From: Acaryochloris marina MBIC11017
GTDB lineage: Bacteria > Cyanobacteriota > Cyanobacteriia > Thermosynechococcales > Thermosynechococcaceae
NCBI RefSeq assembly: GCF_000018105.1
Contig: NC_009925.1
Location: 5,040,001-5,072,000 of the forward strand
Direction: 5' to 3'
DNA: 32,000 nucleotides
Shown here: positions 1 to 32,000 of the stretch, piece by piece
How positions within the stretch are numbered: position 1 is the first letter of the stretch
Layout of the letters: each line of letters opens with the position of its first letter
Notes under the pieces: model-generated
The model's database searches: none
What the model saw: the letters and a program-made list of their open reading frames with translations, nothing else
What the model was told of the DNA's origin: nothing
Position numbers and translations under genes: made by a program

Positions 1-1
1 G

Positions 2-1045
2 GTCTTCAGCCCTGACGGCCAGACCCTTGCCTCCGGGAGTAGAGACGACACCGTGAAACTGTGGGACAGACAGGGCAAGGAACTAGTCTCCTTCACTGAA
101 CGTGGTGATTCGGTCATGTCTGTGGCCTTTAACCCCGATGGTCAGACCCTCGCTTCCGGGGGGATTAGAGGTGTTGTGAAGCTGTGGGATAGACAGGGCA
201 AGGAACTGGCCTCCTTCAAGGGACATGGCAATTCGGTCAGCTTTGTGGCCTTCAGCTCCGACGGTCAGACCCTCGCCTCCAGGAGCACTGACGGCATCGT
301 GAAGCTGTGGGGCAGACAGGGCAAGGAACTGGCTTCCTTCACGGGCGGTAGGGCCAAATCCGTGGCCTTCAGTCCCGATGGCCAGACCCTTGCCTTCGAG
401 GATTCTGAGGGCACCATGAAGTTGTGGGACAGACAGGGCAAGGAATTGGCCTCCTTCAACGGACATGGCAATTTGGGCATGTCTGTGGTCTTCAGCCCCG
501 ACGGTCAGACCCTCGCCTCCGGGAGTCATTATGGCTCCGTGAAGCTGTGGGATAGACAGGGTAAGGAACTGGTTTCCTTCAAGGGACATGGCAATTCGGT
601 CAATTCTGTGGCCTTCAGCCCCGATGGTCAGACCCTCGCCTCCGGGAGTGTTGACGGCACCGTAAAGCTGTGGGGCAGACAGGGCAAGGAACTGGCCTCC
701 TTCAACGGACATGGCAATTCGGTCAATTCTGTGGTCTTCAGTCCCGATGGTCAGACCCTCGCCTCCGGGAGTAGAGACGGCACCGTAAAGCTTTGGAATA
801 GACAGGGCAAGGAATTGGCCTCCTTCAAGGGACATGGCGATTCGGTCATGTCCGTGGCCTTCAACCCCGATGGTCAGACCCTCGTCTCCGGGAGTACTGA
901 CGGCACTGTGAAGCTGTGGGATAGACAGGGCAAGGAATTGGCCTCTTTCACTGGACATAGCTCTTCGGTTAATTCCGTGGCCTTCAGCTCCGACGGTCAG
1001 ACCCTCGTTTCTGGGAGTGATGACCGCACCGTGAAGCTATGGAAT
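2..1045 (+). repeat. Tandem 123-bp coding repeats (WD40 blades), near-identical at nucleotide level
   Basis: The AAR-YTN-TGG (KLW) codon triplet recurs at 56, 179, 302, 419, 542, 665, 788, 911 and 1034. The period is 123 nt, except for one degenerate 117-nt unit (302-418). Confidence 0.9.
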
Positions 1046-1315
1046 ATGGACCTCGAACACTTAAGAGAATTGGGCTGCCAATGGTTAGGCAACTATTTTG
1101 CCAACAATCCGACTGGTCAAAAGCAGAGAGAAGTCTGCAATGGCGTTACAGGATCATCTCAACTTCAAGATAGCCAAGCAAAATTTTTCTCGGTTCATCA
1201 AATTCCTTTCCAGCTAGCAATGCAATTGCAGAACTTACCCATGCATATAACTGAGAGCTACAGAAACTTAGAAACTTCGTTGAAATTACTTGAATTTCCT
1301 CACTCCAAATCTTGA
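2..1315 (+). CDS. WD40-repeat protein, C-terminal portion (5' end outside window)
   Basis: The frame is open from nt 2 (VFSPDGQTLASGSRDDTVKLWD...), so the GTG at 53 in the ORF track is internal. One partial plus eight complete units of about 41 aa (KLWxRQGKELxSFxGHGxSVxSVxFSPDGQTLASGSxDGTV) are followed by a non-repeat tail of about 95 aa. TGA at 1313-1315. Confidence 0.92.
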   Translation, partial: VFSPDGQTLASGSRDDTVKLWDRQGKELVSFTERGDSVMSVAFNPDGQTLASGGIRGVVKLWDRQGKELASFKGHGNSVSFVAFSSDGQTLASRSTDGIVKLWGRQGKELASFTGGRAKSVAFSPDGQTLAFEDSEGTMKLWDRQGKELASFNGHGNLGMSVVFSPDGQTLASGSHYGSVKLWDRQGKELVSFKGHGNSVNSVAFSPDGQTLASGSVDGTVKLWGRQGKELASFNGHGNSVNSVVFSPDGQTLASGSRDGTVKLWNRQGKELASFKGHGDSVMSVAFNPDGQTLVSGSTDGTVKLWDRQGKELASFTGHSSSVNSVAFSSDGQTLVSGSDDRTVKLWNMDLEHLRELGCQWLGNYFANNPTGQKQREVCNGVTGSSQLQDSQAKFFSVHQIPFQLAMQLQNLPMHITESYRNLETSLKLLEFPHSKS

Positions 1316-1647
1316 TAAAGCATTTCAAACCCAGAACGGTCTATTCTACGATTACCCTGTTTTGGAGAACGTTACCATCTGTACAATTTCAAGGCAATCA
1401 ATGGCTGCTGAGTTGCGTTCAGAGGATGCTTGGCCTTATAGGTAATAAGCTGAAGGGCTAGGGAGAAAAACCTTTTTTGGTATAAAAATGGAGTCTGATG
1501 GCCCTTACCCTACCAATCTTGGGAGAGGGACTTTTAAGACTTCATTCTTAGAGAATGGAAAAAGTGTTGCCAGTTGCGCAAGAAACGGGTGGTTTTTACC
1601 GCTCAAGATCGATACCGTAGACGGAGAAAACTGACTGACTCAACACC

Positions 1648-2502
1648 ATGCCTCCTCCAAATACCATTGCCAGCGAGATAGACACCTACGATCGCATCTC
1701 CGATGCCATTACTTTTATTCGCCAGCATCACCTAGAGCAGCCCAATCTTTCAACCATCGCCCAGCACGTCAACCTCAGCGACTATCACTTTCAGCGATTA
1801 TTCACCCAATGGGCAGGGATTAGCCCCAAACGCTTTCTCCAATACCTGACTCTAGACTATGCAAAATCGAGAATCGATCAGTCCCAGAATCTGCTAGCCC
1901 TAACCGCCGAGTCAGGACTATCCAGCCCAGGACGACTCCACGACTTATTCATCACCCTAGAAGCCATGTCTCCCGGTGAATACCGAGCAGGAGGGGCTGG
2001 GCTCAATATCCGCTACGGTATCCACGAAACCCCCTTTGGATATTGCCTAATTGCCCTTACCCCCCGTGGTATTTGCAACATTCATTTTTTGCCCAGTGCC
2101 GACGAACAAGCGAGCCAAAAGCAGCTCCAAACAGACTGGCCCCAAGCCAAAATCATCCGTGATCAAACCGCAACGGGGAACGTGTGCGATCAAGTCTTCG
2201 CCGCCTCTCCTTCCTCCCCCTTAGCCCTCCACCTCAAAGGCACCAACTTTCAGATTCAAGTCTGGCAAGCCCTCTTGAGAATTCCCCAAGGAGAACTGAC
2301 CACCTATCAAACCTTAGCCACCGCCATGGGTAAACCCACCGCCGCTCGCGCCATTGGTAATGCCGTAGGCCGTAATCCCATCGCTTATCTGATTCCCTGC
2401 CATCGGGTGATTCGGAGAACAGGAGAATTGGGAGGCTATCGTTGGGGATGCGATCGAAAAGCAGCCATGCTGGGTTGGGAAGCCAGCCAAATCAAGGAGT
2501 AA
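1648..2502 (+). CDS. AraC-family HTH fused to methylated-DNA--protein-cysteine methyltransferase (Ada/Ogt-like)
   Basis: The N-terminus has an AraC-type HTH (LSTIAQHVNLSDYHFQRLFTQWAGISPKRFLQ). The C-terminus has the MGMT active-site motif IPCHRVI followed by GELGGYRWG. Confidence 0.85.
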   Translation: MPPPNTIASEIDTYDRISDAITFIRQHHLEQPNLSTIAQHVNLSDYHFQRLFTQWAGISPKRFLQYLTLDYAKSRIDQSQNLLALTAESGLSSPGRLHDLFITLEAMSPGEYRAGGAGLNIRYGIHETPFGYCLIALTPRGICNIHFLPSADEQASQKQLQTDWPQAKIIRDQTATGNVCDQVFAASPSSPLALHLKGTNFQIQVWQALLRIPQGELTTYQTLATAMGKPTAARAIGNAVGRNPIAYLIPCHRVIRRTGELGGYRWGCDRKAAMLGWEASQIKE

Positions 2503-2538
2503 CTCTGCAAAATCTTGACCTAGAGATCAGCGCTGATC

Positions 2539-2790
2539 ATGCCAAAATTTATGGTGATCGAAACCTTCAAGCCTAATTGCCGAGACCTCGCCTACGAAAG
2601 ATTTCATCAGCAGGGACGTTTATTACCGTCCGGTCTCCACTATTTGGATAGCTGGTTAGAAGCAAACGGCAATCGATGCTTCCAACTGATGGAAACTTCA
2701 GACATCGCCCTATTTGATCAGTGGATCGCCCACTGGGAAGATCTAGTATCCTTTGAAGTGATCGAGCTGGGCGAGAAGCCACAATTATGA
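2539..2790 (+). CDS. DUF3303-family small protein
   Basis: 83 aa. MVIETFK...YERFHQQGRLLPSGLHYLDSWLEANGNRCFQLME...WIAHWEDLVSFEV matches my memory of the DUF3303 consensus. Confidence 0.7.
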   Translation: MPKFMVIETFKPNCRDLAYERFHQQGRLLPSGLHYLDSWLEANGNRCFQLMETSDIALFDQWIAHWEDLVSFEVIELGEKPQL

Positions 2791-2817
2791 GCCGATCGCA
2801 GAGTTTAGGACCATGCC

Positions 2818-3282
2818 ATGATTCGACCGACCCAACCCAAAGATAAAACGGCCATCCTGGCCATTGCTAAAGCCATTGGGTTTCAGCCAGAGGAACAGGA
2901 AACCCTGGGGGAAATGGTGGCTGACTATTTCAAGGGCAACGGTGAACTGTGGTTTACGGACGATGAGCAGGGTCCCGTCGGGGTTGCCTACTGCGCCTCC
3001 GAACGGATGACCACCGGAACCTGGAACCTGCTGTTTATTGCCATTCACCCCGAACGGCAGGGGCAAGGACGAGGCACCGCCCTAATTCACCATGTCGAGC
3101 AAACCCTGACCGCCCAAGGTGTGCGTTTGCTCCTAGTCGAAACCTCAGGCGTACCAGATTTTGAACCTACCCGCCAGTTTTATCGCCACTGCGGTTATGA
3201 AGAAGAAGCCAGAATTCGTGAATTCTATGATGCTGGGGATGACAAGATCGTGTTTCGCAAGGTCCTTAAGACCGTGGACTAG
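2818..3282 (+). CDS. GNAT-family N-acetyltransferase
   Basis: 154 aa with the acetyl-CoA binding motif IHPERQGQGRGTALI (Q/RxxGxG) and a typical GNAT length. Confidence 0.8.
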   Translation: MIRPTQPKDKTAILAIAKAIGFQPEEQETLGEMVADYFKGNGELWFTDDEQGPVGVAYCASERMTTGTWNLLFIAIHPERQGQGRGTALIHHVEQTLTAQGVRLLLVETSGVPDFEPTRQFYRHCGYEEEARIREFYDAGDDKIVFRKVLKTVD

Positions 3283-3299
3283 GGTAACAGCGCCTCAAT

Positions 3300-4286
3300 T
3301 TAGGCTACATCAACCACGACCTTGCCGATAAGTTGGCCACTATCCAACGCATCATGGGCTTGAGCCGTTTCAGATAAGGGATAGTGAGCCGCAATCTTCG
3401 CCTGCAGGGCACCATCATTAATGGCTTGATTGATATCTCTGGCCGCTGCGGCATGGGCTTCCTCACTCATGGCATATACCAGCACCGTTCGTAGAGCCGC
3501 ATTCTTGTAGAGCAGATCGTAGAACGGAATCGTAACCTGGGGTGTGTTCCCCGATTCGTAAGTTGCAATCACCCCATTACGAGCCACAAGCTTGGCGTTG
3601 ATTTCCATATTGGCCGCCAGAGCCACATCGACAATGCGATCGCATCCCCGTTTGCCAACGAATTCCCGCACCCTGGCGACAATATCCTCCTGGCGATAGT
3701 TGAGGACAAGATCGGCCCCGCATTGAGCTGCCGTCTCAGCCTTTTCTTCATTACTCACCGTGGTAATTGCTCGGGCACCGCCCCATTTAGCCAGCTGAAT
3801 GGCATACATCCCCACTGCCCCTGCACCACCATGAACCAGAATGGTTTTGTCCTCGACGGCACCATCACTAAAGACCGAAAAGTGGGCTGTCATCGCCGGT
3901 ACACCCAAACTGGCTCCTGCTGCAAAATCGAACGACTCAGGTAGCGGCACTGCTTTATAAGCCGGTACAACCACATAGTCCGCCGCCGTTCCCCAGGCAG
4001 AACCTCGTTGGGCTTCATAAATCCAGACCCGTTCTCCGACTCGCGAGGGTGGAACCCCCTCTCCCACTGCCTCAATCATGCCTGCCCCATCATTATGGGG
4101 AATGGTTCGAGGATAGGGTTGCTTTAACCCCATCCAACCGCTGCGAAATTTAGTATCCGAGGGATTAACCCCAGACGCATGGACGCGAACCAGGACTTCC
4201 CCAGGGCCGGGGGAGGGCTGTTCCAGGTCGCCATATTGCAAAACAGCGGCTGCTTCTCCCGGTTCCTCGTACCAAATCGCCTTCAT
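3300..4286 (-). CDS. NADPH:quinone reductase-like medium-chain dehydrogenase/reductase
   Basis: 328 aa. GEVLVRVHASGVNPSDTKFRSG at the N-terminus and the Rossmann motif VHGGAGAVGMYAIQLAK are the zeta-crystallin/QOR pattern. Confidence 0.85.
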   Translation of the reverse strand: MKAIWYEEPGEAAAVLQYGDLEQPSPGPGEVLVRVHASGVNPSDTKFRSGWMGLKQPYPRTIPHNDGAGMIEAVGEGVPPSRVGERVWIYEAQRGSAWGTAADYVVVPAYKAVPLPESFDFAAGASLGVPAMTAHFSVFSDGAVEDKTILVHGGAGAVGMYAIQLAKWGGARAITTVSNEEKAETAAQCGADLVLNYRQEDIVARVREFVGKRGCDRIVDVALAANMEINAKLVARNGVIATYESGNTPQVTIPFYDLLYKNAALRTVLVYAMSEEAHAAAARDINQAINDGALQAKIAAHYPLSETAQAHDALDSGQLIGKVVVDVA

Positions 4287-4586
4287 ATCATCTTTTTCCG
4301 TTGCGTTTGAGGGTCTCTTGAGGCTGGTTTTAATGGGTAAAGACTCGATAAATCGGATTGAATATGCAAGTTTACGGAAAAATTTCCATTTTCTTAGTGT
4401 TATGAATTGGGGGAAATTATATCGTCACTCTGACAATATCACTTCAGCTTTATGCCCCTAGGGATGGAGGCTTTATTGTGTTACTCAATGTTACCAATTG
4501 GTCCTAGAAGCTAAAGAATTATCAGGTAATTTCTTAGAGGCTGAAGGGTTTGGATGGAGAATTTTAACTAGCGCTTCGCCAATACC

Positions 4587-6323
4587 ATGAACTCCGATTC
4601 TCAAGTCCCGCCCTCTCCGTCTCCAGGCCGATCACAGCCCGGCCAGAATAGCGCTCAGACTCAGCCCGTCCAGCCCCAGCAAATCCTAGATGCTTTGCCG
4701 GTTGTGGTCTGGCAAGCAGATAGCCAAGGAAGCATTATTTCCTTGAGTGCTCGGTGGCAAACTTTTACCGGATACTCCTCCCAACTCTCCCTGGGAGAGG
4801 CATTTTGGGATAGGGTGGCAGAACAAGAAGTAGCGTTAAGTCGGCAACAGTGGCAGACGTTCTGCCAACAACAGCAGCCTTTTACTCTTTATCTGAATGT
4901 GGTTCAGACAGGGGGGACGTTTAGTCGGGTTCTTGTCATGGGGGAACCCCTGCAAGATGAACAAGCACAGCCGATTGGTTGGGTGGGGACAATGCAGTTG
5001 GTTGATGAGTTGGAACCGGCGTCACCTGAGTTGGATTATGGTCAACATTTCTTGGCGGCCGTTTTAGATAACCTCTCCAATGGCATTGTGGCCTGTGATT
5101 CCCAAGGCGTTTTGACCCTTACTAATCGGGCCACCCAGGAAATCCATCAAAAACCCTTTCGTCAAATTCCGGCGGAACAATGGGCGGATTACTATCAGTT
5201 GTACCGACCAGATGGCATCACCGTTCTCGAACGGGATGAAAACCCTTTGTATCAAGCGCTGTTAGGGGAGTCGGTGCAAAATGCCGAGGTGATGATTAAG
5301 CCTGCTCAGGGACCACCCCATACGGTGCTGGCGAGTGGAGATCCCATCATTGCGAAAGATGGCCAAACCTTGGGGGCCGTGGTGATTCTGCAGGATATCA
5401 CCGAACGGAAAAAGGCTGAACAGGAATTACAAGAAAGTGAAGAACGCTGGCAGTTGGCGTTGCAAGGGGCTGGTGACGGTATTTTTGATTGGAGTCTCGT
5501 CACCAATAAAGCGTTTCTCTCCCTACCCTGGAAGCAGACCTTAGGTTATGAAGCCCATGAGGTAGAGAACAGCTTTGAAGGCTGGCGATCCTTAGTACAC
5601 CCGGATGATTTAGAGGATGCAGCGGCAGCGTTGGAAGCGCACTTTAAACAAGAAGAACCCTTGTACCAATCAGAGTTTCGGATGCGGTGCAAGGATGGTA
5701 CGTATAAGTGGATTCTCGCCCGAGGTCAGACCCAAAGGGATGCAGATGGACAACCGATCCGCATGTTGGGATTGCACCAGGATATAACCCCTCAGAAACT
5801 GGCAGAACAAAAGCTGGCTGAAATGAACCGGGCATTAGAGTCTCGCGTCAACACCCAAGACTCCCAGTTAGCGGAGGCCAATCACCAAAACGAAGCATTA
5901 GCGGCCCAAGAACAGACGGCCCGTCAGCAGGCCCAAGTTGCCCAAGCAGAAACTGAACTCTACGAAAAAATTGTCAACAATATTCAAGTGGGTTTCCTGG
6001 TTTGGCATTCGACCGATTTAACCTCTATTGAATCCTTTGAGTTGCTCATGGCTAACCCAGCAGCAGAGCGGCTGCTAGAAATGGAACTGCAGGACAAAAT
6101 AGGGGATCTGATTGGTGCTGTTTTCCCCGATTATGTCCAAAATCATCCCAACAACTTGTTGGCACTTTTGCAAGTGATTCGGAGTCAGCAACCCCGCACC
6201 ATGGGCAATGCCAGTATTTTGCTACCAACCGGAGCAACACGAGTTCTGTGCTTGCGGGCTTTTCCCTTACCAGATGCGTGTGTTGGTATTGCATTTGAAC
6301 CCACGGCTGATGCTTCGGTTTGA
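4587..6323 (+). CDS. Multi-PAS/PAC sensor protein without recognisable output domain
   Basis: 578 aa. A Pro/Gln-rich N-terminus is followed by several PAS/PAC-like blocks (e.g. VVILQDITERKKAEQEL, GLHQDITPQKLAEQKL) and a coiled-coil linker. I saw no HisKA, GGDEF or EAL motifs. Confidence 0.8.
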   Translation: MNSDSQVPPSPSPGRSQPGQNSAQTQPVQPQQILDALPVVVWQADSQGSIISLSARWQTFTGYSSQLSLGEAFWDRVAEQEVALSRQQWQTFCQQQQPFTLYLNVVQTGGTFSRVLVMGEPLQDEQAQPIGWVGTMQLVDELEPASPELDYGQHFLAAVLDNLSNGIVACDSQGVLTLTNRATQEIHQKPFRQIPAEQWADYYQLYRPDGITVLERDENPLYQALLGESVQNAEVMIKPAQGPPHTVLASGDPIIAKDGQTLGAVVILQDITERKKAEQELQESEERWQLALQGAGDGIFDWSLVTNKAFLSLPWKQTLGYEAHEVENSFEGWRSLVHPDDLEDAAAALEAHFKQEEPLYQSEFRMRCKDGTYKWILARGQTQRDADGQPIRMLGLHQDITPQKLAEQKLAEMNRALESRVNTQDSQLAEANHQNEALAAQEQTARQQAQVAQAETELYEKIVNNIQVGFLVWHSTDLTSIESFELLMANPAAERLLEMELQDKIGDLIGAVFPDYVQNHPNNLLALLQVIRSQQPRTMGNASILLPTGATRVLCLRAFPLPDACVGIAFEPTADASV

Positions 6324-6461
6324 AGGGTGAGAGGGTAGCCGTCGATGTCTACTTCTTTCGGTAGATGCCGTGCAGAAGCAAACTCCTTCTCTTGCCAGAT
6401 GGAATGCTAGGCAGAATTCCCTAGCCTGGAAGGGCAGCAGTATAAAGGGAGTTAAATCTAG

Positions 6462-6701
6462 GTGTTGGCAGGAATCCAACTTATTTTTGGAATGACTGAT
6501 ATTCGGTGGAGGAGACTATTGCTCTCCATCATCATTTGGGTGATTTCAGAGGTTGGATTGACTTGTCTGGGGTTGGATGACTTAGCAGATTGTGGTGAAT
6601 ACATCTATAAGCATCGAAACATTGCCGTTGAGATTGCACCGGTCGCCCAAGCATTCCCCACTCCTAGCCTCGTTATTCCCACTATCTGCAGCCAGTTGTA
6701 A
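6462..6701 (+). CDS. Possible small membrane protein (hypothetical)
   Basis: The ORF has a GTG start (alternative ATG at 6492) and one hydrophobic stretch (LLLSIIIWVISEVGLTCLGL). No family was recognised, so coding status is uncertain. Confidence 0.25.
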   Translation: MLAGIQLIFGMTDIRWRRLLLSIIIWVISEVGLTCLGLDDLADCGEYIYKHRNIAVEIAPVAQAFPTPSLVIPTICSQL

Positions 6702-6723
6702 CGGATTAGAGATATAGCGTTTC

Positions 6724-7101
6724 ATGCATTTTGAACAGGTAACTTATCCATTTATCGGCATTGATCAACAGCCTTCAACCTGTATTTTGACGATTTATCG
6801 TCAGCCTAATTTTGATGTTGTGATGATTCAGAATTCATCCCAGGAAGACGAGACATTAGCGATTAAGCGATTGGATGCGATCTCAACCGGCGTTACCCGA
6901 GATTATCACCTCGATCCGGATCGCACCTGCTGGTTGATTCAGACCCCAGAGCCCTTGAATCTACTGGGGGAATATCGCAAAATCCCGATTCAAAACACGC
7001 GAGAGGGGATGGTGCTCGCCAATCCTGAGCAGCGATGGTTCTATCTATCTGAAGTAGATGTGCAAGCCATGCTTGGCATCCCTGTACAGACTGTCGCTTA
7101 A
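6724..7101 (+). CDS. Hypothetical protein
   Basis: A 125-aa ATG-initiated ORF in an otherwise ORF-free interval. No family recognised. Confidence 0.5.
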   Translation: MHFEQVTYPFIGIDQQPSTCILTIYRQPNFDVVMIQNSSQEDETLAIKRLDAISTGVTRDYHLDPDRTCWLIQTPEPLNLLGEYRKIPIQNTREGMVLANPEQRWFYLSEVDVQAMLGIPVQTVA

Positions 7102-7182
7102 TCTCACATTCCATTCACTGAATAAATTTGACTGTTCCCATGCATTTGGGAAGAGATCTCACTGTTGTCCTTTAGGAGAAAT

Positions 7183-7437
7183 ATGATGGCCGCCTCATCC
7201 CCACTAACCGGTATTGAATTAATTAACTGTGCCAAGGCCAATGCCAAGAAAGGTACTAAATTTGCAGCGAAACAATGTGGTTATGGTGACCCGACGCAAT
7301 TTCTAAATGCGGTTCAAGACGCCTGCCAGAGTATTGGCGTTGATATCGATGAACTCCAAGATTTAGTGTCTGATCCACATCCGGCAAAAGTGATTTCTGG
7401 AATCGAGATTGCCCCAGAAACACCTACTAGCCTGTAG
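7183..7437 (+). CDS. Hypothetical protein
   Basis: An in-frame ATG at 7183 is preceded by TAGGAGA (7173-7179). The track ORF from 7165 uses a non-ATG start. 84 aa, no family recognised. Confidence 0.55.
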   Translation: MMAASSPLTGIELINCAKANAKKGTKFAAKQCGYGDPTQFLNAVQDACQSIGVDIDELQDLVSDPHPAKVISGIEIAPETPTSL

Positions 7438-7515
7438 CTGAGTGCCAGGTCTTTGCTTGATTGACCTGCTCAATACTCATGCCGATTTTTATAGCAATTG
7501 TTTCAGCCGCTTTTT

Positions 7516-7980
7516 ATGAATTTTTTGCAATCCTCCCCCCTAAAATATTTACCCCCGTTACTGGCTGTGGGCTTAGGCTTCAGTTTTCAAGCCATGCCCG
7601 GTCTAGCCGTTCAGCCATCAGTGCAGGCGGAATCTCACCTCTACGGACAGTCTCAGAAGCCCAACCAACTTAAACAGGGGTATGTGGTGTTCGAGCAGTA
7701 TGGAAACACCGTCGTTGGAGCCTCCTACTATCCCCGCTCAGAATTTCGATGCTTTGTCGGTAACCTCGACCCACAATCAGAGGCGGTAACCGGGGTAATG
7801 TTAGCCTCGATGCAGAGGTCACAGACCCCGATCAATATCAATCTGTCTCCCTTGCATCAGCTGGATCGGCTGAGCCCAAATGACCAACGGATGCTAGCGA
7901 CTTGTAAACAAGCTGTGGTTAATCGACAACAGCAACTCCCAGCCCGATGGCAACCGATTCCTGCAGCGCTACTGCAGTAA
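7516..7980 (+). CDS. Hypothetical secreted protein
   Basis: The ATG at 7516 gives MNFLQSSPLKYLPPLLAVGLGFSFQAMPGLAVQ, which looks like a signal peptide. The track start at 7498 is TTG. Confidence 0.6.
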   Translation: MNFLQSSPLKYLPPLLAVGLGFSFQAMPGLAVQPSVQAESHLYGQSQKPNQLKQGYVVFEQYGNTVVGASYYPRSEFRCFVGNLDPQSEAVTGVMLASMQRSQTPININLSPLHQLDRLSPNDQRMLATCKQAVVNRQQQLPARWQPIPAALLQ

Positions 7981-7982
7981 GC

Positions 7983-10799
7983 CTACCGAAACCCCCTTAC
8001 GGCCCAGTAGCCCGATAGGGCTGAAGTTATGCCAGAGGTGAGAGCAATGGCAAATAGCCACCAAGCTGCGATCGCAGCGGACTGACGAACTTTATCGGCC
8101 TGACGTTGGGTGTCTTGTTTCAATTCACGGGCCTGCTGTTGCAGCTCGGTTTGCAGTTGATCGACTTGGTCTAAGAGTTGCTGCTGGAGTGCTTCAGCCT
8201 GTTCAGACAGTTGGTGTTTGACGGTATCTTCTAAGTCATCGCGGGTATGGATGATTTGTTGGTAGGTGGATTGGGTCAGTACGGAGATGCGATCGCGAAT
8301 CTGCTGCCAAGAGGATTCTGTCAGTAATTCAGTGGGTGCTTTTCGGGCAAAATCTTGAAGACTGTCCCCGATCTGAGAAACCTCGATATGGGGTAGGGCA
8401 TCACTTAGCGTTTCCTGGAGTTGAATCGACCCTGCATAGGGAAGCGAACTCAGTATCTCTCGGACCTTAGTCGCTACGGTGTCCAGAGAGGATTGGGCTT
8501 GTTTCTGCAAAGATTGAGCTTCCTCTCCTAGCTTTTCCCAAGTTAAAGCAAGCTGCAATGAAATTTGTTCCATTTCTGCAGCCGTTAAATCTTTCCGCTC
8601 CTGGAGTAGAGCAATGATTTCAGACTGGCAAGGAAGCTGGGGGAATGGGTTTGGTGATGAACTTCCCATATTGACTTCCTCTAAAAGGCACTTCAAGTCT
8701 TGTTCTATAGATTCAATCTTTGTAAGCGCAGCGCGATCCTGATATTTGAGATAGCGTTGGAGCTGACCTTGCCAATCTTGAGCAGTGCGTTGCGTCCGAC
8801 GAGCCCAACGGCGAGGAAATTTGGCAATCTGCTGCCATTCTTCTTGCAGGGTCGCCAGGATTGAGTTCAGATTTTGGGGGGTAAGATCGTACTCGTCTTG
8901 TAACTCCTGAGCCAGTGACATCCAGTCCAGTTGTCCCAGATATTGGTTGAACACAGTTAAACCAGATGTCGGTTGATCGATCAGTTGCATCAGTTGAGGC
9001 TTGAGGTCTTCTAAGGTTATGGACTGAACATCCGGCCCTTGCAACTGCTCAGCAATGATGGTCTTAAGTCGTTTGTGAATAGATGGTGGAGCTGGCTGAA
9101 TCGAATCGGGTAAAAGATGTTGCCAGTTTTCAGAGATTGCAGCTAATAGTGCTTTTCGTTTCTTGGGTTGGAGACCTTTACGCCGTTTCAAGATTTTTTG
9201 CAGAGCGTCAAGGTCTGGCGGATAGGAAGCCAGCATTGGAGTTGGAATGGGAATCTCTTCAATTAAGGATTTCAGTTTCTGTTCAATCCCCTCTGGACTC
9301 AATTTGCTCAGGGTGGTGTAGCGGCAATAAGACTCCAGTTTTTGTTGGATCTGATGGAGGTGCTCCCGTTCAGGCGGCTTCAGGTCTGAAGAAGGCTGTA
9401 CTTGATCCAAGATATTGAGGCGCACCCGATTAAGCACGTTGGCAATTTTAGCCAGTTGATGATCAGGTAAATCCTGCCGTTGCTGGAGGAATTCCTGGAT
9501 CTGATCGGGGGTGAGGAGAATTAGCTGTTGGTGAACAAGTGATGGATCCGCTGCAGGGTCATAAAGAATATCTTTGAAGTCAACCTCAATAATGTCCGGC
9601 TGCAGATTCCATGGGGGTGTGTTTAATAGGTAGTCTTCAACGTCCAACTGGATAATATTGATCGGTTGCTTGGACTCAGATGAACCCGTCAGTTTTTGCT
9701 GAGTCGATTGCAGGACCTGCCAAATTCGCTGTACGTCCCAGTCCGATAAATCAACTCGTCGGAGAGCAGTGCGAAGTAGCCCTTTGAAATCAATATCCTG
9801 TAACGTGCTCCAGGAATGGGAGGTTTCTAAGGGGGCGAGTTGCGTGGATAAGGATTCGGATTGTAAGTCCGATGGATCTGCCGTTTGCAGAAAGTTTTTG
9901 AGATCTGTGACAGGGGCCGATTGCTGAGGGTGTTCTGGAACTGGGTGTGGGTCGTTTCCCACCTCTTGAGTTAGCTTTTGAAGCTGCTGCTGAAGTTCTT
10001 CCAGTATGGGCTGAGGGAGGTTTAGCCGATTTTGCAACTCTTCTACGATCTGCCCCAAATCGATCGTGTGATTTTCTGTCGTATTGGCAATCACCTCTTC
10101 TGCAATTTGCGAGAGATGGGTTGCTTTAGAGGGGGTTTCAGACTTCAGCTTAGCTAGAGTGCTCTCAAATACAGGAGAGAAGTCCATGTCCTCCAAAGCC
10201 TGGATTAGCTTAGAATGTCCTATCACGTCTGGATCTTCATCAGCAGAGCTTGTGTCTGATGATGTGGGATTGAAGAGTTGGCCGACGGCTGCAAACAGTC
10301 GTCGTAATCCTGCGCGAGTAAACCCCAAGACCGTATCGGCGATAGTCCCCACTGCTGATGTGCTCAACCAAGTGAGCAGAATCAGATAAACGGCCCAAAC
10401 TAAGCCCCCTAAAATTGCCCCTAGCCATGGATCGCTTACCTGACTGAGTTTGACTGCTAAATAACAAGCCGCAAATAACACTCCATCAATGGAGAGCATA
10501 ATGGCCAAGCCTGCTGCGACACCGATCAGCGCAACACTACCAAAGCTAGCGTCTTCAGGTTCTGGTGGCTTATCTGAAGTTGGGGGGTTGGGTTTCAGGT
10601 TAAATATGGATAACCCAATGGCAATACCAAAATTAGCCAGCAATAACTGGAAAGCGAGTCCGAATAAAAGACCCGCTAAAACAACAACGATAATCTGTCC
10701 ACCGGAGAGTATAGTGGCAGAGTCTAGACGAGAATTTAGCAAGGCTCTGTTGACGGTACTGATCATGGCCCTCCCAGAGAATGCATAGTCCTGAAACAT
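7983..10799 (-). CDS. Large membrane-anchored coiled-coil protein (hypothetical)
   Basis: 938 aa. Hydrophobic helices occupy residues about 40-165 and the extreme C-terminus (AAIAAWWLFAIALTSGITSALSGYWAV). The roughly 700 aa between them are Gln/Leu/Glu-rich and helical. Confidence 0.8.
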   Translation of the reverse strand: MFQDYAFSGRAMISTVNRALLNSRLDSATILSGGQIIVVVLAGLLFGLAFQLLLANFGIAIGLSIFNLKPNPPTSDKPPEPEDASFGSVALIGVAAGLAIMLSIDGVLFAACYLAVKLSQVSDPWLGAILGGLVWAVYLILLTWLSTSAVGTIADTVLGFTRAGLRRLFAAVGQLFNPTSSDTSSADEDPDVIGHSKLIQALEDMDFSPVFESTLAKLKSETPSKATHLSQIAEEVIANTTENHTIDLGQIVEELQNRLNLPQPILEELQQQLQKLTQEVGNDPHPVPEHPQQSAPVTDLKNFLQTADPSDLQSESLSTQLAPLETSHSWSTLQDIDFKGLLRTALRRVDLSDWDVQRIWQVLQSTQQKLTGSSESKQPINIIQLDVEDYLLNTPPWNLQPDIIEVDFKDILYDPAADPSLVHQQLILLTPDQIQEFLQQRQDLPDHQLAKIANVLNRVRLNILDQVQPSSDLKPPEREHLHQIQQKLESYCRYTTLSKLSPEGIEQKLKSLIEEIPIPTPMLASYPPDLDALQKILKRRKGLQPKKRKALLAAISENWQHLLPDSIQPAPPSIHKRLKTIIAEQLQGPDVQSITLEDLKPQLMQLIDQPTSGLTVFNQYLGQLDWMSLAQELQDEYDLTPQNLNSILATLQEEWQQIAKFPRRWARRTQRTAQDWQGQLQRYLKYQDRAALTKIESIEQDLKCLLEEVNMGSSSPNPFPQLPCQSEIIALLQERKDLTAAEMEQISLQLALTWEKLGEEAQSLQKQAQSSLDTVATKVREILSSLPYAGSIQLQETLSDALPHIEVSQIGDSLQDFARKAPTELLTESSWQQIRDRISVLTQSTYQQIIHTRDDLEDTVKHQLSEQAEALQQQLLDQVDQLQTELQQQARELKQDTQRQADKVRQSAAIAAWWLFAIALTSGITSALSGYWAVRGFR

Positions 10800-10836
10800 T
10801 CGGTCCTAGAAAGATTGAGCTGATAGGGGCAAATTC

Positions 10837-11970
10837 TTAAAACCCTGTTGAAGAATGATGTCTATTGGTGGAATGAACGACTTGGGAGTCACTCGCAGTA
10901 TGGGATATTTCCTCAAAAATTTCTGTCGGGACGACCCGTACTTTTAATTGAATGGGCTGTCCTAACTGTTCTATCAAAAATTGTCTCACCAGTCGGACTT
11001 GGTATTGGGAAATGGAGTCTGCTTTAGCTGCTACCTCTAATTCCACCCGCAGGCCGTTTAGCTGAGGCTGAACCTCAATATTTTTGATTTCCGTATCGGC
11101 AAAGGTTAGGGTCTGCCGACGCAGGAGGGCAGCCACCTGTCGATGTACATGCTCTTCTACCAAGATATTTCGCAGCGACAAACCCAACGGAATACCGAGC
11201 AGAAACAGGGCTAGAAACCCTGCAAATAAGCCCTTCTTTGCTCGCTCAAGGGAACCGTACTGTTGCCAGAGAAAGACCAGTGCCCCACTGAAGATAATAC
11301 CCGTCAGGTTGGTGGCAAACAGAATGCTGGCCCCCAATGCGACACGAGCATTCCACCAGGCAATACCGATGCCGATCACGCTTAAAGGGGGAACAAGAGC
11401 TACAGAGATAGCAACTCCGGATAAAGCATTCTCAACTTGACGACGAGAAATAGCAAAAGCCCCTGCAGCGCCAGCCGCAAGCGCAACCCCCAGATCAATC
11501 AGGGTGGGACGAACCCGAGCCAAGATTTCTGAATTGGTTTGAGTTAATCCAAACAGCAGCGTAATCAGGGTTGCCGCTAGGATGGACAGCAAGATTCCCT
11601 TAAATGTGGTCAGGGCAGACCGCTTGAGGAGGCGACGATTGCCCATCACAATCGCATAGGCGATACCAATAATAGACCCCATCAAAGGGGCTATAATCAT
11701 GGCTCCAATAATCACTGCAGCGCTACCTGAGAGTAGTCCTAGGGTGGCAATAACGCTGGACAAACCCAACATGGCATAGAAGCTGAGGGAAGGCACGGAG
11801 CTTTTCCATAAACTCCGATTGACGGCGGCAACGGGTCGGGGCTTTTCGGCAGCCCAGCTCCAATCGCCACTGTTTTGGTGCCACAGCTCAGCGACTTCTT
11901 TTTGAGCTGAATGTAAGCCTCGACGGCTTTTGCTGAAGTAGGTGCGGAGCTTAGTCATCAGTTTAGTCAT
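10837..11970 (-). CDS. DUF389 (TIGR00341-type) hydrophobic membrane protein
   Basis: 377 aa with multiple TM helices. The motif IIGAMIIAPLMGSIIGIAYAIV is typical of DUF389. Confidence 0.8.
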   Translation of the reverse strand: MTKLMTKLRTYFSKSRRGLHSAQKEVAELWHQNSGDWSWAAEKPRPVAAVNRSLWKSSVPSLSFYAMLGLSSVIATLGLLSGSAAVIIGAMIIAPLMGSIIGIAYAIVMGNRRLLKRSALTTFKGILLSILAATLITLLFGLTQTNSEILARVRPTLIDLGVALAAGAAGAFAISRRQVENALSGVAISVALVPPLSVIGIGIAWWNARVALGASILFATNLTGIIFSGALVFLWQQYGSLERAKKGLFAGFLALFLLGIPLGLSLRNILVEEHVHRQVAALLRRQTLTFADTEIKNIEVQPQLNGLRVELEVAAKADSISQYQVRLVRQFLIEQLGQPIQLKVRVVPTEIFEEISHTASDSQVVHSTNRHHSSTGF

Positions 11971-12018
11971 GGATCGAGGATCCGTTAACGGTTGTTGGAC
12001 ATGGCTCCACGGGTGAGT

Positions 12019-13023
12019 CTAGGAGCGAGGGGCGTTGCGATGAAATATTTTTTTCAACCACTGCGGCAATTGCTGGATGGGGGAGTTACCTGAAGATGAG
12101 GCCGCTTTTTGAGCGTTGGGTTGAGAGGATTCCGGCAGAGTGACGGGATCTTGGAGGGCGGTCGCATAATGGGCGGGGCGAATCTGGGAGCCAAAGCGAT
12201 TGGTATAGACCTTGGTTAGCTCTGCGCCAAAAAAGAAAATCTGTGCTGAATAATTGACCCACAGTAAAACGACGGCGAGGGACCCTGCTGCTCCGTAGGT
12301 GGAACTGAGACTGTTTCGACTCAAGTAGAGGCTAATCAAAAACTTCCCTATAGAAAACAGTAGAGATGTAAGGAACGAGCCAATCCAGACATCACTCCAT
12401 TGAATCTCGACATCAGGCAAATACTTGTAAATTAAGGCGACGATAAAGGTGATGATGCTTAAGGAAAATACTGAATCTAGGATTCGCCCCACATGGATCC
12501 AAGAGCTGACATAGGTACTAGCACTATTACTGACCGCCGTTAGCCAGGTGCTGAGTCCTAAGATCAGGATTAAAACCAGCCCAACGCCGAGTACCATGAC
12601 AAAGGCAAAGAACCGATCCCGCACAAATCCTTTCCACCCCCGATCTGGTGCAGGCTGAATTTTCCAAATGGAATTCAAGGCATCTTTGAGGTTGGTGAAG
12701 AGTCCAGTGGAGCCGACAAACAGTAAAACCAAACTCCCTAAGGTATCTCTCATTCCAGATCCTTGTAGGTAGGTTCCCCGCACCATCACCCGGATAATGG
12801 CGGCACCATCGGGGCCTAACCATTCTTTGAATTGCGCCATCACTTGCCCTTGGACGGTGCTTTGGTTAAATGCCAAACTTGCGATCGCGATCACAATCAC
12901 TAACACTGGGGCGAGGGAAAAAGCCGTGTAGTAGGCCAAGGCCGCTGCCAACCGAGAGGCTTTATCTCTCTGCCACTCTAGCCCGGTTACTTTAAGCAAC
13001 CAAAAGACGTTATCAAAGGGCAT
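12019..13023 (-). CDS. YihY/BrkB-family membrane protein
   Basis: WQRDKASRLAAALAYYTAFSLAPVLVI and the later GAELTKVY motif are typical of YihY/virulence factor BrkB. I prefer the ATG at 13023 (MPFDNVF...), which follows AGGAG, over the track's non-ATG start at 13077. Confidence 0.8.
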   Translation of the reverse strand: MPFDNVFWLLKVTGLEWQRDKASRLAAALAYYTAFSLAPVLVIVIAIASLAFNQSTVQGQVMAQFKEWLGPDGAAIIRVMVRGTYLQGSGMRDTLGSLVLLFVGSTGLFTNLKDALNSIWKIQPAPDRGWKGFVRDRFFAFVMVLGVGLVLILILGLSTWLTAVSNSASTYVSSWIHVGRILDSVFSLSIITFIVALIYKYLPDVEIQWSDVWIGSFLTSLLFSIGKFLISLYLSRNSLSSTYGAAGSLAVVLLWVNYSAQIFFFGAELTKVYTNRFGSQIRPAHYATALQDPVTLPESSQPNAQKAASSSGNSPIQQLPQWLKKIFHRNAPRS

Positions 13024-13307
13024 GCTGTGTCTCCTGCAAGAGTTGACGACGATTGGAGCAAGGGAGAGTTTTAACAATAGGCTGGAGCTAAATGGTTATC
13101 CCTTGGGATGAGTAACGGTGCTTGCTTGGGCAAGAATATTCCCAAAATCAAGCTGTTGCCAAGTCACCACACCCATAATTCCCAAAATTAAAATCATCCC
13201 CATACCCAAAAGCCCCTGGGTAAACCCCTGGGCCTGCTGTCGCGGAGGCTCTGAGCCATCAATTGCAACAAGCGGGTTGAAGGGGGGAGAAATTCAGATA
13301 GGGATAT

Positions 13308-13338
13308 AAAAAGGCTAGGTAGCCTGAGACTACCTAGC
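13308..13338 (-). terminator. Rho-independent terminator downstream of csbD-like gene
   Basis: A perfect 9-bp stem GCTAGGTAG (13314-13322) / CTACCTAGC (13330-13338) with a 7-nt loop. On the minus strand a U-tract follows it (plus-strand AAAAA at 13308-13312). It lies about 40 nt after the stop. Confidence 0.6.
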
Positions 13339-13377
13339 ATCCAGAGACACAGGCGTGAAAATGGTTATCCACCATGG

Positions 13378-13560
13378 CTAGTCAATGGCTTGCTTAATGT
13401 CATCCTTAATATTCTCAACGGCATGTTGAGTCTCGGCTTCAGCCTGCTTGGCTCGACCTTCTTCGCGATCTTGAGGGTTGCCGGTGAGTTCTCCCATCAT
13501 TTCCTGGCCTTTCCCCTCAAGGTTTTTGACCGTGGCGTCAATTCTATCTTCAATACTCAT
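13378..13560 (-). CDS. CsbD-family general stress protein
   Basis: 60 aa. KNLEGKGQEMMGELTGNPQDREEGRAKQAEAE is the CsbD pattern. Confidence 0.85.
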   Translation of the reverse strand: MSIEDRIDATVKNLEGKGQEMMGELTGNPQDREEGRAKQAEAETQHAVENIKDDIKQAID

Positions 13561-13676
13561 GGCTAAACTCCTTTATTGTCAGTAGTTTTGGCGACATCAA
13601 TAATCTATCAATCGGTCCACTGGTCCAGGCTCTACCGCAAGATAGTTTGATGGGTCTATCAAAAGACAGAGATCCA

Positions 13677-14939
13677 CAGGGCGACCGCACATAGAAGTTA
13701 ACAAAGCATTCGAATTAGGAAGAGGTGGAGGATAATGCCTCAAAAGCAACGCTCAGCAAGCCATGACATCCTCTCCCTTTGCCTCAATTATTGAACACTT
13801 CAGCGACTTAGACGACCCGAGAGCAGCCCACCGCATAGAGTATTCGCTAGAAGATATCATCTTCATCACCCTATGCGCTGTCCTTTGTGGAGCAGATAAT
13901 TGGGTGGAAGTGGCCAACTATGGTTGTTCCAAAGCCCAGTGGTTAAAGCAATGGATAGCATTGCCAAACGGTATTCCCTCCCATGACACCTTCGAGTGGG
14001 TCTTTGCCAGATTGAAACCTCAACAATTGCAGCAGTGCTTTCTCAATTGGACTCAAGCCATCTATCATCTGAGCGCAGGAGCACTGATTGCCATTGACGG
14101 TAAGACGCTGCGGGGCGCGATTGCAACCGGTGAGCAGCGCAGCTTGATTCACATGGTCAGTGCATGGGCCAGTCACAATCGTCTCGTTTTAGGTCAACGC
14201 ACCGTTGAGGAGAAATCTAATGAGATTACGGCTATCCCTGAATTACTGAAAATCCTAGAGCTTGAAGGAGCTTTGGTCAGTATTGACGCGATGGGCTGTC
14301 AAACCGCGATTGCCGAGACGATTATTGAGGGCCAAGGGGATTATGTGTTGGCCCTCAAAGGCAATCAAGGTGATTTATATAACGATGTGGTGCAACTGTT
14401 TGACCATGCTTGTCAGACTCAATTTCAGGGGATTGAGCATGATAGCTATCAAACCGTCGAGAAAGGGCATGGGCGAATTGAGCATCGCACCTATTGGACA
14501 ATGGGGCAAACCGATTACTTACTGGGGGCTGAGCGTTGGGCTCAATTGAAGTCGATTGGGTGCGTTGAATCGTGTCGTCGTCAGCCAGGACACCCAGGCA
14601 CACTTCAGCGGCGCTATTACCTTTTGAGCATTGAGAGTGATGCACAACGGTTTGCCGATGCTGTGCGCTCTCATTGGGGGATTGAAAACCAGTTGCACTG
14701 GATTTTGGATGTGGGATTTCGTGAAGATAAACTGCGTGCCTGTCAGGGATACAGTGCTCAAAACTTATCCGTCATTCGTCATATTGCTGCTAATTTGTTG
14801 CAGCAAGAGTCAACGGCTAAATGTGGGGTTAAGGCAAAACGGCTCAAGGCAGGTTGGGATGATGACTACCTGGTCAAGATCCTCAGCGCTGCTGCCAAGG
14901 GAATACCTGCTTCATGAAGAACTATGTGCGGTCGCCCTG
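13677..14939 (+). mobile_element. ISAs1-family insertion sequence, apparently intact
   Basis: Perfect 18-bp terminal inverted repeats: CAGGGCGACCGCACATAG (13677-13694) and its reverse complement (14922-14939). They are flanked by the identical 10-bp direct repeat CAGAGATCCA (13667-13676 and 14940-14949). One transposase ORF lies inside. Confidence 0.9.
13763..14917 (+). CDS. ISAs1-family transposase (H-repeat-associated type)
   Basis: 384 aa. The N-terminus FSDLDDPRAAHRIEYSLEDIIFITLCAVLCGADNWVEVANYG and the later IDAMGCQ and HWGIENQLHW blocks are typical of ISAs1 transposases. Confidence 0.9.
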   Translation: MTSSPFASIIEHFSDLDDPRAAHRIEYSLEDIIFITLCAVLCGADNWVEVANYGCSKAQWLKQWIALPNGIPSHDTFEWVFARLKPQQLQQCFLNWTQAIYHLSAGALIAIDGKTLRGAIATGEQRSLIHMVSAWASHNRLVLGQRTVEEKSNEITAIPELLKILELEGALVSIDAMGCQTAIAETIIEGQGDYVLALKGNQGDLYNDVVQLFDHACQTQFQGIEHDSYQTVEKGHGRIEHRTYWTMGQTDYLLGAERWAQLKSIGCVESCRRQPGHPGTLQRRYYLLSIESDAQRFADAVRSHWGIENQLHWILDVGFREDKLRACQGYSAQNLSVIRHIAANLLQQESTAKCGVKAKRLKAGWDDDYLVKILSAAAKGIPAS

Positions 14940-15192
14940 CAGAGATCCATCATGTATGGCTTAAAGCTCATGTTTGATCGCTAGGCGATGGGAGTTCGGA
15001 TTACCGCTTTATGTAGTGAGATTGGTCCTCCTGGTTGCCCAAAAGCTCTGGTTGGCCTCAATGCAATTAAAGCCATTGAGAAAAAATTTTGTAGTTGGAG
15101 TGAGTAGCCCATGCTCAAAGGGTTTGAGGCTTAATACCACTGTGATCAATGCCATTAAGAAATGGTTGAGCTAAAGAAAAGTGTGAGAAGGG

Positions 15193-15221
15193 TTGACAAA
15201 ACTTTACATTGTGTTACATTA
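15193..15221 (+). promoter_or_regulatory. Candidate sigma70-type promoter for the hli gene
   Basis: TTGACA (15193-15198), a 16-17 nt spacer, then TACATT/ACATTA (15215-15221), about 35 nt upstream of the ATG at 15255. Sequence match only. Confidence 0.3.
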
Positions 15222-15254
15222 ATTTATACAAGCATTTTTTACGGAGTCAAACAC

Positions 15255-15410
15255 ATGAGTACTAAGAATCCAGTTTGGGGGTTTACCAGCTACGCAGAGA
15301 CTTTCAGCGGTCGCCTAGCAATGTATGGATTTTTCATTGCTTTAGTCACTGAAGTTTTAACTGGAAAAGGAATCCTAGGCCAGCTTTCTGCTTGGTTCTT
15401 CGTTAATTAA
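15255..15410 (+). CDS. hli: High-light-inducible protein (HLIP, CAB/ELIP/HLIP superfamily)
   Basis: The ATG at 15255 gives a 51-aa protein. WGFTSYAETFSGRLAMYGFFIALVTEVLTGKGI is the single-helix chlorophyll-binding motif (E..NGR.AM.GF). The track ORF start at 15162 looks too long. Confidence 0.85.
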   Translation: MSTKNPVWGFTSYAETFSGRLAMYGFFIALVTEVLTGKGILGQLSAWFFVN

Positions 15411-15468
15411 TTTTTTATTGGCGGCAAACGGTCGCTAATAGTCCTTAATTTCTTCTTCCTTGTTATAA

Positions 15469-15496
15469 GACCCCGGTTTTGAGCTGGGGTCTTTTT
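15469..15496 (+). terminator. Rho-independent terminator after hli
   Basis: An 8-bp stem GACCCCGG / CTGGGGTC (one G-U pair) with loop TTTTGAG at 15469-15491, followed by TTTTT (15492-15496). Confidence 0.6.
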
Positions 15497-15727
15497 CTGT
15501 AACTGTGCTGGTATTGTGGGTGCGATCGCATCACTCATACCCTCAATCATTTGAGAACACCGATAATGTCCTCACAACAGCGTTGCCGTAAACCTGTTAG
15601 ATCCGCCACTGCTGACTGCCCCGCCTAACTAGTCCTAGATTTTGAAGATAATCCGGCAGTTATACAAGATTGGTCATCAATCGGATAGTGTCAGAGAAAC
15701 CCTCTTCACAAGATATGATTTCTGCCA

Positions 15728-16264
15728 ATGCCAACTCCCAAAGCTTCTCCAATCGAACTATCGCAGCAACAACACCATTGTTTGACCCAAATCGTGCGAC
15801 AAACCACCAATCCTTATCGCTTGGTACGTCGAGCAAGCATCATCCTATCAGCCGCCTCAGGCGAAAGTAACACCCAGATTAGCCGTCAATGGCAACTCGA
15901 CCGCAACCAAGTTCGCTATTGGCGTCAGCGCTGGCTTGATAATCAAGAGCGTCTTGCCCTTTGTGAGCAGGTAGACGACAGCGAAACAGAATTGCACCAG
16001 CAAGTGTTGGAGGCTTTAACAGATGCCCCGCGTCCAGGTGTCCCACCCACCTTTACCCCAGAGCAGGTGATCCAAATTGTGGCTATTGCCTGTGAATCTC
16101 CCCAGGACTCAGCCCGACCTGTGAGTCAATGGACACCTGAAGAGATTGCTGATGAAGCGATTAAACGCGGCATCGTCCCTCACCTGTCGGCCAGCAGTGT
16201 GAGACGTTTTTTGGGGAGAGGCTCAGCTGCAGCCCCATCGGAGTCGCTATTGGCTCAATGCTAA
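15728..16264 (+). CDS. IS630-family transposase, N-terminal HTH part (orfA)
   Basis: NPYRLVRRASIILSAASGESNTQISRQWQLDRNQVRYWRQRW is an IS630-type HTH. The frame ends in out-of-frame sequence after ...SVRRFLG. Confidence 0.85.
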   Translation: MPTPKASPIELSQQQHHCLTQIVRQTTNPYRLVRRASIILSAASGESNTQISRQWQLDRNQVRYWRQRWLDNQERLALCEQVDDSETELHQQVLEALTDAPRPGVPPTFTPEQVIQIVAIACESPQDSARPVSQWTPEEIADEAIKRGIVPHLSASSVRRFLGRGSAAAPSESLLAQC

Positions 16265-16280
16265 CCCTGAGGACCCAGAG

Positions 16281-16976
16281 GTGTTCGAGGCGAAAGTGCG
16301 TCAGATTTGTCAACTGTATGACTCAGCAGCTGAATTGGCAGCTCAACAGATTCACCTTGTCAGTACGGATGAAATGACGGGCATTCAAGCGCTTGAACGA
16401 CTATACCTAGACCAAGCCATGAAACCAGGGCAACCACGTCGCTTGGAATTTGAATATAAACGGCACGGTACCCTCAGTTTGATTGCCAACTGGCACGTGG
16501 CTCTGGGAAAGGTGATTGCGCCTTCTATCGGACCCACTCGAAAAGAGTTTGACTTTGCCAATCATATTGCCAATACCGTTGAAACAGCACCGGACGATGG
16601 ATGGATTTTTCTACTCGACCAACTCAATACCCATCGCTCTGCTTCCTTGGTGCGATGGGTTGCTGCTTGTTGCGGTATGGATTCAGAGTTAGGTGTTAAA
16701 GGTCAATCCGGTATTCTCAAATCGATGGAGACTCGCACAGCTTTCTTGAGCGACCCCAGCCATCGGATCCGATTTGTTTATATCCCCAAACATACCTCCT
16801 GGCTCAATCAGATTGAATGCTGGTTTAGTATTTTGGTGCGTCGATTGATTCGTCGAGGCAATTTCACCTCCAAGGATGATTTGCAACAGCGCATCCTCGA
16901 ATTTATTGAGTATTTCAATCACACGATGGCCAAACCTTTCCAATGGCAATTTAAGGGATTCCAACCTCGACTATAG
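16281..16976 (+). CDS. IS630-family transposase, DDE catalytic part (orfB)
   Basis: DDE-type blocks are present: LVSTDEMTG, FLLDQLNTHRS and PKHTSWLNQIECWFS. This frame is already open from 16203 and reads ...EAQLQPHRSRYWLNANPEDPEVFEA, the usual continuation of orfA. It is displaced by +1 relative to orfA. Confidence 0.85.
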   Translation: MFEAKVRQICQLYDSAAELAAQQIHLVSTDEMTGIQALERLYLDQAMKPGQPRRLEFEYKRHGTLSLIANWHVALGKVIAPSIGPTRKEFDFANHIANTVETAPDDGWIFLLDQLNTHRSASLVRWVAACCGMDSELGVKGQSGILKSMETRTAFLSDPSHRIRFVYIPKHTSWLNQIECWFSILVRRLIRRGNFTSKDDLQQRILEFIEYFNHTMAKPFQWQFKGFQPRL

Positions 16977-17021
16977 CTGATGAACTATTTACAGATCTCT
17001 GCACTAGGACACTCATAACCC

Positions 17022-17723
17022 ATGACCCAACTGAATTTGGCTACCTGGGACAACCTGCTGCGGAAGTATGTCAATGACCAAGGCCAGATCGCCTATGACT
17101 CCTGGAAACAGAACTCCCTCGCAGAACTTGAACAGTGGTTAACGAATGTGAGGAACGTAGATCTGCAGGGGTTAGATAGACAACAAGCAATCGCCTTTCT
17201 CCTAAATCTATATAACGCCCTCACCATCCGCCAGGTGCTCCACCAGTACCCCATCGACTCCATTCGACCTCAGGTGTTGGGTATTCCCAACTGGCTCACC
17301 TTTCTGCGGTTCTTCACCCAAACGATCTTTACCCTCAACGGCCAATCCCTGAGCCTCAATACCATTGAGCACAAGATTCTCCGCCAGCAATATCCCGAGC
17401 CACGCATACACTTTGCCTTAGTTTGTGCCTCCGTTGGCTGTCCGTTGTTACGAGCAGAAGCTTATATCCCAGACAGACTGACTGCTCAACTGGAAGACGA
17501 CTGTGAACGGTTTATCAACAACCCAGACAAAGTTCGTTACGACGCTGCAAGTCAAACCCTTTACTGCAGCAAGATTTTCAAATGGTACAAAACTGATTTC
17601 CTTACCGTGGCGGACTCCATGCCAACTTATATTGGCCGCTATTTCAAAGACCCGCTCCCCCCTGATGTGACCCTGGTTTATCTACCCTATAGTTGGGATC
17701 TCAATCAATGCCTATCTTCGTAA
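17022..17723 (+). CDS. DUF547 domain protein
   Basis: 233 aa. AIAFLLNLYNALTIRQVL and EPRIHFALVCASVGCPLLR are the DUF547 signature blocks. Confidence 0.8.
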   Translation: MTQLNLATWDNLLRKYVNDQGQIAYDSWKQNSLAELEQWLTNVRNVDLQGLDRQQAIAFLLNLYNALTIRQVLHQYPIDSIRPQVLGIPNWLTFLRFFTQTIFTLNGQSLSLNTIEHKILRQQYPEPRIHFALVCASVGCPLLRAEAYIPDRLTAQLEDDCERFINNPDKVRYDAASQTLYCSKIFKWYKTDFLTVADSMPTYIGRYFKDPLPPDVTLVYLPYSWDLNQCLSS

Positions 17724-17779
17724 CGGTGCTCGGCTGGGTTCAAGATCGAATACGATTAAGGACCTGATCGACAGAGAGT

Positions 17780-18514
17780 ATGGAGCGCAACAACCTCGCC
17801 TTTTACGACCAACAAGCTGACCAGTGGTGGAATGAGACCGCAACCATCTTCCCCCTGAGTAAGCTGAATCCCCTGCGGTTTCAGTATTTTGATCGGTTTA
17901 TCCAGGATTGGAATGGACTTAAAGTTTTAGATGTGGGCTGTGGGGGTGGATATACCTGTGAATTTTTGGCCCAGCGAGGAGCAACGGTGACTGGAATTGA
18001 TCCGTCTGCTGCCTGCATTGAAGCGGCAAAACGCCATGCTGAACAGATGGGGTTGACCATTGACTACCACGTTGGCATGGGAGAAACCCTGCCATTCGGA
18101 AATGATTGCTTTGACGTCGTGGTTTGTGTGGATGTGTTGGAACATGTCAAGAGTGTTGCCACTACGGTGACAGAAATTAGCCGAGTAATAGGTCCAGGAG
18201 GGCTATTCTGCTTTGATACCATCAACCGTACTTGGCAGTCTCGCTGGCTGATGATCTGGCTACTAGAAGATGTACTGCGACAAATTCCTCGGGGAATTCA
18301 TGATTGGCATCAGTTTGTTCCCCCAGAAGACTTGCATCAACAGTTGGTGCATGTTGGGTTTTCACAAGTTACCCTCCAGGGATTTGATCTATTTGGCCGA
18401 ACACCTCTAGCCCAGATATCCAACTTGATTCACTTTCTAAAGACGGGGGAGTTTCGGGTTCAATTCGATGACAACACTGGAGTCATGTACATCGGTGCGG
18501 CTCAGATGAGTTAG
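17780..18514 (+). CDS. Class I SAM-dependent methyltransferase (UbiG-like)
   Basis: Motif I is VLDVGCGGGYTCEFLA. The N-terminal FYDQQADQWWNE...PLSKLNPLRFQYF resembles UbiG-type O-methyltransferases. Confidence 0.8.
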   Translation: MERNNLAFYDQQADQWWNETATIFPLSKLNPLRFQYFDRFIQDWNGLKVLDVGCGGGYTCEFLAQRGATVTGIDPSAACIEAAKRHAEQMGLTIDYHVGMGETLPFGNDCFDVVVCVDVLEHVKSVATTVTEISRVIGPGGLFCFDTINRTWQSRWLMIWLLEDVLRQIPRGIHDWHQFVPPEDLHQQLVHVGFSQVTLQGFDLFGRTPLAQISNLIHFLKTGEFRVQFDDNTGVMYIGAAQMS

Positions 18515-18604
18515 TGATGGAACGTTAATTGGCCGATGCCAGCTGGAATGTTCAAGAGAAGTTGAAGGCTGGGGTAGGGTCTTTAGTTGTAAATCCCTCC
18601 ATCA

Positions 18605-19375
18605 TTATTCACAGTTCTGGGCAGTTAAAATCGCGACTCTAATCGCGCTATCAATTGCCAAATCTTTATGGTCGAGATCTATCTGTTCATGTCGTGTTCT
18701 CTGGGCTAAGACACCGCAGACACAAGCCGCAGCAAAATGATAGACACCCGCCATTTTGAATAAGGTGCCTGCTTCCATTTCGTAGTTGAGGATGTTTAAT
18801 GCTCGGTATTCTTCTGTGATGTTTTGCAGAGAACGCAGCAGAGTTGGGTTTGCAGAATCGGTTCGTTCTTGGCCTTCATAAAACGTATCTACCGATGCCG
18901 TAATCCCCAGATGATGGGTGAGTTCTAGTTCTTTGGCGGCTTGAACTAAGGCGACAGTCAGAAATGGATCAGCAGAGGCCGGATATTCGATGGGTGCAAT
19001 ATCGTTGGCAGCTCCTTGGCGACAGAGTGCGGCCTGAGAAATAACGATACTGCCTGTTTTGACATGGTCTTGGATGGAACCACAGGTGCCGATGCGAATA
19101 ATTTTCTTGATGCCAATTTGGACTAATTCATTAACGACAATACTCAAGGAAGGGGCACCCATTCCGCTCGTTGCAGATAATATGGGACATCCGTTGGGTA
19201 AGACTCCCCAATAGCTATGCAGACCACGATTTTCTGATAGTCGCTGCACATTTTCTAAATATTGGTCGGCAATTTGATAGGCGCGTTGAGGATCGCCCGA
19301 TAATAAAGCCAATGTTGGGGGATTGCTACCAAGGTCATCCCGGTTAAAACCAATGTGGTACAGTGTTGAGCCCAT
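18605..19375 (-). CDS. Nucleoside phosphorylase (PNP/UDP family, uridine-phosphorylase-like)
   Basis: 256 aa. LLSGDPQRA, SATSGMGAPSLSIVVNELVQIGIKKIIRIGTCGS and NYEMEAGTLF follow the Udp/DeoD-type layout. Confidence 0.8.
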   Translation of the reverse strand: MGSTLYHIGFNRDDLGSNPPTLALLSGDPQRAYQIADQYLENVQRLSENRGLHSYWGVLPNGCPILSATSGMGAPSLSIVVNELVQIGIKKIIRIGTCGSIQDHVKTGSIVISQAALCRQGAANDIAPIEYPASADPFLTVALVQAAKELELTHHLGITASVDTFYEGQERTDSANPTLLRSLQNITEEYRALNILNYEMEAGTLFKMAGVYHFAAACVCGVLAQRTRHEQIDLDHKDLAIDSAIRVAILTAQNCE

Positions 19376-19600
19376 TTCATATGATGAGTTGGGGGAATAA
19401 ATCCAAAAGACCTGGGGGTATTCAATTCATACCTAATGGACTTTAGCAGAGATAACGACTTTTGGAGATAGTTCTGAAGTGATGCACCTCTATGGAAGTA
19501 ACGTTTTGTTCGAGGTGGTATCACTAGAGATGAGGGGGGCCAGCTCAAGATCCAATCTCAGGTATTCACAACCTACTCCCTAGCAATTAAGAAGACACCT

Positions 19601-21718
19601 ATGTTGAGTATCAGCATCAAAGTTCTTCCGCTAACGTCGGCTACATTGATTTTGCTGTCTCAATACACCCCTGCGATCGCAGCGTCAACCTGGATGCCGG
19701 AGTTTGATCCGGGCAAATCAGTCTATGTTGATCCAGCTTTGTCAGGGCATCCTATTGCCCCCTTCCAGTTCTCTCCCAAATTGGAGACTCAGCTCTCCCA
19801 GGAATCCAAAGAAGGTCTGCGCTATTTTGTGGTGGCGGCCCAACAAGGTAATGAGCCTATCCCTTCAGGTAAGCCCTTGGGAGTGGCAAAAGTCGATGAG
19901 CTGTTGTCAATCTGGACCACTCGCCCAGGCTTTCCCCGAGAGAACTATGTTGTCATCTTCTGGGTTCGTAAGCGTGTGAGTGTCTATAAAGGCTCAGTAG
20001 GAGTTAATGCGGGTAAAGCTGGTCGGGAAGCAGGTGTGCTTCCAGCACGGCTCTCCAGTCCCACTGGACTGGTCATTCCGGCGTTAAAAGCCAATATGCC
20101 TGCCGATCCTGAAGGGGCAATGATAGATATCGTCACCAATATTGAAAATCAAGTTACATCCTACCGAGAAACACAGGTCCGGCGTCAAAGAGCTGCTAAA
20201 GCCCGGCAAGAGCAGGAGCGGGTTGCTGCCCAAGAACGGGAGCAGTTTAACCAAAATCTTCAGTCCTGGTTGCAAGCATTCGTCAATGCGCTCCCATTTG
20301 TGGGAGGTATGGGTGGAATTGGCTTCATCCTGATGAATGGACGGCGGCGGAAAGCCAAGGCTCAAAAGCTAATTAATGAATGGTCAACCCTCTGCCAAAA
20401 TACCTCAAATCTTTATTTAGAGGTAGAAAATAATGAGCTACCGAAACTCCAGGCACTCCCCTTAGACATTGATGAGATGCTCAAGGCCAAGTTTGACCTA
20501 CTAGTGCATCGCTTAGCAGAATTTATGGCCTGGTCATCGGTTGCCAGCGAATTAGTCACCCAAGCTCAAGCCTTGTTAAACAAAGGGAAGTCTCGTCAAG
20601 CGATCTACACTCTAACGAAAGACAGTGTGATCGTTGAAAACAACAAAGTCCCAGTGGTTCTCGCCAGTTTACGTGGAGGGATCGATATTGCCCAAACGTT
20701 GATGGCTGATGAGCTTAAAAGTGGCCTAAACGATCAATGGCAATCCATAAAATCGGCTTTGAGCGAACTGCTCTCTATTCAACAAAGCTATTTGGAACTA
20801 TCCCAGAAAGATATATTCACAGTCCTACTGAAGCGTCCAGAAGAAATTTTAGACAAGCATATTCCAGAACTTAATCGTTATGGACTCCATCAAGGGGCCT
20901 TTGTGAATTCATCTCATGGGTTTGAGAACTGGGTAAGCGAATATGGGCAACTGATTCAACAGACTGAACTAGAATTCACATCCTCGCAAATCGTGAATTC
21001 AGTAGAGAACCAAAAGAAAGCAATTGAAATGCTAGATCGACTGGCATCTCGTATTCAACAAGCCGTCATGGATAAGAGAAAATGCGAGAAGGTGACCCAC
21101 CAGAATTTTTCTGGCAAGAAACTGGCAGAAAAAATTGCACAAGCTTCGACAGCCCTTGAGCAAGTAAAGACCCACTTCCCCCATGAGCCATACCTGCGAT
21201 ATGAAGCAAATGTGGAAAAAGCCTTAGCCGTGAAGAACGAGCAGTTTCCCCAGAACCACGCTCAATTTATTCAGGCTTATCAACAGAAGTATTTTAGTGA
21301 TGCTCTCAAGCGACTAGAGCAGACTCGCACTCTAGAAAAAGATTGGATGATGACCCTTACCCGAATTGTTGACTATCCAGTGAGACTTCAGGAAAAGAAA
21401 CGAATGCTGGAGAGGCAGCTAGAAAGCATTCAGCGCCGCAACCAAGCGTTGCAAAGTCGGCATCAGGTAGAGTTTGGCACCCTGGCTTGGAATTCATCAT
21501 CTCTGGACAGTCTGGAGAGCAGAATCGATGCACTTGAATATTCTGTCTCACGAGCAGAGGACGAACAACAGCGGGAATCATCTTCAAGCAGCTCTCTCTG
21601 GTCTGACGATAGCTCTTGGAACTCAAGTAGTGGATCGGATTTTAGTAGTTTTAGTGGTAGTGACTACGGTAGTAGCGGCAGCGATTATGGTAGTGGCAGT
21701 GGGGGTGGAGATTATTAA
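19601..21718 (+). CDS. Signal peptide + TPM-like domain + TM helix + long helical domain + Ser/Gly/Asp/Tyr tail (hypothetical)
   Basis: 705 aa. There is a signal-like N-terminus (LTSATLILLSQYTPAIAAS), and residues about 70-190 loosely resemble a TPM (YgcG-type) domain. One TM helix (ALPFVGGMGGIGFILM) is followed by RRRKAKAQK. The C-terminus is ...SSSGSDFSSFSGSDYGSSGSDYGSGSGGGDY. Confidence 0.75.
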   Translation: MLSISIKVLPLTSATLILLSQYTPAIAASTWMPEFDPGKSVYVDPALSGHPIAPFQFSPKLETQLSQESKEGLRYFVVAAQQGNEPIPSGKPLGVAKVDELLSIWTTRPGFPRENYVVIFWVRKRVSVYKGSVGVNAGKAGREAGVLPARLSSPTGLVIPALKANMPADPEGAMIDIVTNIENQVTSYRETQVRRQRAAKARQEQERVAAQEREQFNQNLQSWLQAFVNALPFVGGMGGIGFILMNGRRRKAKAQKLINEWSTLCQNTSNLYLEVENNELPKLQALPLDIDEMLKAKFDLLVHRLAEFMAWSSVASELVTQAQALLNKGKSRQAIYTLTKDSVIVENNKVPVVLASLRGGIDIAQTLMADELKSGLNDQWQSIKSALSELLSIQQSYLELSQKDIFTVLLKRPEEILDKHIPELNRYGLHQGAFVNSSHGFENWVSEYGQLIQQTELEFTSSQIVNSVENQKKAIEMLDRLASRIQQAVMDKRKCEKVTHQNFSGKKLAEKIAQASTALEQVKTHFPHEPYLRYEANVEKALAVKNEQFPQNHAQFIQAYQQKYFSDALKRLEQTRTLEKDWMMTLTRIVDYPVRLQEKKRMLERQLESIQRRNQALQSRHQVEFGTLAWNSSSLDSLESRIDALEYSVSRAEDEQQRESSSSSSLWSDDSSWNSSSGSDFSSFSGSDYGSSGSDYGSGSGGGDY

Positions 21719-21771
21719 CCGGAGATTGCTAGAGGCATTCAATCTTCGGAGTCCCACCCCAGTCTTTTGTT

Positions 21772-22269
21772 CTAAAGCTGAAAAATTGTTTTGATCAACA
21801 GCAACGTCAAGAAAGCGCATCCTAGAACGATAAGCACAGTCAGTAGGGTAATTCCCAATACAAAGAGAGGATTACCTTTCTTAGGGGGGGATGACACGGT
21901 CAGGTGTTGATCTACTAAAGCCATATTGCGGGTGTTGGCTTTCCAGGTAAAGTCGAGGAAGTCACCTATCCCCGGCACAATCCCCACCAAAGAGTCGAGC
22001 AGAATATTCACCACCATTTGCCAAACCACATCCTTGGGGATTCCCATCTGAGCCGCTTGGTAGACAATATAGGCTCCAACCGCACCGCCAACAACATCAC
22101 CACTCCCCCCCGCAATTCCTAGAAGGCCCAAGATCGGGTCTAGTCCAAAACGGAGTTTGGTACCCGGAATAGAGATGGAGTTGTCTAGCAAAAAGGCCAG
22201 ACGATGAAGCCGCTGGACTTTATCTGCCATTGGCTGTGATGCAGAATTTAGGGATTTAGATTCGGACAT
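21772..22269 (-). CDS. DUF4112 domain membrane protein
   Basis: 165 aa. LDNSISIPGTKLRFGLDPILGLLGIAGGSGDVVGGAVGAYIV matches the DUF4112 core motif. Confidence 0.75.
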   Translation of the reverse strand: MSESKSLNSASQPMADKVQRLHRLAFLLDNSISIPGTKLRFGLDPILGLLGIAGGSGDVVGGAVGAYIVYQAAQMGIPKDVVWQMVVNILLDSLVGIVPGIGDFLDFTWKANTRNMALVDQHLTVSSPPKKGNPLFVLGITLLTVLIVLGCAFLTLLLIKTIFQL

Positions 22270-22407
22270 GTTGCTCGCTTGCTATGCTGCTTTATCACTG
22301 AATTGGCTGCATTGCCATATTCCTGCTTGGAGACCGTATTTCTTTCCCTAATTTATACTTTTTCTAGTAAAATAGTACATATATACTATTAAAGGAATTG
22401 AATCGGC

Positions 22408-22884
22408 ATGGTCCAATACACCCTGAAAGAAGACCCAGAAGCAGTGATCAAGATTCCTGGTAAGGACTCCAAAAAGGCTCGCGAAAAAGCTATGAATCAA
22501 CTGATGGACTTGATGGATAGTGGAAAACTTAAAACCTCCCTCAATCAAGGCTTTAGTCCCAATGACTTCATTGAAGTCCAGACGACGGTTCCAACTAAGC
22601 CGTCTCCCCAGGAAGATGAAGTTGCTCAAGCGGTGCAAATCTTAAATCTCCTTGCCTCTCTCAAGTTGAAGATGCAGGAGTTGCAACAACAGGCCTTGAA
22701 AACTCGGGCAATTGTCGATTTACTATTCTCGGATGAACCCATTTCAGAAGAAGACGTTTTGCAGTTGAAAGAAGGGTTTAAAGTGCTGAAAAAATTTGCT
22801 CAAGCCAATATTCAATATCAGGAAACCCGGAAACGAGCTGAATCGGCAAGAGCTATTTTAGATCGGGCTTTGCAATCTAAGTAA
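22408..22884 (+). CDS. Hypothetical protein
   Basis: A 158-aa ATG-initiated ORF, charged and helical. No family recognised. Confidence 0.6.
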   Translation: MVQYTLKEDPEAVIKIPGKDSKKAREKAMNQLMDLMDSGKLKTSLNQGFSPNDFIEVQTTVPTKPSPQEDEVAQAVQILNLLASLKLKMQELQQQALKTRAIVDLLFSDEPISEEDVLQLKEGFKVLKKFAQANIQYQETRKRAESARAILDRALQSK

Positions 22885-22952
22885 AGGCTGGATAGGTACC
22901 GAGTATTGCGCCTCAATCATCCTGGGTCTGCTGGCAAGGCGACTGGCCGTTG

Positions 22953-23129
22953 TTAACGAGAAACTTCTTCACCCATCAGGGATGCGGCAATCGTCGCGAA
23001 TTGATTGATGCTCAGAGAAATACGTCCTTCCTGTGGGTAGGTGATGAGTTGAGTGGTGGTTAGACTCTCTGTCAGTTGCCTAATCATTTTTATGGGCACG
23101 TTGCGGTCTTGTTCACCGTAGAATCCAGA
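22953..23129 (-). pseudogene. Orphan C-terminal fragment of an alpha/beta hydrolase (58 codons + stop)
   Basis: My own translation of the minus strand is SGFYGEQDRNVPIKMIRQLTESLTTTQLITYPQEGRISLSINQFATIAASLMGEEVSR*. This is the G..D..vP (catalytic Asp) to GH (catalytic His, here GR) segment of alpha/beta hydrolases. A TGA lies directly upstream and there is no start. It is below the ORF-track length cut-off. Confidence 0.65.
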
Positions 23130-23721
23130 TCAAGGATATTTGAATTTCTTCTAAATTGAAGTCCCACTCATGGGTATATAAATACTTCTTTGGCAGTTTT
23201 GAAGAAGTTATCTATTTATCTTGCATTATCTTGAGCACATTTTTAAATAAACTTAATAACCAAAACAACACCAAAGAGCACAAAAAAGCATTTTTATTCT
23301 GATTCTTTACTTATAGGCTTCTATATAGATAGAAGCCCAATTAGATGCTGCGTTGGTGTTGAGGATTCTGTTAGTTATACTTCTGAGAGTGAATTTTGCC
23401 AAATTATTCGATTATCAATAGCATTTATCCCCTACTAACTCTGGGTTCTAGTCTAATAAACATCATGCAGCGCGATGCTCAGGAATAAGTATTGTGTAAG
23501 CGCTTTAAATTTCTGTTCGCGCCCCTGATGACATGGTTGCTAGGAGATGAGGGATGCAACCAGCTCATAACAAAGGACTCTAATTTATTGCATAAGTAAT
23601 TTTGCTGTAGAGCTATATCTAGATACGGATGAACCAATCAAGTGGATTGCTGTAAACACAAGAAGGGAAATTTGAGTAAGCGCTGCGCCAAAGATTTTGC
23701 ACTTAATAGTCAACTAAAAAT

Positions 23722-24765
23722 ATGCTATATCTTGAGCCCAAATATATAGATGCAGTAAAAAATGTTTCACAAGCTGCTGACTTATACTCTCTTTTGCAAA
23801 ATGCGATCCAGCTTGAGCATTCAACTATTCCACCATACTTAACTGCAGCATATAGTCTGAAACCTGCAAACAGCGAAATAAGGCGAATCATAGCTAACAT
23901 TGCTGCAGAAGAAATGTTGCATATGGCAATTGTTGCAAATATACTTAATGCGATTGGTGGATCCCCACAAATTTCTATTCCGGAATTTATTCCAAAGTAT
24001 CCAACTACATTACCGATGGGCATCATTGGTGGATTAGAGGTTGGGTTAGAAAGATTCTCCAAAGACTTAGTAAAGAATAAGTTTATGGAAATTGAGCAAC
24101 CGGAGAATCCTATTTTCGAAGAAAATGATTCTACCTCAACTGGGGCTTCAAGTTCTGATCTCGTAACAATTGGCGACTTCTATCGGGAGATCATAAATAA
24201 AATAAGTGAACTTGGAGATGATATTTTTACTGGCGATCCTGAATTACAGGTTGTCATGGGTGCGGGATTTCCCATTAGTCAGCTCTTTCCAATTACAAAT
24301 AGTGATACAGCAATTAGATCTCTTGAGTGGATTATTAAAGAGGGTGAAGGGACAACTAGACTACCCTTCGATGATGAAGATGAGCCAGCTCATTATTATC
24401 AATTTGAGGCAATTTTTGAAGGCCGCCAGCTTGATCCAGATGCAGAAGAAGAAGAAGAAGGGTATCCTTACACAGGTCGAGAGATTCGCTTCGATCCCTC
24501 AGAAGTCTGGGACTTTCCTAGTAACCAAAAAGCAGCTAACTATCCAGACGGTTCAGAAGAACGCAGGAGAGTCGATCAATTTAACCTAGCTTATTCAAAT
24601 ATTCTACGAGTCTTACAAGAGGCCTTCAATGGTAAACCAGAAGAAATAGGTGAATCAGTTTTCCTGATGGGAGGACTTAGAAGATTTGCACGAGATGTTG
24701 TTTCTAGGACTGATCCAAGGACAAACATGAAATGCGGGCTTACCTTTGAATTTATTGAAGAGTGA
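23722..24765 (+). CDS. Ferritin-like domain protein (VioB/RebD-type ferritin-like fold)
   Basis: 347 aa. LLQNAIQLEHSTIPPYLTAAYSL and AAEEMLHMAIVANILNAIGG (E...ExxH) are typical of the Pfam Ferritin-like family. There is an acidic insert (DPDAEEEEEGY). First gene of the low-GC operon. Confidence 0.8.
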   Translation: MLYLEPKYIDAVKNVSQAADLYSLLQNAIQLEHSTIPPYLTAAYSLKPANSEIRRIIANIAAEEMLHMAIVANILNAIGGSPQISIPEFIPKYPTTLPMGIIGGLEVGLERFSKDLVKNKFMEIEQPENPIFEENDSTSTGASSSDLVTIGDFYREIINKISELGDDIFTGDPELQVVMGAGFPISQLFPITNSDTAIRSLEWIIKEGEGTTRLPFDDEDEPAHYYQFEAIFEGRQLDPDAEEEEEGYPYTGREIRFDPSEVWDFPSNQKAANYPDGSEERRRVDQFNLAYSNILRVLQEAFNGKPEEIGESVFLMGGLRRFARDVVSRTDPRTNMKCGLTFEFIEE

Positions 24766-24836
24766 GAAATGCATATTTTTCGCAATTATTCTAGATGTCA
24801 ACAACACAAATAATGCAATCAGAATAGGAGAAAATA

Positions 24837-26042
24837 ATGGCTTTCCCGAGCGATTTTAGCAATGTTGAAATTTGCAAGATTCATCCTGCAATTGGTATTG
24901 CTAGAGTATCTAATAATGACGATTTCTATATTTTCGGAAATGATCCAGGAAATTACAAATCAGGTGGCTTAATAAAGAGGCAGGCTGTTCAATTTAGAAT
25001 TTTTGTCTATGGAGAAAATAATGTCGGTCTTGGAGAGTTGACACCTCAGGTCATGAGTGATCTCGGTATTACAGCAATTTGGTCTGCTAAGGTAGCAAAT
25101 CGAAAGATTGCTAGATTGGAAGGTACCCCATTAAGCGGCAATGAGTTTGTCATCTCTGCTGAGGCCACATCAAACGATGCAAATAGTGGACAACTTGTTG
25201 GTTCGTTACCAGACTTTGATGAAGGCTCTGCAATACCTTTAGGCCAAATTACACGTGAAGGCGTGTTCATCCCTCCAAAAGGTGGTGTCTATAGGAAATC
25301 ATCTGGTGTTGAAATTGAGCCTTATCCTGCATTATCTGCACAAGTTGCTGACACAAGTTGTGATGGTTCAGTATCAGTGAACCTCACTATAGATGGGGCT
25401 GGACAAATTGAAGTTCTACCTGCATGTATCATAGTTGCTCCACAAGACTTCTCTCCTGATACAAATGAAGGATATACACTAAATGAATATCTAAAGGATG
25501 CTTTAGATATTCCACTGAAAAGAGAGTTGCCACCTGTTGACAATATACATAATCAGACTGCACGTGAAATTGATGAAGAAGCTCTTAAAACTGGAAGTGC
25601 TGATTTTGCTCCTGGATATGAAGTTTCATTAGGTGGGCGTGGTGAAGTTTTAGATATTAGAAATCTTGTTTATAGAAGTCAAGATGATCCTAGGATTGAT
25701 CCTCGAGAAGTAAGAATTCTCTACAAGAATAAACAAAACAAGTTAGAGCCTCGTGGAGCAGTACCAGGACAGTTGACTAGTGGTTTATGTTCTTCATGGC
25801 AAGGTGATTTTACAGCTTGTGTGGGCTATTGGGTAGAACATTTGCCACCAAACGCCTTCTTGGATGAGGACGCTTCAACAGAAGTTCGTGTTTTCAGAAA
25901 GCAATATTCTGATACATCTTCATCAGCTGAAGAATTGCGAACAGGTGAAGAATTTAATATAGGAGTAGATAAAGTTGGTATCGTTCGTTTGAGAGAAAGT
26001 CGAAAAGTAGAAACAGAACGTGATCCAGGAGATGATATCTAA
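24837..26042 (+). CDS. Short LodA/GoxA-like protein (putative cysteine-tryptophylquinone oxidase)
   Basis: 401 aa with AGGAG 8 nt upstream. N-terminal blocks are CKIHPAIGIARVSN, IKRQAVQFRIFVYG, IWSAKVANRK, CDGSVSV and APQDFSPD. The C-terminal block is LCSSWQGDFTACVGYWVEHLPP. These match the LodA N-terminal domain and the WQADFxxC...YWWPP quinone-site region as I remember them. Confidence 0.7.
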   Translation: MAFPSDFSNVEICKIHPAIGIARVSNNDDFYIFGNDPGNYKSGGLIKRQAVQFRIFVYGENNVGLGELTPQVMSDLGITAIWSAKVANRKIARLEGTPLSGNEFVISAEATSNDANSGQLVGSLPDFDEGSAIPLGQITREGVFIPPKGGVYRKSSGVEIEPYPALSAQVADTSCDGSVSVNLTIDGAGQIEVLPACIIVAPQDFSPDTNEGYTLNEYLKDALDIPLKRELPPVDNIHNQTAREIDEEALKTGSADFAPGYEVSLGGRGEVLDIRNLVYRSQDDPRIDPREVRILYKNKQNKLEPRGAVPGQLTSGLCSSWQGDFTACVGYWVEHLPPNAFLDEDASTEVRVFRKQYSDTSSSAEELRTGEEFNIGVDKVGIVRLRESRKVETERDPGDDI

Positions 26043-26152
26043 GCTTAGAATCAATCAGTTGCTAATCCTTTACTGGAGAATCTTTCTTAGGCCATGGATA
26101 GGTGATTGCAACTGATTCTCCTTCGATACTAATCATTGATTGTAATCAGGCA

Positions 26153-27514
26153 ATGATACAAATCATGTCCCAATACTCCTCTAAGTTAAAGATGCCGAAT
26201 GTACATCTGTTTCGAGCAGAAGAGCATTCTATGCTGCTATCTATTGAGCAAGGTTCAATATATGAAATCGATGATATTTACGCTGAGATGCTCGATCGAT
26301 GGATGGAATTTGGTGAAGTAGAAAGAGTGCATCAAGTATTATCGGCAAAGGGAATACATCTGAATTCAGTTCCTCCTGAGGCTCCACCTAAATCTATTCC
26401 AATTCATGCACTCTCTCTAGCCATAGCTCAAAAATGTAATCTTGGTTGCACCTACTGCTATGCCCATCAAGGTAGCTTTGGTGGCAATGAAGGTAGTATG
26501 TCTTTTGAGGTCGCGAGGAATTCTATTGATCTCTTGTTGAAAGGAACAGAATCTGGAGAAACAGTTTCCTTAGCCTATTTAGGAGGAGAACCTTTAGCCA
26601 ATCGTTCTGTTTTGCAGAAAACAACAGAATACACTATTGCCAAAGCTTCTTCAGTGGGAATTAAGACAAACTTCTCATTGACAACGAATGGAACATTGTT
26701 GACTGTTGAAGATGCAGAGTTTTTTAATAATCATGGCTTTTCTGTCACGATTAGCATTGATGGAAATCAAGAAAAACATGATTTCCTAAGACCATTTAAA
26801 TCAGGAAAGGGAAGTTACAAAACGGTCATAGAAAAAGTAAAACTTTTATTAGATATTCCTCACCGACGTTGTCGAGTATCCGCAAGAGTTACAGTGACAC
26901 CTGAAAACTTGTGTTTGGAAGAGACTCTGGACAAACTCGTTTCACTCGGCTTTGATAATGTCATGTTCTCTCCAGTTCTGAAATCACCAACTGGCCTACA
27001 TCAAATGGGAGAATTTGAATTTGAAGTGCTGCTAAATCAAATGATAGAGTGTGGCCAAAAATTTGAGCAGAATTTTGAAGATCACAAGATCTATCCCTTT
27101 GCAAATATACTGAACACGCTTCAACGAATACATCATTATAGATGTGACGCTTACCCCTGTGGCGCAGGAGGAGCCTATTTGGGTGTTTCTTCAAAGGGAG
27201 ACTTGTATGCTTGTCATCGATTTGTTGATGATGCTCAAGGTTCAATGGGAAATATCGTAGATGGTGTTGATCCTGCTAAGCAAGAGAATTGGCTGGCGGC
27301 CAGAAATGTGCATACTCAGGAACCATGCAAGGCTTGCTGGGCACGATACTTGTGTGGAGGCGGTTGTCATCATGAATCAATTTACAGAGGTCGACCTGCC
27401 TGCGATTACATTCGCGGTTGGTTGCATTACTGTTTAGGCGTATATGTCAAGCTTCTTAAGATTAATCCTTCACTCCTGGATCAGATTTTGAACAACCAAT
27501 CTGTTTCTGGATAG
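26153..27514 (+). CDS. Radical SAM / SPASM-domain enzyme (anSME/QhpD-like maturase)
   Basis: CNLGCTYC (CxxxCxxC, nt 26435-26458), GGEPL, and a SPASM-type Cys cluster: CDAYPCGAGG...YACHRF...CKACWARYLCGGGCHH. The ORF is open from GTG 26102. The first ATGs are at 26153 and about 26192, so the start is uncertain. Confidence 0.9.
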   Translation: MIQIMSQYSSKLKMPNVHLFRAEEHSMLLSIEQGSIYEIDDIYAEMLDRWMEFGEVERVHQVLSAKGIHLNSVPPEAPPKSIPIHALSLAIAQKCNLGCTYCYAHQGSFGGNEGSMSFEVARNSIDLLLKGTESGETVSLAYLGGEPLANRSVLQKTTEYTIAKASSVGIKTNFSLTTNGTLLTVEDAEFFNNHGFSVTISIDGNQEKHDFLRPFKSGKGSYKTVIEKVKLLLDIPHRRCRVSARVTVTPENLCLEETLDKLVSLGFDNVMFSPVLKSPTGLHQMGEFEFEVLLNQMIECGQKFEQNFEDHKIYPFANILNTLQRIHHYRCDAYPCGAGGAYLGVSSKGDLYACHRFVDDAQGSMGNIVDGVDPAKQENWLAARNVHTQEPCKACWARYLCGGGCHHESIYRGRPACDYIRGWLHYCLGVYVKLLKINPSLLDQILNNQSVSG

Positions 27515-27522
27515 CTATCGAA

Positions 27523-28944
27523 ATGGGAACCAAGGACCAAACCACTTTTGATGTCTGTGTGATCGGTGGTGGTCCTGCAGGCTCAGTAGTATCCCATCGT
27601 TTGGCATCGTTAGGATATAAAGTATGCATAATTGAATCCCAAAAGTTCCCTCGACCTAACCATATTGGGGCTTCACTACTTCCCAGTACTTTGCCTTTAT
27701 TAGATTGTATAGGAGTACGAGAGTCTGTTGAAAATACGGGATTTCTCCTCCACGAGCGCACAATTGTTTGGTGGTCAGAGACTTTTCCTATATATAAAAA
27801 TCAACATGAGCAGCCTGGATTCCATGTGGATCGTGGCCAATTCGATCAATTACTTTTGCAGAATGCCAAAGAGAATGGAGTTGAAGTCCATCAACCAGCT
27901 CATGCATTTCGTCCGGAAAGGATCAAGACTCAGAAATGGCAGATTCGCATCCGTCAAGATGGAATGCAAAGAACGATACTATCTAAAATAGTAGTTGATG
28001 CATCTGGTGGGCGAAGTCTAGTTCCCGGACGCCGGATTCTAGCATCAGCTCCTCTTCTAGCTTTGTATGCCTATTGGAAAGGCACAAATTTTCAGACAAT
28101 TGAAGCACGTATTGAAGCGGGAGAAAGTGAGTGGTTTTGGTATGCACCTTTAAGTCAGAACAAAGCAGTTACTGCAGTTTTTCTTGATCCCAGTTGCTTA
28201 TCTCTAAACTCAAAACAAGGAATTGAAAATATATATCACAAGTTACTGAATCGATTCAGATTGTTCCCTGCTAAATTTATCAAAGGTATTGAGGGTAAAG
28301 TAAAAATATGTGATGCATCAACTCGGTATGCAGAGAACCCTATAGGAGACAGCTTTATTCGAATTGGAGATGCCTGCTTATGTTTAGACCCATTATCTTC
28401 TCAAGGTATTCAGTCAGCAGTAGCTTCAGGCTTGCAAGCTGCAATTATCATCAATACTTTTCTCAAATATCCTGAAGATACAGAATTGGCAATTTCCTTT
28501 TATAATGCTCGCCAAAAAGAAAAAAGAAACGAATACATAACAAAAACGGCTAGTTTTTATCAACAAGTCGCTGCTGTTCGTAATAAACTATTTTGGCATC
28601 AGAGGGCTACTTTTCCTGAAGGTCAATTAGCTCCTATTCTTAAGACAAAAAGTTTCGATGGTAATTGTAAAATTCAACTATCAGATCATGCATATATGAA
28701 CTCTACACCCATAATCGAAGGAAATAGAATTATCTCTAAGCATGCTTTATATCATGATATGTTATCTCGTCCAATAGCATTTGTTGGTGGAGTGGAAATA
28801 GTACCTTTGTTGAGAAAAGTTAGTCCAGGGACAACAATACAAGATATCTTACAGGTTTGGTCGAAGAATTTGCCAGTTGAGCTTAGCTATAATATTATGG
28901 CTTGGCTTTGGATTCGTAAAATCATTGTTCCTTTTCATCTATGA
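27523..28944 (+). CDS. FAD-dependent oxidoreductase/monooxygenase (LodB/QhpG/halogenase-like fold)
   Basis: 473 aa. FDVCVIGGGPAGSVVSHRLASLGYKVCIIE (GxGxxG), KFPRPNHIGASLLP, EWFWYAPL and IRIGDACLCLDPLSSQGIQSA (GD...DP..S.G). The start is 8 nt after the radical-SAM stop. Confidence 0.85.
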   Translation: MGTKDQTTFDVCVIGGGPAGSVVSHRLASLGYKVCIIESQKFPRPNHIGASLLPSTLPLLDCIGVRESVENTGFLLHERTIVWWSETFPIYKNQHEQPGFHVDRGQFDQLLLQNAKENGVEVHQPAHAFRPERIKTQKWQIRIRQDGMQRTILSKIVVDASGGRSLVPGRRILASAPLLALYAYWKGTNFQTIEARIEAGESEWFWYAPLSQNKAVTAVFLDPSCLSLNSKQGIENIYHKLLNRFRLFPAKFIKGIEGKVKICDASTRYAENPIGDSFIRIGDACLCLDPLSSQGIQSAVASGLQAAIIINTFLKYPEDTELAISFYNARQKEKRNEYITKTASFYQQVAAVRNKLFWHQRATFPEGQLAPILKTKSFDGNCKIQLSDHAYMNSTPIIEGNRIISKHALYHDMLSRPIAFVGGVEIVPLLRKVSPGTTIQDILQVWSKNLPVELSYNIMAWLWIRKIIVPFHL

Positions 28945-29010
28945 TTGATACTCGATTCTCAGAGTTGATTTCTCAACAGAAACTAAAGTTACTGATTGAT
29001 GCGTAAGTAG

Positions 29011-29109
29011 TCAAATAAAATAGCCATAAATCATGGCTTCACTCGTTTCTGGATAGAGTTCGTAATCCTTCCCCAAACGACGATAGCGATTCAGGCAACT
29101 AAAGGTCGT
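29011..29109 (-). pseudogene. IS5-family transposase C-terminal remnant
   Basis: My own translation of the minus strand is TTFSCLNRYRRLGKDYELYPETSEAMIYGYFI*. This is the conserved C-terminus of IS5-group transposases (..W..R.RRL.KDYE..PETSEAMIY..). A TGA lies directly upstream, so only about 32 codons survive. Confidence 0.55.
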
Positions 29110-29184
29110 GCATCAAAAAAATGTGGGATCTCGATTTACAAAGGGTTTCAGTCTTTTTGGAGTATCTCCTGTAAGCCTTTAGTG

Positions 29185-29832
29185 TTAGATGCCTGAGCGA
29201 TTGTTACAGATTTTTTCACACTTTTCTAATGCACAACCGATAGACTCCATGCAACCCACCTGCGCTAGGGCTGTATAGTCTGCTGGGGGCAGTTGGTTCT
29301 TGAATCTAGCTAACACTTTTTCTGGATCACCCTTGAGTGACTGTGCCAGGAAGGATTGCCAAAGTTGGTAGAGTATCGGCACTCTCTTCATAAAGAAGAA
29401 CATTATGCGGCTCATTGGGGAAAGATCTTCAGCAAGATCCATCTGCCATGCCCCAGAAACAATAACAGCAGAATGGAGTCTTTCAGGCATCTTGGCGACA
29501 CAGACTGCGACATATCCACTGCCGCCAGACATACCCAAAACAGAAAATTTATCTAAATTGAGTGCATTGGCAAGACACTCTATATCATTGACCCAGTCGG
29601 AGAATCCTCGGTGCGGTTGAAAATCAGATTGCCCAAGCCCAGGACGATCGGGGGCAATCAGCCTCATCCCAGCTCGCTGAATGTTCTCATTGCCTAATAC
29701 CAATGGCTCTAAGCGACAGGAGGGAGAACCATGAAAATAGAAAACGGGATATCCCTGAGGATCACCATATTCAGCGTAGGCTAACTGTCGCTGATCCGGC
29801 AGGGTGAGAAAAGTGGTAATTTCCATGGTCAT
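29185..29832 (-). pseudogene. Alpha/beta hydrolase, N-terminal 215 codons (truncated; decayed continuation to about 29112)
   Basis: VFYFHGSPSCR (oxyanion HG) and VLGMSGGSGY (GxSxG nucleophile elbow) are present, but there is no Asp/His segment. After an A6 run (plus-strand T6 at 29211-29216) the +1 frame continues SVTIAQASNTKGLQEILQKD*NPL*IEIPHFF, which is hydrolase-like with two stops. The missing C-terminus is the fragment at 22953..23129. Confidence 0.75.
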
Positions 29833-29865
29833 TTCTCCCCAATAGGCGTTCTGGCTAGAGGCCGT

Positions 29866-30804
29866 TCAATCTTCTGCTGAAGGTTGGTAACACGCTTGGA
29901 TTTGCTGTTTAACGTGATGGGCGCACTTTTGAAAAGCCAGGATTTCTTCGGCATTGAGTTGGGTTTTTATCCGACGATGCACCCCGTCTCGGCCCACGAT
30001 ACAAGGAACGCTAAGACAGCAATCTGATACATCACAATACCCGTCAATCAAAACACTAACAGGTAGGGTATGTCGCAGATCCTCGACGATGCTAAACACA
30101 ATCATCTCTACGGCCAACGCTACGGTGTAGTTGGTATAGCCTTTGGCTTGGAAGATGGTCCAGGCAGACCGCTTGGCATCTTCGACCATCTGTTGGCGTA
30201 AGGGGTTGGCATCAATTAATTCACCCCCGATCATGGCGGAACTGAGGGCGGCAAACTGGCTGTCCCCATGCTCTCCCAGAATATAGGCGTTGATATCAGA
30301 GGAATGGATACCCAACTGGGCAGATAACAGATCCCGAAACCGGGCAGAGTCTATCAATGTGCCGGTACCGATGACGCGTTGCCAAGGGTTGAGATGGGTG
30401 TGCTGCCTGATAATTTGCAGAATTTCGTAGTTTAGGGCGTCAACGGGGTTGCTGATATTGATAAAGATGGCATTCGGACTGTGTTGGAGAAGAGGCGGGA
30501 TTAAGGTGTTCATGATCTGAATGTTCTTCGCCAGCAAGGCACTGCGGGCCTGCATCTGCTTGGGCATAGGAGCACTCGCAGCAATGACGATAATGTCGGA
30601 CCCAGCGGTGTCCTCAAGATCGCCATCCCGAACCATTAGCCGATAGGGCGTCAGTGCGACGGCTTGCTGAATATCAATGGCCTCGGCATGGGCAATCTCC
30701 CTAGTGCGGTTATAGAGAACTAACTCGGAGGCTAACCCTTCTTTCGCCAGGATAAAGCTGATGGTTGAACCTACTTTGCCAATGCCGATTATAGAAATTT
30801 TCAT
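29866..30804 (-). CDS. Lactate/malate dehydrogenase-family protein
   Basis: 312 aa. MKISIIGIGKVGSTISF (Rossmann), INISNPVD and LGEHGDSQF (catalytic His) are LDH/MDH family blocks. Substrate not assignable. Confidence 0.8.
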   Translation of the reverse strand: MKISIIGIGKVGSTISFILAKEGLASELVLYNRTREIAHAEAIDIQQAVALTPYRLMVRDGDLEDTAGSDIIVIAASAPMPKQMQARSALLAKNIQIMNTLIPPLLQHSPNAIFINISNPVDALNYEILQIIRQHTHLNPWQRVIGTGTLIDSARFRDLLSAQLGIHSSDINAYILGEHGDSQFAALSSAMIGGELIDANPLRQQMVEDAKRSAWTIFQAKGYTNYTVALAVEMIVFSIVEDLRHTLPVSVLIDGYCDVSDCCLSVPCIVGRDGVHRRIKTQLNAEEILAFQKCAHHVKQQIQACYQPSAED

Positions 30805-31256
30805 ATTACGACGCTGGGATGGAAATGGATTGTATATCTGCTTGATTCGTTAACTGCATAATTCTTCAATGGGAAGATGATGAATTGATAGAGGGGATCG
30901 AAGCGGGCATGATTGTCTCTATAACGTTGACGACAATTGCACTTATTGCGGGGGCTCAAAATCTGCACTGGGTCAGTCGTTCAGATAGGGTGAATCCTCT
31001 TAATTATGACAATCGCTGCTGCTGGCGTGTCTGAGAAATGATCAAACTGTGACCTCGGCATTGAAGAAGCCTAGCCTACCTTCGATTTGAGAAACCATCT
31101 GAGATGAACAGCTAGATCGTAATTCGGAGAAAAAGTCTCTGGCATCAGAGTCATTCAGACCAAAAATTAAATATTTTTCTGGCGCTTTCCTTCTCTATTG
31201 AAAGATTGCTTGGCTTCTCAGTGGTTCGTTTACCGTCTGAAGTTTTTAGGTAAGCA

Positions 31257-32000
31257 ATGATGACGATTACTTTTAAGCAATATCCAAAGTGTATTTCTGA
31301 TCTATTCAACTATGGATTAATGTACGCGGTGGCAGAATATAAAATTCATTCTCCACAACCCTTAACCCAGTCTGAAAGTTGGGGCTATTGGACTCAACCT
31401 AGATCACCATGGATGGAAGGGTTGGCAAGAATTTATCCGCTTAAGGCACAACGCATCTCTTTCCTAAATCGGATGCTTGCTCAAGATCATGCCAGCGGTA
31501 TTGAAACTCATTACGATGTTTCCAATGAGTTCTATGCTTTGTTCCTAGACGAAAGATATCGGTTTTATACCTGTGCTGAATTTCAGTCAGAACAAGATTC
31601 TTTAGAAGAGGCACAAGCCCATAAAGCTCAATATCTCTTATCGTTAATGCAATTGCAGGGGAACGAGAAGGTTCTAGATCTCGGGTGTGGTTGGGGAGCC
31701 ATGTTGAAGTTTCTCCAAGATTCAGGCCATCAGGGGCCATTAGCAGGATACACCCTATCAAAAGAGCAGTTAGCCTATGCTCAACAACGGTTAGGGTTAA
31801 ACGTCTCTCTCACTAATTTTATTACGGATCAGTTTGTAGAAACTCCCTATGATTGCATCTTTTCGATTGGTGCTTTAGAGCATGTTCGCCCCCATGAACT
31901 CACAGATTTGTACCAAAAAATTTATGATGCACTCGTTCCTGGTGGCAAAGCGGTGCATCAATTCTTCTCTCTGGAGCGTGAGCCCTATCCAGCATCAATG
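31257..32000 (+). CDS. Cyclopropane-fatty-acyl-phospholipid-synthase-like SAM methyltransferase (3' end outside window)
   Basis: Not in the ORF track because no stop falls in the window. My own translation from ATG 31257 (TAA immediately upstream) stays open through 248 codons to nt 32000. It contains IETHYDVSNEFYALFLDERYRFYTCAEF and VLDLGCGWGAM, the CMAS-family blocks. Confidence 0.85.
   Translation, partial: MMTITFKQYPKCISDLFNYGLMYAVAEYKIHSPQPLTQSESWGYWTQPRSPWMEGLARIYPLKAQRISFLNRMLAQDHASGIETHYDVSNEFYALFLDERYRFYTCAEFQSEQDSLEEAQAHKAQYLLSLMQLQGNEKVLDLGCGWGAMLKFLQDSGHQGPLAGYTLSKEQLAYAQQRLGLNVSLTNFITDQFVETPYDCIFSIGALEHVRPHELTDLYQKIYDALVPGGKAVHQFFSLEREPYPASM

Follow-up and report, generated by a model that had tools for sequence, protein, structure and literature searches.

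An AT-rich 6,060-bp block carrying a four-gene cassette probably interrupts an alpha/beta-hydrolase gene in Acaryochloris marina MBIC11017

The chromosome of Acaryochloris marina MBIC11017 carries a 291-aa alpha/beta-hydrolase gene in two pieces, with an LDH-like gene on one side and a 158-aa gene on the other. It is highly probable that a single hydrolase gene was interrupted here by a foreign, horizontally acquired, AT-rich block of 6,060 bp, that codons 197–217 were replaced, and that the block was joined without transposition. The block spans positions 23179–29238 of the 32,000-nucleotide stretch that was analysed (hereafter the window), which belongs to the MBIC11017 chromosome and exactly matches ABW29984, ABW29987, ABW29988, ABW29990 and ABW29991.

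The amino-terminal hydrolase piece (29239–29832, minus strand) lies in an open reading frame running from 29832 to 29185. Its first 196 codons are 93–94% identical in nucleotide sequence to intact 291-aa orthologues in four related assemblies (L001, L007, L075 and L076). The start codon of these orthologues corresponds to the ATG at 29826, and hydrolase codons 1–196 occupy 29826–29239. An earlier reading of this DNA (hereafter the sequence-only reading) had assigned 29832–29185 to a hydrolase amino terminus with an HG motif and a GMSGG nucleophile. Both motifs are present, and the assignment is upheld by the orthologue identity and by a match to Pfam Abhydrolase_1 (49.4 bits against a cutoff of 25.8; 6e-13). 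In the MBIC11017 annotation this piece is a 213-aa ‘alpha/beta hydrolase, putative’ (ABW29991). The match to the orthologues breaks off precisely at 29239 (their nucleotide 588), and the reading frame then runs 18 codons into an adjoining 122-bp sequence, the last base of its stop codon being 29185.

The carboxy-terminal piece (22953–23178, minus strand) corresponds to orthologue codons 218–291. It is 79–81% identical in nucleotide sequence to the four intact orthologues and is collinear with them across the intergenic spacer into the 158-aa gene. Its homology begins at 23178 (orthologue nucleotide 652), not at 23129 as had been proposed, although the piece was correctly recognized as the carboxy terminus of the same protein. 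Upstream of a +1 frameshift, which results from an extra A at 23124, the piece encodes YTHEWDFNLEEIQISLIW, and it retains GEQD. The invariant catalytic His269 is replaced by Arg, and the CGT codon previously reported for this position is indeed found at 23024–23022. Both pieces fit one protein, in order and with no overlap (amino acids 1–196 and 218–291). The hydrolase is dead: the part with the Ser no longer adjoins those with the Asp and His, the histidine is mutated and the frame is shifted.

Related strains preserve the uninterrupted locus. The order LDH-like gene, intact hydrolase, 158-aa gene is found in Acaryochloris sp. IP29b_bin.137 (L007), an ENA assembly (L075) and Logan assemblies (L076/L077), with flanks that are 93–96% identical in nucleotide sequence to the window. 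The check for an intact orthologue and an empty site thus yielded a 291-aa gene between the same neighbours in four related assemblies. The block is also absent from L001, where the hydrolase is intact too, an IS5-family element lies right after its stop codon and synteny is broken at that point. The split gene of MBIC11017 itself was missing from the results of a scan that covered one representative genome per species.

Other sister strains have lost the hydrolase. The A. marina chromosome AP026075.1 (L070) lacks the DNA corresponding to window positions 22896–29740, with GGATA microhomology at the joint, and in Acaryochloris sp. CCMEE 5410 (L072) nearly the same pair of breakpoints encloses 9 kb of unrelated genes. 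These independent losses mark the site as a hotspot. The deletions might be taken to indicate that the block is an ancestral feature of Acaryochloris which the relatives have lost. This is very improbable, because four independent relatives have a continuous frame across the junction and exact excision restoring 63 bp of coding sequence is not credible; in addition, the cargo has a low GC content at third codon positions (GC3) and no named match from another cyanobacterium. An equally remote prospect is that the pieces are remnants of unrelated paralogues and that nothing was inserted, since each of them lines up with one and the same orthologue, and the collinearity extends to the neighbouring genes on either side.

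The cargo is compositionally foreign. The sequence-only reading had described the DNA between the pieces as AT-rich, and all three measures agree: GC content is 0.392 in the block against 0.487 in the rest of the window, GC3 is 0.22–0.32 in the four cargo genes against 0.43–0.57 in flanking genes, and tetranucleotide distance peaks over the block at 0.35–0.39 compared with 0.15–0.26 elsewhere. Along the hydrolase strand, the block consists of the 122-bp sequence, a 160-bp IS stub, a 12-bp gap, the cassette on the opposite strand and a 543-bp non-coding stretch. The earlier description of a four-gene operon, an IS remnant and a leader therefore stands for the four intact genes and the IS remnant, whereas the leader measures 543 bp rather than 590 bp.

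The AT-rich 122-bp sequence (29117–29238; GC 0.377) has no significant similarity to hydrolase nucleotides 589–720, to IS copies or to the genes flanking related cassettes, and it has no Rfam match. The AT-rich 543-bp stretch between the carboxy-terminal piece and the operon (23179–23721) contains no open reading frame of at least 60 amino acids and no Rfam family, and promoter-like sites are no more frequent in it than in shuffled sequences. The part of it next to the carboxy-terminal piece has no significant similarity to hydrolase nucleotides 589–651, which could be detected on neither side of the block. Thus, the block replaced 63 bp of the hydrolase, and the number of codons missing is 21 rather than the few that had been supposed.

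The IS remnant sits at one edge of the block (28957–29116, minus strand), ending 12 bp from the last cargo gene. It comprises the 3′ 160 bp of an IS5-family element, terminal repeat included, and encodes TFSCLNRYRRLGKDYELYPETSEAMIYG. Its identity is 87% to the IS that lies downstream of the intact L001 hydrolase and 88% to a copy carried by plasmid pREC4 of A. marina MBIC10699, and tblastn aligns it with the C terminus of an Anabaena cylindrica protein annotated as an IS5 family transposase (3e-14, 24/34 amino acids). With IS5-family elements of the DDE_Tnp_1_2 type (A. cylindrica pANACY.02, pREC4) it shares the conserved C-terminal ...NRYRRLxKDYE...SEAMIY motif, and its terminal sequence is that of other IS5-family copies. 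Judged by this similarity, the stub is an IS type native to Acaryochloris, not one of the donor. Unlike full elements, it consists of the last 160 bp only and lacks a transposase, a left end and a target duplication; it is therefore inactive in its present form.

This remnant, the foreign composition of the block, and the frameshift and lost histidine of the carboxy-terminal piece are what favour the sequence-only reading, wherein an IS-borne unit transposed into the hydrolase, a degraded continuation reached 29112, only a few codons went missing, both halves have been decaying and the split dates the insertion. We consider this account unlikely. The stub is truncated at its 5′ end with its inner side toward the hydrolase, and hence no IS end forms the joint between hydrolase and block. 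The whole window contains no second copy of the IS end, the block has no target-site duplication, 63 bp of target are missing, and the IS type is native. The putative continuation from 29238 to 29112 (...TKGLQEILQKD*NPL*IEIPHFF) was rejected, as its alignment to the orthologues scores like control or random segments and the codons it was matched to (amino acids 218–240) sit in the carboxy-terminal piece; most of it consists of the unassigned 122-bp sequence. Horizontal acquisition of the operon holds, whereas delivery by an IS finds only a single 160-bp stub with no second end and no duplication, and the case for IS involvement is circumstantial.

The two pieces have not diverged equally. The amino-terminal piece has an intact frame, shows no decay signal and differs privately at 2.8% of positions, with 8 nonsynonymous and 15 synonymous changes, similar to the intact orthologues. 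The corresponding values for the carboxy-terminal piece are 11.7%, 12 and 5, and its excess of private differences is significant (Fisher p=1.3e-5). Because the pieces decay differently, with one appearing constrained and the other heavily diverged, the split cannot date the event, as had been suggested. A single in situ insertion followed by uniform decay does not fit this inequality; decay of the hydrolase as a unit is not supported and is too simple an account.

A mosaic history might explain the pattern. In this scenario, which we regard as plausible at somewhat below even chances, the block and the immediate hydrolase edges (about 29295 to about 22900) are older or more divergent than the flanks, with a homologous-recombination crossover about 55 nucleotides inside the amino-terminal piece. 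Either the interrupted locus was imported from a divergent, unsampled Acaryochloris lineage, or the LDH-like gene and the amino-terminal flank were later replaced by recombination with a strain whose gene was intact. Window-private differences number 9/485 in the amino-terminal piece, 6/55 in its last 55 nucleotides by the junction and 21/180 in the carboxy-terminal piece (Fisher p=1e-7 for the edges compared with the remainder; p=0.002–0.04 for clustering). Divergence from L075 at fourfold-degenerate sites is 0.42 in the carboxy-terminal piece, as opposed to 0.14–0.23 in four flanking genes (p=0.016), although these counts are small (19 fourfold sites). There is mosaicism nearby: identity between L007 and the window is about 94% to the right of the site and 82% to the left, and the carboxy-terminal part of the L007 gene differs by 13% from L075 and L001, compared with 5% for the amino-terminal part. 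However, every lineage is more variable in the carboxy-terminal part, and some of the excess is therefore regional. On its left side the limit of the divergent tract cannot be fixed, since L070, which is the closest strain, aligns only from 22895 downwards. Moreover, the databases hold no second Acaryochloris lineage with the cassette: above 71% identity there is a single cluster, MBIC11017 itself, and the nearest relative outside it stands at 71%. A mosaic history would refine the interruption of one hydrolase gene by an acquired block, not replace it.

For that interruption, the joints appear unlike those of transposition because target duplication and paired ends are both absent and the target has lost 63 bp. 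The hydrolase was broken after codon 196 and codons 197–217 were replaced by the 6,060-bp block, whose most likely route of entry was illegitimate or homology-assisted recombination, at a rearrangement hotspot of the genus. The IS stub may be a bystander or an anchor, rather than a proven vehicle. This mode of integration is deduced solely from absent transposition signatures, and a duplication, a second end of the IS and the 63 bp could all have been lost through later erosion.

The block resembles strain-specific islands that inactivate their target in its atypical composition, the empty site in close relatives, cargo most closely related to genes of other phyla, the remnant of a mobile element at one edge and a target gene left as two pseudogene pieces. 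Unlike typical islands, it has no tRNA target, integrase, flanking direct repeats or intact mobility gene: no tRNA was found, no transposase in the block and no terminal repeats of note. It lacks 63 bp of target where islands show a duplication, and at 6 kb with a single operon it is small. Homology-facilitated illegitimate recombination has been described for naturally transformable bacteria. There, too, DNA is joined without transposition signatures and some recipient DNA is lost, and the native-type stub at one end could be the homologous anchor. The likeness is a mechanistic analogy only, as no recipient IS copy lies beside the amino-terminal piece and no microhomology was found at the joints.

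The cassette comprises four plus-strand genes, all open and full length. Gene 1 (23722–24765; 347 aa, ABW29987) encodes a ferritin-like PF12902 protein (6.8e-74) with weak similarity to part of VioB. Gene 2 (24837–26042; 401 aa, AM1_5022, ABW29988) encodes a compact LodA/GoxA-like protein, gene 3 (26102–27514; 470 aa, GTG start) a radical SAM/SPASM maturase closest to QhpD, and gene 4 (27523–28944; 473 aa, ABW29990) a QhpG-like/LodB-like FAD-dependent monooxygenase.

The same gene order is shared with distant phyla, and with different flanks it occurs in L066, L067 and L068/L069 (Thermoanaerobaculia). Named cargo matches come from Acidobacteriota, Leucothrix (Gammaproteobacteria), Chthoniobacteraceae (Verrucomicrobiota), and Mesorhizobium and Bradyrhizobium (Rhizobiales), with no other cyanobacterium among them. 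The closest cassette (71% amino acid identity) has 50% GC and the others 63–65%, and thus the block, at 39% GC, has no counterpart in composition among the relatives sampled. Horizontal transfer from a non-cyanobacterial source of low GC content probably brought the cassette in.

LodA/LodB and GoxA/GoxB are quinoprotein amino-acid oxidases of Marinomonas and Pseudoalteromonas with a CTQ cofactor (PMC4417212). The gene 2 protein passes the Pfam LodA_N threshold (47.9 bits against 26.3), and its predicted fold (pLDDT 89, pTM 0.92) matches LodA/GoxA chains in all 50 PDB matches listed (best E 1e-11). Its Cys328 aligns with the LodA CTQ cysteine, Cys516, an Asp aligned with LodA Asp512 is also kept, and C318, W321, D324, C328 and W332 are invariant in 26 homologues. 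As in lodAB and goxAB, a LodB/GoxB/QhpG-type flavoprotein gene lies downstream, and a PF12902 ferritin-like gene has been noted beside fungal lodA-like genes as well (PMC4417212). In contrast, the protein has 401 residues compared with about 680–790 for LodA/GoxA oxidases, and it scores far below the cutoffs of the LodA and GoxA NCBIfam models. Its only invariant Trp residues lie 7 residues before and 4 after the conserved Cys, whereas in LodA/GoxA the Trp lies tens of residues downstream. The lodAB and goxAB operons also lack a radical SAM/SPASM gene, which the cassette has between its oxidase-like and flavoprotein genes.

In quinohemoprotein amine dehydrogenase maturation, qhpD encodes a radical SAM thioether former and qhpG a Trp dihydroxylase (PMC7876137). 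The cassette flavoprotein exceeds the NCBIfam QhpG cutoff (NF049967, 285.7 bits against 240); it scores below the cutoff of the LodB model (141 bits against 400) and matches Pfam Trp_halogenase and FAD_binding_3. For the radical SAM protein, which also matches Pfam Radical_SAM, the best model is QhpD (TIGR03906, quino_hemo_SAM), followed by a PapB-type thioether maturase, but the score is under the cutoff (322 bits against 453). The cassette differs from qhp clusters in lacking qhpA, qhpB and qhpC subunit genes, a protease and exporter genes, and its presumed maturase substrate would be the 401-aa LodA-like protein rather than a small gamma subunit. As an event, this is a routine gene acquisition; the cargo genes are unusual and of interest.

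An α/β-hydrolase gene on the minus strand of the window is split into two fragments by a block of AT-rich DNA. The open reading frame carrying the N-terminal portion (29832->29185) matches the Pfam model Abhydrolase_1 with 49.4 bits against a cutoff of 25.8, and this N fragment includes the HG oxyanion motif (FHGSPS) and the nucleophile GMSGG (G-x-S-x-G), both in columns that are invariant in 12 homologues. When the two fragments are joined as a query, the reconstructed hydrolase is 79% identical over 99% of its length to P0001, an intact 291-aa protein encoded by a related Acaryochloris contig. The same query retrieves hundreds of relatives of 286–300 aa, of which the named ones are mostly cyanobacterial. 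The GEQD acid and EGH histidine likewise occupy invariant alignment columns; the window keeps GEQD, and the catalytic histidine has been lost, because the invariant H269 (EGH) is encoded by CGT (Arg) at 23024-23022 where four of four orthologues have CAT. Five proteins encoded in the window gave exact matches to the MBIC11017 proteins ABW29984 (AM1_5018), ABW29987, ABW29988 (AM1_5022), ABW29990 and ABW29991.

A continuous hydrolase frame is absent from the window, given the 6,060-bp split, the loss of 21 codons and a +1 frameshift caused by a single extra A at position 23124 of the C-terminal (C) fragment. Homology in the N fragment stops at 29239, corresponding to orthologue nucleotide 588, immediately after ...MESI. 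Secure homology in the C fragment runs from 23178, corresponding to orthologue nucleotide 652 (YTHEWDFNLEEIQISLIW...), down to the stop at 22953. The intervening orthologue nucleotides 589–651 (21 codons) are undetectable on either side of the block in alignments evaluated against shuffles and control segments, so that the block spans 6,060 bp (23179-29238) and replaces 63 bp of hydrolase.

The split noticed in the sequence-only reading is therefore real, and its coordinates needed correction. That reading began the C fragment at 23129, which lies just after the frameshift, and sought the codons before that point at the far end of the block, where it described a degraded continuation of the N fragment (29238->29112). 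The codons matched there (amino acids 218–240) reside in the C fragment, the alignment scores at control level, and 29116->28957 belongs to an IS5-family element. Nor are only a few codons unaccounted for, as had been supposed. Codons 197–217 were looked for both 5′ of the C fragment (23224->23179) and in this N extension, and both placements were rejected because they score no better than shuffles or other segments of the island. Local alignment of the two stretches returned p values near 0.03 and 0.06, scores that were equalled by 12 of 156 control chunks; when the alignment was anchored, 22% and 39% of the controls did equally well.

An intact orthologue and an empty site, the comparison proposed earlier, were found four times over in related Acaryochloris assemblies. 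The gene for P0001 lies directly downstream of an LDH-like gene on Logan contig L001, as in the window, and this contig shares 94% nucleotide identity with window positions 32000->29239. A search through a single representative genome of each species yielded a second example, Acaryochloris sp. IP29b_bin.137 (L007). It carries, in order, the LDH-like gene, the intact hydrolase, the 158-aa gene and the DUF4112 gene, in collinearity with the window on either side of the block, with 93.6% identity between its positions 98-1713 and window 30854->29239, and 82% between 1777-3247 and window 23178->21740. The intact arrangement is also present in L075 (ENA) and L076/L077 (Logan). The closest relative is L075: its right flank is 95.8% identical, and a 2.4-kb span on the left, C fragment included, is 92.9% identical. 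The window's own split gene was absent from the hits of the representative-genome scan even though its N fragment contains the motif searched for, GFSDWVND; either the species is represented by a different strain or this stretch went unscanned.

L007 shows roughly 94% identity to the window right of the site and only 78–82% left of it (L007 1777-4417, compared with window 23178-17487), a contrast that suggests a mosaic history of the region. L007 also lacks the 705-aa and PNP_UDP_1 genes found at about 18.6–21.7 kb of the window. Conserved in A. marina strains, the 705-aa protein (19601-21718) gave no Pfam match; a hydrophobic stretch is predicted at its N terminus, and its tail is rich in Ser, Gly and Asp.

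The composition of the block differs from that of its surroundings. Sliding-window GC content drops from 0.45–0.52 to 0.34–0.43 between 23001 and 29000, and averages 0.392 in 23225-29238 versus 0.487 in the rest of the window. GC3 values are 0.22–0.32 for the four cargo genes versus 0.43–0.57 for six flanking genes or gene pieces, and tetranucleotide usage departs most from the rest of the window within the block (distance 0.35–0.39 versus 0.15–0.26 elsewhere). Host-unlike composition, absence from collinear relatives and phylogenetically foreign cargo together characterize the block as a genomic island, and the earlier interpretation of a horizontal insertion is supported on all three grounds. 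Searches of the window for open reading frames, Pfam domains, tRNAs and repeats found no integrase-like ORF, no tRNA and no meaningful terminal repeats. No Rfam families were detected, and promoter-like and terminator-like sites are no commoner than chance. Plasmid searches found no copy of the cassette, whereas a short IS remnant in the block matched plasmid pREC4. The block edges showed no remnants of the tyrosinase, GerE or OmpA-like genes that neighbour related cassettes. Upstream of the cargo operon, the non-coding stretch contains a perfect 9-bp stem with a 4-nt loop at 23316-23337 (GGCTTCTAT ATAG ATAGAAGCC), which has no Rfam match and no T-run.

This IS remnant (29116->28957), assigned to the 3′ end of an IS5-family element, shares 87% identity with the IS in L001 and 88% with a copy carried by plasmid pREC4 of A. 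marina MBIC10699. It retains only the last 34 or so transposase codons, which score 13 bits against Pfam DDE_Tnp_1_2 (cutoff 29.2) and match the C terminus of an Anabaena cylindrica transposase annotated as IS5 family (tblastn 3e-14). Being of a type native to Acaryochloris, the IS was not brought in by the cargo donor. The stub is 5′-truncated, with its intact terminal repeat facing the cargo, 12 bp from the stop codon of the last gene, and its broken side facing the hydrolase. A search for the 21-nt terminus, allowing three mismatches, found it once in the window, leaving the element without a second end. There is no target-site duplication; instead, 63 bp are lost between joints at orthologue nucleotides 588 and 652. 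L001 itself carries a degraded IS5-family element (9462-10343) of the same type and orientation as the stub, 40 bp after the intact hydrolase stop. The 122 bp at 29238->29117 match neither hydrolase, IS nor other sequences searched, and a by-eye assignment of this stretch to a further part of the IS transposase (EILQKD versus EVIQRN) was unsupported by tblastn, Pfam or nucleotide alignment to three IS copies.

Because the only IS sequence of the block is truncated, single-ended and of native type, and because target duplication, tRNA, integrase and repeat are all lacking, the joints do not look like the products of transposition. Delivery by an IS, which had been thought probable, is thus left unsupported. 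The block was instead probably joined by illegitimate or homology-assisted recombination. The stub could date from an earlier time when the cassette resided beside an Acaryochloris IS, or be a later insertion that then eroded.

Although the split delimits the insertion as originally claimed, with breakpoints fixed against intact orthologues, it does not date it, because the two fragments have evolved unequally. Differences private to the window, relative to four intact orthologues, number 15 of 540 positions in the N fragment, six of them within the last 55 nt beside the junction, and 21 of 180 (11.7%) in the C fragment (Fisher p=1.3e-5). Their apparently sharp left boundary arises in part because the closest strain enters the alignment at 22895. 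Codon changes on the window branch (nonsynonymous:synonymous) are 8:15 in the N fragment, as in intact genes, and 12:5 in the C fragment. The N fragment keeps an intact frame and no sign of relaxed constraint. Fourfold-degenerate divergence from L075 reaches 0.42 in the C fragment versus 0.14–0.23 in the LDH-like gene, N fragment, 158-aa gene and DUF4112 gene (p=0.016), and the window-branch changes are not AT-biased.

These figures are not what one in-situ insertion and subsequent uniform neutral decay would produce. The most economical addition is an exchange by homologous recombination that crossed over about 55 nt into the N fragment, which would give the block and its hydrolase edges a history apart from that of the flanks. 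This reading is tempered by two points: the C-terminal part is also regionally more variable among intact orthologues (7–13% versus 5%), and no second lineage with the cassette was found among those sampled. In view of this regional variability and of the partly artefactual left boundary, the 81% identity of the C fragment compared with 94% for the N fragment was rejected as proof of a separate origin, which we keep only as a rival explanation. The unequal divergence of the gene halves serves as a warning that pseudogene decay beside an island is unusable as a clock where homologous recombination is active.

Two sister-strain loci, fetched through homologues of the 158-aa protein, reveal other outcomes at the same site. 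In A. marina chromosome AP026075.1 (L070), which from its accession series we take to be strain MBIC10699, the equivalent of window 22896-29740 is missing and the first 23 hydrolase codons remain; the deletion is clean, and GGATA microhomology marks the joint (10477-10600). Acaryochloris sp. CCMEE 5410 (L072) carries 9 kb of unrelated genes (10488-19560; HNH, Uma2, FG-GAP/hemolysin-type and NB-ARC/WD40) between nearly the same two breakpoints. Synteny of L001 with all other strains ends at the IS5-family element after the hydrolase. This locus is a hotspot of recurrent rearrangement in Acaryochloris, having undergone insertion, deletion, replacement and IS arrival in different strains. The hydrolase has been destroyed at least twice independently and is evidently dispensable.

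The genome of A. marina MBIC11017 is known for its heavy IS load and gene flux. Two further insertion sequences in the window, at 13675-14939 and 15633-17004, are absent from the otherwise collinear AP026075.1 locus. One consists of a gene for a 384-aa transposase (DDE_Tnp_1_assoc and DDE_Tnp_1), and the other has two ORFs (HTH and DDE_3) and is IS630-like by domain content.

The four cargo ORFs (23722-28944, plus strand) are intact and equal in length to their homologues. The first encodes a ferritin-like protein (Pfam PF12902) and the second a LodA/GoxA-like protein of 401 aa (LodA_N, 47.9 bits versus a cutoff of 26.3). The third encodes a radical SAM/SPASM enzyme, for which the best model is QhpD at a score below its cutoff, and the fourth a flavoprotein that passes the NCBIfam cutoff for QhpG and falls under those for LodB and GoxB. 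The structure predicted for the 401-aa protein (pLDDT 89, pTM 0.92) retrieves LodA or GoxA chains as all 50 of the 50 PDB matches listed by Foldseek, with a best E value of about 1e-11 and a TM-score of about 0.4 over the query. Scores against the equivalog models are far under their cutoffs (GoxA, 36 bits versus 750; LodA, 30 bits versus 600), which argues that the protein, a LodA/GoxA family member by profile and predicted fold, is nevertheless neither LodA nor GoxA itself. In alignment with LodA, Cys328 matches the cofactor residue Cys516 and Asp324 matches Asp512; C318, W321, Q322, D324, C328 and W332 are invariant in 26 homologues of 40–71% identity, yielding the motif C-x2-W-Q-x-D-x3-C-x3-W. 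No tryptophan of the protein is aligned with LodA Trp581, and the invariant W321 and W332 are candidates only.

The same four-gene order occurs between unrelated flanks on L066 (JGI metagenome), on L067 (ENA) and on L068/L069 (ENA and Logan; Thermoanaerobaculia protein). The cassette is therefore conserved in at least three contexts, distant phyla among them, and its LodA/GoxA-like protein in 26 diverse homologues. The best cargo homologue beyond MBIC11017 is 71% identical, and the named matches come from Acidobacteriota, Leucothrix, Chthoniobacteraceae and Rhizobiales, with none cyanobacterial.

Judged by gene content, the cassette mixes elements of the two known CTQ cofactor systems. It resembles LodA/GoxA systems in family profile and fold and in having a flavoprotein gene, here the last of the cassette, downstream of the LodA/GoxA-like gene. 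The qhp system is represented by QhpD-like and QhpG-like genes without the structural subunit genes: qhpA, qhpB and qhpC are absent, and no cytochrome, β-propeller or small Cys-rich subunit is encoded among the four genes of the block. QhpG and LodB/GoxB have been placed in separate systems (PMC7876137), and ferritin-like genes adjoin fungal lodA-like genes (PMC4417212). Our literature search found no paper describing this four-gene combination. We tentatively propose that the cassette could constitute a third, undescribed tryptophylquinone system, in which QhpD-like and QhpG-like enzymes would mature a compact LodA/GoxA-like protein with a ferritin-like PF12902 partner, and which would move as a fixed cassette between phyla, having arrived here in a cyanobacterium.

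As a genome-evolution event, a strain-specific block in a dispensable gene is ordinary and of a kind already known. The split gene itself matters little, and its empty sites make it a clean and useful textbook case. The parts that deserve attention are the hotspot behaviour of the site and the cargo cassette, which, if functional, would offer a compact model for the building of protein-derived quinone cofactors.

Follow-up and report, generated by a model that had tools for sequence, protein, structure and literature searches.

A predicted tryptophylquinone cassette in Acaryochloris marina combines a half-size LodA/GoxA relative with QHNDH-type maturases and a ferritin-like protein

Four adjacent genes of Acaryochloris marina MBIC11017 encode a ferritin-like protein (ORF1), a LodA/GoxA-like protein (ORF2), a radical-SAM/SPASM enzyme (rSAM, ORF3) and a flavoprotein (ORF4), raising the question of what enzyme such a set would build and how its cofactor would be made. 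From comparative analysis we consider it reasonably probable, and no more than that, that ORF3 would form a thioether in ORF2, that ORF4 would dihydroxylate a Trp of ORF2 to yield a C328-W332 cysteine tryptophylquinone (CTQ), and that ORF1 would act as redox partner.

Within the window (the whole stretch of 32,000 nucleotides that was analysed) the four ORFs lie on the + strand at 23722-28944, as the original prediction had it, and the coordinates confirm its gap sizes of 71, 59 and 8 nt, the second becoming 110 nt if ORF3 starts at 26153. It had also noticed no hairpin terminator between the ORFs, and a simple scan likewise found no + strand terminator-like site inside the cluster, the sole one lying beyond it at 29280. 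The AT-rich codon style said to set the genes apart from their flanks is reflected in a GC content of 0.395 for the cassette versus 0.486 for the remaining window, and in GC3 values of 0.22-0.32 in ORF1-ORF4 versus 0.42-0.57 in ten other window genes; the cassette is a compositional island. All the peptide blocks quoted earlier (LEHSTIPPYL, AAEEMLHM, WQGDFTAC..YW, CNLGCTYC, GGGPAG) are present. That these are four genuine genes follows from the hundreds of homologues that each of them has and from the return of the same order in unrelated genomes. The upstream intergenic region contains no ORF with homologues and no Rfam family, and a single weak sigma-70-like site (23396-23424) precedes ORF1. 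We envisage a horizontally acquired operon that would encode an uncharacterised enzyme, whose cytoplasmic location is apparent only by inference. The features are as follows.

22885..23721, + strand: upstream intergenic region, presumed promoter/leader (837 nt, GC 0.395; promoter function inferred)
23722..24765, + strand: ORF1, 347 aa, ferritin-like (PF12902), VioB C-terminal-domain lineage, predicted dimetal partner of ORF2
23908..23922, + strand: E63-E64-M-L-H67 (ExxH) of ORF1, putative metal-ligand motif (metal binding inferred from the ferritin-like fold)
24837..26042, + strand: ORF2, 401 aa, short LodA/GoxA-like protein, predicted CTQ-bearing catalytic subunit
25782..25847, + strand: ORF2 residues 316-337 (GLCSSWQGDFTACVGYWVEHLP), predicted cofactor site (from conservation and the LodA and QhpC alignments)
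26102..27514, + strand: ORF3, 470 aa from GTG, radical-SAM/SPASM enzyme of the QhpD/PapB (Cys-Asp/Glu thioether) clade
26435..26458, + strand: C112-x3-C116-x2-C119 of ORF3, radical-SAM cluster motif, aligning residue by residue with QhpD C112/C116/C119
27143..27403, + strand: SPASM region of ORF3, auxiliary-cluster cysteines C353, C371, C409, C412, C418, C422 and C434, 7/7 aligning with QhpD
27523..28944, + strand: ORF4, 473 aa, QhpG-type FAD monooxygenase, predicted peptidyl-Trp dihydroxylase
27565..27582, + strand: G15-G-G-P-A-G20 of ORF4, FAD-binding GxGxxG motif (from sequence; FAD_binding_3 and DAO Pfam matches begin at residue 9-10)

In Pfam and TIGRFAM HMM searches all four family assignments held. 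ORF2 clears the LodA_N gathering score of 26.3 with 47.9 bits and at 17.7 bits falls short of the gathering score of 25 for LodA_C, and its family profile matches LodA with an E value of 1e-11. Its AlphaFold model is confident (pLDDT 87.9, pTM 0.91), the top 48 Foldseek matches are GoxA/LodA (E about 1e-11), and NCBI labels the protein 'LodA/GoxA family CTQ-dependent oxidase'. Profile and fold thus both support the LodA/GoxA-like call, which a failure against LodA-family models would have refuted. ORF2 shares with LodA and GoxA the fold, the LodA_N domain, the WQxDxxxC block, in which Asp512 and Cys516 have their equivalents, the [aromatic]-W-x4-P surroundings of the quinone Trp (SW(TRQ)AANLP in GoxA) and a dedicated halogenase-like flavoprotein encoded downstream. 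In contrast to them, it is half as long (401 versus 680-816 aa), scores only 30-36 bits against equivalog models with cutoffs of 600-750, carries an extra Cys ten residues before the CTQ Cys (position -10), and belongs to a cassette with an obligatory rSAM, a ferritin-like partner and a QhpG-type flavoprotein. ORF2 is a distinct half-length subfamily rather than an orthologue of either enzyme, and may be seen as a minimal LodA/GoxA-fold protein. A 2015 survey of 168 LodA-like proteins lists neither Acaryochloris nor Leucothrix, and those of its entries that were examined span 518-990 aa (PMC4417212).

The cassette is not confined to Acaryochloris. At short (~400 aa) LodA-like loci an ORF3-type rSAM (416-600 bits) and an ORF4-type flavoprotein are encoded immediately downstream in 22/22 cases and an ORF1-type gene is present in 18/22, whereas none of the 61 long LodA-like loci has an rSAM. 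We observe this synteny in about eight phyla (Cyanobacteria, Alpha-/Gammaproteobacteria, Verrucomicrobia, Acidobacteria, Deferribacteres, Planctomycetes, Bacteroidetes). Plasmid-borne relatives from Nostoc and Mycetohabitans (Betaproteobacteria) were included; tblastn matches in Rhizobium, Bradyrhizobium and Embleya were left outside the examination of loci. The conserved unit consists of the four genes only, with neighbours that vary in every genome, and its recurrence does not support the chance juxtaposition that the original prediction had held out as a possible refutation. Nor did we find in the searchable literature any published characterisation of the cassette, which would have undone its claim of novelty. 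No biochemical data exist for any cassette member, and this counts against the reading we favour.

Which residues would be modified is suggested by the predicted cofactor site, where all 24 sequences compared keep C318, W321, Q322, D324, C328, W332 and P337. D324 and C328 align with Asp512 and Cys516 of LodA, and hhalign of the ORF2 family against authentic QhpC, the gamma subunit of quinohemoprotein amine dehydrogenase (QHNDH), places C318/D324/C328/W332/P337 opposite C27/D33/C37/W43/P48 (75.6% probability, E 2.4e-5), in an alignment spanning only 25 columns; Pfam's own models detect no QhpC-like domain in ORF2. The layout is L-C318-x5-D324-x3-C328-x3-W332-x4-P337 in ORF2 and C27-x5-D33-x3-C37-x5-W43-x4-P48 in QhpC, both conforming to L-C-x5-D-[LF]-x-A-C followed by [aromatic]-W-x4-P. 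In QhpC, Cys27-Asp33 is a thioether made by QhpD and Cys37-Trp43 is the CTQ (PMC8172795, PMC7876137). The Cys at -10 occurs in 24/24 rSAM-linked proteins versus 0/59 rSAM-less homologues, and it is this observed tracking of an extra Cys with the rSAM, together with the alignment of the ORF2 motif to QhpC C27/D33/C37/W43, that is new.

C318 with D324, as the counterpart of Cys27-Asp33, is thus the likely rSAM target, and C328/W332 the predicted CTQ pair. As C318 and C328 are the only invariant Cys of ORF2 and the ORF1 family has none, no protein other than ORF2 is a plausible substrate; neither the window nor the related loci contain a conserved small gamma-like gene. Since LodA/GoxA proteins without an rSAM keep D324 too, the conservation of this residue does not by itself show a crosslink, and C318 could instead be joined to a different acidic residue. 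The AF2 model puts C328 and W332 four positions apart (i, i+4) where helix 325-331 ends, an arrangement that lets the two side chains face one another; model confidence near residues 310-340 is only moderate (71-87). No solved CTQ enzyme has its Cys and Trp as close together as the 4 residues predicted here (QhpC 6, GoxA 15, LodA 65).

The two predicted maturases both point to QHNDH. The best NCBIfam model for ORF3 is QhpD (TIGR03906, 322 bits), it is 31% identical to an authentic QhpD, and its closest PDB relative is CteB (5wgg, 185 bits); all the CX3CX2C and SPASM cysteines of QhpD are retained, and the call of a CxxxCxxC radical-SAM enzyme with a SPASM cluster holds. The QhpD/PapB clade makes specifically Cys-S to Asp-C-beta or Glu-C-gamma bonds (PMC11002830). 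Against our interpretation, ORF3 lies below the QhpD equivalog cutoff (322 versus 453), and PapB scores nearly as well (286). Alternative ATG starts exist at 26153, 26165 and 26192, and in most loci homologue alignments begin at residues 12-35; one of these ATGs is probably the true start. ORF4, rightly called a GxGxxG flavoprotein, scores 285.7 bits with the QhpG model NF049967, above its curated cutoff of 240, and falls far under the cutoffs of 400 for LodB (141 bits) and GoxB (121 bits); QhpG is the best model for 10/10 cassette homologues and exceeds its cutoff in 8/10. It had been thought that a LodA-like protein was here paired with both kinds of maturase: the LodA-like protein, the rSAM and the flavoprotein remain, but there is no LodB-type maturase, as both maturases are QHNDH-type. 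QhpG hydroxylates unmodified Trp twice, whereas LodB/GoxB act on an autocatalytically formed mono-hydroxy-Trp (PMC7876137). Again on the unfavourable side, ORF4 shares merely 24% identity with authentic QhpG, and by pairwise PDB score it is nearer the halogenase CmlS (105 bits) than QhpG (7ctq, 78 bits).

By analogy with QhpC, QhpD and QhpG, we infer that ORF3 would abstract hydrogen from a methylene carbon of D324 to form a C318-S-C thioether, that ORF4 would then dihydroxylate W332, and that C328 would add to the oxidised indole to complete the CTQ. The substrate of the mature enzyme, likewise inferred, would be a primary amine or amino acid, oxidised via a Schiff base to the quinone while D324 serves as active-site acid/base. 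What has been observed is homology, fold, gene fusions, residue covariation and conserved synteny; each step of the chemistry is inference. This predicted order of Cys-Asp thioether, Trp dihydroxylation and CTQ is that of QHNDH (qhpABCDEFG), in which genes for a QhpD-like rSAM/SPASM enzyme and a QhpG-type flavoprotein are also adjacent. Unlike QHNDH, in which the motif sits in a separate 9-kDa gamma subunit with three thioethers, the cassette carries it within a 400-aa LodA-fold protein with one predicted thioether, lacks a leader peptide, the QhpE protease, the QhpF exporter and the QhpB beta-propeller, has a ferritin-like protein in place of haem and appears to be cytoplasmic. QhpA is absent as well, save for a weak Foldseek echo (1jju_A, E 5.5e-4) without sequence similarity.

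The weakest link of this explanation is the role of ORF1. Its ferritin-like assignment is firm (PF12902, 248.9 bits), the AF2 model is a helical bundle (pLDDT 86.8), and E32, H33, E63, E64, H67, E125, E209 and H224 are invariant, the ExxH motif being so in 20/20 family members and 16/16 cassette members. A partnership with ORF2 is supported by a Nostoc plasmid protein whose single chain holds both a PF12902 domain and the LodA_C segment with the CTQ motif, by a Rhizobiales sister clade in which the place of the ferritin-like gene is taken in 4/4 loci by a gene for a dihaem cytochrome c (2 x CxxCH) with a signal peptide, reminiscent of the dihaem c-type cytochrome partner in QHNDH, and by ORF1 and ORF2 genes that other genomes often place only ~10 nt apart. 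We regard ORF1 as probably a redox partner with a dimetal site, the metal being inferred; tightly coupled to ORF2 and with the conserved Glu/His as ligands, it would either take electrons from the reduced cofactor and pass them to O2 or perform the final oxidation step of cofactor biogenesis. A role like that of MauG, the dedicated metallo-oxidant for maturation of the tryptophylquinone (TTQ) enzyme methylamine dehydrogenase, could be imagined for both the Rhizobiales cytochrome and dimetal ORF1, although MauG/MADH are unrelated in sequence and the cofactor predicted here is Cys-Trp, not Trp-Trp. Of the three-component maturation route proposed earlier, the rSAM and flavoprotein steps are kept as inferences, whereas ORF1 resembles a third maturase less than it does a partner of the quinoprotein, physical or redox, a point that is still open. 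The partner role is weakened by the lack of known function of 3hl1, the only significant PDB relative of ORF1, and by an unexplained mismatch in the cytochrome-containing clade, where the cytochrome is exported and ORF2 has no signal peptide. That PF12902 genes are associated with lodA-like genes in fungi had been pointed out in 2015 (Campillo-Brocal et al., PMC4417212): fungal group V likewise clusters LodA-like, LodB-like flavoprotein and PF12902 genes, but in opposite orientations, with LodA-likes of 574-636 aa and no rSAM reported, and is uncharacterised.

It is also ORF1 that invites a different view, unlikely in our judgement yet not negligible, namely a small-molecule pathway in which an amino acid or amine is converted by ORF2, quinone-bearing or not, into an imine or aldehyde by oxidation, ORF1 couples or further oxidises the product in the manner of its VioB-domain relatives, and ORF3 and ORF4 tailor the metabolite by C-S or C-C bonds, hydroxylation or halogenation. 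ORF1 matches positions 663-816 of the VioB model and bears the UniRef name iminophenyl-pyruvate dimer synthase domain protein; in VioB, which like StaD and RebD belongs with the iminophenyl-pyruvate dimer / chromopyrrolic acid synthases, this ferritin-like region is C-terminal, and VioB acts directly downstream of the amino-acid oxidase VioA. The resemblance is incomplete, as ORF1 lacks the N-terminal part of roughly 650 aa (26 bits versus a cutoff of 1250) and its oxidase partner is of the quinoprotein type rather than a flavoprotein. The closest ORF1 paralogues (~45% identity) pair with 650-aa VioB-N-like proteins, beside ebo clusters in 2/3 examined, which hints at small-molecule chemistry and against a partner role; Trp_halogenase is the best Pfam match of ORF4, a homologue of which is annotated as tryptophan 7-halogenase in some genomes, and the Leucothrix locus adjoins an NRPS-like gene, an aminotransferase and a PPTase. 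Such neighbours are not shared between genomes, however, peptides or proteins are the only known targets of SPASM rSAMs from the QhpD/PapB/SCIFF clade, an rSAM acting on a metabolite hardly fits the Cys covariation in ORF2, and the flavoproteins uniformly prefer the QhpG model. This pathway is compatible with a matured quinoprotein ORF2 and mainly concerns ORF1.

An rSAM/SPASM enzyme and oxygenases working on a Cys/Trp/Asp-rich segment recall the way in which PQQ and mycofactocin are made, and the C-terminal segment of ORF2 might similarly be a precursor that ORF3 crosslinks and ORF4 and ORF1 oxygenate before it is excised as a free cofactor or RiPP-like product. The motif-bearing part is indeed a separate 300-aa protein in Mycetohabitans. 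We hold this to be quite improbable, as the cassette has no conserved protease or exporter, ORF2 is a confidently modelled 400-aa globular protein with invariant residues along the whole chain, and the motif forms part of the active-site region of the LodA fold, which in LodA and GoxA stays attached to the protein. Less credible still, and strongly disfavoured, is an ordinary LodA/LodB-type oxidase with autocatalytic and flavoprotein CTQ formation, accompanied by an rSAM and a ferritin-like protein that are passengers or generic Fe-S/iron helpers. ORF2 does retain the Asp/Cys/Trp triad of LodA and, like all LodA-like genes, is followed by a flavoprotein gene (PMC4417212); it is the exclusive rSAM linkage of the short type across phyla, its specific extra Cys, a flavoprotein that is not LodB-type, and fusions tying the ferritin-like domain to the CTQ module that speak against this.

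The quinoprotein with QHNDH-type maturation that we favour would mean that an uncharacterised, conserved cassette joins two enzyme families that have been treated as having separate cofactor-building routes: a half-size LodA/GoxA relative with a predicted site like that of the QHNDH small subunit, both QHNDH maturases and a ferritin-like partner.

Judged by its sequences, the four-gene cassette is a hybrid, being neither a qhp system, which makes quinohemoprotein amine dehydrogenase (QHNDH), nor a LodA/GoxA orthologue. The original prediction of an operon combining a LodA-like protein with QHNDH-type maturation enzymes is supported and can be sharpened. The four ORFs are present as predicted:

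23722-24765, plus strand: ORF1, ferritin-like protein, 347 aa
24837-26042, plus strand: ORF2, short LodA/GoxA-like protein, 401 aa
26102-27514, plus strand: ORF3, radical-SAM/SPASM enzyme (rSAM), 470 aa from a GTG, with alternative ATG starts at 26153, 26165 and 26192
27523-28944, plus strand: ORF4, flavoprotein, 473 aa

The genes are separated by 71, 59 and 8 nt, and a consensus scan detected zero plus-strand terminator-like sites within the cluster, in agreement with the lack of terminators noticed by the first reading. The AT-rich codon style said to set the cluster apart is borne out by GC3 values of 0.22-0.32 in the four genes versus 0.42-0.57 in ten other genes of the window; the GC content is 0.395 in the cassette versus 0.486 in the remainder. 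The neighbouring genes (DUF4112, two unknowns, an alpha/beta-hydrolase and Ldh/Mdh) exhibit normal GC3 and, being unrelated, were rejected as components of the system. As the compositional anomaly is strong and the flanks are unrelated and compositionally normal, the cluster looks like a horizontally acquired four-gene island. Zero tRNAs and no meaningful flanking direct or inverted repeats were found at its boundaries. ORF1 and ORF2 are identical (100%) to Acaryochloris marina proteins.

The 837 nt upstream of ORF1 (22885-23721) are non-coding, AT-rich and unusually long, without a conserved ORF; an Rfam gathering scan of the whole window, in which a riboswitch or RNA element was sought in this region, returned 0 matches. 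A promoter, a regulatory region or an island remnant are all possible. The downstream edge of the low-GC island is adjoined by a minus-strand alpha/beta-hydrolase ORF (29185-29832) of only 215 aa that spans profile positions 2-127 of 245 and may be a truncated gene at the insertion boundary. At 19601-21718 (plus strand), a 705-aa ORF without a Pfam match carries a hydrophobic signal-like N-terminus and a Ser/Gly/Asp/Tyr-rich C-terminal tail (…SSSSSSLWSDDSSWNSSSGSDFSSFSGSDYGSSGSDYGSGSGGGDY).

ORF2 had been assigned to the LodA-like proteins, and LodA_N (PF17990) indeed matches residues 16-94 at 47.9 bits (gathering score 26.3). LodA_C (PF18417) remains below its gathering score on ORF2 itself (17.7 bits, gathering score 25); precomputed PF18417 matches exist for many close homologues, and the profile of the 24-member ORF2 family finds LodA at E 1e-11 in three collinear blocks. 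When the AF2 model of ORF2 (pLDDT 87.9, pTM 0.91) was compared with the PDB by Foldseek, the best 48 matches were all GoxA/LodA (E 3e-11 to 9e-9, probability 1.00), and the TMq was only 0.37-0.64 because these targets are twice as long as ORF2. Orthology was rejected on the NCBIfam equivalogs, with LodA at 29.9 (cutoff 600) and GoxA at 35.8 (cutoff 750); on these scores ORF2 is a family-level relative of LodA/GoxA and not an orthologue. Match 49 of the Foldseek search was 1jju_A, the QHNDH alpha subunit (E 5.5e-4, probability 1.00, 207 columns). Homology of ORF2 and QhpA at the sequence level was rejected at an hhalign probability of 0.5%, so that this match stays a weak lead; a beta-sandwich domain common to both proteins, or some deeper kinship, may lie behind it.

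Just two cysteines, C318 and C328, are invariant across the 24 sequences of the ORF2 family, and both fall within the invariant block G-L-C318-S-x-W321-Q-x-D324-x3-C328-x3-W332-x4-P337. In the alignment D324 and C328 correspond to LodA Asp512 and to Cys516, the residue of the cysteine tryptophylquinone (CTQ), while W332 is the sole invariant Trp downstream and stands in the same [aromatic]-W-x4-P context as the GoxA TRQ residue and W43 of QhpC, the QHNDH gamma subunit. W332 would then be the counterpart of LodA Trp581, an assignment made by motif and profile alignment without structure superposition. In the AF2 model C328 and W332 occupy positions i and i+4 at a helix end.

As reference we used the authentic QhpC of the Pseudomonas nitroreducens qhp operon (9404-9730 of L084, one of the numbered loci fetched from other genomes), whose mature form reads ...N-L-C27-QPMEA-D33-LYA-C37-ADPC41W-W43-PAQV-P48-D49. 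Alignment of the ORF2 family with QhpC by hhalign (75.6% probability, E 2.4e-5, 25 columns) pairs C318 with C27, D324 with D33, C328 with C37, W332 with W43 and P337 with P48. In QhpC, Cys37 and Trp43 form CTQ, Cys27-Asp33 is one of three QhpD-made thioethers, and Asp33 is the conserved active-site Asp (PMC8172795; PMC7876137). A Pfam search of the ORF2 C-terminus for a QhpC domain gave no match, only the weak one to LodA_C.

A motif census of all fetched loci ties the additional cysteine to the radical-SAM gene: Cys at -10 from the CTQ Cys was present in 24/24 rSAM-linked proteins (22 of the short, ~400-aa type, plus one variant each from Nostoc and Mycetohabitans) versus 0/59 rSAM-less long LodA-likes, where this position is filled by Ala, Gly, Leu, Val or Ile. 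The [aromatic]-W-x4-P context is common to QhpC (WWPAQVPD), long LodA-likes (WWPAQRPD, FWPARVPN), GoxA (SW-TRQ-AANLP, PDB sequence) and ORF2 (YWVEHLP), and the Rhizobiales, Nostoc and Mycetohabitans subclades exhibit an additional C-x-C...W-W...P-D resembling the second QhpC ring, Cys41-Asp49.

The surroundings of the quinone Trp are near-identical in QhpC (WWPAQVPD) and in rSAM-less long LodA-likes carrying WWPAQRPD or WWPSQRPD (L038, L055, L060, L066, L075). This likeness suggests that the segments bearing CTQ in QHNDH gamma and in the LodA family are homologous, a statement we did not find in the literature accessible to us.

ORF3 is a radical-SAM/SPASM enzyme as predicted, with Radical_SAM at 66.6 bits and with a CX3CX2C motif (C112/C116/C119) and seven C-terminal Cys that align with QhpD. 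The best NCBIfam models for it are QhpD, PapB (286 bits), nif11 and SCIFF, the QhpD model (TIGR03906) scoring 322 bits, below its equivalog cutoff of 453. QhpD is also the best model for nine of ten cassette rSAM homologues, none of which reaches the cutoff. ORF3 shares 31% identity with an authentic plasmid-borne QhpD and retains all seven auxiliary-cluster Cys; the solved structure closest to it is that of the thioether synthase CteB. The QhpD/PapB clade is specifically tied to Cys-S to Asp-C-beta or Glu-C-gamma bonds (PMC11002830), and from clade membership and the covariation of C318 we infer that ORF3 is likely to form a Cys-S to Asp/Glu carbon bond.

ORF4 proved to be a QHNDH-type flavoprotein, as had been proposed, scoring 285.7 bits with the QhpG model NF049967 (cutoff 240). 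The further proposal that both kinds of maturase are combined holds only for the QHNDH-type rSAM and flavoprotein; a LodB/GoxB-type enzyme is absent, ORF4 being QhpG-type and scoring 141 bits with LodB and 121 with GoxB (both cutoffs 400, unmet). QhpG is the best model for 10/10 cassette flavoprotein homologues, eight of which exceed the cutoff, and the identity of ORF4 to authentic QhpG is only 24%.

The ORF2 family profile, run against GTDB with each species represented by one genome, yielded 79 loci, which together with four fetched earlier (83) were searched by tblastn with the four window proteins. Co-occurrence of the quartet was confirmed: in all 22 short-type loci, defined by matching the short protein over its full length, an ORF3-type rSAM gene (416-600 bits) follows immediately downstream and after it that of an ORF4-type flavoprotein; 18 have an ORF1-type gene. 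An rSAM was found in none of the 61 loci matching the N-terminal domain only, which are classical long LodA-likes, mainly of actinomycetes, in most cases accompanied by nothing but a LodB-like flavoprotein. Carriers of the short-type cassette are found among Cyanobacteria, Alpha- and Gammaproteobacteria, Verrucomicrobia, Thermoanaerobaculia, Deferribacteres, Planctomycetes and Flavobacterium. When 1.84 billion representatives were searched exhaustively with a profile, 1,549 LodA_N-type proteins but only ~20 full-length short-type clusters (50% identity) were recovered; the cassette is rare and phylogenetically scattered. Further tblastn matches, seen as hits only, lie on plasmids of Rhizobium, Bradyrhizobium and Embleya, and the plasmid-borne relatives examined are:

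L085, 5370-10211: variant on a plasmid of Nostoc sp. UHCC 0302
L086, 3120-9861: variant on a plasmid of Mycetohabitans endofungorum

The Nostoc rSAM gene is flanked by those of a 631-aa fusion of a CTQ-motif LodA_C segment with PF12902 and of a 544-aa ferritin-like protein that weakly matches the LodA mid-domain. Mycetohabitans divides the LodA-like protein between two chains, one of 478 aa with the N-domain and one of 300 aa with the motif.

Directly upstream of the cassette in Leucothrix mucor (L002/L003, 2164-8371) lie genes for a class-III aminotransferase, a 1360-aa AMP-binding/PP-binding protein that is NRPS- or carboxylate-reductase-like, and a phosphopantetheinyl transferase; the first two are divergently transcribed and the last is on the plus strand. 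These neighbours could hint at an amine/aldehyde substrate, but the arrangement is not kept in other loci.

ORF1 is ferritin-like, in line with its first description: PF12902 matches at 248.9 bits (gathering score 22.3), the AF2 model is a helical bundle, and E32, H33, E63, E64, H67, E125, E209 and H224 are invariant in its family, the predicted carboxylate/His metal ligands among them. Foldseek revealed no informative structural relative, only the uncharacterised 3hl1 and then generic ferritins above E 0.2. The C-terminal KCGLTFEFIEE of ORF1 was also considered as a target of the rSAM and rejected; the Cys there is not conserved, and as the family lacks any invariant Cys, ORF1 is not the thioether substrate.

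That ORF1 works physically with the quinoprotein is inferred from the Nostoc fusion, which joins PF12902 in one chain with the LodA_C segment (25.6 bits, exceeding the gathering score) and adjoins an ORF3-type rSAM; from the gene order of Mycetohabitans, where the split LodA-like is preceded by a ferritin-like gene and followed by rSAM and QhpG-type genes; and from a swap in the Rhizobiales clade, where at 4/4 loci the position of the ferritin-like gene is taken by that of a ~355-aa protein with a signal peptide and two CxxCH motifs:

L001, 8921-9988: Rhizobiales-type dihaem cytochrome c gene
L011, 6875-7990: Rhizobiales-type dihaem cytochrome c gene
L015, 6540-7988: Rhizobiales-type dihaem cytochrome c gene
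L012: matching ORF

This protein has haem-c motifs such as CNRCH and CTSCH and no Pfam family above threshold; a divergent ferritin-like protein was ruled out, as the ORF1-family HMM does not match it, and it is a dihaem cytochrome c. How this cytochrome, with its signal peptide, would meet an ORF2 homologue without one is unexplained. Since redox function is common to dimetal proteins and dihaem cytochromes, we favour ORF1 as an electron acceptor or oxidant which, by analogy, would be comparable to the QhpA haems or MauG; this is the least secure part of our proposal. A small-molecule role for ORF1 is kept alive by its nearest paralogues (~45% identity), which lie outside the cassette, directly after 646-662-aa proteins (L087, 4796-8050; L088, 5013-8041; L089, 4985-8041). 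The latter have no Pfam match and weakly match positions 513-609 of the VioB model, the C-terminal region of which is also matched by ORF1. An ebo cluster (EboA, TatD, UbiA, DHQS-like, phosphodiesterase) contains or adjoins the pair in 2/3 cases (Nostoc NIES-4103 and Flavobacterium LS1R49), and the pair looks like a split VioB/StaD-like enzyme associated with such clusters. This pairing and neighbourhood point away from the quinoprotein partnership, which the fusion, the gene order and the cytochrome swap support and which we retain as the preferred reading.

The qhp system has a separate small QhpC with a leader peptide, whereas the cassette has none and carries the QhpC-like motif inside ORF2. 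A hidden QhpC-like small gene was rejected: of the ORFs of 20 aa or more, listed exhaustively for 22700-29300, none is conserved, and the gene calls of related loci contain no small gene inside the cassette. The dihaem alpha subunit QhpA, the beta-propeller QhpB, the protease QhpE and the ABC exporter QhpF are likewise missing from cassette and flanks, and the dihaem cytochrome c of the Rhizobiales variant is unrelated to QhpA. As QhpA, QhpB, QhpC, QhpE and QhpF are all lacking and ORF3 is below the QhpD cutoff, the cassette is not a qhp system. LodA and GoxA, in turn, have a downstream LodB/GoxB-type maturase, in place of which the cassette has a QhpG-type enzyme.

A 2025 review recognizes only QHNDH, LodA and GoxA as CTQ enzymes and describes the cofactor routes of QHNDH and LodA/GoxA as distinct (PMC11951088). 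In a 2015 survey of 168 LodA-like proteins, Acaryochloris and Leucothrix are not included, the entries examined are of 518-990 aa, PF12902 genes are noted only beside fungal lodA-like genes, and radical SAM is not mentioned (PMC4417212). The view that no system of such composition has been characterised stands, since we found no description of the cassette in full-text literature, subscription-only literature being outside the scope. The individual labels are not new, as automated annotation at NCBI names ORF2 'LodA/GoxA family CTQ-dependent oxidase' and the score of ORF4 clears the cutoff of the model behind NCBI's QhpG naming; the combination, the QhpC-like motif and its covariation are new.

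Based on these data we propose that ORF3 would form a C318-D324 thioether, that ORF4 would dihydroxylate W332, as QhpG does on unmodified Trp43, and that C328 would then close CTQ with W332. We consider this core mechanism reasonably probable, CTQ itself and an amine/amino-acid oxidase activity being inferred, and have much lower confidence in the role assigned to ORF1. QhpD, QhpC and QhpG of QHNDH act as a ternary complex (PMC7876137), which fits the 8-nt spacing of ORF3 and ORF4. As inspection of the sequences revealed no obvious signal peptide in any of ORF1-ORF4, the enzyme appears to be cytoplasmic. A bolder reading, speculative and as a whole unlikely to hold, is a third CTQ enzyme class bridging QHNDH gamma and LodA/GoxA: a single-chain cytoplasmic 'quino-diiron' amine/amino-acid oxidase in which one QhpD-type thioether cages CTQ and electrons pass to the ferritin-like dimetal subunit, reducing O2, possibly to water rather than H2O2, with the dihaem cytochrome c serving the sister clade instead. 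If this is true, CTQ sites had a single origin, and the rSAM step was lost later in the LodA family.

By combining a LodA fold with QHNDH-type maturases and a QhpC-like motif, the cassette offers a predicted new CTQ enzyme class, in which the C318-D324 crosslink is sharply testable. It also offers evidence, at the sequence level, for an ancestral cofactor module common to both CTQ lineages, seen in WWPAQVPD of QhpC and WWPAQRPD of some long LodA-likes; their common origin is suggested, and a precise and cheap experimental test is at hand. Finally, it offers a simpler system of four genes and one substrate protein, without leader peptide, protease or exporter, suited to studying how QhpD- and QhpG-type enzymes recognize a folded protein. 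An undescribed coupling of a protein quinone to a metal centre is indicated by the ferritin-like partner and by the dihaem cytochrome that takes its place. The substrate is unknown, and as this small family is spread over many phyla and found on plasmids, it is probably a mobile metabolic trait.

Follow-up and report, generated by a model that had tools for sequence, protein, structure and literature searches.

The quinone cofactor cysteine tryptophylquinone (CTQ) has so far been described in three enzymes only, quinohemoprotein amine dehydrogenase (QHNDH), LodA and GoxA (PMC11951088; PMC7876137), and the routes by which it is made in these enzymes are regarded as separate inventions (2025 review PMC11951088; PMC7876137). 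In QhpC, the small, CTQ-bearing gamma subunit of QHNDH, the cofactor is formed by C37 and W43, and thioethers connect the pairs C7-E16, C27-D33 and C41-D49 (PMC8172795). [quoted passage not shown] Maturation of LodA and GoxA, by comparison, needs a flavoprotein alone (PMC7876137; PMC11951088). LodA is the L-lysine epsilon-oxidase of Marinomonas mediterranea and GoxA the glycine oxidase of Pseudoalteromonas luteoviolacea, with LodB and GoxB as the respective maturases. Among their relatives, the fungal 'group V' LodA-like genes have a neighbouring PF12902 gene (Campillo-Brocal et al. 2015, PMC4417212).

We analysed a 32,000-nt stretch of the genome of Acaryochloris marina MBIC11017 (hereafter, the window), which carries a gene cassette with likenesses to both systems (Table 1). 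The original prediction had singled out a 401-aa ORF as a miniature LodA-like protein, and ORF calling and translation confirmed the ORF, its coordinates and its motif: nt 25788-25832 encode C318-S-S-W321-Q-G-D324-F-T-A-C328-V-G-Y-W332, followed by VEHLPP, and W332 is the sole Trp downstream of C328. Pfam PF17990 (LodA_N) matched this compact protein with 47.9 bits (cut-off 26.3; E 2.2e-12), and PF18417 (LodA_C) reached 17.7 bits, below its cut-off of 25, with a PF18417 match precomputed for many of its close homologues. Across 87 homologues with 40-71% identity, C318, S319, W321, Q322, D324, C328 and W332 showed no variation, and conserved residues were spread over the full length of the alignment. 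The N-terminal KIHPAIGIAR aligned with SVHPSIGVAR at the extreme start of LodA and, as had been noted at the outset, no signal peptide was apparent when the sequence was inspected by eye, so that the compact protein is probably cytoplasmic. A promoter and terminator scan of positions 22800-29300 gave no excess of sites over shuffled sequence.

Table 1. Genes and sequence features of the cassette, in window coordinates
Feature	Coordinates	Strand	Basis
Ferritin-like protein, 347 aa, first gene of the cassette	23722..24765	+	Pfam PF12902, E 6.8e-74
Compact LodA/GoxA-superfamily protein, 401 aa	24837..26042	+	Intact ORF, Pfam LodA_N, AF2 model, Foldseek
LodA_N domain match, residues 16-94, including the KIHPAIGIAR motif	24882..25118	+	Pfam PF17990
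Predicted cofactor segment C318-SSWQG-D324-FTA-C328-VGY-W332-VEHL-P337	25788..25847	+	Invariant residues, superfamily columns, LodA/GoxA alignment
QhpD-like radical-SAM/SPASM enzyme, 470 aa if counted from the GTG (translation may actually begin at an ATG further downstream)	26102..27514	+	TIGR03906 best match
QhpG-type flavin-dependent monooxygenase, 473 aa	27523..28944	+	NCBIfam NF049967

The AF2 model of the compact protein had a pLDDT of 93.7 and a pTM of 0.93. The predicted-structure search that had been proposed as a check, run with Foldseek against the PDB, returned a LodA/GoxA-like fold: all top 50 matches were LodA or GoxA, with E values from 8e-12 to 2.5e-9 and a query-normalised TM of up to 0.66. 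In a profile alignment on the crystal sequences (2YMW/3WEU, 6BYW), D324 aligned with LodA D512 and GoxA D678, and in the superfamily profile alignment the C328 column corresponded to LodA C516 and GoxA C682, and the W332 column to LodA W581 and GoxA W697, a position that appears as modified residue X in some PDB GoxA entries. The assignment of C328 and W332, which a contrary alignment was to have overturned, thus held, as did the D-x3-C spacing (D324/C328 with LodA D512/C516), and the LodA site quoted in the original prediction agreed with the crystal sequence, which reads ...ACPWQADFFNC516... and, about 60 residues later, ...YSYW580-W581-PPQSP. Among 123 superfamily representatives, the column of C328 was Cys in 123/123, that of D324 Asp in 123/123 and that of W332 Trp in 122/123.

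The LodA and GoxA chains in the PDB comprise 726/746 and 816 aa, respectively, so the compact protein is, as predicted, much smaller, about half their size, and it retains 310 of the 481 classical consensus columns. Cys and Trp lie 65 residues apart in LodA, 15 in GoxA and four in the compact protein, but the missing long loop to which the original prediction drew attention is not peculiar to this protein: five was the commonest value among the superfamily representatives (68 of 123), with four in 12 and three in one. Judged from this alignment, most members of the superfamily have a spacing of four or five, and it is LodA and GoxA that carry insertions, in the form of their long Cys-Trp loops, which corrects a working assumption by making the long LodA separation the exception.

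Detecting the relationship to the classical enzymes took profile searches. The best LodA match in a phmmer search of the PDB with the compact protein had an E value of only 0.18, and the same search with the 50-residue cofactor segment gave chance-level matches only; a 'WQNDYNKCLGYW' stretch in the reductive dehalogenase PceA, which matched this segment at E 0.93, was judged a coincidence. The NCBIfam equivalogs NF038172 (29.9 bits, cut-off 600) and NF038173 (35.8 bits, cut-off 750) remained far below their cut-offs, and the substrates of LodA (lysine 6-oxidase) and GoxA (glycine oxidase) are therefore not transferable to this protein. Taken on the predicted fold and the aligned residues, the compact protein is a member of the LodA/GoxA quinoprotein superfamily that keeps the catalytic core.

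The two genes downstream of the compact LodA gene encode likely maturases. The best NCBIfam match of the radical-SAM enzyme was TIGR03906 (QhpD; E 4.3e-96), although its 322.4 bits fall short of the equivalog cut-off of 453, and the next curated matches were PapB (second-best) and the SCIFF maturase (fourth-best). This enzyme carries CxxxCxxC at residues 112-119 and a Cys-rich C-terminal SPASM region, and is about 31% identical to annotated QhpD/PeaB over 91% of the length. The flavoprotein matched NF049967 (QhpG) with 285.7 bits, above the cut-off of 240, over profile positions 1-422 of 423, and scored 141 bits with the LodB model and 121 bits with the GoxB model, each with a cut-off of 400; in the PDB, it matched 7CTQ, 'peptidyl tryptophan dihydroxylase' (E 5.5e-21). 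The presence of a flavoprotein of the Trp-hydroxylase type in the same operon, together with the fold and the residue alignment, supports the initial reading of the 401-aa protein as either a minimal CTQ scaffold or a LodA-fold protein with a different or absent cofactor.

This gene arrangement is conserved. The radical-SAM gene lies immediately 3' of the compact LodA gene in 19/19 compact-type loci (20 with the window) from phyla as distant as those of Leucothrix, Bradyrhizobium, Verrucomicrobia, Planctomycetes, Flavobacterium and others, and a flavoprotein gene of QhpG length comes next wherever the contig reaches. At classical LodA-like loci, a radical-SAM gene was found in 0/62, with only a shorter LodB-like flavoprotein present. 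In the papers searched, we found no link of LodA-like proteins to QhpD-type radical-SAM enzymes. The QhpA diheme protein, the QhpB beta-propeller, the QhpE protease and the QhpF exporter were not found among the cassette genes and their neighbours in the window and the related loci. Nor did the ORFs of 20 aa or more that surround the cassette in the window include a QhpC-like small ORF, and when stop-to-stop frames of 25-190 codons from 20 loci were clustered in search of a separate precursor peptide, all family-wide clusters lay inside the main genes, leaving only clade-specific neighbours outside them. The lack of a conserved small ORF outside the cassette genes makes the compact LodA protein the likeliest substrate of the maturases. 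The flanking genes vary between loci, with nothing in common, and offered no hints as to the substrate of the mature enzyme.

Besides these QhpD- and QhpG-type neighbours, a trait that sets the compact family apart, and that like them went unrecognised in the original prediction, is C318, six residues ahead of D324 (D-6). Cys318-x5-Asp324-x3-Cys328 reproduces the QhpC pattern of the thioether pair Cys27/Asp33 and the CTQ residue Cys37. All 123 tabulated members of the Cys-at-D-6 (compact-type) group have Cys at D-6, compared with only 20 of the 123 superfamily representatives, in which Ala is usual. A second clade of the compact family has a loop Cys and W-PAQRP-D, resembling C41...D49 of QhpC, and this Cys is always paired with the Asp of that motif (37/37). 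In hhalign comparisons, the QhpC profile aligned with the compact family on the cofactor segment (probability 93.1%, E 3.2e-7) and with the whole superfamily over 73 columns (probability 94.1%, E 1.3e-7), the observed score being 50.7 as against 14.9 +/- 2.9 in 60 column-shuffled controls. With HMMER, the QhpC profile retrieved QhpC itself only from the PDB and not LodA or GoxA, and the Pfam QhpC model PF08992 gave no match in the C-terminal 98 residues of the compact protein.

A ferritin-like gene accompanies the compact LodA gene directly in 13/19 loci; it precedes that gene in 12 of these, and in one (L020) it follows the flavoprotein gene. One clade of the compact family is without it, and a 355-aa protein encoded upstream in the rhizobial clade, considered as a diverged ferritin-like protein, showed no similarity. 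Residues E32, E64-x2-H67, E125, E209 and H224 are invariant in 45 homologues of the ferritin-like protein, and its AF2 model (pLDDT 92) had only one significant PDB match in a fold search, the uncharacterised structural-genomics protein 3HL1. Homologues occur in unrelated gene contexts as well. In related plasmid loci, the ferritin-like domain, a LodA_N-like part and a CTQ-motif part are separate or fused, which argues that these parts work together. Some relatives have the CTQ-motif part as a separate 300-aa protein, and in the Nostoc, Streptomyces and Mycetohabitans variants the CTQ-motif protein still adjoins a radical-SAM gene. On the Nostoc plasmid, related radical-SAM genes are flanked by ferritin-like genes.

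The explanation we favour, and hold to be reasonably likely, is that the cassette encodes a compact CTQ quinoprotein matured by enzymes of the QHNDH type, in which Cys318 and Asp324 are probably joined by an additional thioether. The observed part of this explanation comprises the fold, the homologous residues, the association of the genes and the QhpC-like motif, and the chemistry that we infer would run as follows. The QhpD-like radical-SAM/SPASM enzyme would join a Cys sulfur to an Asp methylene in a thioether, most likely between C318 and D324, as the counterpart of QhpC Cys27-Asp33. The QhpG-like flavin monooxygenase would then hydroxylate W332, and crosslinking of C328 to W332 with oxidation would complete the quinone, so that C328 and W332 are the predicted precursors of CTQ and D324 is the conserved Asp of the active site. 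The ferritin-like protein might be a physical or redox partner, with candidate roles in accepting electrons, in scavenging peroxide or as the oxidant for the final steps of maturation, and the compound oxidised by the mature enzyme would be a primary amine or an amino acid. The radical-SAM reaction could differ from that of QhpD, because the enzyme scores below the QhpD cut-off and is so distant from QhpD in sequence.

An alternative, which we consider unlikely, is that the protein is a small LodA-like CTQ oxidase of the ordinary kind, for whose maturation its flavoprotein suffices, and that the radical-SAM and ferritin-like proteins are merely co-inherited and serve another task, for example, modification of the ferritin-like protein or of an unrecognised substrate. 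Such a reading draws on the precedent of LodA and GoxA, which require a flavoprotein only (PMC7876137; PMC11951088), on the matches of the flavoprotein to the LodB and GoxB models and on the position of the Nostoc plasmid radical-SAM genes between ferritin-like genes. However, the radical-SAM gene directly follows the compact LodA gene at every compact-type locus, even in the clade that lacks the ferritin-like gene, and at none of the classical loci; the Nostoc, Streptomyces and Mycetohabitans variants keep the CTQ-motif protein beside it, and mere co-inheritance would leave the family-specific invariant Cys at D-6 unexplained.

It also seems quite improbable that the LodA fold here holds a non-classical cofactor, be it a C328-W332 or other Cys-Trp bond forged by the radical-SAM enzyme, thioethers only, or a differently oxidised Trp. 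Radical-SAM/SPASM enzymes do form many crosslinks, Trp links included (PMC5491770), the one encoded here is under the QhpD cut-off, and a Cys-Trp spacing of four is near the superfamily minimum. But D324, C328 and W332 are exactly as in the proven CTQ enzymes, the gene for a QhpG-type Trp dihydroxylase is constant, and the enzymes most closely related to the radical-SAM enzyme form Cys-Asp/Glu thioethers rather than aromatic crosslinks. We give very little credence to a non-enzymatic reading in which the 401-aa chain is a large precursor whose C-terminal QhpC-like segment is first modified and afterwards cut out to give a peptide or small subunit: the maturases are of the RiPP type and the CTQ-motif part is a protein of its own in some relatives, but the cassette has no protease or exporter gene, the whole chain is predicted as a single compact, confident LodA-like fold, and its residues are conserved over the full length.

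If the compact protein is a CTQ quinoprotein matured by QHNDH-type enzymes, this widespread family would tie both CTQ systems together evolutionarily, would provide studies of CTQ biogenesis with a small model protein that is probably soluble and cytoplasmic, and would extend radical-SAM thioether chemistry to the active site of a full-size enzyme. The cofactor site and the helper genes suggest a common origin of the LodA/GoxA and QHNDH quinone systems, although the QhpC-like motif surrounds the same cofactor in QhpC and the compact family and may thus have arisen by convergence. Read jointly, in a tentative scenario to which we assign somewhat less than an even chance, the compact family and its split and fused relatives would bridge the two systems: QhpC would be homologous to the C-terminal cofactor core of LodA/GoxA, the route through a radical-SAM enzyme and QhpG would be ancestral to both, a QhpC-style Cys318-Asp324 thioether would sit beside CTQ within a LodA fold, and a ferritin-like dimetal partner would replace the hemes.

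Compared with the described systems, the compact family shares with LodA and GoxA the fold (Foldseek E about 1e-11), the N-terminal motif and the cofactor residues W-Q-x-D-x3-C ... W, as well as an operon flavoprotein gene, but its flavoprotein is of the QhpG rather than the LodB type. Absent from the compact protein are chiefly the helical region in the middle of the chain, the extended stretch that separates Cys from Trp in LodA and some of the C-terminal sequence; the family adds the invariant Cys at D-6 and the constant radical-SAM/SPASM gene. With QHNDH, it has in common that QhpD-like and QhpG-like genes adjoin the gene of the (here, predicted) CTQ-bearing protein and that the cofactor segment follows C-x5-D-x3-C-(x3-5)-W, with a second Cys and W-PAQxP-D in one clade. 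Unlike QHNDH, however, the predicted CTQ-bearing chain is a 400-aa LodA fold instead of a peptide of 80 residues enclosed by three thioethers, and the cassette has a ferritin-like protein instead of a leader peptide, QhpE, QhpF, the diheme QhpA and the beta-propeller QhpB. The ranthipeptide maturases PapB and SCIFF, close curated relatives of the radical-SAM enzyme, modify short leader-bearing peptides, whereas the cassette has no peptide gene and a full-size protein is the likely substrate. The fungal 'group V' LodA-like genes are likewise associated with a PF12902 ferritin-like gene, along with a LodB-like gene, but a radical-SAM gene is unreported there, and the survey that described them (PMC4417212) does not describe the compact bacterial family, in which a predicted LodA-like fold is combined with genes for likely maturases of the QHNDH type.

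The ORF for the compact LodA-like protein is unbroken and translates into 401 aa, and its sequence confirmed the original observation: codons 318-332 (nt 25788-25832) specify C-S-S-W-Q-G-D-F-T-A-C-V-G-Y-W, VEHLPP comes next, and no Trp other than W332 lies downstream of C328. LodA (726 aa) and GoxA (816 aa) are about twice as long. Pfam searches detected LodA_N (E 2.2e-12) and a sub-threshold match to LodA_C, and the family assignment is already present in existing annotation. Scores of about 30-36 bits against the curated equivalogs for LodA and GoxA, whose cut-offs are 600-750, indicate a superfamily member that is an orthologue of neither enzyme. Public data contain 443 homologues, about 390-425 aa long, and in 87 of these (40-71% identity) C318, S319, W321, Q322, D324, C328 and W332 are invariant.

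An AlphaFold2 model built from the alignment of these 87 homologues (pLDDT 93.7, pTM 0.93) matched LodA or GoxA in all of its top 50 PDB hits (E 8e-12 to 2.5e-9), with query-normalised TM-scores of up to 0.64-0.66 where the alignment covered the whole of LodA. Of the 481 consensus columns derived from 105 classical LodA-like representatives, the compact family retains 310; the main loss is a block of about 100 columns, the helical mid-region of the classical proteins, with the insertion point after residues 210-234 of the window protein. Judging from the homologues and the model, this is a real, conserved, compact version of the LodA fold.

We located the cysteine tryptophylquinone (CTQ) positions using a superfamily profile of 123 representatives, which aligned with the crystal sequences of LodA (E 7e-102) and GoxA (E 4e-85). 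The column of the invariant Cys corresponds to LodA C516 and GoxA C682, that of the conserved Asp to LodA D512 and GoxA D678, and that of the conserved Trp preceding PAQRP to LodA W581 (YSYW-W581-PPQSP) and GoxA W697, the latter appearing as a modified residue, X, in several GoxA entries. Given that the W332 column is Trp and the P337 column Pro in 122 of the 123 representatives each, C328 and W332 are assigned at the sequence-profile level to the CTQ positions of LodA and GoxA, so that at this level the alignment check suggested with the original observation came out in its favor. The long intervening loop originally described as seemingly missing is indeed absent relative to LodA (Cys-Trp distance 65), but this is no peculiarity: the distance is 5 in 68, 9 in 17, 4 in 12 and 3 in one of the representatives, with a maximum of 22, and the usual motif is PWQADFxxC-xxx-WW-PAQRPD. 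Short spacing is the superfamily norm, and the loop insertions belong to LodA and GoxA (distance 15), so that the compact arrangement looks ancestral rather than specially reduced. One representative, P0160 (1402 aa), contains two complete cofactor motifs (PWQADFYNC...WWPAVRPD near residue 786 and PWQTDFYSC...WWPASRPD near residue 1346) and looks like a whole-enzyme tandem duplication.

The real hallmark of the compact family is its neighbor genes. In the window, four genes lie on one strand, separated by 71, 59 and 8 nt.

Locations of the cassette genes, related loci and other features (window positions unless a locus is named)
Feature	Location	Strand	Remark
Ferritin-like protein	23722-24765	+	PF12902
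Compact LodA-like protein	24837-26042	+	LodA_N
Radical-SAM/SPASM enzyme	26102-27514	+	best curated match QhpD
Flavoprotein	27523-28944	+	above QhpG threshold
938-aa ORF	7983-10799	-	
Transposase	13763-14917	+	
Transposase	16281-16976	+	
705-aa ORF	19601-21718	+	
Alpha/beta-hydrolase, 215 aa	29185-29832	-	
Split/fused locus, Mycetohabitans endofungorum plasmid	L087:120-6861		
Split/fused locus, Streptomyces plasmid	L088:2463-8267		
Split/fused locus, Nostoc UHCC 0302 plasmid	L005:3022-10417		
355-aa gene, rhizobial clade	L002:6921-7988		equivalents in L012-L015 and L018
Locus with ferritin-like homologue, Nostoc sp. NIES-4103	L085:3796-7050		
Locus with ferritin-like homologue, Bradyrhizobium	L086:2607-7044		

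The radical-SAM enzyme scores highest against QhpD, the maturase of quinohemoprotein amine dehydrogenase (QHNDH), although at 322 bits (E 4e-96) it does not reach the equivalog cut-off of 453 bits; the next-ranking matches are PapB and the SCIFF maturase, and identity to annotated QhpD/PeaB genes is ~31% over 91% of the length. The flavoprotein matches the curated QhpG model over its full length (285.7 bits, threshold 240) as well as the QhpG structure, PDB 7CTQ, and scores far under the LodB and GoxB cut-offs. A survey that took a single genome for each species, together with metagenome contigs, yielded 19 loci of the compact type, spread over highly diverse phyla. The radical-SAM gene lies directly 3' of the compact LodA gene in all 19, and a gene for a QhpG-length flavoprotein comes next wherever the contig reaches that far; no radical-SAM homologue was found within 7 kb of any of 62 classical LodA-like loci, most of which have only a shorter LodB-like flavoprotein. 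No conserved small ORF was detected outside the main genes across the compact-type loci, so the compact LodA protein is most likely the substrate of the radical-SAM enzyme. Thirteen of the 19 loci carry the ferritin-like gene; in a rhizobial clade, its place is occupied by an unrelated, conserved 355-aa gene, whose product lacks a precomputed Pfam match and does not detectably resemble the ferritin-like protein.

QhpD installs three thioethers in QhpC, the gamma subunit of QHNDH (C7-E16, C27-D33 and C41-D49), and CTQ forms from C37 and W43 (PMC8172795; PMC7876137). QhpC sequences from PDB and from a bona fide qhp operon read L-C27-QPMEA-D33-LYx-C37-xDP-C41-W-W43-PAQVP-D49, and the window protein reads L-C318-SSWQG-D324-FTA-C328-VGY-W332, sharing the C-x5-D-x3-C spacing. 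The position six residues before the Asp is Cys in 123/123 tabulated sequences of the Cys-at-D-6 (compact-type) group and Ala in 96/123 superfamily representatives. A second clade of the compact family (L-C-SPWQF-D-FEA-C-E-C-NY-W-PAQRP-D) additionally has a loop Cys and an Asp matching QhpC D49; this Asp occurs in 37/37 sequences with the loop Cys and 4/86 without it, a co-occurrence that is only suggestive because few independent lineages are involved.

Profile-profile comparison matched QhpC to the compact family (probability 93.1%, E 3.2e-7) and to the whole superfamily (94.1%, E 1.3e-7, 73 columns), the latter alignment also pairing QhpC GC7TTxFDPGWE16 with a LodA-like CxGGxFxPGIE segment. 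The observed pair scored 50.7 in hhalign, whereas 60 column-shuffled controls gave 14.9 +/- 2.9 (maximum 26.1) and the reversed alignment reached 16.3. The QhpC HMM exceeded 10 bits on 86 of 209 LodA-like sequences, its leading match sitting at the CTQ motif in the best 40 of those scored. Nevertheless, the two motifs may have converged around one cofactor without common descent, given that the shared residues surround it; a HMMER search of PDB with the QhpC profile likewise recovered neither LodA nor GoxA.

Related radical-SAM genes (38-46% identity) occur on Nostoc, Streptomyces and Mycetohabitans plasmids amid rearranged pieces of the cassette. The Mycetohabitans and Streptomyces loci encode a separate LodA_N-like protein (478-481 aa), and the CTQ-motif protein, with the motif LC(A/S)PWQxD(Y/F)R(E/D)C(A/G)C(Y/F)YWAAS(R/K)PD and an adjoining radical-SAM gene, occurs as a free 300-aa protein or as a 629-631-aa fusion with a ferritin-like domain. 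In Mycetohabitans and Nostoc the next gene encodes a flavoprotein, and the 544-aa ferritin-like protein of the Nostoc locus includes a piece of the LodA N-domain. Thus, the CTQ-bearing part can stand alone as a polypeptide, like that of QHNDH, and can physically join ferritin-like domains, supporting a working complex of the cassette parts.

The analyses establish the fold, the homology of the residues, the linkage of the genes and the likeness of the motifs. For maturation, we infer that the QhpD-like enzyme would link the Cys318 sulfur to the Asp324 methylene as a thioether, the QhpG-like enzyme would hydroxylate W332, and C328 would then bond to the indole, with oxidation yielding CTQ; the mature enzyme would oxidize a primary amine or amino acid. 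The ferritin-like protein has a confident helical model, invariant residues E32, E64-x2-H67, E125, E209 and H224, and the uncharacterised 3HL1 as its sole significant structural match. It could be a late-maturation oxidant, an electron acceptor or a peroxide scavenger; a scavenging role would be analogous to the fusions of catalase with LodA mentioned by a 2026 preprint. Homologues (45-46% identity) also occur without a LodA-like or radical-SAM gene in Nostoc sp. NIES-4103 and Bradyrhizobium, in both cases directly after an uncharacterised ~640-aa protein; the pair lies inside an ebo-type (eboA/TatD/UbiA) cluster in the former and adjoins a protein weakly matching Dyp-peroxidase in the latter.

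Elsewhere in the window, two transposase genes, one for DDE_Tnp_1 plus the N-terminal domain that accompanies it and one for DDE_3, lie upstream of the cassette at a distance of 7-10 kb and fit its patchy, often plasmid-borne distribution. The 705-aa ORF, which has no Pfam match, combines a hydrophobic N-terminus with a long middle region resembling a coiled coil and a tail rich in Ser/Gly/Asp/Tyr (SSSSSSLWSDDSSWNSSSGSDFSSFSGSDYGSSGSDYGSGSGGGDY); the 938-aa ORF matches no Pfam family at E <= 1e-5. The alpha/beta-hydrolase covers Abhydrolase_1 profile positions 2-127 of 245 and may be C-terminally truncated.

A 2015 survey of LodA-like genes described ferritin-like neighbors in fungi only and no radical-SAM partner (PMC4417212), and we found no link between LodA-like proteins and QhpD-type enzymes within our incomplete literature coverage. 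A 2025 review recognizes only QHNDH, LodA and GoxA as CTQ enzymes, with distinct biogenesis routes (PMC11951088); the compact family may bridge the two CTQ systems, QHNDH on one side and LodA/GoxA on the other.

Follow-up and report, generated by a model that had tools for sequence, protein, structure and literature searches.

Gene content of the locus

The stretch of Acaryochloris marina MBIC11017 DNA analysed here (the window) is 32,000 nucleotides long and carries, on the forward strand, a cassette of four genes that encode a ferritin-like protein (ORF1), a minimal protein of the LodA/GoxA fold (ORF2), a radical SAM (rSAM)/SPASM enzyme and a QhpG-type flavoprotein. The cassette is preceded by an AT-rich non-coding region of 837 bp (22885-23721) with no conserved ORF, in which the GC content falls to 0.37 and which is presumed to comprise the promoter region and the left edge of a low-GC island. 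The only promoter-like site in this region, a weak one, lies at 23396-23424, and no Rfam or tRNA matches were found there. Over the window as a whole, searches for Rfam families, tRNAs, promoters and terminators gave nothing informative.

ORF1 (23722-24765, forward strand) is the first gene of the cassette and codes for a 347-aa protein that matches Pfam family PF12902 with 248.9 bits and the PDB entry 3hl1, 'ferritin like protein', with an E-value of 2.5e-11. Residues E32, E63, E64, H67, E125, E209 and H224 are invariant among 15 cassette copies, and the one Cys of the protein is not conserved. ORF1 could serve as a di-iron partner. Fungal lodA-like genes have been described with a ferritin-like PF12902 gene next to them (PMC4417212).

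ORF2 (24837-26042, forward strand; 401 aa) is the predicted quinoprotein of the cassette, carrying cysteine tryptophylquinone (CTQ), and the predicted substrate of the rSAM. Its LodA_N score (47.9 bits; cut-off 26.3) and its fold place it in the LodA/GoxA superfamily. The LodA_C match is weak (17.7 bits versus 25), and this domain is called in many homologues. The scores against the LodA equivalog NF038172 (29.9 bits versus a cut-off of 600) and the GoxA equivalog NF038173 (35.8 bits versus 750) fall below both cut-offs. The AlphaFold2 model of ORF2 has a pLDDT of 94.3 and a pTM of 0.94, and of its 51 Foldseek matches in the PDB (E <= 0.001) each of the best 50 is GoxA or LodA, with E-values of 4e-12 to 6e-9. 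Five Cys are present, as had been counted before, at positions 13, 175, 197, 318 and 328. Most cassette LodA-like proteins begin with 'MAFPxDLSDV' and exceed ordinary LodA-like proteins by about 5 aa at this end. This motif was considered as a universal leader and ruled out, since it is missing in cassettes L020, L021 and L074; a cleavable leader is not obvious in ORF2.

The fourth gene (27523-28944, forward strand) codes for a 473-aa FAD-dependent monooxygenase of the QhpG type, a predicted peptidyl-Trp dihydroxylase for CTQ. It matches the QhpG model NF049967 with 285.7 bits (cut-off 240) over model positions 1-422 of 423, compared with 141 bits for the LodB model and 121 bits for the GoxB model, and retrieves the QhpG structure 7CTQ at 5.5e-21. 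Compared pairwise by sequence, the flavoprotein resembles halogenases more closely than it does QhpG of Pseudomonas putida. The QhpG-like match is full length in cassette loci and ends near residue 365 in ordinary LodA loci.

The radical SAM/SPASM enzyme

The longest ORF of the third gene (26102-27514, forward strand) has a GTG start and codes for 470 aa. The probable start is the ATG at 26153 (Met18 of this ORF), which gives 453 aa and is favoured by the 453-aa database gene call and by homologue lengths of 455-465 aa. A preliminary description of the sequence had recognized a radical SAM/SPASM enzyme here, with a CxxxCxxC cluster starting at residue 112 of the longest ORF and at least seven C-terminal Cys in a SPASM arrangement, and all of this was borne out. 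Pfam Radical_SAM matches the ORF with 66.6 bits (cut-off 29.5). In 470-aa numbering, Cys residues are found at positions 14, 112, 116, 119, 257, 271, 317, 348, 353, 371, 409, 412, 418, 422, 434 and 444. The [4Fe-4S] motif (26435-26458, forward strand) consists of C112, C116 and C119, each invariant in 101 homologues. The C-terminal third shows the SPASM pattern C353-x17-C371 with Gx4C, then C409-x2-C412-x5-C418-x3-C422 and C434; the Cys set C348-C444 (27143-27433, forward strand) contains the predicted ligands of two auxiliary clusters. Across the same 101 sequences, C336, C354, C392, C395, C401 and C405 (453-aa numbering) are invariant, C417 (C434 of the 470-aa ORF) and C427 are nearly so, and C317 (470-aa numbering), upstream of the SPASM set, is also nearly invariant. 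The CxxxCxxC motif and the seven to eight conserved SPASM Cys agree with the cluster pattern of the QhpD family.

The best-scoring HMM for the rSAM is QhpD (NCBIfam TIGR03906), the family of maturases that form thioethers in quinohemoprotein amine dehydrogenase (QHNDH); it aligns nearly full length (residues 53-467 with model positions 41-466) and scores 322.4 bits, short of its cut-off of 453 bits. All RiPP maturase models score under their cut-offs, including PapB NF047865 (285.8 bits versus 340), the nif11-peptide maturase model (250 bits) and ScfB (SCIFF) TIGR03974 (242.8 bits versus 425). The comparison with subfamily models had been proposed in the preliminary description, which also considered a sulfatase-type formylglycine maturase; this fares poorly, as the anSME model TIGR03942 gives 122.7 bits against a cut-off of 349.45 and the window holds no sulfatase gene. 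Genes for QhpA, QhpB, QhpC, QhpE, QhpF, a dihaem protein, a gamma subunit, a subtilisin or an ABC exporter are likewise lacking in the 32-kb window. Of the neighbours that mark a qhpD operon, qhpA, qhpB, qhpC, qhpE and qhpF are therefore not beside the rSAM gene and the QhpG-like gene alone is adjacent; no other qhp partner is conserved across 21 cassettes.

The N-terminal extension of about 100 aa pointed out earlier is real, although it is not unusual and, when translation starts at Met18, is nearer to 94 than to 111 aa in length before CxxxCxxC. It includes an RRE-like substrate-recognition domain (26201-26347, forward strand; residues 34-82 of the 470-aa ORF). In the AlphaFold model of the rSAM (pLDDT 91.1), residues 17-65 of the 453-aa protein form three beta-strands (17-22, 25-30 and 35-39) and two helices (41-52 and 56-65), a block with a pLDDT of 94-97. 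Superposition of the whole model on CteB (5WGG), a thioether synthase with an RRE, spans 460 columns at a TMq of 0.75, the E-value being 1e-26, and CteB is also matched by sequence (1.5e-53). H18, L19 and F20 are nearly invariant in the family alignment. Judged by the model, the N-terminal region is a leader-binding (RRE-like) domain, ordinary in this enzyme class.

Conservation of the cassette

The gene order of the cassette is ferritin-like (usually), short LodA-like, rSAM and QhpG-like flavoprotein, and it recurs in metagenome contigs as well as in Bradyrhizobium and Corallococcus. Cultivable strains that carry the cassette include Stappia sp. BW2, Glaciecola amylolytica and Flavobacterium sp. 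SLB02. A short LodA-like gene is directly followed by the rSAM gene in all 22 distinct cassettes, which come from at least eight phyla, and the QhpG-like gene is next wherever the contig reaches far enough. In the genome scan, the LodA-like gene of about 400 aa was followed right downstream by an rSAM gene (44-62% identity) and a QhpG-like gene of full length at 18 of 18 loci. In contrast, the rSAM gene is absent from all 61 loci whose LodA-like gene is of the ordinary kind (470-1150 aa); a shorter LodB-like gene is found there. Several cassettes have 4-bp gene overlaps. The distance matrices of three cassette proteins from 20 cassettes correlate with r = 0.66-0.73, and none of 2000 permutations gave a value as high.

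The ferritin-like gene is less constant. Thirteen of the 18 genome-scan loci have an unambiguous copy immediately upstream of the LodA-like gene; L007 has a weak match upstream and L019 a copy downstream. The gene is missing at L003, L011, L012 and L015. In the Corallococcus cassette, the C-terminal, CTQ-bearing part of the LodA-like protein is split off as a 290-aa gene. No description of the cassette was found in a search of the openly searchable literature, subscription-only papers being outside its scope.

The predicted CTQ site and Cys318

Residues 316-332 of ORF2, 'GLCSSWQGDFTACVGYW' (25782-25832, forward strand), contain the predicted CTQ site, with Asp324, Cys328 and Trp332 as CTQ residues, and Cys318. 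This segment aligns to 'RMACPWQADFFNC' of LodA, which holds Asp512 and Cys516, and to 'MAxPWQTDTASC...FWPARVP' of long LodA-like proteins, W332 falling on the Trp of 'FWPARVP'. By sequence, ORF2 thus has the Asp-x3-Cys and downstream Trp from which CTQ is formed in the LodA/GoxA superfamily. In the ORF2 family alignment C318, W321, Q322, D324, C328 and W332 are invariant.

Cys318 ('LCSxWQxD') is present in all 22 rSAM-linked proteins, whereas this position is Ala or Gly in all 59 LodA-like proteins with no rSAM link. In 110 family members neither Cys318 nor Ser319 varies, and both are found in each of the 28 short-type representatives at 50% identity in which the motif was located. On these alignments, Cys318 tracks the presence of the rSAM across the family. 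A Cys at position 318 is not strictly dependent on the rSAM, since P0287, a 596-aa LodA-like cluster with a LodB-like neighbour and no rSAM, has a Cys aligned with Cys318 ('LCVPWQ') and LodA has a Cys one residue after it.

The spacing C318-x5-D324-x3-C328 is the same as C27-x5-D33-x3-C37 of QhpC, a comparison made through published residue numbers because a PDB search with the CTQ segment of ORF2 did not retrieve the QHNDH gamma subunits. In QhpC, QhpD forms the thioethers C7-E16, C27-D33 and C41-D49 beside the CTQ residues C37-W43 (PMC8172795). The identical spacing makes Asp324 the favoured acceptor for a thioether with Cys318; Glu291 of ORF2 is a second candidate. Glu291 was rejected as a family-specific acceptor: other LodA-like proteins have Pro at this position but Glu one residue earlier ('EPFR'), which makes the signal weak.

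Substrate of the radical SAM enzyme

The preliminary description had proposed that the rSAM acts on a full-length neighbour, as QhpD acts on QhpC, and every computational test that was run agrees with this and favours ORF2 over ORF1. The order of short LodA-like, rSAM and QhpG-like genes in 22 of 22 cassettes and in none of the 61 ordinary LodA loci speaks for such a substrate, as does the association of Cys318 with the rSAM. The enzyme is probably a protein maturase and not a RiPP enzyme, working within a four-gene operon to form a crosslink in ORF2 between Cys318 and an acidic residue, after which CTQ would be formed.

The earlier description had also seen no precursor-peptide gene, and neither the window nor homologous clusters revealed one. 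All ORFs of at least 20 codons within 22800-29250 were listed, and the gaps between genes held only unconserved ORFs of 20-52 codons. When every ORF of at least 25 codons from 21 cassettes was clustered, the only small ORFs conserved in the cassettes or within 3 kb of them were shadow ORFs lying within one of the four genes. Relaxed criteria applied to the flanks yielded only low-complexity chains from high-GC genomes. It is very unlikely, then, that the rSAM is a classical RiPP maturase (ranthipeptide- or SCIFF-like) with a precursor gene that is unannotated or elsewhere in the genome. The strong PapB, nif11-peptide and SCIFF scores (286, 250 and 243 bits) would suit such a role, as would an RRE-like leader-binding domain of the kind found in RiPP maturases, and small ORFs are easy to overlook. 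However, these scores are sub-threshold like those of every RiPP model, the genes of the cassette lie end to end or share 4 bp, and an unlinked peptide would leave the strict co-occurrence of rSAM, short LodA-like and QhpG-like genes in at least eight phyla unexplained. Even less probable is a substrate other than ORF2, whether ORF1 or a protein encoded away from the cassette, for instance a sulfatase or the gamma subunit of QHNDH. ORF1 is usually co-transcribed upstream, and the view of the genome is limited to 32 kb; yet a single, non-conserved Cys and the absence of the gene from four cassettes make ORF1 an unlikely target, and the lack of sulfatase, qhpA/B/C/E/F and exporter genes in the window and an anSME score far below cut-off argue against an outside one.

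Other chemistry on ORF2 is also unlikely, though less so than a different substrate. The rSAM could make the Cys328-Trp332 thioether of CTQ itself, convert Cys318 to formylglycine, form a C-C crosslink or chiefly provide a scaffold to the QhpG-like protein. SPASM enzymes are chemically diverse, and with a score below the QhpD cut-off (322 versus 453) the chemistry could differ from that of QhpD. A largely structural role is conceivable because QhpG is inactive unless QhpD holds the substrate (PMC7876137), but the conserved rSAM and SPASM Cys ligands argue for catalysis. The nearest families, QhpD, PapB and SCIFF/CteB, all form thioethers from Cys sulfur to C-beta or C-gamma, as do the rSAMs that group with QhpD (PMC11002830). 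Formylglycine formation is opposed by the anSME score of only 123 bits and by the lack of a C-x-P/A-x-R motif in ORF2, and the CTQ thioether of QHNDH is not made by QhpD (PMC7876137, PMC11951088).

Proposed maturation of ORF2

With ORF2 as substrate and a Cys318 thioether as product, maturation would begin with binding of newly made ORF2 by the rSAM, possibly via the RRE-like N-terminal domain. The rSAM would then cleave SAM, and the 5'-deoxyadenosyl radical would take a hydrogen from the beta- or gamma-methylene of an Asp or Glu of ORF2; by analogy with QhpD, PapB and CteB, the sulfur of Cys318 would form a thioether with that carbon. As homology suggests, the QhpG-like flavoprotein would dihydroxylate Trp332 while the rSAM holds ORF2, on the model of the QhpC-QhpD-QhpG ternary complex. 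Addition of Cys328 to the oxidized indole would give CTQ, and the end product would presumably be an active quinoprotein that oxidizes amines or amino acids.

Relation to known CTQ and SPASM systems

CTQ is known in three enzymes, and two routes to it are regarded as distinct: that of QHNDH uses QhpD/E/G, and that of LodA/GoxA uses LodB/GoxB (PMC11951088). The cassette is apparently an undescribed mix of the two. The case is evenly balanced for regarding it as a third route, in which a LodA fold is combined with a QhpD-like rSAM, a QhpG-like hydroxylase and a Cys318-Asp/Glu thioether beside the cofactor.

Like the QHNDH module, the cassette pairs an rSAM/SPASM enzyme bearing an N-terminal recognition domain with an adjoining QhpG-type flavin monooxygenase, and the predicted target is a protein, not a RiPP, with a CTQ site and an additional Cys that precedes the catalytic Asp by six residues. 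The target differs in being a 401-aa LodA-fold enzyme instead of a gamma subunit of about 80-110 aa, in having one candidate thioether Cys compared with three in QhpC, and in showing no evident 28-residue leader. The QhpE protease, QhpF exporter, dihaem QhpA and QhpB propeller are missing. With LodA/LodB and GoxA/GoxB the cassette shares the fold, the CTQ residues Asp-x3-Cys...Trp and a flavoprotein gene downstream of the quinoprotein gene. Unlike those systems, it has an rSAM gene between the two, and its flavoprotein is of the QhpG type, about 470 aa with a C-terminal extension, compared with about 360 aa for the LodB type. ORF2 is about half the size of LodA and GoxA (401 versus 680-780 aa), smaller than the smallest LodA-like protein of a 2015 census (481 aa), and has a Cys-to-Trp spacer of only 3-4 residues; its invariant Cys318 replaces the Ala or Gly of ordinary LodA-like proteins.

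If the proposed route is correct, a LodA scaffold and QHNDH maturases in one conserved cassette would mean that the two CTQ routes are no longer separate lineages. In evolution, the cassette would then bridge the gap between the gamma subunits of QHNDH and the LodA/GoxA oxidases, which fits the separate CTQ-bearing gene of Corallococcus and the common C-x5-D-x3-C motif. It would also extend rSAM thioether chemistry to a full-size enzyme, beyond peptides and the QhpC protein of about 9 kDa.

Among solved structures CteB (5WGG) comes closest to the rSAM, and the ranthipeptide (SCIFF) thioether synthases CteB and PapB share with it the RRE, rSAM barrel and SPASM domain and the expected thioether chemistry. 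Unlike the cassette enzyme, they act on short precursor peptides that are rich in Cys and encoded by an adjacent gene. The rSAM would thus be a rare RRE-bearing rSAM/SPASM enzyme acting on a large neighbour protein with no evident cleavable leader, and 'orphan' SPASM maturases found in genome mining with no precursor peptide may likewise target adjacent enzymes. With three or four genes and apparently cytoplasmic, the cassette is a compact system for heterologous studies of CTQ biogenesis.

Organization of the gene cassette

Four genes in one direction and with tight spacing occupy positions 23722–28944 of the window. ORF1 (23722–24765, + strand) codes for a ferritin-like protein (PF12902, 248.9 bits) and ORF2 (24837–26042, +) for a minimal LodA/GoxA-fold protein. 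They are followed by a QhpD-like radical SAM/SPASM enzyme (rSAM; 26102–27514, +) and a QhpG-type flavoprotein (27523–28944, +), which matches the QhpG model NF049967 over its full length (285.7 bits, cut-off 240) and scores lower with the LodB (141 bits) and GoxB (121) models. In quinohemoprotein amine dehydrogenase (QHNDH), QhpC is the subunit with the cysteine tryptophylquinone (CTQ), QhpD its rSAM maturase and QhpG its Trp dihydroxylase.

The cassette appears to join a LodA-fold quinoprotein to QHNDH-type maturases, a combination that is apparently undescribed. A 2015 census of LodA-like genes, in which the smallest member has 481 aa, noted ferritin-like (PF12902) neighbours of fungal lodA-like genes and never mentioned radical SAM enzymes (PMC4417212). 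According to a 2025 review, CTQ occurs only in QHNDH, LodA and GoxA, and the maturation routes are separate (PMC11951088). No description of the cassette was found in the non-subscription full-text literature on LodA-like proteins, QhpD, tryptophylquinone, SPASM and radical SAM.

The cassette island has a GC content of 0.37–0.43, versus 0.45–0.52 in most flanking windows. The cyanobacterial HIP1 octamer GCGATCGC occurs six times in the window (1–32000; 0.33 expected), always before position 19,700 and never in the low-GC island (about 23000–29000). The host is probably cyanobacterial, and the cassette was probably acquired horizontally, given the low GC and the absence of HIP1 from the island.

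The radical SAM enzyme

As stated in the preliminary description, the CxxxCxxC motif starts at residue 112 of the 470-aa ORF (GTG start), with Cys at 112, 116 and 119, and the C-terminal set of SPASM Cys is complete. The Pfam Radical_SAM profile scores 66.6 bits. The N-terminal extension, put there at about 100 aa, is real; its length is nearer 94 aa, since the public gene call begins at Met18 (453 aa) and homologues have 455–465 aa. In the AlphaFold prediction, which used 101 homologues (pLDDT 91.1, pTM 0.91), this region forms three beta-strands and then two helices. CteB (5WGG), an RRE-bearing thioether synthase, superposes on the whole model (E = 1e-26, TMq 0.75, 460 columns) and also matches by sequence (1.5e-53). 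From the predicted fold and these matches, the extension is identified as the domain with which enzymes of this class normally recognize a leader or substrate, and not as an unusual feature.

Comparison with SPASM subfamily models, suggested at the outset, ranked QhpD (TIGR03906) best at 322 bits (cut-off 453), with residues 53–467 aligned to model positions 41–466, followed by PapB (286 bits), nif11 maturase (250), SCIFF maturase (243) and anSME (123). None of these models reaches its cut-off, and NCBIfam release 20 contains no model dedicated to this rSAM.

ORF2 and its predicted CTQ site

ORF2 matches LodA_N above the Pfam cut-off and LodA_C weakly, and its homologues are named 'LodA/GoxA family CTQ-dependent oxidase' at NCBI. 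When its AlphaFold model (pLDDT 94.3) was compared with the PDB by Foldseek, the best 50 of 51 matches (E <= 0.001) were all GoxA or LodA (E 4e-12 to 6e-9, TMq 0.4–0.66). LodA and GoxA have 680–780 aa, and ORF2 is roughly a half-size version. By phmmer, 'PGQLTSGLCSSWQGDFTAC' of ORF2 is aligned with 'PGDLTKRMACPWQADFFNC' of LodA, which pairs Asp324 with LodA Asp512 and Cys328 with the CTQ Cys516. In long LodA-like proteins from genomes the sequence is 'RWMAxPWQTDTASC...(15-25 aa)...P[T/S]FWPARVP', and in divergent members of the ORF2 family 'ACxCxYWPAQRP'. Because this motif parallels 'FWPARVP', Trp332 is the predicted CTQ Trp, with a Cys-to-Trp spacer of only 3–4 residues. Among 110 family members C318 and C328 are the only invariant Cys, and W82, W321, W332 and D324 are likewise invariant. 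ORF2 lacks a signal peptide, and the cassettes share neither a protease nor an exporter gene, so that a cytoplasmic location is probable, in contrast to QHNDH.

Distribution of the cassette and of Cys318

A single genome from each of 185,579 species was scanned with an ORF2-family profile, and the four window proteins then served as tblastn queries against each of the 79 distinct loci obtained. The rSAM gene lies directly downstream of a full-length LodA-like gene of about 400 aa at 18 of 18 loci (415–600 bits, 44–62% identity), and a full-length QhpG-like gene follows it at all 18. A clear ferritin-like gene is directly upstream at 13; the upstream match at L007 is weak, and at L019 the gene lies downstream instead. 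The cassette-bearing hosts are Leucothrix, Bradyrhizobium, Methylocystaceae, Methylobacterium, Stappia, Albibeggiatoa, Kangiellaceae, Glaciecola, Opitutus, Chthoniobacteraceae, Verrucomicrobiales, Thermoanaerobaculia, Planctomycetaceae, Flavobacterium, Deferribacteres and the cyanobacterium Aphanothece. In the fetched flanks of LodA-like genes of 470–1150 aa, no rSAM match was found (0/61 loci); 56 of these loci have a LodB-like gene, which matches only residues ~8–365 of the window flavoprotein.

Independent exact-protein look-ups revealed the cassette again, in a Bradyrhizobium MAG, on two metagenome contigs and with a distant 400-aa representative, and the distinct cassettes total 22. Pairwise distance matrices of the LodA-like protein, rSAM and flavoprotein correlate across 20 cassettes (r = 0.66–0.73; 0/2000 permutations as high), which indicates that the three genes travel and diverge as a unit.

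In Corallococcus exercitus (CP102577.1; locus L001, 5725–7997) the LodA-like protein is encoded by two overlapping genes, in the order ferritin-like, 467-aa gene, 290-aa gene, rSAM, flavoprotein. The 467-aa product has a weak LodA_N match, and the 290-aa product has LodA_C and the CTQ motif 'GLCSPWQNDYRECACYYW', recalling QHNDH, in which a separate gamma subunit carries CTQ.

The motif 'L-C-S-x-W-Q-x-D-x3-C-x3/4-W' is present in all 22 rSAM-linked proteins, including the split Corallococcus gene, and 'M-[A/G]-x-P-W-Q-x-D-x3-C' in 59 of 59 LodA-like proteins from fetched loci without rSAM. A further search, with no word index, of 1.84 billion 50%-identity representatives gave 1563 LodA-superfamily clusters, only about 47 of them at E <= 1e-30; the Cys318-equivalent occurs in 28/28 short-type representatives whose motif could be located. 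The exception is cluster P0287, a 596-aa LodA-like protein with 'LCVPWQSD', thus Cys at this position, and no rSAM; its neighbour is a 364-aa LodB-like protein (JGI 3300071358 contig, 5148 bp).

Proposed maturation and alternative substrates

In QhpC, Cys37 and Trp43 form CTQ, and the thioethers installed by QhpD are Cys7-Glu16, Cys27-Asp33 and Cys41-Asp49 (PMC8172795). Asp33 corresponds to the active-site Asp conserved among tryptophylquinone enzymes, and QhpG works on thioether-crosslinked QhpC only as long as QhpD holds it, in a ternary complex of the three (PMC7876137). For rSAMs of the QhpD cluster, the products are S-C-beta or S-C-gamma thioethers (PMC11002830). The spacing C27-x5-D33-x3-C37 of QhpC is identical to C318-x5-D324-x3-C328 of ORF2. 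By analogy, the rSAM would most likely bind nascent ORF2 and link Cys318 to an acidic residue, for which spacing favours Asp324 and Glu291 is a weaker candidate; the QhpG-like enzyme would then dihydroxylate Trp332, and Cys328 would add to the oxidized ring to form CTQ.

That the rSAM performs different chemistry on ORF2, or mainly acts as a scaffold, would fit its score below the QhpD cut-off, and we consider this improbable. A hidden RiPP precursor as its substrate is disfavoured by conservation and gene packing. Only four ORF families, the four genes themselves, are conserved across cassettes, and the only small ORFs conserved with them are shadow ORFs inside these genes; the small-ORF search of homologous clusters thus bears out the initial reading that no precursor-peptide gene is visible. 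Also, 4-bp gene overlaps are common, as in L014 (stop/start pairs 7977/7974, 9245/9242 and 10591/10588). It is unlikely that the substrate is ORF1, which has no conserved Cys, or a sulfatase or distant QhpC, since the 32-kb window holds no sulfatase or other qhp genes; the low anSME score also speaks against a sulfatase.

The ferritin-like gene and the surroundings of the island

The invariant residues of ORF1 (E32, E63, E64, H67, E125, E209, H224) suggest a possible di-iron site. ORF1 also matches a VioB segment (residues 663–816) and PDB 3hl1. It is absent from four cassettes. In three alphaproteobacterial cassettes where the ferritin-like gene is missing, its upstream slot holds a shared 370–540-aa protein without a Pfam match (L011, 6875–7990; L012, 2543–4165; L015, 6540–7988).

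Elsewhere in the window, two transposase genes (DDE_Tnp_1 and DDE_3; 13763–14917 and 16281–16976) lie 6–9 kb upstream of the island. Pfam gave no match for two large ORFs, one of 938 aa (7983–10799, −) and one of 705 aa (19601–21718, +) that ends in a Ser/Gly/Asp-rich tail ('SSSSSSLWSDDSSWNSSSGSDFSSFSGSDYGSSGSDYGSGSGGGDY'). A 215-aa alpha/beta-hydrolase ORF (29185–29832, −) aligns with just one half of the Abhydrolase_1 profile, the first (2–127 of 245), and is possibly cut short at the island's right edge.
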